This document shows, one piece after another, positions 1 to 27,777 of a stretch of 27,777 bases of DNA (within the stretch, counting starts at the first letter, position 1; every line of letters begins with the position of its first letter). The notes under the pieces were generated by a model. That model saw only the letters and a program-made list of their open reading frames with translations, was not told where the DNA came from and did not search any database. The translations under genes and the position numbers were made by a program. Location of the stretch: the NCBI GenBank assembly GCA_037381445.1, contig JARRQT010000017.1, forward strand, positions 23,360-51,136, written 5' to 3'. This DNA comes from Calditrichia bacterium (lineage in GTDB: Bacteria; Calditrichota; Calditrichia; RBG-13-44-9).

Positions 1-870
1 GCGGTAAAAGAGGTCTCCCTGCAGGTAAAGGAAGGAGAACTATTCGGCCTTATCGGTCCGGACGGGGCAGGCAAAACCACACTGATGCGTTCGGTCTGCA
101 CCCTGCTGAAATCAACGTCCGGAACAATCTCCGTGCTGGGCCACGACACGGCAAAAGAGGTGGTTTACATCCGCAGCATTTTGGGGTATATGCCGCAACG
201 TTTTTCATTGTATCAAGACCTCTCAGTGGAACAGAACCTGCGCTTTTTCGCCAATATTTTCAAGGTCCCGGAAGAGGAGCGGAATAAGCGGATATCCCAG
301 CTTTACCATTTCTCACGGCTGGGCCCCTTCAAGAAGCGGAAGGCCGGCGACCTTTCCGGCGGAATGAAGCAGAAGCTGGCCCTTTCCTGCGCCCTTATCC
401 ACACGCCGCAGCTCCTGATTCTGGACGAGCCCACCTTTGGCGTGGATCCGGTTTCCCGGCAGGAATTCTGGGAAATTCTCAACTCCATTCGCGAAGAGGG
501 AACCACAATTCTGGTTTCCACCGCATATATGGATGAAGCCGACCTGTGCGACCGGGTGGCCCTGATGTATAAAGGGGAAATTGTGGCGAAAGGGACACCG
601 CAGGAAATCCGGGACCGCTATTCATTTCTGCTCTACCGGCTCACCGGAAAGAATACCAGAAAATTGCGCGATTTTTTCAGTAGTCTGCCGCAGGTGCACA
701 CCACCCAGCTTTTCGGTGATGCGGTGCACATCAGCTTCAAAAAAGGCCCTTTACAGACGGACTGGAAAAAGTGGCAGGAGGAGACCGCTGGCAATCTGGA
801 GGATTGGAAGAAGCAGCCGCCCAGCATCGAAGACGTGTTCATGGAGCTATCCGCCGGGGAGGAAGCATGA
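1..870 (+). CDS. ABC-2 exporter ATP-binding protein, 5'-truncated by the window (like the N-terminal half of YbhF)
   Basis: Frame is open from base 1 (AVKEVSLQVKEGELFGLIGPDGAGKTTLM). Walker A GPDGAGKT, signature LSGGMKQK, Walker B LLILDEPT. Confidence 0.95.
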   Translation, partial: AVKEVSLQVKEGELFGLIGPDGAGKTTLMRSVCTLLKSTSGTISVLGHDTAKEVVYIRSILGYMPQRFSLYQDLSVEQNLRFFANIFKVPEEERNKRISQLYHFSRLGPFKKRKAGDLSGGMKQKLALSCALIHTPQLLILDEPTFGVDPVSRQEFWEILNSIREEGTTILVSTAYMDEADLCDRVALMYKGEIVAKGTPQEIRDRYSFLLYRLTGKNTRKLRDFFSSLPQVHTTQLFGDAVHISFKKGPLQTDWKKWQEETAGNLEDWKKQPPSIEDVFMELSAGEEA

Positions 871-1640
871 GCCTGGAAATCGCCGTCAGAACGGAAAATC
901 TCACCCGTCGATTTGGTGATTTTACGGCCGTTGACCGGGTCAGCATCGAGGTCCAAAAAGGGGAAATATTCGGATTTTTGGGGGCAAACGGCGCCGGGAA
1001 AACCACCATGATCCGCATGCTCTGCGGACTGCTGACCCCTTCCGAAGGCGAAGGAAGCGTTGCCGGATATGATGTCTACCGGGAAACGGAAAAGATCAAG
1101 CAGAATATCGGTTATATGAGTCAGAAGTTTTCATTGTATGAAGATTTGACAATCGGTGAGAACATTGAATTTTACGGCGGCATATATGGATTGAATCCCA
1201 AAGAAATCAGGCAGAAAAAGCAGGAGATTTTCGAGGATCTGAAACTGGAGCCCTGGGCAGGCTCCCTCACCCGCGATCTGCCGCTGGGTTTCAAACAGCG
1301 ACTGGCGCTCGGTTCTGCCATGCTGCATAATCCTCCCATTCTTTTTCTGGACGAGCCAACCTCCGGCGTGGATCCGGCTGCCCGCCGCGCTTTCTGGGAT
1401 CTGATCTATCAAACAGCGGCCCATGGAACTACCATTTTCGTTACCACTCATTTTATGGATGAAGCTGAATACTGCAACCGTATTTCCATTATGAGCATGG
1501 GAAGGGTGATTGCGCTGGATTCGCCGCACAACCTCAAGCAGCGCTATAATCAGCCCACCATTCAAAAGGTGTTCATTGATATTTTGAAAAGAGAAGAGGA
1601 GAAGCAGCAGGGTTCCGACGCAGCGGATCAAATTAACTGA
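867..1640 (+). CDS. ABC-2 exporter ATP-binding protein (like the C-terminal half of YbhF)
   Basis: ATG at 867 overlaps the previous stop (ATGA) and follows GGAGG. Walker A GANGAGKT, variant signature LPLGFKQR, Walker B ILFLDEPT, H-loop TTH. Confidence 0.95.
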   Translation: MSLEIAVRTENLTRRFGDFTAVDRVSIEVQKGEIFGFLGANGAGKTTMIRMLCGLLTPSEGEGSVAGYDVYRETEKIKQNIGYMSQKFSLYEDLTIGENIEFYGGIYGLNPKEIRQKKQEIFEDLKLEPWAGSLTRDLPLGFKQRLALGSAMLHNPPILFLDEPTSGVDPAARRAFWDLIYQTAAHGTTIFVTTHFMDEAEYCNRISIMSMGRVIALDSPHNLKQRYNQPTIQKVFIDILKREEEKQQGSDAADQIN

Positions 1641-1663
1641 ATAAAGATTTTAAGGCAGACAGA

Positions 1664-2785
1664 ATGACCATGAACTTTAAAGACAGCATGATTCCCACAA
1701 TTGCCCGCAAAGAATTTCTGCACATCATCCATGATCCGAGGACCCTCATGATTCTCTTTCTAATGCCGGTTCTGCAATTGATCATGTTTGGGTATGCCTT
1801 GAGGCTGGAAATCCAGAATGTGCACATCGCCGTGATAGACTATTCCAAATCCAAAGACTCCCGCGAACTGATTGATCAATTTAAAGGCAGCGCTTTCTTT
1901 CACCCCTTTTTCTTTGATGGACCTGTCGATAAAATAAACGATCTGTTCAAAGCCCGGAAGGCCAGGGTTGCATTGATCATTCCGCAGGATTTCGACAAAC
2001 AACTTCTGCGCGACACCGCCGTTCCCCTGCAATTTATCATCGATGCCTCGGACGCCAATGCCGCCACAGCAATCCGCAACTACTGCAGCCGGGTCGTCAA
2101 TGATTTCAATGTGAGCTACAACAGGAAAATTCCCCTGCCATTCGATATCCGCAGCTCCGTTCTTTTCAACCCGGATACCAAAAGCACCTATTTCTTTGTG
2201 CCGGGACTGGTTGCCCTGCTCCTGATCATGATATCCGCACTGCTCACCAGTATTACCATCACCCGCGAAAAAGAAACCGGTACCATGGAGCAAATCCTGG
2301 TCTCGCCGGTGCGGCCGTTTCAGATAATTCTGGGAAAGGTGCTCCCCTATATTTTCCTGGCCTTTATTATCGGAATTATCATTCTGCTCATTGGCATTTT
2401 CCTGTTCAGCGTTCCTTTTGAAGGGAGCGTTTGGCTGCTGATGCTGCTTTCCACTCTTTACATCATCACCGCGCTGAGCCTGGGATTGATGATCTCCACC
2501 ATTGCGAAAACCCAGCAGATTGCCATGATGATCGCCCTCATCACCACCCTGCTGCCAACCATCATGCTGTCCGGATTCATTTTCCCCATCGCTTCGATGC
2601 CGAAGGTCCTGCAATACATTTCCTATATCATACCGGCCCGTTTTTACCTGCTGATCGTACGGGGAATCATTCTTAAGGGGAGCACCTTCATGGAACTCCT
2701 GCAGCCCACTCTTTTCCTTGCCGGAATGTCATTCATTCTGCTGAATGTGGCAGTCCGAAAATTCAGCACCAATCTGGAGAAGTAG
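1664..2785 (+). CDS. ABC-2 type permease (YbhS-like); the start may be at 1670 or 1688
   Basis: RKEFLHIIHDPRTL N-terminus, a large extracytoplasmic loop, REKETGTMEQILVSP motif and about 6 hydrophobic segments. Confidence 0.93.
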   Translation: MTMNFKDSMIPTIARKEFLHIIHDPRTLMILFLMPVLQLIMFGYALRLEIQNVHIAVIDYSKSKDSRELIDQFKGSAFFHPFFFDGPVDKINDLFKARKARVALIIPQDFDKQLLRDTAVPLQFIIDASDANAATAIRNYCSRVVNDFNVSYNRKIPLPFDIRSSVLFNPDTKSTYFFVPGLVALLLIMISALLTSITITREKETGTMEQILVSPVRPFQIILGKVLPYIFLAFIIGIIILLIGIFLFSVPFEGSVWLLMLLSTLYIITALSLGLMISTIAKTQQIAMMIALITTLLPTIMLSGFIFPIASMPKVLQYISYIIPARFYLLIVRGIILKGSTFMELLQPTLFLAGMSFILLNVAVRKFSTNLEK

Positions 2786-2786
2786 C

Positions 2787-3911
2787 ATGCAACGAATTAT
2801 CCACATGATCCGCAAAGAATTCCGGCAGATCTTCCGGGACAAACCCATGGTCGTTATTATATTCATTGCGCCGCTGATCCAGCTTTTTGTGCTTTCCTAT
2901 GCGATTACGACCAATGTTACACATATCAAACTGACCATCGCAGACTTTGACCGAAGCGCAGTCAGCCGGTCCATCATCCGCGATTTCAGTCATACGGAGA
3001 GATTTGATCTGATTGGATATACCAGCGACATCCGGCAAATCGGTCAGGAAATGAGGGCCTGGAAAACCCAGTTTGCCCTGGTGATTCCCGAGAACTTCAG
3101 CAAAAACCTGAAGCGCAAACTGGAACCGCAAATCCAGGCGGTAGTGGATGGCGTTGACGGCAATACTGCCGGCGTGGCGCTGGGATACGCGCAGGAGATT
3201 TTGAGCCGGTATGGCGCATCAGTCATGACAAATCCCGGGAACAGTTCGCGAAACAGCAAAAGGATGCACCTGGTGACGATGCTGGACAGAATGTGGTATA
3301 ATCTCAACCTGGACAGCAAAGAATACATGGTCCCCGGAATTGTCGTCATCCTGCTGACCATTATCCCCATGATGCTCTCCGCCATGAGCCTGGTCAAAGA
3401 GAAGGAAATCGGCACCCTGGAGCAGCTTATGGTGACCCCTCTGCGCAAACACCAATTGCTCATCGGGAAAATTATTCCGTTCCTTATTTTATCCTACGTC
3501 GAGATGGCGGTGGTCATGAATGTCGCGATTCTCTTCTTTCATATTACCATGAACGGCAGCTTCATTCTACTGGCTTTCCTGTCATTTCTCTATCTGTTGA
3601 CAACAATTGGTCTGGGAATTTTCATATCCACCTTCACCAACACCCAGCAGCAGGCCATGTTCGTGGCCTGGTTTTTCATGGTGTTCATGATACTGATGAG
3701 CGGATTTTTCATCCCCATCGATAATATGCCGCAGTTTTTGAAAGCCCTCACCTATCTGAATCCAATGCGCTATTTCATGTATATCATCCGGGACATTTTT
3801 GAAAAAGGGGCCGGCTTGCATTATTTATGGAAAGATGCGGTTCCCATGACAGTTTTCGGATTGCTGATTATTACCATGGGAGTGCTCAAATTCAGGAAGC
3901 GGATCGGCTGA
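2787..3911 (+). CDS. ABC-2 type permease (YbhR-like)
   Basis: ATG at 2787 follows GGAG, 1 nt after the previous stop. RKEFRQIFRD and KEKEIGTLEQLMVTP motifs. Confidence 0.93.
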   Translation: MQRIIHMIRKEFRQIFRDKPMVVIIFIAPLIQLFVLSYAITTNVTHIKLTIADFDRSAVSRSIIRDFSHTERFDLIGYTSDIRQIGQEMRAWKTQFALVIPENFSKNLKRKLEPQIQAVVDGVDGNTAGVALGYAQEILSRYGASVMTNPGNSSRNSKRMHLVTMLDRMWYNLNLDSKEYMVPGIVVILLTIIPMMLSAMSLVKEKEIGTLEQLMVTPLRKHQLLIGKIIPFLILSYVEMAVVMNVAILFFHITMNGSFILLAFLSFLYLLTTIGLGIFISTFTNTQQQAMFVAWFFMVFMILMSGFFIPIDNMPQFLKALTYLNPMRYFMYIIRDIFEKGAGLHYLWKDAVPMTVFGLLIITMGVLKFRKRIG

Positions 3912-3966
3912 GGAATTGCAGCCAACGCATTTTTGAGGAAAATTTTCAAATTTTTATGATTTGAGA

Positions 3967-6333
3967 TTACTGGAGCGATTCTTCTTGTCCGTCATTCTCC
4001 CGGGAGCTCCGCCGACTGATGGCGGCCTGTTTCCGCCAGTTCACCCGGCACAGGGGCAGATACTTACAAACCCTGCCATTCCAGCCCCGGCATTGCGATT
4101 CATCCATGGTATGAGGAAATTTTCCGGAGCGGATATTCCGGATGTAACCGGCTGCGAATTCCAGACTTCGTTCAAGAAATTCTTCCAGGCTGACGGGAAC
4201 ATCGTCGACGGCATATTTGTCATTAGGCAGAATGACTGACTTTCCTGCCTCGGTGCTGCCCACTGAAAGCCGGCTGTCCAGAAAAGCAATTTTTTTCCGG
4301 ATATCCTGTTCTCTTTTCAGGGAATAGTAGGCGCCGCCCGCCATGTCCAGAACAGGGTATTGATCCTTCAAAAGATCGAACACAGCTTTGAGGTATATGG
4401 GGAGTTGCAGGTTCTGACCTTCCCATATACTGCTTGTATTGGGGGCTGTCCCGGTTTTGTAATCCACCACCAGCAGCGCGCCGCCATCGGAAATCTCCAC
4501 CCTGTCTATTTTCCCCTTGAAATAAAATTTTTCGCCGTCCTGCTCCCAAAGAAACGGTTCTGTGGTCGATACCGGATCAGCATCTTCCTCCAATTCCCGG
4601 GTATTTCCGAAAGACAATTCAAAGTGCTTCGGGGCGGTGGAATACTGACCGGCTATTTCCTGTTCATATTCCCAGAAGGCGGGGAACAGTCCGCGGTGGC
4701 GGGAGCTTCCTAGGTAAAATTCTTTCTGCAGCTGCCATAAAATGCTCTGCGTCACCGGTATCCTCTCCAGCTCTTCTTCAGCAATGGCAAGCAATCGGGA
4801 CAAGTCCCGCCGCTCCGCTGCATTTTCCCGGTAAAACCTGAACAAAATATTATGAACGGTGATCCCCTTGTCCAGGGGTGTGAGCAGCTCATCCGCCTCC
4901 TCTTCGGGTTCCAGATGCAGAATCCGCTTAAAAAAATAAATAACGGGACAGCGGGCATATTCTTCCAGCTGCGTGATGGAAAATCGCCGGGATTTGTAAA
5001 CAGCATCCAGCCAGCGGGATGTCACTTCATCCCCTTCAAGCATTCCCTCCCATTGCGAATTATCATCCGTAATTTCCCGGCGCCTCTCAACCGATTTCAG
5101 GAAATTGAACTGCGCTATGGCATCTTTGTCGAGTATGCTTTGCAGGTTTCCAGACAAGCCGGTTGACTCAAATCTTTTCAAATCCGCATTCCTGTCGAAG
5201 CGGATGATTTTTGTCAGAATATCTGCAGCGGTATATAATCGGGTATCCCGTCTCGCGGAGAGCTTCCCTTCCGAAATTCTCTCGATCTCCCTCAAAAAAG
5301 CGGACGGCAAAACCGGATTGTCCTGATGATAGCGGGGACTAGAAAACTGAATAATTTCCGTATCAGACTGCAGAATTTTCAGAAATAACTCTCGGTCACG
5401 GTAAATTGTCTCATCCGGTAGGAAAGGTTTTAGTTCCCGGGCGATGGTCTGGGGATGAGTGAAGCCCGGCGAACCCTTGCCGGGAAAGACCCCGTCTTTC
5501 ATTCCCAATACAAAAATCGCTTTTGATTTTCGCGTTGGCAGATTTTTAAGGGGAGTTATCTGAACGCCGAAATTTTGCGGTCTCCTGAGGCGGTATGACG
5601 CCGATCCCAGCATCAGCTCCAAGATGTTACTGAGTTCTCGGACATCGAACCTCCTACCGGGATAGTACTCACGGATGATTGTCTTCCAGTTATTAAGGGC
5701 ATCAAGAAACGAGCGCAGTGCAGCAAGATTTTCTTCCATCCAGGCACCGTCTCTCTCACCGGACTCTCTCTGAATCCTCCGGGTTATCTGGTGGACGGCG
5801 ATAAAATCAGACCAGAATTGGTAGATGCTGTCGGCGCTTTGCGGCTGCTCAAAAAATTCTGCCTGACGGAAAAGCTGCGTGATGTTTTGGATAAGCGAAT
5901 CGTACCTTTTTGCCCCGGTTTCATCCGGTTCATTGTTATGTACGGAGCTGGCATAGAAGGCCTTCTCCCTTTTCAGCAATTCCAAAATTTCCTTTTTACC
6001 GCCCCGGGCACGAAGACTGTTTAAAATATTTTTATATTTTGTGTCTTTCAGCGACTCATTGTAATTAAAAAAGGGCGATTGCAGGATTTTCCGCACAGTC
6101 AGCAAAGAATAGTCTTCCGGCACGAGTTCCGGAATCAGCAAAAAGTGTTGAATCACCAGCGTCTGATCAATGAAGCGGACTTCATTAAAAGTGAAAGGAA
6201 TTTTATAGCGCCGGAAAACCGCCTCCAATAAACTGCGATATGCGGGCAGGACCGGTGAACTCACTCCGATGTCGCTGAACCGCCAGTTTTTATTCGCAAC
6301 AATTTTCCGGATTTCTCCTGCCAGGCTTTCCAT
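3967..6333 (-). CDS. C-terminal fragment of the AddB-like protein, with PD-(D/E)xK nuclease and Fe-S cysteines
   Basis: FSITQLEEYARCP, KGITVHNIL, HFELSFG, GKIDRVE, DYKTG, QLPIY, C-x7-C-x5-C. The AIFVLGMKDGVFP motif resembles the UvrD C-terminal domain. Confidence 0.7.
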   Translation of the reverse strand: MESLAGEIRKIVANKNWRFSDIGVSSPVLPAYRSLLEAVFRRYKIPFTFNEVRFIDQTLVIQHFLLIPELVPEDYSLLTVRKILQSPFFNYNESLKDTKYKNILNSLRARGGKKEILELLKREKAFYASSVHNNEPDETGAKRYDSLIQNITQLFRQAEFFEQPQSADSIYQFWSDFIAVHQITRRIQRESGERDGAWMEENLAALRSFLDALNNWKTIIREYYPGRRFDVRELSNILELMLGSASYRLRRPQNFGVQITPLKNLPTRKSKAIFVLGMKDGVFPGKGSPGFTHPQTIARELKPFLPDETIYRDRELFLKILQSDTEIIQFSSPRYHQDNPVLPSAFLREIERISEGKLSARRDTRLYTAADILTKIIRFDRNADLKRFESTGLSGNLQSILDKDAIAQFNFLKSVERRREITDDNSQWEGMLEGDEVTSRWLDAVYKSRRFSITQLEEYARCPVIYFFKRILHLEPEEEADELLTPLDKGITVHNILFRFYRENAAERRDLSRLLAIAEEELERIPVTQSILWQLQKEFYLGSSRHRGLFPAFWEYEQEIAGQYSTAPKHFELSFGNTRELEEDADPVSTTEPFLWEQDGEKFYFKGKIDRVEISDGGALLVVDYKTGTAPNTSSIWEGQNLQLPIYLKAVFDLLKDQYPVLDMAGGAYYSLKREQDIRKKIAFLDSRLSVGSTEAGKSVILPNDKYAVDDVPVSLEEFLERSLEFAAGYIRNIRSGKFPHTMDESQCRGWNGRVCKYLPLCRVNWRKQAAISRRSSRENDGQEESLQ

Positions 6334-7271
6334 TTCCCGCAGGGGATCAACCGGTTTTGTGATGCCAGGCTTTCCATTTCCCGCAGGGGATCAACCGGTT
6401 TTGTGATGGAAATCCTGTCTCTTATTTCTAGCGTCTGAGCCTCTATGTTGAACAGGGAGTCGCTTAATCCGTCGCTGTCCGGAAACGGGGCTGTTGCATC
6501 TGCGATTTTTTTCAGTTTCTCAAACAGCGATTCTTTCGCCTGAAATATTTCAGGATTGGTGCCATACGGAAAAAGGAGTAACACATTCATGCCGATTTCG
6601 CTTAATTTCCGCACCAGCAGCAGATGACTTTCTTTGAAAAATGAGACATCCTCCCAGATAATTGTCTGCAGTCCGGGGAAAAAGTTCAGAAAAAAAGGCT
6701 GCGAAATTTTTTTGGTCAAACGGCGGAGGAGTTCGGCCTCGTCAAGTAAATGTCCGCTCACAATTTTCCGGTAGTCCGCGAAAAGAACAGACAAATCCTT
6801 CTCCAGCCTGTCTGCCGGCGTGAGGGGCAATCGGCTCGGATGATGAGACAGGATTTTATCGTCGGCATTATTCAGACGCACCTCATCAAAAAACTGCAGC
6901 AGGCTTCCGATCATCCCGTTTGGGATCTGCTGGTCCGGGTAATCGAAATATCCGAAATCATTCTTCTTTTGGGCCGCTATCTCCTGCAGGATAACCGCTT
7001 GCTGAACAGAGTCCGCTTGCCTGGCCGGAATATTGGATTTTTCAAATAGCCGGTTCAGGAAATTTGAATAAGTCAGAAAAGGAAAATCCGAAGCAATGTC
7101 GCCGGATTTCTTTAAAAAATATTCCTTTTTCAACTCCATCACCCTTGCGTTGTCCGAAGCCAGATAAAGACAGCTGCCGTCCTGACGGATCAGTTCAGAA
7201 TGATCTTTGAAAAAATTCTTTATGAGGTGGGACAGGTTCGCCCCATACTGTAATTCGATTTGGCCAGTCAT
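6261..7271 (-). CDS. N-terminal fragment of the AddB-like protein (inactive helicase-like region)
   Basis: 336-aa ORF with no recognisable Walker A. It leaves the native frame inside the duplication after ...DPLREMESLA. Confidence 0.6.
   Translation of the reverse strand: MTGQIELQYGANLSHLIKNFFKDHSELIRQDGSCLYLASDNARVMELKKEYFLKKSGDIASDFPFLTYSNFLNRLFEKSNIPARQADSVQQAVILQEIAAQKKNDFGYFDYPDQQIPNGMIGSLLQFFDEVRLNNADDKILSHHPSRLPLTPADRLEKDLSVLFADYRKIVSGHLLDEAELLRRLTKKISQPFFLNFFPGLQTIIWEDVSFFKESHLLLVRKLSEIGMNVLLLFPYGTNPEIFQAKESLFEKLKKIADATAPFPDSDGLSDSLFNIEAQTLEIRDRISITKPVDPLREMESLASQNRLIPCGKWKAWQEKSGKLLRIKTGGSATSE
6319..6408. repeat. Exact 44-bp tandem duplication
   Basis: tgccaggctttccatttcccgcaggggatcaaccggttttgtga at 6319-6362 and 6363-6406, followed by a further 'tg'. 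Confidence 0.97.
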
Positions 7272-7428
7272 GAAATCCCCGTTTTATAGGATTGCATAAA
7301 TATAGAAAATTGTGGCGGCTTTGGCAAGGCAACAAATCCGCAGAAAACATAAAAGCTCCATCTCATTAAAGTACTTGCTTTATCTGCTGTTTATTAACAT
7401 TTTTTATGAAACAAATTTACGGAAGAAT

Positions 7429-8628
7429 ATGACCCCATTCCTGGGACTGCTGCTAATTCTGATCATTACTTTCATCGGCGCCCGTTTTTTCAGCCACAGT
7501 GCGGTTTTAAAATCCCCATTGTTTTCCGGCCTGGTGGTCAGCGGGATTCCCTACATCCTGGTGGGCGTTCTGCTGGGACCACGGTTTTTTAATTTCCTGA
7601 ATACTGAAATCATCGACAGCCTCAGGCCCCTCATAAGCCTGGCATTGGGCTGGATCGGCCTGCTTTTCGGAATCCAGCTACGCTGGCGCAACCTTCAGCG
7701 TTTCCCCAGAAATTACCTGCTCTTTACCTCCGTCCAAAGCCTGATTACCTTTGTAATCATATTCATCACGATGACTGCAGTCTTTTTCATATTGATTCCC
7801 TCCCCCTTCCATAATTTGTGGGAAGCGGTCTTTATTCTCGCGGCGCTCGGATCCGTTACCGCACCGCTGACCATATCACGCATTCTCATCGATAAAAGGG
7901 TCAAAGGAAGGTTGTCACATTTGATTCAGTTCATTGCCAGCCTGGACAGTTTTTGGGGCATCACCATTGCCGGATTGGCCATGGCCGTATTTCATCAGCC
8001 TGCGCTGCGGTGGTTTACCAGTTTCTGGGAATGGATTTTGCTCACAATTGCAATCAGCATTTTTTTGGGTGTCATTTTCAGATATCTTATTCAATTGCGG
8101 TTTCTTTCCGACGAAGTTTTTCTGCTGGTTTTCGGATTGCTCATCTTTGCCAGCGGAATCGGATTTTATCTCAGGCTTTCGCCCATCTTCATTGCCATGA
8201 TCATCGGAATTACCTTGGCTCAGTTTCCCCGCGAATCCGAGAAAGTGATGCGGGTGCTTCACCAGGCTGAAAAACCCATTTATCTTTTCCTGCTCATTTT
8301 TGCCGGCTCTTTATGGAATTACAGGTTCTGGGAAGAAATCATACTGATACTCTTTTTTATTGCCTCCAGATTTGCGGGCAAACAGATAGGGGGCCTTTTC
8401 AGCGCCCGTTATATTAATTGCGCTTTTCCCATCCCCTCTGATATTGGTAAGGCGACGCTTTCCTTCGGGGGCGTTTCGCTGGCCATCGCATTCAATTTTC
8501 AGCTTTTTTACGGGGGGGCAACTGGCGACTTTTTGATGAGCGCCACCATATTGGCGATATTTATCTTTGATGAGTACACCGCTCTCGGCACCCTGAATAT
8601 TCTGAGACGGCAAGGGGAAATCCGATGA
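7429..8628 (+). CDS. Cation:proton antiporter (CPA/Na_H_Exchanger fold) family protein
   Basis: About 12 hydrophobic segments. YILVGVLLGP, LALGWIGLLFG and RFAGK motifs. ATG 7429 is preferred over the GTG at 7312. Confidence 0.8.
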   Translation: MTPFLGLLLILIITFIGARFFSHSAVLKSPLFSGLVVSGIPYILVGVLLGPRFFNFLNTEIIDSLRPLISLALGWIGLLFGIQLRWRNLQRFPRNYLLFTSVQSLITFVIIFITMTAVFFILIPSPFHNLWEAVFILAALGSVTAPLTISRILIDKRVKGRLSHLIQFIASLDSFWGITIAGLAMAVFHQPALRWFTSFWEWILLTIAISIFLGVIFRYLIQLRFLSDEVFLLVFGLLIFASGIGFYLRLSPIFIAMIIGITLAQFPRESEKVMRVLHQAEKPIYLFLLIFAGSLWNYRFWEEIILILFFIASRFAGKQIGGLFSARYINCAFPIPSDIGKATLSFGGVSLAIAFNFQLFYGGATGDFLMSATILAIFIFDEYTALGTLNILRRQGEIR

Positions 8629-9935
8629 TGAGGCGATTACTCACCGTTATCCTGCTTCTGATTGCCTTGATGGCTTTTCTTACCCACATTAAGTTTGCCG
8701 GGGAAGATCATCTCATGTCCGCAAGCATGATGGCGCTGGGATTTACCCTCATTGCCGCCTATCTCATTGGCAAAACGGTAATGCGCCTCCAGCTTCCCAA
8801 AATTACAGGATATATCCTTGCCGGCATACTGGCCGGACCCTACGTCACCGATCTGCTTTCGGTGCCGGTGGTCCGCAATCTCCAGCTAATCGACAATATT
8901 GCCCTGTCCCTGATTGCCCTGACCGCAGGAGGAGAGTTCAGATATAAAACCATAAAAAAACAGATGAAGACCATTGGAAGCACCATACTCTGGCAGGTCA
9001 TCATTGTCTTGCTGACGTTCGTGATTTTCATCTTTTTGTATCAAAACCATATTTCCTTTCTGGCCCACAAACCTTTAAATGTGGTACTCGGTGTCGCATT
9101 AATTTTTGGCTCTCTTGCCATTGCAAAATCACCGGCCACCACCATTGCGATCATCACAGAAAGCCGCGCCAAAGGAAAATTCACGGATTTTGTATTGGGG
9201 GTCACGGTTTTCAAAGATATTGTGGTTGTTCTGGTTTTCTCGATTGTAATATCTTTTGCAAAGCCCATGATACTTCCCGAAACGCCTTTGCACTTCACTT
9301 ACCTGTTTAATGTCTTTCTGGAAATCATCCTGTCAATTATCGTAGGCTTTGCTGCAGGTTTATTAATTTTATTTTATTTGAAGTATGTCGGAAAACAGAC
9401 AGTTCTGTTTTTATTGGGATTTATTCTGCTGGGTATTGAATTGTCGCGCATGTTTCATCTGGAAGTTATTCTCCTGTTCATGGTTGCCGGTTTTTTTGTT
9501 CAGAATTTCAGCAACGCCGGCGGCAAACTGATTTCCGCCATCGAAGGCGGCTCATTACCCATATTCGTCATCTTTTTTGCGATTGCCGGTGCATCTCTCA
9601 ATTTTCCGGTCTTCCTGGAAAACTGGTTTCTCGCGGTGCTTATTGTGGGATTGAGAATGCTCTCCACCTATGAAGGAACCTATATCGGGGCCCGTTTAAC
9701 AGGCGGGAGCAGGGAAGTTCAAAATTACGGCTGGATGGGTTTTATCGGCCAGGCGGGTCTCACGCTGGGTCTGGCCGTGCTGGTCAAACAAAATTTGCCC
9801 GGCATCATCGGTGAAAGCATCGCCACTCTGATTATTGCCTCCATCGCCATTAACCAGATTGTGGGACCAGTGATGTTCCGGTATTCTCTGGTAAAGGTCG
9901 GCGAAACCGGCGTCAATCGACGGCGCTCTGCTTGA
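8625..9935 (+). CDS. Cation:proton antiporter (CPA/Na_H_Exchanger fold) family protein
   Basis: LPKITGYILAGILAGP, AKSPATT, FFAIAGASL, QAGLTLGLA and NQIVGP motifs. ATGA overlap with the upstream antiporter. Confidence 0.88.
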   Translation: MMRRLLTVILLLIALMAFLTHIKFAGEDHLMSASMMALGFTLIAAYLIGKTVMRLQLPKITGYILAGILAGPYVTDLLSVPVVRNLQLIDNIALSLIALTAGGEFRYKTIKKQMKTIGSTILWQVIIVLLTFVIFIFLYQNHISFLAHKPLNVVLGVALIFGSLAIAKSPATTIAIITESRAKGKFTDFVLGVTVFKDIVVVLVFSIVISFAKPMILPETPLHFTYLFNVFLEIILSIIVGFAAGLLILFYLKYVGKQTVLFLLGFILLGIELSRMFHLEVILLFMVAGFFVQNFSNAGGKLISAIEGGSLPIFVIFFAIAGASLNFPVFLENWFLAVLIVGLRMLSTYEGTYIGARLTGGSREVQNYGWMGFIGQAGLTLGLAVLVKQNLPGIIGESIATLIIASIAINQIVGPVMFRYSLVKVGETGVNRRRSA

Positions 9936-9943
9936 TTCCGACA

Positions 9944-11020
9944 TTAAAGCAACTTCGGAACAGCATGCCGTTTGTTTTGGGCTTCAAGATTCAGCAGATA
10001 CTGCTTTCGCCATAAACCACCGCCGTATCCCACCAATTTGCCGTTTGAACTGATCACCCGGTGACAAGGCACAATGATGGCAATTCTGTTGTCGCCGTTT
10101 GCTTTCGCTACCGCCCGAACCGCCTGCGGAGAATTAATTTTTTCAGCCTGTTGCTTATACGACCGGGTATCTCCGTACGGGATTTCCATCAGCGCCCGCC
10201 ACACTCTCTTTTGAAACGCTGTGCCATCTAAAACCAAGGGGATTGTGAATTGCTTTCTTTTACCGGCAAAATATTCCGTAATCTGTTGATTAAGTTCTTC
10301 AAAATGGCCATTGGTGCCGGGCATCAGGTCTGCATTGAGCAATTTTTTGATTCTCTGCAGTTGTGTTTCCAGCATACGCCGATCAACAAATTCCAGGAGA
10401 CAAATTCCCTCTTCTGTCGCACCGGCCAGCATGGGTCCCAGCGGCGTCAGAATTCTGGTGATGGCAATAAGATTTTTCTGCGGGCTTCTTTTGGGCGAAA
10501 AACCGGCAATTTTTTTGAATGAATCCGTGAAGCCGCTCAGCGATTCATAACCGGATTCAAAAGCTGCTTCTATGACCTTGTCCCCATATTTGATTCTTCC
10601 GAAGGCGGAGCTGATTCGCATCGTCCTCAGGTAGGTTTGAAATGTCATATTGTGATTTTTCTTGAACCACCTTCTGACGCGGTTGGGATCGATTCCCATT
10701 TTTCGGATCTCGTCGTCCCTGATCCTCAACTCCTTTCTCCGGTCCATTTCGGTCAGCAGCGGTTTTAGCCATCGGGGCGTATCGCCTTCTTTTTCCAGCG
10801 GGCGGCAAATCTTGCAGGGACGATACCCGGCAAGCAGAGCATCATGTGCCGACGGGAAGAATTCAATATTTTCTTTATGGGGCTTTCGCGCAGCGCAGGT
10901 GGGGCGACAAAAAATGCCCGTGGTTTTCACCCCGACAAAAAAGATTCCTTCATACTTGCTGTCCCGTTTAACAAACGCGTCATACATGGTTTCCAGATCG
11001 GGCATGGTATTTTTCATCAT
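9944..11020 (-). CDS. ada: Bifunctional Ada regulator / O6-methylguanine-DNA methyltransferase
   Basis: Zn-binding N-domain (TTGIFCRPTC...RPCKIC), AraC-type HTH (ESGYESLSGF) and C-terminal active site PCHR. Start chosen after AAAGGA. Confidence 0.93.
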   Translation of the reverse strand: MMKNTMPDLETMYDAFVKRDSKYEGIFFVGVKTTGIFCRPTCAARKPHKENIEFFPSAHDALLAGYRPCKICRPLEKEGDTPRWLKPLLTEMDRRKELRIRDDEIRKMGIDPNRVRRWFKKNHNMTFQTYLRTMRISSAFGRIKYGDKVIEAAFESGYESLSGFTDSFKKIAGFSPKRSPQKNLIAITRILTPLGPMLAGATEEGICLLEFVDRRMLETQLQRIKKLLNADLMPGTNGHFEELNQQITEYFAGKRKQFTIPLVLDGTAFQKRVWRALMEIPYGDTRSYKQQAEKINSPQAVRAVAKANGDNRIAIIVPCHRVISSNGKLVGYGGGLWRKQYLLNLEAQNKRHAVPKLL

Positions 11021-11228
11021 CTGCCATCCTTTTATCATCTTGTTTCTTTCAGTGGCCAACTGATCCGTTTTAACTCGCCCAAATATGGAATAATTTCGGA
11101 AGGCATGAAACCGAAAAATTGTCAACCATGTAAAAATTCCGCAATTTTGCAGAAGAGGGCCTATGTGTTATCAGCGATTTTCGGACAGGAAAAATTGGGG
11201 ATTTTGACGGGGATTTCATAAAGACAGT

Positions 11229-11265
11229 AAAAAGAGGAAAGGGCGGATTGATACCGCCCCTTCCC
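11229..11265 (-). terminator. Rho-independent terminator of glnA
   Basis: Minus strand reads GGAAGGGGCGG-TATCAAT-CCGCCCTTTCC-TCTTTTT, about 10 nt after the glnA stop. Confidence 0.85.
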
Positions 11266-11275
11266 GTGCAATCTG

Positions 11276-12598
11276 TTAATAATACGAGAGATATCTGTCC
11301 AGTTCCCACTGGTGAACCTGGGAGATATACTGCGACCATTCCATTTTCTTGGCCGACACGAAATGATTGAAGATATGATCCCCCAACGCTTCCCGCATGG
11401 TGCTGCTTTTCTCAAGATTCTGAATGGCTTCCAAAAGGTTTGCGGGAAGTTCCTCAACCTTCAGGCGCCTTTTCTCTCGCTGGCTCATGGTAAAGATATT
11501 CTTATTCACAGCCGGCGGCGGGGTTATTTTATTTTCTATTCCATCCAGACCGGCGGCCAGCATCACCGCCAGGGCCAGGTAAGGATTGGCCGACGGGTCG
11601 GGTACCCGAACCTCGATGCGGGTGCTTTTGCCCCGTTTTGCCGGTACGCGCACCAGCGGACTGCGGTTTCTCTCCGACCAGGCTACATTAACAGGTGCTT
11701 CGTGACCGGGAACCAGTCTTTTATAGGAATTGATCAAAGGATTGGTAATAGCCACAAATGCGCTGGCGTGTTTCAGAATGCCACCGATGTAATATTTTGC
11801 AACACCGGAGAGACCGTCCTCGCTTTTGGGGTCGTAAAAGACATTATCGTCTCCCTTGAACAAAGACTGGTGAACATGCATTCCCGAGCCATTGATTCCG
11901 AATATCGGTTTGGGCATAAAGGTGGCATGCAGGTTAAATTTCTGGGCCGCTTTTCTTACCACAAATTTAAAGGTGGCGACATTGTCCGCTGTTTCCACGG
12001 CCCCGGCGTATTTGAAGTCTATCTCATGCTGGCCGCGGGCCACTTCGTGATGGGCCGCTTCCACTTCAAAACCCAGGCTTTTCAGAATATTAACAATTTC
12101 CCGGCGGGCGTCTTCTCCCAGGTCCAGCGGGGCCAGATCAAAATAGCCCGCCGAATCATGGGTGTCCAGTATCGGATTTCCTTTTTCATCATGCAGGAAA
12201 AGAAAGAATTCCGCTTCAGGGCCGGCCTGCATGGTGTATCCCATTTTTTCAGCTTTTTTGCAAACTCGTTTGAGGATCTGGCGGGGACAACCCCCAAAGG
12301 GAGTGCCGTCCGGATTCATGATATCGCAAATGAGGCGGGCAATCTTATCCCCATTGTTTGTCCAGGGGAAAATCCGGAAAGTGTTCAGATCCGGGTTCAG
12401 CAACATGTCCGATTCTTCAATACGCGCAAATCCTTCAATGGAAGAACCGTCAAATAGAATTTCTCCGTCCAGCGCCTTTTCGAACTGCGATTCGGGCACC
12501 TCGACATTTTTATTCACACCGAAGATATCGGTGAACTGCATGCGAAGAAATTTAACATTCTCTTCTCTGCAGACCTGCAAAATAGATTCTTTCGTCAT
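11276..12598 (-). CDS. glnA: Glutamine synthetase type I (GSI-alpha)
   Basis: [61 protein letters not shown]. 440 aa. Confidence 0.97.
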
Positions 12599-13056
12599 AT
12601 TTGTTTCCTCTGTGATAATTGTGAAACGGGTCGTTATTTAGTGTCAAAATGCATCATCCAACCAATTTGATGGACAAATATAATACATATTATGCAAATC
12701 GCAATCATATTTTAAAACATTTTGCGCTTTTTAATGTGTCACCACGCATATTTTTTAAATCCGGAAATTTAATGTCCGGAAGATCTGCTTGTTCCCGATT
12801 TTCAAATTTTCGGGCACTCGTTATGAATAAAATCAGGCCGGATGACCGCGTTCATTCTTTCTCCATCAAGAATAAAAAAATTCTGCCTCCGGATCTTACC
12901 GGCGGATCGGCCAGTTCCTTAATTCCGGAGGCGATTATTTGATAATTCAAAAATTATTGAAACTTCTATCCTGAATTTTATTGTATTATATTTATCACTT
13001 TGCTGGCAGGACGGCATCCATTGCCGGTATCTTCAGATTTAAAATTTTTTGATATT

Positions 13057-13085
13057 TGTAACTTTAAACTGAAATGACAATCTAA
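13057..13085 (+). promoter_or_regulatory. Putative autoregulatory ECF-sigma promoter
   Basis: tgtAACTT-N16-TCTAA resembles the RpoE-type GAACTT-N16-TCTRA consensus and ends 15 nt upstream of the sigma gene. Confidence 0.55.
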
Positions 13086-13100
13086 AATATTGCAGTCGGA

Positions 13101-13694
13101 ATGATGGATAATAAACGCATAAGCTTGCTTGTTTCCAGAACCAAAGAAGGAGACCAGGAGGCTTTTACAGAGCTGGTAAATTTCTTCAGCGAGAGAGTAT
13201 ACAATTTGGCGCTACGAATTCTGAAGAGTCCCGATGATGCTTCAGATGTATTACAGGAGACGTTTTTGGCGGTATACGAAAAAATTGGTACCTTCGACGG
13301 ACGTTCCAATTTCTATACGTGGGTGTATCGAATTGCTACGAACTTTGCTCTCATGAAATTACGCAAGGATAAACGGACCATTCTGACTGACGAGGATATG
13401 GAAGCAAAATTCGATAGTCCGGATAAGATGCAGATCAGTGAATGGAGGGACTTGCCGCTTCATGATATGTTAAGTAAGGAATTCCGGAAGCATTTGGATG
13501 AAGCGGTGGATGAATTGCCGGAAATTTACAGATCAGTATTCATTTTGAGAGATATTGAAAATATGTCCATCAAAGAGACGAGCGCTATTTTGGGAATTAC
13601 CGAATCGAATGTAAAAATTCGTTTAAAGCGGGCCCGGCTTTTTCTAAGGGAAAAGCTGGCAAAATATATGGATGAATATCTAAAGGAAGCATGA
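13101..13694 (+). CDS. ECF-family RNA polymerase sigma factor
   Basis: GDQEAFTELV, DASDVLQETFL and FYTWVYRIATN (region 2). LPEIYRSVFILRD...ETSAILGITESNVKIRLKRAR (region 4). Confidence 0.95.
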   Translation: MMDNKRISLLVSRTKEGDQEAFTELVNFFSERVYNLALRILKSPDDASDVLQETFLAVYEKIGTFDGRSNFYTWVYRIATNFALMKLRKDKRTILTDEDMEAKFDSPDKMQISEWRDLPLHDMLSKEFRKHLDEAVDELPEIYRSVFILRDIENMSIKETSAILGITESNVKIRLKRARLFLREKLAKYMDEYLKEA

Positions 13695-13948
13695 AGTATA
13701 TGAAGAAGCACAGCAAGAAAATTCTTGATGAACTCTGCAATTACCTGGGGCAGGATGTGGATCATCCCATGTGCAAGGAGCTGCTGCAGCACGTGAATGA
13801 ATGCCCGGACTGCCGTATCTATCTGGACACCATAAAAATGACGGTTTCCCTTTACCGGAAAACCTACGAACCGTCGCCGGTACCATCCGATGTGAAAGAG
13901 AAATTATTCAAAACGTTAAAACTGAAGCAATCCAAAATTCAGAAATAA
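13691..13948 (+). CDS. Zinc-binding (ZAS, zf-HC2) soluble anti-sigma factor
   Basis: HVNECPDC is an Hx3Cx2C motif. 85 aa, no TM segment, ATGA coupling to the sigma gene. Confidence 0.88.
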   Translation: MKYMKKHSKKILDELCNYLGQDVDHPMCKELLQHVNECPDCRIYLDTIKMTVSLYRKTYEPSPVPSDVKEKLFKTLKLKQSKIQK

Positions 13949-14075
13949 ATAACAGCAAGCCAAGTCCTTTACCGCTATCATATCCCCAAGAAACACAATC
14001 TGCAGAGCTAAAATCCCATTTTATCCGATTACATTATTGCATTTCTGATTTCAATCGGCTGAACGGCAAATTATC

Positions 14076-15098
14076 TCATCTGGACCATTTCAATACGATT
14101 TTTCCGGCCTGTTTTCCGTCCAGCATCCGCTGAAACGCCTGGCGATGATTTTCAAAGAGAAACACTTCATCAATGAAGGGATGAAGGTTTTTCGATTCGA
14201 AAAGGCGAATCATGTTTTCAAAATCAAGCGAGGTGCCCATGGTGGTTCCCAGCAGATTGATCTGTTTCCAGAAAATCCTGCGAAAATTCAGCCCTCCCGG
14301 ATTTCCCGAGGTCACCCCGTATACAACAATGCGGCCCCCATAATTCACCAGCTCAATCAATTCGGGAAATCCGGGACCTACCGCGCTGTCAACCACCAGA
14401 TCAATCCCCCGGCTGCCAGCCAGCGCCTGCAGTTTTTGAGGCCATCCCTCTTGTGTATAATTGGCGCCTCCCAGCACTCCCATTTCCACTGCTCTCTCAA
14501 TTTTTCCCCCGCTACCGGAAGTAACCAGCACATTGGCGCCCGCGGCCAAGGCCATCTGCATGATGAGGGAAGAAACGCCGCCGCCGATGCCGGTTATCAG
14601 GCAGGTTTCACCAGCCTTCAATTGGCCACGGGTAAAAAGCGCACGATAACCCGTAACGCCTCCCAATGGTATGGCCGCAGCTTCCTCAAAGGAGAGATGG
14701 GAAGGCTTCGGATGCACATTTGTCACCGGAACCGCCACATATTCCGCCAGCGTTCCCCTGCGCGGCATTCCCAAAATTTGAAATGTTTTTTGCTGAAACC
14801 GCGGATTATTACCCCAGTCCAGCGTGGGATTGATCACAACTTCACGGTTCAGCCAGGCCCGATCCACGCCTTCACCCACTTCGTGCACCGTGCCTGTCCC
14901 ATCCGAACCCAGTACCGCCGGGAGTTGTATTTTGGCATATTTTCCCTGGACGATCCAGAGATCACGGTGATTGAGTGCGGCGGCCCGAATTTTGATGGTA
15001 ACCTCTCCGGCTACCGGTTTGGGATAATCAATTTCCTCCACCTTCAGGTGCTTCACATCTCCGGTTTCATGAAGCACAACTGCTTTCATCCTGCTCAT
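14076..15098 (-). CDS. MDR-superfamily NADPH:quinone oxidoreductase-like protein
   Basis: AAALNHRD, LGSDGTGTVHEVG, GIGGGVS nucleotide-binding turn and GKIVL C-terminus. Lacks the Zn-ligand cysteines. GGAGG RBS. Confidence 0.92.
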   Translation of the reverse strand: MSRMKAVVLHETGDVKHLKVEEIDYPKPVAGEVTIKIRAAALNHRDLWIVQGKYAKIQLPAVLGSDGTGTVHEVGEGVDRAWLNREVVINPTLDWGNNPRFQQKTFQILGMPRRGTLAEYVAVPVTNVHPKPSHLSFEEAAAIPLGGVTGYRALFTRGQLKAGETCLITGIGGGVSSLIMQMALAAGANVLVTSGSGGKIERAVEMGVLGGANYTQEGWPQKLQALAGSRGIDLVVDSAVGPGFPELIELVNYGGRIVVYGVTSGNPGGLNFRRIFWKQINLLGTTMGTSLDFENMIRLFESKNLHPFIDEVFLFENHRQAFQRMLDGKQAGKIVLKWSR

Positions 15099-15430
15099 TT
15101 TTCATCCTCCGACTATTGGGCTTTGCGATACGACATATGCTTGCAGGCTCAAACAGTGATCCCGCAACAAATGGCCTATGCAGACATTCTTCAGTTTCTC
15201 CTATGAATTACCGAAGATAATGATTTTTGTTCGAATATGTTCTTTCGAATTAGCGAGGCATTTGACCGGTTTCTAAACTTCTCCCGAATATTACTTTCAA
15301 ATTTCTCTCACAGAAACTAAAAATGATGCATATTATTTGATTTTTGAAAATGCCGGTCATAAATTCAAATGTATCAGGTATGTTGATTTTTTTAAAGAAT
15401 ATAATTTCCATCCTGCTCCGGAGAAGCCTA

Positions 15431-15943
15431 ATGCCAGAACCGGTCATTCTTCACCCTGCCGTCGTTCATTTCGCCATCGCCCTGTTTCTGGTCAGCCTCC
15501 TGTTCGATGTCATCGGTGACCTCATCGGAAACAATAAATTCCACAGTGCAGCCTGGCTGAATCTGATTTTTGCCGGGATTGCGGCCGTTGCGGCGGTCTT
15601 GTCCGGATTGTGGGCCAAAAGCAGGGCTTTTATCCCCCCGGAGGCACGAGACACTTTGAATGTTCACCAACTGATGGCTTTCTTCATCGCCGGGGTGATT
15701 CTCATTTTGTTGTTCTGGCGAATCAATGCAAAGGGCTTACTGCCCGCGAAGGGAAAGGCATTTTATTATCTGATTTCCCTCGTTGGCCTAGGTCTTCTGA
15801 TCATCGGGGCGTATCATGGAGGCAAACTGGTTTATCACTATGGCGTCGGCGTCAGAAGCACGGTGGAACAACCGAAAATACCGGAGAAGCCGCAGAAGAA
15901 TAGGCAACGGCCGGGAGATGAATTTGTACCAGGAAAAAATTGA
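15431..15943 (+). CDS. DUF2231-like 4-TM membrane protein
   Basis: LHPAVVHFAIAL N-terminal motif, an internal His, and GAYHGGKLVYHYGVGV. GGAG RBS before ATG 15431. Confidence 0.8.
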   Translation: MPEPVILHPAVVHFAIALFLVSLLFDVIGDLIGNNKFHSAAWLNLIFAGIAAVAAVLSGLWAKSRAFIPPEARDTLNVHQLMAFFIAGVILILLFWRINAKGLLPAKGKAFYYLISLVGLGLLIIGAYHGGKLVYHYGVGVRSTVEQPKIPEKPQKNRQRPGDEFVPGKN

Positions 15944-16185
15944 TAGCTTCAGGCTAACAAAAGCTGGATGGCAGCCCGCCCCAAATTGTTTGAGGCACAT
16001 TTTTTCATTTGCCGCCCTTTACTTAAAAATTTTCCCAATCGTAAATCATTAATTTGCCATTTTTATTGAAAACCAGGCATGACTACTGTTCTGTTTTCTT
16101 AGATATCATGAAAAGCAATTTTAACAATTCAAGGCACTAACAACCATGGCAAAAATATCAGACAAAATTAATCGCGATTTACAAG

Positions 16186-16214
16186 TTGACAATTTCACAT
16201 GAAAAGGATAAATT
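16186..16214 (+). promoter_or_regulatory. Putative sigma70 promoter for the psiE-like/cytochrome cluster
   Basis: TTGACA-N17-TAAATT, with the inverted repeat TTTCA-CA-TGAAA in the spacer. Confidence 0.55.
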
Positions 16215-16288
16215 AAAGCATAGCATATTGCTGCAGAAAATCATCGAGTTTTACTGGAAACAGATCTTCACCTGAAAGGGGAGTTATC

Positions 16289-16768
16289 ATGCCAGCCAGG
16301 AAACTCATTCAGTCTCTCTTTCCGTTTGGTGAAAATTTCATTTATATCGTTGTTGGTTTTTTGCTTATCGCTGCCTCCTTCTTCCTCGTATTTGACATTT
16401 TCAGAATTTTTCTGCCATTCTCAGATTCGGGCGGCCTTATCCGCTGGGCGCTTGAAACAATAGATAAGATCCTTCTCATGCTGATGATAATTGAAATCCT
16501 TTACACAATGCGGGCATCATTTAAAGAGCATGTGCTTAATGCGGAGCCATTTCTGATTGTGGCGCTCATTGCCGCCATCCGGAGGATACTGGTCATCAGC
16601 GTGGAAAGTGCTTGCCTCCCTGAAAAATTTGTAAATCATATGATAGAAATCAGTATTTTGGGTGTTTTGACTTTTATATTTGTCGTTCCGATCATTTTTT
16701 TCGTCGCCGGACCACAGCAAACACATAATTTAACAAAACGCATTAAGGAGGAGGTATGGACCCTTTGA
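16289..16768 (+). CDS. PsiE-family (phosphate-starvation-inducible E-like) membrane protein; C-terminus possibly frameshifted
   Basis: DKILLMLMIIEILYT and EPFLIVALIAAIRRILVIS motifs, 4 TM segments, GGGGAG RBS. Confidence 0.8.
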   Translation: MPARKLIQSLFPFGENFIYIVVGFLLIAASFFLVFDIFRIFLPFSDSGGLIRWALETIDKILLMLMIIEILYTMRASFKEHVLNAEPFLIVALIAAIRRILVISVESACLPEKFVNHMIEISILGVLTFIFVVPIIFFVAGPQQTHNLTKRIKEEVWTL

Positions 16769-17838
16769 CCCTGATCCCCACCCCGGATACCATACCCGCA
16801 CCATCCTGGCTCTTTCTCCTTCTGGATGTTTCCACATTCACCCTTCACATTCTTCTCATCAACATTGTCCTGGGAGGCAGTTTAATCCTGCTGTTTACCA
16901 GGGCGGGAAAACAGAGTGCGGAACCGGAGAACAAATTGCAGGAAGGAATCGCCGGCAAGCTGCCGGTCATCATCGCGCTGGCTATCAATTTTGGAGTAGC
17001 ACCGCTGCTGTTTCTGCAGGTTATTTACGGACATTTGTTTTACACCAGCTCGGTCCTCATGGCGGTGTACTGGATTTTGATTATCCCGTTACTCATCGTG
17101 GGATATTACGGCGCCTACTACTATATCCGTAAAAAATCAAGCGCCCCGATGCTATCCAGAATCGCTATTTTGCTTACCAGCCTGATCCTTTTATATATCG
17201 GTTTTATTTTTGTCAGTAATATGACCATGATGGCCCAGCCAGAAAAATGGGTAGCTTACTTCGAAAACCGGGGCGGCACCCTGCTGAATTCGGGCGATCC
17301 CACTATCATCCCCCGTTACCTGCATTTTGTCACGGCCTCCATTGCCATCGGCGGATTGTTCCTGGCAATTGTCTGGTGGTTCCGGAAACAAAAAAATGCT
17401 GCCGGCGCAGAGGAGAAAATCAAATCCGCGCTCCGCATTTTTGGAATTGCGACCGCCATGCAGGTGGTTATCGGTTTCTGGTTCCTGCTGGCTCTTCCCT
17501 CTGAATTCATCATTCAGTTCATGGGGCAGAATTTGTTTTTCACACTCTTGCTTTTCGCGGGAATCTTTTTGGGCATCGGCGCTATCGTCTTCGCTTTTCT
17601 GGGAAATTTGACCTTCACTGCTGCCTTCTTTGTCGCCACGATTCTGACCATGGTTATCACGCGTGCCAATCTGCGCGCTCTTTACCTGGGCGATGCCTTC
17701 AGTCTGAGCAGTCTGAAGGTCGCTCCCCAGTACGGCGTCATGGCATTGTTCTTCATTATTTTCGCGGTGGGGATTGTCTCCGTGGTTTACATGGTAAGAA
17801 TGGCAATTTCTGCAAATGAAAGGAGGATTGCCTCATGA
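16756..17838 (+). CDS. Polytopic membrane protein, divergent cytochrome bd subunit I (CydA)-like partner subunit
   Basis: About 9 TMs. LHILLINIVLGG, AINFGVAP and RYLHFVTASIAIGG align by eye with CydA TM1, TM2 and TM5. Strong RBS AAGGAGGAGG. Confidence 0.7.
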   Translation: MDPLTLIPTPDTIPAPSWLFLLLDVSTFTLHILLINIVLGGSLILLFTRAGKQSAEPENKLQEGIAGKLPVIIALAINFGVAPLLFLQVIYGHLFYTSSVLMAVYWILIIPLLIVGYYGAYYYIRKKSSAPMLSRIAILLTSLILLYIGFIFVSNMTMMAQPEKWVAYFENRGGTLLNSGDPTIIPRYLHFVTASIAIGGLFLAIVWWFRKQKNAAGAEEKIKSALRIFGIATAMQVVIGFWFLLALPSEFIIQFMGQNLFFTLLLFAGIFLGIGAIVFAFLGNLTFTAAFFVATILTMVITRANLRALYLGDAFSLSSLKVAPQYGVMALFFIIFAVGIVSVVYMVRMAISANERRIAS

Positions 17839-20516
17839 ACTATCCGATTTGGGAAATTCCGGCCATCGGGGGCGGGAGCCTCATCGCCCTCATTGCGATT
17901 TTGCACGTCTATATTGCTCACCTGGCGGTCGGCGGAGGCATGTTTATCTGGCTGACCGACCGGAAGGGATACCGCGAAAACAGTGCGGAGATTCACAACT
18001 ATGTTCACAAACATACCTGGTTTTTCCTGCTGCTGACCATGGTATTCGGAGGCATTACAGGCGTCGGCATCTGGTTTATTATCGCACTGATCCATCCCGC
18101 GGCAACCTCTTCCCTCATTCACAATTTTGTGTTTGGATGGGCAATCGAATGGGTTTTCTTCCTGGGTGAAATTACGGCCTTACTGGTCTATTATTATCAG
18201 TTCGACCATCTCACCCAGAAACAGCGCATGCAGCTTTCCTTTCTATATTTTCTGTTTGCCTGGCTGAGCCTGTTCATTATCAACGGAATACTCTCTTTTA
18301 TGCTCACGCCCGGCCAGTGGTTGGAGACCGGAAATTTCTGGCACGGCTTCTTTAATCCCTCATTTCTGCCCTCTCTCCTATTCCGCACCTTTGCCGCTGC
18401 CATGATCGCCGGTTTATTTGGGTATGTGACCACTGTTTTTCTGAAAGACAGCGCGTTCCGTTCCGCCATGTTAAAATATTCCACCCGCTGGCTGCTTTAT
18501 CCCCTGCTTGGCCTCATCCCTTCCGGCATTTGGTACTATTTCACCGTTCCGTCCGTGAACAGAGTAAGTGCCTTCAGCCTGAATCCCGAAACCGGCATTT
18601 TTGCCAGCCTCTTCATCGTTGCCTCCATATTGATTTTTCTCCTGGGGATTTTTCTTACCATGCGTTCAGGCGTCGCTGCCCAGCGAATCGCAACTTCCGC
18701 CTTGCTGATTATCGGCCTGGGATGGATGGGAGGGTTTGAGTACATGCGGGAAATTGCCCGTAAACCTTTTGTCATCAGCGACTATATGTACTCCACTTCC
18801 ATTTTAAAGTCGGACGCCGGGAAGCTGAGCCGGGAAGGGATTTTGGCAAATGCCAAATGGACATACGTTAAGCGGGTAACGCCACAAAACCCCATGGAAG
18901 CCGGGGAAGAAATCTTCCGCCTGCAGTGCTCGGGCTGTCATACCCTGAATGGAATTCGTAACGATATTATTCCCCAAACCGAACTGCTCTCCTATACGGG
19001 CATGATATCATTCCTTTTCGGGCAGGGAAAAGTACATACCTATATGCCTGAATTTATTGGCACGGAACAGGAAAAAGATGCGCTTGCCGCATATATTGCA
19101 GGCGGTCTGCACAAGAATCCGGTAATCATGGAGCCGCAGCCTTATCAGATCCAGCCGATATTGAATACTATTCCTGATTACGATCAAAAGAAAGCGGAGT
19201 ATATCCTTCTGGTCTGGAATGACCTGGGAATGCACTGCATATCGGACAGCGACCCCTGGTTCGTCATTTTGCCGCCGGCCAATACGCTGGAAGCACAGAT
19301 CATCAAACGGGGGCCTCTGCCGCAGCTTGTTGCCGATAACATTGAACTGACTTATCGGGTCGAACCAGGATTTGAAAATCCGGCAGCCCATACCCAATTC
19401 TGGGATTACGCGGAGAGAATTTTTGGGGCGAAGCTGCCCCAAAATGTGGGGCTTCACGGAAACGGCCTATCGGGAAAATTTAAATGGAATCCGGACCGGA
19501 ACAGTTTTATTGTGGAAACCATTCCGGTGATGCCCTACAACGATGACGGTTCGTTTAATCCATACCCCATTTTCACGGTGGAAGCCCGCGACAGCGCCAG
19601 CGGGAAGCTGCTGGCCGTAACTCAGGCCGTTACACCCACCTCCACCGAGATGGGATGCCGCAATTGCCACGGCGGAGGATGGAAAAGGAACGGAATTGCC
19701 GGCGTCTCGGACGAAACAGCAACCAATATTCTCAAGATCCACGACCGTCTGAGCGGCACCAACCTTTATGACCTGGCGCGCAAAGGTCAGCCTCAACTTT
19801 GCGCCGGGTGCCATCCCGACCCGGCATTGGGAGCAGAGGGAAAAGCGGGACAGATGTATCTTTCCGCTTCCATACATGGCTGGCATGCCAATTATATGCA
19901 TCTGAAAGGAGCGCAGGCATGCGGCATGTGCCATCCGGCCTATGCAAGCGGGCGAACCCGCTGCAGCCGTGGAATACATGGCGAGGTGGGAGTAACCTGC
20001 GTGGATTGCCATTGTGAACTTGCCGACCATGCCCTGACCCTGCTGAAGGGTCAAGCCGACAAACCCGGCGCCACGCGATTAATGGCCCACCTCACACCGA
20101 CCAAGGCAGAAAACAAAGATCAGATCAATCCGCGCAGCCCTTGGCTGAATGAGCCGGATTGTTTGACCTGTCATGAAGGTTTTCAAAAACCGGCGTCAAA
20201 TGCCACCTCCTATAATGTCTGGAGTAAAGCGTTCGAAGATCTTTACCGGATACGAACCGACAATGCGGGAATCCGCTGTGCAGCCTGCCACAATTCAACC
20301 CATGCGGAGTATCCCTCAGAAAATCCCTTCGGAAGAGACCGCGATAATATTCAGCCGCTGCAATACAGCGGGGCACCTTACCCCATCGGGTCGAATATCT
20401 CCTGCGAAGTCTGTCATATGCAAAAAATGGAGAATCCCATTCATCATCCGAATTTCTACCGGGAATTCAGAAACAAACGGACAGAACAGAAAACGGCAGT
20501 GGCAGCCAATTTTTAG
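17835..20516 (+). CDS. CydA-superfamily membrane domain fused to a monoheme and a heptaheme c-type cytochrome domain (8 CxxCH)
   Basis: N-terminal 8 TMs with LHVYIAH, AIEWVFFLGE, SFMLTPG, FFNP and REIARKPFVI. Heme motifs CSGCH, CRNCH, CAGCH, CGMCH, CVDCH, CLTCH, CAACH, CEVCH. AGGAGG RBS and ATGA coupling. Confidence 0.88.
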   Translation: MNYPIWEIPAIGGGSLIALIAILHVYIAHLAVGGGMFIWLTDRKGYRENSAEIHNYVHKHTWFFLLLTMVFGGITGVGIWFIIALIHPAATSSLIHNFVFGWAIEWVFFLGEITALLVYYYQFDHLTQKQRMQLSFLYFLFAWLSLFIINGILSFMLTPGQWLETGNFWHGFFNPSFLPSLLFRTFAAAMIAGLFGYVTTVFLKDSAFRSAMLKYSTRWLLYPLLGLIPSGIWYYFTVPSVNRVSAFSLNPETGIFASLFIVASILIFLLGIFLTMRSGVAAQRIATSALLIIGLGWMGGFEYMREIARKPFVISDYMYSTSILKSDAGKLSREGILANAKWTYVKRVTPQNPMEAGEEIFRLQCSGCHTLNGIRNDIIPQTELLSYTGMISFLFGQGKVHTYMPEFIGTEQEKDALAAYIAGGLHKNPVIMEPQPYQIQPILNTIPDYDQKKAEYILLVWNDLGMHCISDSDPWFVILPPANTLEAQIIKRGPLPQLVADNIELTYRVEPGFENPAAHTQFWDYAERIFGAKLPQNVGLHGNGLSGKFKWNPDRNSFIVETIPVMPYNDDGSFNPYPIFTVEARDSASGKLLAVTQAVTPTSTEMGCRNCHGGGWKRNGIAGVSDETATNILKIHDRLSGTNLYDLARKGQPQLCAGCHPDPALGAEGKAGQMYLSASIHGWHANYMHLKGAQACGMCHPAYASGRTRCSRGIHGEVGVTCVDCHCELADHALTLLKGQADKPGATRLMAHLTPTKAENKDQINPRSPWLNEPDCLTCHEGFQKPASNATSYNVWSKAFEDLYRIRTDNAGIRCAACHNSTHAEYPSENPFGRDRDNIQPLQYSGAPYPIGSNISCEVCHMQKMENPIHHPNFYREFRNKRTEQKTAVAANF

Positions 20517-20544
20517 GAAGATCAGGAAAAATCAATAAGAGCCA

Positions 20545-20578
20545 AAAGTCGGTGGGATCCATATTCAACCGGCTTTCT
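20545..20578 (+). terminator. Possible terminator hairpin after the cytochrome genes
   Basis: AAAGTCGGT...ACCGGCTTT stem. The U-tract is short. Confidence 0.35.
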
Positions 20579-20784
20579 GATAATGCGCTTTCTGCCAAGA
20601 ATTTGCTTTCTTTAAAAAAGTTGGGAACGTAAATTTTATTGTTCTACATGTTCATGAAGAGATAAATTCTAATCCGTATTAAAACACACGATTCAAATCG
20701 GGAAAATTTCAGAGCGTTGGTTTTGTCCTGCTATTTCTGTATCAGATGATATTTCAAAAATTCTATATTTTCGGAAAATAAATC

Positions 20785-23700
20785 ATGCGAAATGAAATTT
20801 TGAAAAAATTTCCCACAATAGATAAAAAGCTTGCTGAAAGTGAATTGAAGAGATGGTTCCGGGCGCCCGAGAAACAGTTCTCCCGCTTTCTTTCAGCACT
20901 TACTGGTTTGCAAACCGGACTGGAGAGACTTTCCCTCCGGAATGAGGACTTGCCGCAATATTGGGGAAATCTGGATCAAAATATCAGGGAAATCCTGGTA
21001 TGGCTGGAGACACTTCCCCTGATCCTTGATGAGTTTTCAGAAGATCTTGTTTGGTCGGAATTGGAGGCGGCCTTTCAGAAATCACTTTCACCGGTTCCCC
21101 AAAATATTTCCATCCTGCCGGCCGCAAAAGACATGACGATCCGGGATAATGACAGCTTTGTTAGGAAAGTTGTCAAATGGAGATTCTGGCTGCATATGAA
21201 CATAATCAATGTGAGTTGGCCGGTAATCAACAGGTTTCGCGCCCTCTTAAAAAAGCCGCGGTTACCTGTGCCCAAATCAGAGCGAAATATTCCATTTCAT
21301 CTATTCCTGAAAAAACATATCGAATTGCCTTGTGCTTCTTCTCTTTTGCAGAACTGGCAGATTTTCCTGAAGCAAATCTATCTGTATTTCCATGAAGCAC
21401 ATTCTATTCACGAGAAGATTAATTTTGAAATTCTCTCCCTGGAGAATTTTCGTGAAGTCTGCCAGCACACCCGGTTCATTATGTCGCGGGAGACACTGGA
21501 AAACCTGAGCGAATATATTCAGGAAATAACCGCCGTCCGGCAAAAAACAAAGCAGCTAAAAAGAGATCTTAATAAAGATATCAAAGAAGAATGGAAATCA
21601 ACCGAAGCCGCCGCAAAAGAGAGACTTGCGGAGGCAGGTACAATTTCTTTGCCCATCAGAAATTTCTCTCATAAAAGGATAAAAAGGGAATGGGCGAGGC
21701 TGCAGCAAAAATTTGAAACCAGTCTGTCAGCCTGGAGTGAACAATTTGAAAGGGAAAAAGAAGATTGGTCAAAAGATCTGGAGCTGTCACTGTTTCAGCT
21801 GCAATCCCTCAGAATCTGTACCAATACCGTTTATACGATCCGGCATAAAATCTCTGAAAATATCATCCCCTCCATTGCCGATGCCAAAACCACAATTTCC
21901 CGTTCTTTGACAAAATTCAAAACTGTTAAAGGCGAATTAAAGACCAAATTAAAGGGCGCCATAATTCATGAAAACCGTTCCTTGCTGCATCAGCTGCGCC
22001 GCGAGAGACTTCCCCAAATGATTGACACAATAATCCGGGTCGATCTTGAAAAAATTTTGCACGACTATCTCACCGGTATTGAATATGCGCTGGAACTCCT
22101 TCCTGACCAGCACACCATTTTTCGCCAGCAAAACATGGAGGGATTACTCCCCCGCTCAAAAAGTGACACCATCGAATTGAAAGAACTGGTGAGCGAAGAA
22201 TTGCTTTCCGGGCTGGCAATTTCCCACCGGAAAACTGCCGGCGAATTGCATGAACGACTGGAGCAAATGCGGCGCAACATCTCGGAATTGGATCAGATTG
22301 TTGAATTCAATTTGGAGGCGGCTCTGAATCTTTTGCAGCAGGGAAAAGAAACTGAAATTACCGACCATGCACTTCAGATAGTTAATGAAGGTTTGGAGCG
22401 AACACATAACCAGATCGACGATCTTGAACACCAATGTCGGCAAATTTCCGAAATAATAGCAGACCAGCTTCATCGCAATACATTCCATTTTGCCGAACAG
22501 ATTCAGGAGCTGGCGGATAATGAAAAAATTTTTCAATTAAGACTCCGGCTGGCAAGAACCAAAACACGCGAAAGGATTCACTCATACCGGAAAGAAATTC
22601 TCGTTTTTTTGAAAAAGCTCTTTCCGGTTCTAAAATCGGTGCTTATTACTTTTTTTCAGAAAATTACCTACACCTATAAAGGTTTCAGAAAGATCAGCGG
22701 ACTTTCGCCGGAGACTGTAAAAATTGAAGATAAACTAACACAGTATCTGTCTGAAACTCAGGCCAAGTTCAACGCGCTTCCCTATGTTTATCAGCGTCTT
22801 TTCCGGCCTGAGCCGCTGGAAGATGAACGTTTTTTTGTGGGCCGCGAGATGGCATTCGATTCCCTCCGCAATGCCTTTCGGAGCTGGGAGAAGAACCAGT
22901 ACGCCACCACCGTTCTCATTGGCGAGAAAGGCAGTGGAAAAACAACCCTGCTGAATTTTGCCCGATCCCAGTTTTATCATGACTATAAGATTATCATGCA
23001 CAATTTTTCAGAGACTGTTATTTTTGAAGAGGATTTATTAGCCCATTTGAAATCGGCATTCGGGAATAATTCAGTGAAATCTCTGGCCGACCTGGAAAAT
23101 AAGATTCAGGAATATGATTCGCGCCAGGTTTTCATTTTGGAAAACATTCAGAACCTGTTTTTGAAAACAGTTGAAGGATTTAACGCTCTGGAACGATTTC
23201 TTCTTTTTATTTCAAGAACCAGTGAAAGAGTTTACTGGATTTCAACCTGCACCCTTTACAGCTGGCAATATCTCGAAAAGGTGATGCAAATTTCAAAATA
23301 TTTCCAATATCCGGTGCAATTGGGCGGATTGACCAAGGACGAAATTAAAAACATTCTTTTAAAGAGGCATCGGGTCAGCGGTTACCAGCTGCAATATGAT
23401 GCGCCCGACCATTTTGATAATTCTCGTAAATTTAAAAAGTTGACAAAAGATACCTCACGCCAGGCCTACCTCGAGGACATTTTCTTCAAAGATTTGAATG
23501 AATTGTCAAACGGCAATATTTCTGTAGCCATATTGTTCTGGCAGCGGGCCATTCGGGAAGTTTCCAAAGAGAAACTGATTGTATCGCCCATTGATAATTT
23601 CGACTTCAGTTTCCTCCATCAACTCCCTTCCGAGGAACTTTTTACGCTCATGGCCCTTTTACAGCACGAAATATTGAGCGACCATCATCACAGTATTATA

Positions 23701-23850
23701 TTCCGCCAAAATCCTGAAAAGAGCTCAATGATAATGGACAGGATGCAGCATTCCGGAATGCTGGTCAAAAATCAGTTCGGATATCAAATCCATCCATTTT
23801 TGTACCGGCCGGTCGTCAGGGTATTAAAATCCAAAAACCTCTTGCATTAA
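20785..23850 (+). CDS. Large hypothetical protein with a helical N-terminal region and a C-terminal P-loop (AAA-like) ATPase domain
   Basis: 1021 aa. FFVGRE motif, Walker A GEKGSGKT (22921-22944), Walker B-like VFILEN and SNGN motif. Confidence 0.85.
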   Translation: MRNEILKKFPTIDKKLAESELKRWFRAPEKQFSRFLSALTGLQTGLERLSLRNEDLPQYWGNLDQNIREILVWLETLPLILDEFSEDLVWSELEAAFQKSLSPVPQNISILPAAKDMTIRDNDSFVRKVVKWRFWLHMNIINVSWPVINRFRALLKKPRLPVPKSERNIPFHLFLKKHIELPCASSLLQNWQIFLKQIYLYFHEAHSIHEKINFEILSLENFREVCQHTRFIMSRETLENLSEYIQEITAVRQKTKQLKRDLNKDIKEEWKSTEAAAKERLAEAGTISLPIRNFSHKRIKREWARLQQKFETSLSAWSEQFEREKEDWSKDLELSLFQLQSLRICTNTVYTIRHKISENIIPSIADAKTTISRSLTKFKTVKGELKTKLKGAIIHENRSLLHQLRRERLPQMIDTIIRVDLEKILHDYLTGIEYALELLPDQHTIFRQQNMEGLLPRSKSDTIELKELVSEELLSGLAISHRKTAGELHERLEQMRRNISELDQIVEFNLEAALNLLQQGKETEITDHALQIVNEGLERTHNQIDDLEHQCRQISEIIADQLHRNTFHFAEQIQELADNEKIFQLRLRLARTKTRERIHSYRKEILVFLKKLFPVLKSVLITFFQKITYTYKGFRKISGLSPETVKIEDKLTQYLSETQAKFNALPYVYQRLFRPEPLEDERFFVGREMAFDSLRNAFRSWEKNQYATTVLIGEKGSGKTTLLNFARSQFYHDYKIIMHNFSETVIFEEDLLAHLKSAFGNNSVKSLADLENKIQEYDSRQVFILENIQNLFLKTVEGFNALERFLLFISRTSERVYWISTCTLYSWQYLEKVMQISKYFQYPVQLGGLTKDEIKNILLKRHRVSGYQLQYDAPDHFDNSRKFKKLTKDTSRQAYLEDIFFKDLNELSNGNISVAILFWQRAIREVSKEKLIVSPIDNFDFSFLHQLPSEELFTLMALLQHEILSDHHHSIIFRQNPEKSSMIMDRMQHSGMLVKNQFGYQIHPFLYRPVVRVLKSKNLLH

Positions 23851-23860
23851 GGGAGAACCA

Positions 23861-24841
23861 ATGATACAAAAGATGTTCCGGGCAACTCTGATGGTTGCAG
23901 CTTTGGTGATGATCATACAGGGCGAAAATTTGTATTCCCAGGAAAATTCCGATACGTCTTCCTCCGGAAAGGGTGAAAAAGCTGCTGTTACATCGGGCAG
24001 TTCGATGACACAGGCACTAAAAGAATCACAACCCCAGATTAAATGGTCCATTTCTGTTTCAAAAATATTCTGGTCAATCGTTATGTTTCTGGTGGCTTTG
24101 CTGGTAATTAAAAATCTGACCCGTCTTCTGGAGGCCATTGCAGAACGATGGACAAATCTAAGATTAACGATCAAAGGAATCATTCCTATTTTTCGTATCT
24201 TCGGATGGACATTCGTGATCTATGTTATCATTGCAGGGATTTTTGCGCCTCCCATCCAGACCCTGATCGCGGTAACTGCCTCCGCAGGCATTGCGGTTGG
24301 CTTTGCAGCCCAGGATATTCTTAAAAACATCTTTGGCGGCATAATGATTCTGTTCGACCGGCCTTTTCAGGTCGGCGACAAAATAAAGGTCGGGGAGCAT
24401 TATGGCGAGGTGATCAGCATAGGCTTGCGTACCGTTCGCATCGTCACGCCGGACGATTCCGTGGTATCCATCCCCAATAGCGAAATTGTGAACAGCTCCG
24501 TTTCGAATGCGAATTCCGGGGAATCATATTGTCAGGTAGTGGCTGAGTTATTCCTGCCGCCTCATATTAATGTCAGCAGGGTAAAACAGATTGCGTACCG
24601 TGCAGCGGCGGTTTCCCGTTACGTATATCTGAACAAACCGATTGCCGTTATCCTGAAAAACGAGATCCACCAGGGCCGCTCCTTGATGAAACTGCGCCTG
24701 AAGGCCTATGTGTTGGATATCCGGTATGAATTCCCGTTTATGAGCGAAATGACAGAAATTGTGATGGAAGAGTTACTGGGACAGGGACTGGTGACCGCGA
24801 AAGATCTTGCCATGCTGTCCGCTATTCAGGAAAGTAATTAA
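23861..24841 (+). CDS. MscS-family mechanosensitive channel
   Basis: AGIAVGFAAQDILKNIFGGIMILFDRPFQVGDKI and GEVISIGLRTVRIVTPDDSVVSIPNS. Confidence 0.93.
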   Translation: MIQKMFRATLMVAALVMIIQGENLYSQENSDTSSSGKGEKAAVTSGSSMTQALKESQPQIKWSISVSKIFWSIVMFLVALLVIKNLTRLLEAIAERWTNLRLTIKGIIPIFRIFGWTFVIYVIIAGIFAPPIQTLIAVTASAGIAVGFAAQDILKNIFGGIMILFDRPFQVGDKIKVGEHYGEVISIGLRTVRIVTPDDSVVSIPNSEIVNSSVSNANSGESYCQVVAELFLPPHINVSRVKQIAYRAAAVSRYVYLNKPIAVILKNEIHQGRSLMKLRLKAYVLDIRYEFPFMSEMTEIVMEELLGQGLVTAKDLAMLSAIQESN

Positions 24842-25056
24842 ACCGCTGAGCACTTTGTCTTCCCATAAAATAATGAATGGAATTATGTTTCTTTGAAGAC
24901 ATGACCGCAAAACGATCAATTTTTTATTAAATTCCGGACGAAGAGAGGTCCGGGCGGCTTTAAACGCTATGAAATATGAAGAAACAGGTAGTCCAATAAA
25001 AGTAAGATTTGAATTTTTGCCACACTTAAAACAAAATATTATGCGGAGGGAATACC

Positions 25057-26106
25057 ATGAAATTCAGATTAAAGAAATCGATTATGTTTCTAATGCTATT
25101 GCTGATGTGCCTGCCGGCTATGGCCGGTGATCAGCCCGATTCGCTTTTTACGGAATTTAAGGAAAATTTTAAGAAGGAATATTTCAGCGTCGGCGCGTTA
25201 TTCCAGGCAGTCACGGATTTCCAGATCGAACGGTCTTTCTCGGGAAATAACGGATTCAATATCTCAAATATGCGGATTAATTTTTCGGGAATATTCGACG
25301 GCGGTTTCGGCTATTTTTTCCAGGGAAACCTGATTGACTCTCCCTCCATTCTGAGCGCGGATATGTTCTATGAGACATCTCCTGCCTTCCGTTTGACCGT
25401 CGGACTGTTCAAAGCGCCCTTCAGCAAAGAATTTCTGACCAGTGCGGCAAATATTGATTTCGTTAACCGGTCGCAAATCGTAACCTACTTTGCTCCCCGC
25501 TGGCAGATCGGCGTACAGGCCAGCGGATGGTTCCGAAACAGCTCCCTCTATTATGCGGGCGGATTGTTTAACGGTAACGGATTTGATGGAAATAATAATG
25601 ACAATAATAATTTCATGGCGGTCGGCCGCATTGCGTATTATCCCAGGAAAATCAACCAGTCGGCTGATAAGCATCTGGAGGCCGGCTTCAATTTCGCTCA
25701 CAGTAAAGATGATAATCTCGATCTGGGCAGCGGATTATACCCGCACTTTTTCGGCAAACGGACCCTTGTCGGCGCGGACTTCCGTTACATCATGGATCGC
25801 TGGCTGTTCGCCGGGGAAATCATATCCGCTTCGCTGGAGCCCGGCCTCGGAAGAGAAATCAGTCCCTACGGTTTTTATCTGACAGTGGGAGATATGCTGA
25901 GCGCCAAATCCCAGATTTTGTTCCGCTGGGATAGCTTTCATTCCGATGGACTCCTGTATCCGGACCAGGATTCTGATTTGCTGATCTTAGGATACAATTA
26001 CTGGCCGACACGGGTTACTGAATTACAGGTCAACTATATTATCAGAACGCAGGATATGGAATTTGAACACAGCCAAATTCTGGTAAATGCCCAGGTGGCA
26101 TTCTAG
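25057..26106 (+). CDS. Outer-membrane porin, OprO/OprP-like beta-barrel
   Basis: Signal peptide ending AMA, GLFKAPFSKEFLTS...FVNRS motif, alternating beta-strand pattern and C-terminal Phe. GGAGG RBS. Confidence 0.82.
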   Translation: MKFRLKKSIMFLMLLLMCLPAMAGDQPDSLFTEFKENFKKEYFSVGALFQAVTDFQIERSFSGNNGFNISNMRINFSGIFDGGFGYFFQGNLIDSPSILSADMFYETSPAFRLTVGLFKAPFSKEFLTSAANIDFVNRSQIVTYFAPRWQIGVQASGWFRNSSLYYAGGLFNGNGFDGNNNDNNNFMAVGRIAYYPRKINQSADKHLEAGFNFAHSKDDNLDLGSGLYPHFFGKRTLVGADFRYIMDRWLFAGEIISASLEPGLGREISPYGFYLTVGDMLSAKSQILFRWDSFHSDGLLYPDQDSDLLILGYNYWPTRVTELQVNYIIRTQDMEFEHSQILVNAQVAF

Positions 26107-26126
26107 TTTGGCACGGAGACAGATCA

Positions 26127-26942
26127 ATGGCTAAAAAACAGACTTCGGATGGGAGGATTTCTTTGTGGGGCGACTTTCCGCTGCCGGATAACGAGGAAAG
26201 GCAGTGGGAGGTCGGTCCTTTCCGCTTGCATTATAAAATCTCCGGAAATGAACTATGGACGGAATATTCCCGGCAAAATTCCAAAGAAGGCAGCAATAAG
26301 CCGGCGCAATCTGCGGAGAATACCAGCTGGTCCCGCTTTGCACTCCGGCACGGTTATGCCAAAATCCGCATTCTGCCTGTTCTTCCCGATCGTGCGGTGG
26401 TTGTGAAACCGGAAACTGCCTTTTGGATATCGAAAGGAGCAAAATCTCGGGTCTACGTAAGAGTACCTGTCTGGGTTCAGATGCGGCTGATGGGAAGGCA
26501 GCCGGTAACCATACTGGACGTTTCTACAGTTGTATTATCAAACACCTGGTTCGGCGGTTTCATGCAGGGGGAACTGAGCTACTGGATATCCTCCAGCGCT
26601 CGGGTAGATATCTTGCCCGACCCCTCACGGCCTCACATGGCAATCTGCCCAATCCAGATTATCAACAACTCCAATAGCGACCTGCTGGTTGAGAAAATTG
26701 GTTTGCGGGTTCCTTATCTTTCCCTGTTTTATGACAGCGGACAGTTATGGTCGGATGAAATGAAGATCTCCTACCGCGGCGGCGAAGCGGTCAGCAGCCT
26801 GTCGGTGTCAGGTATTGTCCCGCCGGAACTGCCCGGCGGAAAATTAATTTCGGCACCGCGGGATCATATGAAAAAGAATTTCGCAGCCAAGACATTTTCG
26901 TCCATTAAAGATTTGCCCGGATTAGGCATATTTTCAAATTAA
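26127..26942 (+). CDS. Hypothetical soluble protein, DUF432-like
   Basis: 271 aa with no TM or signal peptide. LPDRAVVVKPE...VYVRVPVW and LSNTWFG...GELSY resemble DUF432 proteins (from recollection). GGAG RBS. Confidence 0.65.
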   Translation: MAKKQTSDGRISLWGDFPLPDNEERQWEVGPFRLHYKISGNELWTEYSRQNSKEGSNKPAQSAENTSWSRFALRHGYAKIRILPVLPDRAVVVKPETAFWISKGAKSRVYVRVPVWVQMRLMGRQPVTILDVSTVVLSNTWFGGFMQGELSYWISSSARVDILPDPSRPHMAICPIQIINNSNSDLLVEKIGLRVPYLSLFYDSGQLWSDEMKISYRGGEAVSSLSVSGIVPPELPGGKLISAPRDHMKKNFAAKTFSSIKDLPGLGIFSN

Positions 26943-26956
26943 GGAGGAGCCCGCTC

Positions 26957-27777
26957 ATGTCTCTCATCAGCACGGAATTCAGTCAATATTTTACGCCGGA
27001 AAAGCTTGCTTCTCTGATGCGTATTGGTTTCCTGCTGTTTATTATATTGCCATCAGTCCTTTTGCTCAGCAAATGGGTCGGCAAGTATGCGGCAAAAAAA
27101 CTGTCTCCGCAGCAGGGAATGGTTTTCCGAAAATTATTTCTTTATGCAGGAGTCGTTATTATTGGATTTTCACTGGTCAGTGAAATGGGATTTCAGATCA
27201 CCCATCTGCTGGGTGCAGCCGGAATCCTGGGGATCGCCATCGGTTTCGCTTCCCAAACCAGTGTTTCAAATGTGATCAGCGGGCTTTTCCTGATTGCCGA
27301 AAAGCCCTTTGAGATAAATGATGTGATTGTGGTGGGAGACACAACCGGACAGGTGCTTTCCATCGACATGCTGTCCATAAAATTGCGCACTTTTGACAAT
27401 AAATTTGTGCGGATCCCCAATGAAACTATCGTCAAGAGCCAGGTTACTAATATCACACGGTTTCCCATCCGCCGGATGGATCTGGACATCGGCATTGCGT
27501 ATAAAGAGGATGTCGCCCGGGTTCGTAAAGTCCTGCTGGAAATCGCCCGTGAGAATCCGCTCTGTCTGAATGAGCCGGAACCCATGGTTATTTTTTCGGG
27601 ATTCGGTAACTCCTCTGTGGACCTGACTTTTTTGATCTGGGCTGCCAAATCGGATTGGATCAAAGTTAAGAACAGCATCATGGAGGAGGTCAAGAGACGC
27701 TTTGATGAAGAAAAAATAGAAATTCCCTTTCCCCACCTTTCCCTCTACAGCGGCACCGCCACGCAGCCAATGCCAAT
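26957..27777 (+). CDS. mscS: MscS-family mechanosensitive channel, 3'-truncated by the window (absent from the ORF track)
   Basis: AAGGAGG RBS, ATG 26957, open to the window end: MSLISTEF...LLGAAGILGIAIGFASQTSVSNVISGLFLIAEKPFEIND...RIPNE...IEIPFPH. Confidence 0.93.
   Translation, partial: MSLISTEFSQYFTPEKLASLMRIGFLLFIILPSVLLLSKWVGKYAAKKLSPQQGMVFRKLFLYAGVVIIGFSLVSEMGFQITHLLGAAGILGIAIGFASQTSVSNVISGLFLIAEKPFEINDVIVVGDTTGQVLSIDMLSIKLRTFDNKFVRIPNETIVKSQVTNITRFPIRRMDLDIGIAYKEDVARVRKVLLEIARENPLCLNEPEPMVIFSGFGNSSVDLTFLIWAAKSDWIKVKNSIMEEVKRRFDEEKIEIPFPHLSLYSGTATQPMP

Follow-up and report, generated by a model that had tools for sequence, protein, structure and literature searches.

Gene pair and family assignment

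The window, a stretch of 27,777 nucleotides from the genome of a Calditrichia bacterium, encompasses a pair of membrane protein genes, denoted here b and a, with the following features:

16289..16768, + strand: PsiE-family membrane protein gene (PF06146, E 4.3e-12), overlapping the start of b
16756..17838, + strand: gene for subunit b (OR-C1b type), 360 aa, nine predicted TM helices, CydA fold in the model
17835..20516, + strand: gene for subunit a (OR-C1a type), 893 aa, 8 TM, 8 CxxCH
17835..18794, + strand: membrane domain of a, about residues 1-320, 8 TM, CydA fold in the model; residues kept are H24 (codon 17904), E105 (18147), E112 (18168), E306 (18750) and R309
18885..19112, + strand: class-I monohaem c domain of a, residues about 351-426, with C365/C368/H369 and distal M404
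19200..19631, + strand: haem-free beta-sandwich (Ig-like) of a, residues 456-599, with a WNDLGMHC motif
19656..20447, + strand: seven-haem c module of a, residues 608-871 (PF22113, above cut-off)

The original prediction, made from the DNA alone, described b and a as translationally coupled, and indeed the two open reading frames meet in an ATGA junction in which the ATG of a overlaps the TGA of b; AGGAGG-type purine-rich stretches precede both starts. The PsiE-family gene is likely a co-transcribed accessory of the pair. A PsiE-like gene is present in 11 of 80 related loci and, apart from it, none of the neighbors came up as a credible operon partner in as many as 10 of these loci, with 65 of the 263 listed neighbors scanned against Pfam. 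Scanning for promoters and terminators was of no help: it gave 11 promoter-like sites where shuffled sequences gave 6.6 +/- 2.8, and the best site, at 16186-16214, lies upstream of the PsiE-family gene.

The pair matches OR-C1a/OR-C1b of the cytochrome bd superfamily, so that the OR-C family named in the original prediction was the right one. This architecture is not new: OR-C1, with up to 8 haem-c sites, was catalogued in 2021 (Murali, Gennis and Hemp, bioRxiv 10.1101/2021.01.16.426971). As described there, OR-C1 consists, like the window pair, of two adjacent CydA paralogs, the second of which replaces CydB. The first has 8 TM helices, no quinol site, up to 8 CxxCH in a haem-c extension that lies C-terminally on the periplasmic side, and channel glutamates with six residues between them and tyrosines nearby, all as in a (E105/E112, with Y119/Y121), whereas OR-C1b, like b, lacks the glutamates and keeps His19. 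The 8 TM helices given for OR-C1b differ from the 9 in our model of b; TM count is not among the criteria in the Fig. 1 legend of that preprint. The OR-N proteins, in contrast, have 10 or 14 TM helices in the same account. Desulfovibrionia are named there as richest in haems, whereas the closest named homologs of the window pair come from Calditrichia/KSB1. O2 reductase activity is assumed for the family; in the literature, we found no biochemical study of OR-C1 and no activity measurement for any OR-C protein.

Subunit a: a CydA-like core without a Q-loop and a two-part c-haem arm

The CydA-like nature of both proteins, proposed in the original prediction, is settled by structure models: against Geobacillus CydA (5ir6_A), a gives Z 30.3 (rmsd 2.5 A, 310 residues) and b gives Z 27.0 (rmsd 3.6 A, 342 residues), with the best CydB-type chain reaching Z 24.1 for b. 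The CydA family PF01654 was matched by neither protein in the per-protein Pfam scan, and the genome-wide PF01654 search gave gene a only an E of 5.5e-5, below the cut-off. The sole PDB search that caught the bd kinship used a profile of a (5doq_A, E 6e-4); it was missed by single-sequence searches and by the profile of b, for which Pfam and NCBIfam scans returned no meaningful family. The two proteins are themselves paralogs (hhalign E 2.1e-5, probability 77%).

Both share the fold of the CydAB subunits (qOR1-3; Geobacillus 5ir6/5doq, E. coli 6rko), and a has the residues of the His19, Glu99/Glu107, Glu445 and Arg448 positions. Residue positions were taken from profile alignments and anchored motifs; MAFFT misaligned the middle helices in a three-way run that included the CydA of the same genome, and that alignment was discarded. 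Of 150 diverse representatives returned, 92 have a complete membrane domain; among these, H24, E105 and E112 are each conserved in 90, E306 in all 92 and R309 in 91. H96, at the predicted subunit interface, might have served as a haem ligand across the subunits; with conservation in only 55/92, this was rejected.

Unlike the catalytic subunit of CydAB, a lacks the Q-loop, His186/Met393 and the ninth TM helix. The link between TM6 and TM7 comprises about 13-17 aa, compared with some 90 aa in the CydA encoded elsewhere in the genome, which carries the Q-loop motif (QPAKLAALE, residue 250); the motif P.K[LFM].[AS].E is found in none of the 116 a-type and none of the 120 b-type sequences, in agreement with the short loop noted originally. 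F183 occupies the His186 position, the b558 histidine is thus absent from a, and a histidine anywhere in the TM5 stretch occurs in only 3 of the 92 representatives. Eight TM helices are predicted in a, and the K/R distribution points to an N-out, C-out topology.

The residues E302, R305 and R184 of a are near-invariant as well, and here the surroundings of the site differ from those of CydA. Such differences could indicate that the bd-like di-haem site reduces NO, H2O2 or sulfur/nitrogen species with electrons supplied by the c-haem arm, as a detoxifying enzyme of anaerobes. We consider this improbable, given that the ligand and proton-channel set is that of O2-reducing bd enzymes and that the archaeal CydAA' (qOR4a/4b), likewise a heterodimer of CydA paralogs with His19 in the second, has been shown to reduce O2 (bioRxiv 10.1101/2021.01.16.426971). 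CydAA' differs from the window pair in that it is archaeal and has no c haems and, according to the same source, in that it retains the quinol site and uses quinol.

Beyond the membrane domain, a carries exactly eight CxxCH motifs (residues 365, 608, 656, 696, 722, 776, 815 and 857), and these are not chance occurrences since all 24 C/C/H positions are invariant across 116 aligned homologs. The eight motifs and the missing ninth helix had been correctly noted from the sequence. The motifs do not, however, begin directly after the ARKPF segment, the first lying 56 residues past R309, nor do they form one continuous run: a monohaem domain is followed by the beta-sandwich and then by the seven-haem module, with about 240 haem-free residues between the monohaem domain and the remaining seven motifs (608-861). 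The monohaem domain, which gives PF13442 below the cut-off (E 3.5e-5) and a middling score against 1w2l_A (Z 6.4), is the constant c-haem among OR-C1 relatives, its CxxCH being kept in 83/92 and M404 in 76/92 representatives. C468 and C710, one of them in the beta-sandwich and the other in the seven-haem module, are retained or lost jointly and likely form a disulfide.

The seven-haem module contains eight further conserved histidines (636, 681, 684, 715, 732, 823, 870 and 871), enough to give each of the seven haems bis-His ligation. On these grounds, and because no CxxCK motif is present, we rejected a catalytic haem in the arm, although H467, which is K in 10/66, is left without a role; the missing CxxCK also argues against reduction of an oxidant other than O2. 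In the fold searches, where the membrane domain dominated, the seven-haem module found no clear counterpart, which is not a sign of a new fold. This module occurs in relatives as a stand-alone protein bearing a signal peptide, a membrane anchor or a lipoprotein start. In a quick tree, two supported branches, separate from each other, contain such split forms interspersed with fused ones, with the proviso that the tree's short-form label wrongly takes in the truncated or broken rows L008, L014, L027 and L074 and the 5-haem L048. The C-out topology and the exported separate arm agree with the original view of a periplasmic c-haem arm as the likely donor, and a cytochrome c donor for OR-C1 was also inferred by Murali et al. 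(bioRxiv 10.1101/2021.01.16.426971).

Subunit b and the predicted heterodimer

CydB is absent from the locus, as originally claimed: the PF02322 match in the genome is confined to contig C169, where it lies beside a canonical cydA. In the window, the partner is the paralog b, nearer to CydA than to CydB, which together with the eight c haems (counted by motif) distinguishes the pair from CydAB. Hydropathy and the model give 9 TM helices in b, of which 260-281 and 285-311 are back-to-back and could be counted as one. Joint modeling of a and b, proposed as a check along with the original prediction, predicts an OR-C1 heterodimer: the ipSAE is 0.90 vs 0.00 for the best control, a pass (116/157 solved pairs and 2/215 mismatched pairs reach the mark) that may reflect likeness to solved CydAB structures. 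The runs share at least 97% of contacts with partner pLDDT of at least 88, and the predicted interface involves TM2, TM3 and the partner's TM9, as in CydAB.

At the proton-channel and Glu445 positions, b has Y105 and R303 instead of glutamates, but it keeps H31 at the His19 position, H190 at the His186 position, and M299. Across the 80 loci, H31 is conserved in 78 (with 2 gaps), H190 in 79 and M299 in all 80; nine of 10 more distant b proteins have both H190 and M299, and the remaining one (L110) lost both together. From this pattern, H31, H190 and M299 are possible extra haem ligands. M299 is on TM8 and not at the TM7 Met393 position, so that H190/M299 is a putative ligand pair. M256 was rejected as a candidate Met393 equivalent, since only 57/80 retain it. 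Neither H190/M299 nor the layout of one haem, a beta-sandwich and seven haems is described in the main text of Murali et al.

The claim that the donor is a multihaem chain rather than quinol holds as far as the missing Q-loop goes but is not fully demonstrated, because b keeps the His186-position histidine and the invariant Met, a possible b558-like site. Our main rival reading, to which we assign a fairly low probability, is a quinone-linked conduit in which a b558-like haem (H190/M299) and the H31 haem of b link the c-arm to menaquinone, with electrons passing, for example, from formate through formate dehydrogenase and the c haems to menaquinone, and with O2 reduction at a as a secondary or alternative branch. 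The near-invariance of the three residues, including in distant b proteins, is in line with such a conduit, and so is the occurrence, in alternative complex III clusters such as that on the host contig C112, of a b-like protein that has these three residues and carries a haem c itself. The missing Q-loop motif in b, the location of M299 and the strong conservation of the full O2-site and proton-channel set of a speak against it; furthermore, a His/Met class-I haem is usually too oxidizing for menaquinone reduction.

A more specific version, which we likewise regard as rather unlikely, is that the three-haem job of CydA is split over the two paralogs with a fourth site added, a holding the O2-reducing haem pair and b the His190/Met299 b558-like and His31 haems, which would make the pair a cytochrome c:quinone conduit of the bd fold with a branch to O2. 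If so, the enzyme would be a junction that receives electrons from the c-haem wire in the periplasm and from the quinone pool, or exchanges them between the two, and alternative complex III clusters would reuse the same b module in a form fused to haem c.

The full 9-TM CydA fold of b and its His186 equivalent would also suit a rearranged but otherwise ordinary quinol oxidase, with a non-canonical quinol site on b and the c-arm as an accessory electron store. This appears very unlikely: the Lys252/Glu257 motif is missing, conservation of the first haem c and its Met fits an obligatory relay, and the multihaem partner stays adjacent to the pair even if unfused.

Distribution and proposed electron flow

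The OR-C1 family is widespread and poorly annotated, with more than 3,700 a-type matches in our search. The a gene follows b in 67/80 loci, and where b loci lack a, it was found elsewhere in all five such genomes tested. In the family of the genome with the Desulfobaculum locus (G086), 72 of the 121 genomes sampled carry OR-C1; this abundance in anaerobes, along with neighboring flavodiiron and peroxide-defense genes, is in line with the reduction of another oxidant. Flavodiiron proteins are encoded in L040, L046, L049 and L070, with rubrerythrin and desulfoferrodoxin in L046, although the Desulfobacterales O2-defense clusters are kin and not independent cases. The cydA gene occurs in 5/80 loci and cydB in 6/80.

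In three of 12 hand-picked stretches (L099, L100 and L103), the order is b, an a gene with one haem, a multihaem gene and formate dehydrogenase. The layout of L099 is that of the Desulfovibrio vulgaris FdhM/Cfd operon DVU2485-2481 (PMC10920352; bioRxiv 2022.01.18.476765; PMC13397495): its monohaem a-type protein (47.7 kDa) and its multihaem protein (61.9 kDa), which contains the same beta-sandwich domain, equal in mass the DVU2484 and DVU2483 listed in PMC10920352. The arm of this operon stands alone as a protein with 10 CxxCH, with formate dehydrogenase encoded alongside, whereas the window pair has a fused arm and lacks a neighboring donor gene. During anaerobic growth on lactate/sulfate, DVU2484 was detected with 7 spectra and 3 peptides (PMC10920352, Table 1), which, like the formate dehydrogenase operons, is compatible with a quinone conduit.

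Taken together, the bd fold, the missing Q-loop and the eight c-haem motifs make O2 reduction via periplasmic cytochromes likely, and the relatives in O2-defense clusters or behind formate dehydrogenase favor scavenging. We therefore propose, as the probable explanation, that a and b constitute a cytochrome-c-fed O2 reductase for oxygen scavenging. Such an enzyme would reduce O2 to water with electrons from periplasmic c-type cytochromes instead of quinol, passed from a donor through the seven likely bis-His c haems to the His/Met haem c (H369/M404), which, just past TM8, would replace the lost haem b558 as the immediate donor. The final acceptors would be two haems in a, held by H24 (with E105) and E306, with their identity (b or d) and ligands assigned from the alignment. 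Given the six-residue spacing of E105/E112, as in Geobacillus, the O2 site is predicted to be the E306 haem, close to the periplasmic surface (for the haem arrangement without the TM3 insertion, see PMC8951039, section 2.4). Cytoplasmic protons would be supplied via E112/E105, so that the reaction is proposed to be electrogenic without pumping, and b would sit where CydB does and may carry extra haems. The role could be O2 scavenging or micro-oxic respiration off the periplasmic cytochrome pool, with alternative complex III or other multihaem proteins as candidate donors in the host, and formate dehydrogenase or cytochrome c3 in sulfate reducers.

Several observations count against an O2 reductase: the anaerobic detection of DVU2484, the presence of canonical cydAB and four COX1-family matches in the host genome, the invariant H190/M299 of b, which are left without a role, and the lack of any O2-related neighbor in most of the 80 loci. 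The window copy offers a further expression target and a testable prediction of haem binding by b. If the O2 reductase model holds, the bd fold of OR-C1 would form a cytochrome c oxidase that works without copper, and anaerobes, including sulfate reducers, Calditrichia-like bacteria and Bacteroidota, could use it to couple periplasmic oxidations to O2 removal.

Fold and family of the gene pair

The two genes, designated b and a, are joined by an ATGA overlap in the window sequence, and the haem tail of protein a is modular:

16756-17838, + strand: gene b, ORF of 360 aa
17835-20516, + strand: gene a, ORF of 893 aa
Residues ~351-426 of a: class-I monohaem domain with distal M404
Residues 456-599 of a: haem-free beta-sandwich
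Residues 608-871 of a: seven-haem module

The original prediction that protein a continues directly into eight CxxCH motifs is therefore right only in part: the motif count is exactly eight, all invariant across the aligned homologs (n=116), but the tail is split by the haem-free sandwich. By hydropathy and in AlphaFold2 models (mean pLDDT 91.2 for a, 83.4 for b), protein a has eight TM helices and protein b has nine. Lys/Arg clusters in loops 40-62, 120-136, 200-220 and 274-286 of a place its N-terminus and haem tail outside.

That both proteins are CydA-like, as predicted from the sequence, was borne out by structure comparison. Model a matches Geobacillus CydA (Z 30.3, rmsd 2.5 Å, 310 residues), with bd oxidase chains filling all top 20 Foldseek rows; model b matches the same CydA (Z 27.0, rmsd 3.6 Å, 342 residues) better than the best CydB-type chain (Z 24.1), and the two proteins are distant paralogs (E 2.1e-5). 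The predicted absence of CydB from the module also holds, the sole cydB of the host genome being located on contig C169 alongside canonical cydA; according to a passage of a 2026 structure paper (PMC12994193), all characterized bd enzymes have CydA and CydB in common. The a+b complex prediction scored 0.90 (best control, 0.00), which may be due to resemblance to solved CydAB and is not proof of binding; the complex-score mark is reached by 116 of 157 solved pairs vs 2 of 215 mismatched pairs. The runs agreed in at least 97% of contacts, with partner pLDDT of 88 or higher; on the a side the predicted interface is made by TM2 and TM3, on the b side by TM2, TM3 and TM9.

The main text of the preprint by Murali, Gennis and Hemp (bioRxiv 10.1101/2021.01.16.426971) describes OR-C1a as an 8-TM CydA homolog that has no quinol site but up to 8 haem-c sites in a periplasmic extension, and OR-C1b as encoded adjacent to it. 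The pair fits all tested OR-C1 defining features and is a real, well-conserved member of this catalogued family, although OR-C1b is given 8 TM there, in contrast to the 9 of b. In searches of the literature from 2021 on, the two names were found only in this preprint, and no biochemical study of the family turned up.

Conserved residues and the probable electron source

Residues of a were mapped using the CydA of the host genome and a profile alignment to 5doq_A as anchors. By this mapping, H24 (His19), E105 and E112 (Glu99/Glu107, with six residues between them), E306 (Glu445) and R309 are kept; the labels His186, Glu445 and Arg448 follow E. coli numbering, and His19, Glu99/107, Lys252/Glu257 and Met393 are named in the OR-C1 preprint. 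Of 150 diverse representatives, 92 span the membrane domain; in these, H24, E105 and E112 are kept in 90 each, E306 in 92 and R309 in 91, and only three have a His anywhere in the TM5 stretch. The same 92, some of which may be fragments, contain 0 (8 sequences), 1 (45), 2 (18), 3 (2), 4 (1), 7 (1) or 8 (17) CxxCH motifs; the monohaem domain is thus the constant element, whereas the seven-haem module is optional.

The pattern of b is complementary, without the channel glutamates and with Arg at the Glu445 position. H31 is kept in 78 of 80 loci (2 gaps), H190 in 79 and M299 in all 80; nine of ten distant members have both H190 and M299, and one has lost them jointly. This pattern hints at haem binding by b. 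The H190/M299 pair may already be covered in the supplements of the OR-C1 preprint, which hold HMMs and residue tables (bioRxiv 10.1101/2021.01.16.426971).

We favor, with moderate confidence, O2 reduction in a with electrons from periplasmic cytochromes via the c haems and with cytoplasmic protons. Motif search found the Q-loop motif in none of 116 a and none of 120 b sequences, and a quinol oxidase with rearranged parts, the fold notwithstanding, seems very improbable; a quinone link via subunit b, itself CydA-like and a candidate haem protein, is unlikely to a lesser degree.

Gene neighborhoods

The window contains no donor gene for the pair. Directly upstream is

16289-16768: PsiE-family gene whose final 13 nt are shared with the 5' end of b

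Of the 80 related loci, 11 have a PsiE-like gene; in the closer relatives it mostly sits immediately ahead of b. A DUF2231 membrane protein (15344-15943, same strand as the pair) lies 345 nt ahead of the PsiE gene. Further off are an ECF sigma factor gene with a small zinc-finger anti-sigma-like gene behind it (13101-13948) and an AddB-like DNA repair gene (3967-7271, - strand) that appears as two ORFs in succession, 6261-7271 and 3967-6333; the last residues of the first seem to be read in the wrong frame, which points to a frameshift or an error in the assembly. Downstream, one run (20785-27775, + strand) encodes a protein of 1021 aa whose C-terminal domain is AAA/STAND-like, together with two MscS-like proteins, a porin and a DUF432 protein.

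In Desulfobacterales loci, b/a stand at the end of an oxygen-defense cluster, in L046 in the order rubrerythrin, desulfoferrodoxin, flavodoxin, cydAB, c3-type cytochrome, flavin reductase, flavodiiron protein, b, a. Canonical cydA lies inside 5 of 80 loci (raw count; an estimated three or so independent lineages). Three of 12 hand-picked stretches have b, monohaem a, a 10-motif multihaem gene and formate dehydrogenase in order. The fdh2 operon of D. vulgaris (DVU2485-2481) is laid out in this way, and its formate dehydrogenase is described as O2-insensitive in passages of two reports (bioRxiv 2022.01.18.476765; PMC13397495). DVU2484 is listed as detected in anaerobic growth (PMC10920352), which fits both constitutive defense and a non-O2 role; overall, we give an oxidant other than O2 a small chance.

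The host genome also has canonical cydAB, four COX1-family matches, many multihaem proteins and, on contig C112, an alternative-complex-III-like cluster adjoined by haem-copper oxidase genes. Just ahead of the pentahaem and molybdopterin-like genes of this cluster, a ~435-aa protein (G000:C112:9204-10523, + strand) combines a b-like membrane domain (E 2.6e-11, b profile) with one fused haem c; it keeps equivalents of H31, H190 and M299, has counterparts at L086:7272-8567 and L088:6701-7999, and no a-type partner was seen near any of the three.

Distribution and the proposed haem relay

The distribution of the pair is patchy. Scanning genomes with the b profile gave at least 591 confirmed stretches. 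In the host's class, 22 of 86 genomes match this profile (15 with full-length, strong hits), and in one sulfate-reducer family 72 of 121 genomes have a match to a. In the 80 loci kept (KSB1, Bacteroidota, Ignavibacteriota, Desulfobacterota, Thermodesulfovibrio and others), a follows b in 67, six have <1.2 kb of sequence downstream of b, and in seven no a was found downstream, one of these (L076) having an a-like fragment upstream. All five tested genomes whose b locus had no a encode one elsewhere. Eight motifs are present in 53 of 60 complete a genes.

Other arrangements also occur. In L084, L085, L087 and L089, from the host's class, a two-c-haem a precedes b. In a divergent form (L105:7863-11641, L106:3252-6994), c-haem motifs are on both the a-type (1) and b-type (2) proteins, with a dihaem protein upstream. 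The host encodes a paralog of the beta-sandwich and haem module (G000:C47:22048-23103) with a signal peptide, a WNDLGMHC motif and three CxxCH in the visible frame; the contig end possibly cuts the gene.

A separate seven-haem ORF lies right behind monohaem a in L054, L059 and L065, with a clear signal-peptide-like start in L054 and L065; the module has a membrane anchor in L101, L102 and L110, and L087 and L089 have a related lipoprotein (814-821 aa, seven-haem, related ELGMHC motif) behind the two-haem a/b pair. These split forms support the view that the module is periplasmic and acts in a wire-like way.

Beyond fold, motifs and topology, we infer the mechanism throughout. Periplasmic cytochromes would supply the electrons, which would travel over seven haems, probably with bis-His ligation, to the His/Met haem beside TM8 and from there to a di-haem site in a. 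In bd enzymes without the TM3 insertion, the Geobacillus haem arrangement is expected (PMC8951039, section 2.4), and it is therefore predicted for a, which has no such insertion: a six-coordinate His/Glu haem, with O2 bound at a Glu-ligated haem near the surface. There O2 would be reduced with cytoplasmic protons arriving through E112/E105.

Follow-up and report, generated by a model that had tools for sequence, protein, structure and literature searches.

Two MscS-family channel genes, each adjoining a gene for a dedicated and probably regulatory cytoplasmic partner, in a Calditrichia bacterium

Introduction

MscS is the textbook case of force-from-lipids gating, a mechanism that works without protein partners. 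To our knowledge, the described MscS and YnaI channels are built of seven identical chains and have no soluble subunit dedicated to them; a contact between the MscS cage and FtsZ has been reported. Two other membrane systems offer comparison. GlnK, a small soluble protein whose gene lies next to that of AmtB, pushes a loop into the cytoplasmic mouth of this channel, and in KtrAB and TrkAH a cytoplasmic nucleotide-binding partner lies under the membrane channel. The SLC12 cotransporters of animals are controlled by WNK-SPAK kinases.

Here we describe two gene pairs, both widespread and unstudied, that link MscS-family channels to soluble proteins. A literature search on MscS accessory and cage-binding proteins and on AAA+ neighbours found no paper on either pair among the titles and abstracts covered.

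Results and Discussion

The locus

The window, that is, the whole stretch of 27,777 nucleotides that was analysed, contains five open reading frames, all on the + strand and separated in gene order by 10, 215, 20 and 14 nt:

20785..23850, + strand: module protein, 1021 aa (Pfam AAA_22 above cut-off, structure model, homology)
23861..24841, + strand: MscS1, 326 aa (Pfam MS_channel_2nd)
25057..26106, + strand: OprO/OprP-like porin with signal peptide, 349 aa (Pfam Porin_O_P)
26127..26942, + strand: DUF432 protein, 271 aa (Pfam DUF432)
26957..>27777, + strand: MscS2, 273 aa, 3' end open (Pfam MS_channel_1st/2nd/3rd)

The DUF432 protein and MscS2 are referred to as pair 1, the module protein (arm and P-loop domain) and MscS1 as pair 2. 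The co-orientation and the gaps described in the earlier note are confirmed by the gene calls, and its observation that each MscS gene sits behind its own soluble protein extends well beyond this locus, as the pairing holds across phyla, in both directions and far beyond chance. No transmembrane segment was found in the module protein or in the DUF432 protein. Purine-rich, Shine-Dalgarno-like stretches lie 5' of the starts of genes 2-5, with none clear for gene 1, and a promoter and terminator scan stayed at chance level (16 vs. 12.2; 9 vs. 8.8). Since the window ends where the contig ends, and none of the other contigs overlaps this end, the gene cluster is not traceable further; MscS2 is truncated there and, judging from homologues, lacks about 10-20 codons.

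The two channels

In MscS2 three MS_channel Pfam domains (TM2/3, beta and alpha-beta domains) score above cut-off, the Gly/Ala pore helix is retained (small-residue share 0.59), and core and cage align without gaps to those of E. coli MscS (E ~1e-33). MscS2 resembles E. coli MscS (PDB 2oau, 6rld) and YnaI in core, cage, pore helix and barrel strand. The C-terminal barrel strand motif is present in 42/42 MscS2 sequences vs. 0/127 module partners. MscS1 (PF00924, E 3e-23) has a signal-peptide-like N-terminus and three predicted TM helices, and its Gly/Ala pore helix is also retained (share 0.56 in 66 sequences). It shares TM2-TM3 and the beta domain with E. coli MscS and YnaI, but differs from them in C-terminal motifs of its own and in the absence of the barrel motif: the distal strand that closes the cage was found in 0/66 sequences, and the profile alignment agrees. 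Some solved miniature MscS proteins (171-174 aa entries) are likewise without a distal cage. Neither channel comes near the NCBIfam cut-offs for the named MscS, MscK and MscM families (best 136 of 400 bits for MscS2 and 67 of 991 for MscS1). Searched against the PDB, the MscS1 profile finds its closest sequence match in MscK/MscM (7uw5, E 5e-25). In these proteins the additional mass lies in the periplasm and the membrane and belongs to the same chain, whereas the partner in pair 2 is a separate cytoplasmic protein.

Pair 1: DUF432 and MscS2

The DUF432 protein matches PF04254 at 25.2 bits (cut-off 21), and the Atlas clusters of DUF432 are 94-100% PF04254. At 50% identity the family falls into about 2,000 clusters, with Acinetobacter represented, and the archaeon Methanosarcina acetivorans, used as a control, gave a match as well. 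The modelled protein is soluble and all-beta (pLDDT 87). A fold search gave no Foldseek match at E 0.001, which does not in itself imply a new fold; the best VIA structural match has Z 5.5 and rmsd 3.4 with 79 aligned. No paper in the literature covered here mentions DUF432; supplementary data of genome-wide screens may hold phenotypes.

An MscS2-clade gene lies directly 3' of the DUF432 gene in 43/43 loci: 18 in the phylum of the window, 21 of 401 other genomes, three more, and Acinetobacter baumannii, with a 41-residue DUF432 fragment (L256) excluded. Within the phylum, DUF432 and the MscS2 clade are confined to one identical set of 18/86 genomes.

A complex of one DUF432 protein with three MscS2 chains without TM1, not the heptamer, was modelled. 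It passed with 0.62 vs. 0.03 for the best control, the mark being one that 116/157 solved and 2/215 mismatched pairs reach, a calibration that applies only roughly here. At least 90% of the contacts were shared between runs, and the pLDDT of the partner was at least 74. The DUF432 protein is predicted to bind the MscS2 cage at its side portal, through the following segments:

26532..26576, + strand: conserved DUF432 hairpin, residues 136-150 (Trp141, Phe142, Gly143, Gly148), predicted docking element for the side portal of MscS2
27458-27469, + strand: clade-specific MscS2 surface motif, residues 168-171, in the predicted DUF432 interface
27554-27577, + strand: clade-specific MscS2 surface motif, residues 200-207, in the predicted DUF432 interface

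Trp228 of MscS2 is also within the predicted interface. By alignment, the interface residues Val123, Phe146 and Trp228 correspond to Tyr135, Ala158 and Trp240 of E. coli MscS, and PMC8137935 names Tyr135 as the counterpart of a portal residue in YnaI. In DUF432 the interface positions exceed the remainder in conservation (0.63 vs. 0.43, p 0.0005); in MscS2 the difference is not significant (0.77 vs. 0.72, p 0.16). Inter-chain mutual information reached a maximum z of 5.6 vs. 6.0-6.2 in shuffled alignments. For its DUF432 part, the suggestion of the earlier note that cytoplasmic partners act on the MscS cage gains a predicted binding mode. The prediction also gives DUF432, a family for which no fold match was found here, its first candidate function and a candidate binding site.

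In the proposed mechanism, DUF432 would approach from the cytoplasmic side and bridge two adjacent MscS2 subunits, the Trp141-Phe142 hairpin would pack on the portal rim, and up to seven copies could occupy one heptamer. Solute entry to the cage would be narrowed or gated in this way, and for this reason we propose that MscS2 may be a throttled or selective valve and not a free emergency valve. The arrangement recalls GlnK-AmtB, where the gene of a small soluble protein likewise adjoins that of the channel and a loop of the protein reaches into a cytoplasmic opening, but there is no homology: DUF432 is all-beta and shows no PII fold match.

Strict pairing and a predicted cage interface would be equally compatible with factors that assemble, stabilize or localize the channels by acting on the cages (folding, clustering, siting) and leave gating unchanged. 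We regard this alternative as unlikely. DUF432 is predicted to sit at the portal rim, which is known to determine conduction, and the majority of the MscS paralogues found in these loci lack a partner of this kind. A point from pair 2 that bears on it in both directions is taken up with the transporter fusions.

Pair 2: occurrence and fusions of the module protein

The MscS1 gene directly adjoins the module gene in 73/74 loci with room for it and in 30/30 and 20/20 further loci; conversely, 31/31 MscS1 genes stand behind a module gene. The pair is also present in Novosphingobium. In seven loci the order is reversed, with MscS1 first, and adjacency is kept. Exceptions are module genes without a detected partner (L258 in genome G083, L125, L192 and L203) and one locus, L063, with a gene between module and partner. 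Other neighbours of the module loci vary and include CorA, TrkH/TrkA and permeases.

The partners have diverged along with the modules. A single branch (SH-aLRT 97) separates the 50 sampled module partners, without exception, from 15 other MscS proteins, and the partner subgroups mirror the module tree; both trees are quick ones with long branches, in which kin share labels. The top module-MscS1 pairs in mutual information are scattered and likely phylogenetic, the controls covering the first 150 columns only. It could be argued that each pair is simply a set of co-regulated osmotic-stress genes without a physical link, given that the surroundings of these loci are rich in osmotic and ion-transport genes. 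However, reciprocal exclusivity, adjacency that survives reversal of the gene order, paralogue-specific co-divergence and the predicted complex of pair 1 make such a reading very improbable.

Over its full length the module protein is homologous to the tail of two kinds of transporter fusion. In relatives, it makes up the last 1000 residues either of a 1700-aa homologue of SLC12 (E 4e-83 to KCC2) or of a 1500-aa homologue of Na+/H+ exchangers of the CPA2 family, the latter with TrkH/TrkA genes before or after the operon. Shortened modules consist of the P-loop domain only and retain the MscS1 gene. An MscS-like partner accompanies 38/42 SLC12 fusion ORFs with room for it (17/18 in the phylum) and 0/16 plain SLC12 genes. 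Pore-helix Gly/Ala/Ser share in the partners is 0.55-0.64 for free modules vs. 0.20-0.23 for fused ones. This decay suggests a scaffold role, at least for the partners of fusions, and to that extent speaks for an assembly factor; yet a nucleotide-binding arm of 1000 aa, fused to two unrelated transporter families, exceeds the needs of a chaperone.

The module of the window is free-standing, unlike those fused to SLC12 cotransporters (KCC2, PDB 6m23) and CPA2 antiporters in relatives, and since its genome holds no close SLC12 gene, the link to transporters is borrowed from these relatives. Animal SLC12 proteins, for their part, are not known to be controlled by a fused ATPase-like arm. Loci L073, L082 and L090 were considered as SLC12 loci and rejected, as none scored as SLC12; L073 and L090 are distant permeases (E ~1e-6). 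The CPA2 antiporter pair of the window, which is the best match in its own genome to the CPA2-fused form, was likewise rejected as a module partner in trans: it occurs in 4/5 family members lacking the module vs. 2/5 genomes bearing it, and so does not co-occur with the module.

Pair 2: structure and motifs of the module protein

The modelled module protein (pLDDT 88, pTM 0.73) consists of a helical-bundle arm (about residues 1-640) and a Cdc6/Orc1-like AAA+/STAND P-loop domain (about 663-1021), in which the AAA+ core is followed through with lid and winged helix. The P-loop domain matches 1fnn (E 5.8e-7) and 7jgr_G (Z 16.4, rmsd 3.3, 245 aligned). In a search with the whole model the arm matched only designed helical bundles (Z 13-15), and the Atlas gave no usable match. 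Given its Cdc6-like fold, the winged helix could alternatively serve in DNA binding. Four segments of the protein are of interest:

21199..21288, + strand: basic amphipathic segment, residues 139-168, putative membrane-surface anchor
22567..22710, + strand: second basic amphipathic segment, residues 595-642, before the P-loop domain, putative membrane-surface anchor
22921..22947, + strand: Walker A, residues 713-721, Lys719 present (comparison of 109 homologues)
23140-23145, + strand: Walker B, Glu786-Asn787, non-canonical (comparison of 109 homologues)

Across 109 homologues, the segment at residues 139-168 has a mean net charge of about +5 and a helical moment of 0.43 (medians -0.3 and 0.28). 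The Walker A Lys is kept in 57/109 homologues, and Walker B reads E-N or E-D, never D-E. These non-canonical motifs make the module more likely a switch than a pump, and the energised transport that the earlier note had envisaged is unlikely for the same reason. Residues 663-1021 share their fold with Cdc6/Orc1 and archaeal STAND-type ATPases (1fnn, 2qby, 2fna, 2qen), from which the module differs in its low identity (13-17%), non-canonical Walker B, variable Walker A Lys, N-terminal arm and membrane-channel gene context.

This fold raises the question of whether the module is a STAND-like transducer, with the channel as its input (tension, ion loss) and an output elsewhere, for example on DNA by way of the winged helix or in stress or phage defence. 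The nearest folds are those of Cdc6/Orc1, TnsC and archaeal STAND-type ATPases, and NLRs and MalT rank further down; the Pfam matches to AAA_16 and nSTAND3 are below cut-off, that to nSTAND3 being weak, and no C-terminal sensor repeats of STAND NTPases are present in the model. Several observations make a transducer improbable: the in-frame fusions to membrane transporters, the P-loop-only forms that keep the MscS1 gene, a single weak PADLOC match (mad8, E 3.4e-4), and varied neighbours that include ion-transport genes and permeases, not defence genes. It would also leave DUF432 unexplained.

We favour a regulatory module instead. It would rest beneath the membrane by means of its pair of basic amphipathic helices and dock onto the cage of MscS1, where the usual bottom beta-barrel is missing; its ATP/ADP state, with no pumping, would set MscS1 activity. 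Where the module is fused to SLC12 or CPA2, the MscS-like partner without pore signature may be an anchor or tension sensor and the transporter the output. KtrAB and TrkAH are comparable in having a cytoplasmic nucleotide-binding partner under a membrane channel. In pair 2, by contrast, an AAA+/STAND-like domain carried by a helical arm of 640 residues takes the place of the RCK ring, and it is paired with an MscS-family channel.

The porin and the relation between the pairs

The earlier note had suggested that the five genes may form one transport pathway spanning both membranes. In favour of this are co-orientation and short gaps, the 7/18 DUF432 loci of the phylum that have a module gene no more than about 3 kb away, which is above chance, and a porin beside the module pair in three genomes (that of the window, G012 and G041). 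The porin matches PF07396 at 40.4 bits (cut-off 20.9), has an N-terminal hydrophobic stretch, and falls far below the cut-off of the ExtI model. However, it adjoins the module pair in only 1/79 module loci (59 of them with at least 3.5 kb downstream), and DUF432 is near the module in only 4/79. No porin match was found in five genomes with a DUF432 pair beside the module gene (G076, G077, G030, G033, G025), and the close porin homologues in G008 and G038 sit elsewhere, among unrelated genes. The module is present in 14 of the 24 outside genomes that carry DUF432, adjacent to it in none, and the two pairs are apart in most genomes. No periplasmic adaptor gene is present at the locus, a tripartite trans-envelope gene set is not conserved, and the Walker motifs are non-canonical. 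Neighbourhood and co-occurrence thus bear out each pair (43/43; 73/74) but not the five-gene order, which is absent from all other loci examined. Synteny largely refutes a single ATP-energised path across both membranes, which we hold to be highly unlikely; by the same comparison the porin is a loosely associated passenger.

Conclusions

The explanation we consider the most probable, with some confidence, is that the locus holds two independent pairs, in each of which an MscS channel has its own dedicated, likely regulatory, cytoplasmic partner: DUF432 by portal docking and the module as a P-loop switch. Contact between module and MscS1 would follow from this reading, and the direction of regulation would run from the partner to the channel, with a possible role in salt and turgor control. 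A wider view, in which DUF432 is a portal plug, and the module with its MscS-like anchor a portable controller that senses tension and energy, as a prokaryotic circuit for the control of cell volume, is put forward tentatively, as an idea rather less likely true than false. If it were true, bacteria would possess true auxiliary subunits for MscS channels: the DUF432 plug would tune what a mechanosensitive channel releases, the free module would gate its own channel, and the fused module would control SLC12 or CPA2 salt transporters, which would tie these prokaryotic transporters to a sensor of membrane tension. Two large MscS clades with obligate soluble partners provide a testable answer to the question of why bacteria keep many paralogues, namely, that MscS paralogues may differ by their regulatory subunit.

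The two gene pairs and the porin

The locus at the end of the window consists of five reading frames:

20785..23850 (+), the module, 1021 aa, a helical arm with a Cdc6/Orc1-like P-loop domain
23861..24841 (+), MscS1, the channel gene directly behind the module
25057..26106 (+), OprO/OprP-like porin
26127..26942 (+), DUF432 protein, 271 aa
26957..27777 (+), MscS2, the channel gene behind DUF432

Re-derivation from the sequence returned the gaps of 10, 215, 20 and 14 nt described in the earlier note. Pfam recognizes a P-loop AAA domain at module residues 709-805 and MscS domains in both channel genes, and the other two matches are Porin_O_P and DUF432. MscS2 is broken off after 273 residues because contig C17 (JARRQT010000017.1) and the window end together. 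The module, porin and DUF432 genes are each present in one copy in the window's genome.

The pairing of a soluble gene with an MscS gene, which the earlier note had proposed, is confirmed by gene neighbourhoods. The scan set comprises 79 loci (from the best 80 of 281 relatives) with 78 distinct module ORFs; MscS1 is directly behind 72 of them, directly in front of one and one gene away from one, and four lie at the locus edge, so that MscS1 adjoins 73 of the 74 with room. In a 401-genome sample of another group MscS1 follows the module in 30/30 (top 30 of 81 matches), and 20/20 hand-picked unusual module matches have an adjacent MscS-like partner, which is in front in seven; these two sets and the scan set share at least one locus. 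Among 86 genomes of the phylum (Calditrichota), a module gene immediately precedes each of the 31 MscS1-clade genes, which come from 29 genomes; in G083 (80% complete), which is among the 30 genomes carrying a free, stand-alone module, no partner was found behind the C-terminal module piece. A Novosphingobium plasmid carries the pair too, with a gap of 2 nt.

Several variants of this arrangement were observed. The order is reversed in L334-L336, L342-L345 and L056, and an ordinary third MscS paralogue of ~295 aa often stands behind MscS1 (L016, L017, L018, L037, L038, L049, L067); at least two MscS-like genes are present in 29/79 scan loci. Both genes are split over several ORFs in G078 and G082 (L257, L267, L053), reflecting decay or long-read errors. 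In L027, L051 and L067/L263 the free pair is adjoined by a plain 740-aa SLC12 gene and a glycosyltransferase-2 gene.

DUF432 occurs in 18/86 genomes of the phylum, and the MscS2 clade in exactly those 18, plus one contig-edge fragment. MscS2 is directly behind DUF432 in all 43 cases (18/18 in the phylum, 21/21 matches among 401 other genomes, three further genomes and Acinetobacter baumannii). The pairing covers several phyla, though kin among the counted genomes are not independent; the family comprises 2,010 clusters at 50% identity. In A. baumannii (L230:4950-6698) the pair is divergent from gspE and its first gene is annotated as hypothetical. The pair is next to an SLC12 gene in L014 and L015 (fused type) and in L273 (cut by the contig end), and CorA-like genes (cluster c4; one member scanned) are repeatedly found next to both pairs. 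Both pairs are widespread and each is real; each is very probably a functional unit, and mere co-regulation of the paired genes is very improbable.

The single trans-envelope machine of the earlier note, an energised path through all five genes, did not survive this comparison and is given equally little credence: the cluster is two separable pairs that adjoin only sometimes. In the phylum, 7/18 DUF432 loci have a module gene, free or fused, within ~3 kb, in four different arrangements; among 24 outside genomes with DUF432 the module is present in 14 and adjacent in none. Three genomes (the window's, G012 and G041) have the porin next to the module pair, but only 1/79 scan loci do. A close porin homologue was found in two of 10 module-bearing genomes (both elsewhere in the genome) and a weak one in another, with 0/5 in module-lacking genomes. 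The porin is a loose passenger, perhaps co-regulated with its neighbours.

Predicted docking of DUF432 on MscS2

DUF432 is modelled confidently as a soluble, all-beta protein (AlphaFold, pLDDT 87). The complex of its residues 8-268 with three MscS2 chains (45-273), predicted from 42-row alignments in matching order, passed with 0.62 (runs 0.61, 0.64, 0.62) against 0.03 for the best control; at the level of a model, this bears out for DUF432 the suggestion that a soluble partner acts on the MscS cage. The mark was reached by 116/157 solved and 2/215 mismatched pairs, rates that are only roughly valid for DUF432-MscS2. Contact agreement between runs was at least 90% and partner pLDDT at least 74. 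The prediction supports binding but is no proof of it.

In the predicted interface DUF432 residues 136-150 and 260-265 face two MscS2 subunits, one contributing residues 168-171, 198-207, 212 and 228-233 and the other residues 123, 134, 144-148 and 235. Its DUF432 part is the most conserved surface of that protein (0.63 vs 0.43, p 0.0005), and on the MscS2 side enrichment is not significant (p 0.16). MscS2 Phe169, Pro170 and Ile171 are kept in 41/42, 42/42 and 41/42 sequences and are freely variable in the 16 other MscS compared, which are encoded in these same loci. In the alignment with E. coli MscS (offset 12), Val123 corresponds to Tyr135, Phe146 to Ala158 and Trp228 to Trp240; according to PMC8137935, Tyr135 is the counterpart of a portal residue in YnaI. 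F209 and W299 would be the counterparts of MscS 158-160 and 240. DUF432 probably binds the MscS2 cage at the portal, and we lean slightly towards the view that it thereby alters conduction. That the soluble partners are instead assembly factors for the channels is unlikely.

The module and its P-loop

In the module model (pLDDT 88) a long bundle of helices is joined to a C-terminal domain whose nearest structures are those of Cdc6/Orc1 and archaeal ATPases (1fnn at E 5.8e-7; 7jgr_G at Z 16.4, rmsd 3.3, 245 aligned). No transmembrane helix was found in it, and a Kyte-Doolittle peak of at least 2.0 occurs in 1/109 homologues; two basic amphipathic stretches, 139-168 and 595-642, are conserved. 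Only 57/109 homologues retain the Walker A lysine, with Arg in 35 and Ile in 10, and Walker B is Glu-Asn or Glu-Asp. With these Walker states the module would more likely be a nucleotide-binding switch or pseudo-ATPase than a motor. Binding of MscS1 by the module is fairly probable; that the module is instead a transducer that signals to other targets is improbable, more so than an assembly factor.

Transporter fusions and the MscS-like partner

The module matches, at full length, the C-terminal 1000 residues of a set of 1700-aa proteins (HHalign probability 100 over 939 columns; fusion alignment of 77 full-length homologues) in which the N-terminal part is an SLC12 cotransporter (KCC2 match, E 4e-83). 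Among 47 such ORFs from 80 metagenome loci, a small MscS-like gene is directly behind 38 (three of them fragments only), five are cut and four lack a partner; two of these four are true misses, the others being a split-gene half and a truncated gene. The partner is present in 17/18 fusions in the phylum; behind plain SLC12 genes with room none was found (0/16). Seven loci (L327-L333) encode a ~1500-aa fusion with a Na+/H+ exchanger domain of the CPA2 antiporter type (Pfam on three of them), and these operons also include TrkH/TrkA, another antiporter-like gene and an MscS-like gene with a decayed pore. Short forms of ~300-430 aa with only the P-loop domain (L337-L341) still have MscS1 behind and are nested among full-length relatives in the module tree.

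Further genes of the window were noted:

3967-6333 and 6261-7271 (-), PD-(D/E)XK nuclease ORF overlapping an upstream 336-aa ORF in a different frame, presumably a single frameshift-split AddB-like gene
7312-8628 and 8625-9935 (+), overlapping CPA2-like antiporter gene pair
16756-17838 (+), membrane protein of 360 aa, unmatched in Pfam and NCBIfam, overlapping the next gene
17835-20516 (+), 893 aa, multi-pass membrane domain combined with a multiheme cytochrome c that has MtrC/c7-like matches

Within the window's genome, the CPA2-like pair matches the module-fused antiporter of L327-L333 and the gene before it best (23-35% identity); in G008 and G012 it has stayed close to the module, and module-lacking relatives have it too.

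In a quick tree, 50/50 sampled module partners split from 15 other MscS (SH-aLRT 97; long branches, no bootstrap), and in similar quick trees, also with long branches, partner subgroups mirror the module tree. The C-terminal barrel motif is found in 0/127 module partners vs 42/42 MscS2.

Functional interpretation

GlnK-AmtB and KtrAB are working analogues in which a channel is paired with a soluble partner; both pairs would function like these, yet belong to neither system. Overall, regulation of the MscS channels by their partners is the explanation moderately preferred. No description of either pair was found in the open literature searched, most subscription journals being outside that scope, and passages of PMC4230888 contain nothing on them; both are undescribed within that literature.

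The small-residue share of the pore helix is 0.55-0.64 in partners of free modules vs 0.20-0.23 in those of fused modules, where it is lost. Because of these pore-helix states, the window's MscS1 is likely still a working channel and the output of its module, and the MscS-like partner of fused modules is likely an anchor or sensor. The fusions with ion transporters would point to a role in ion homeostasis.
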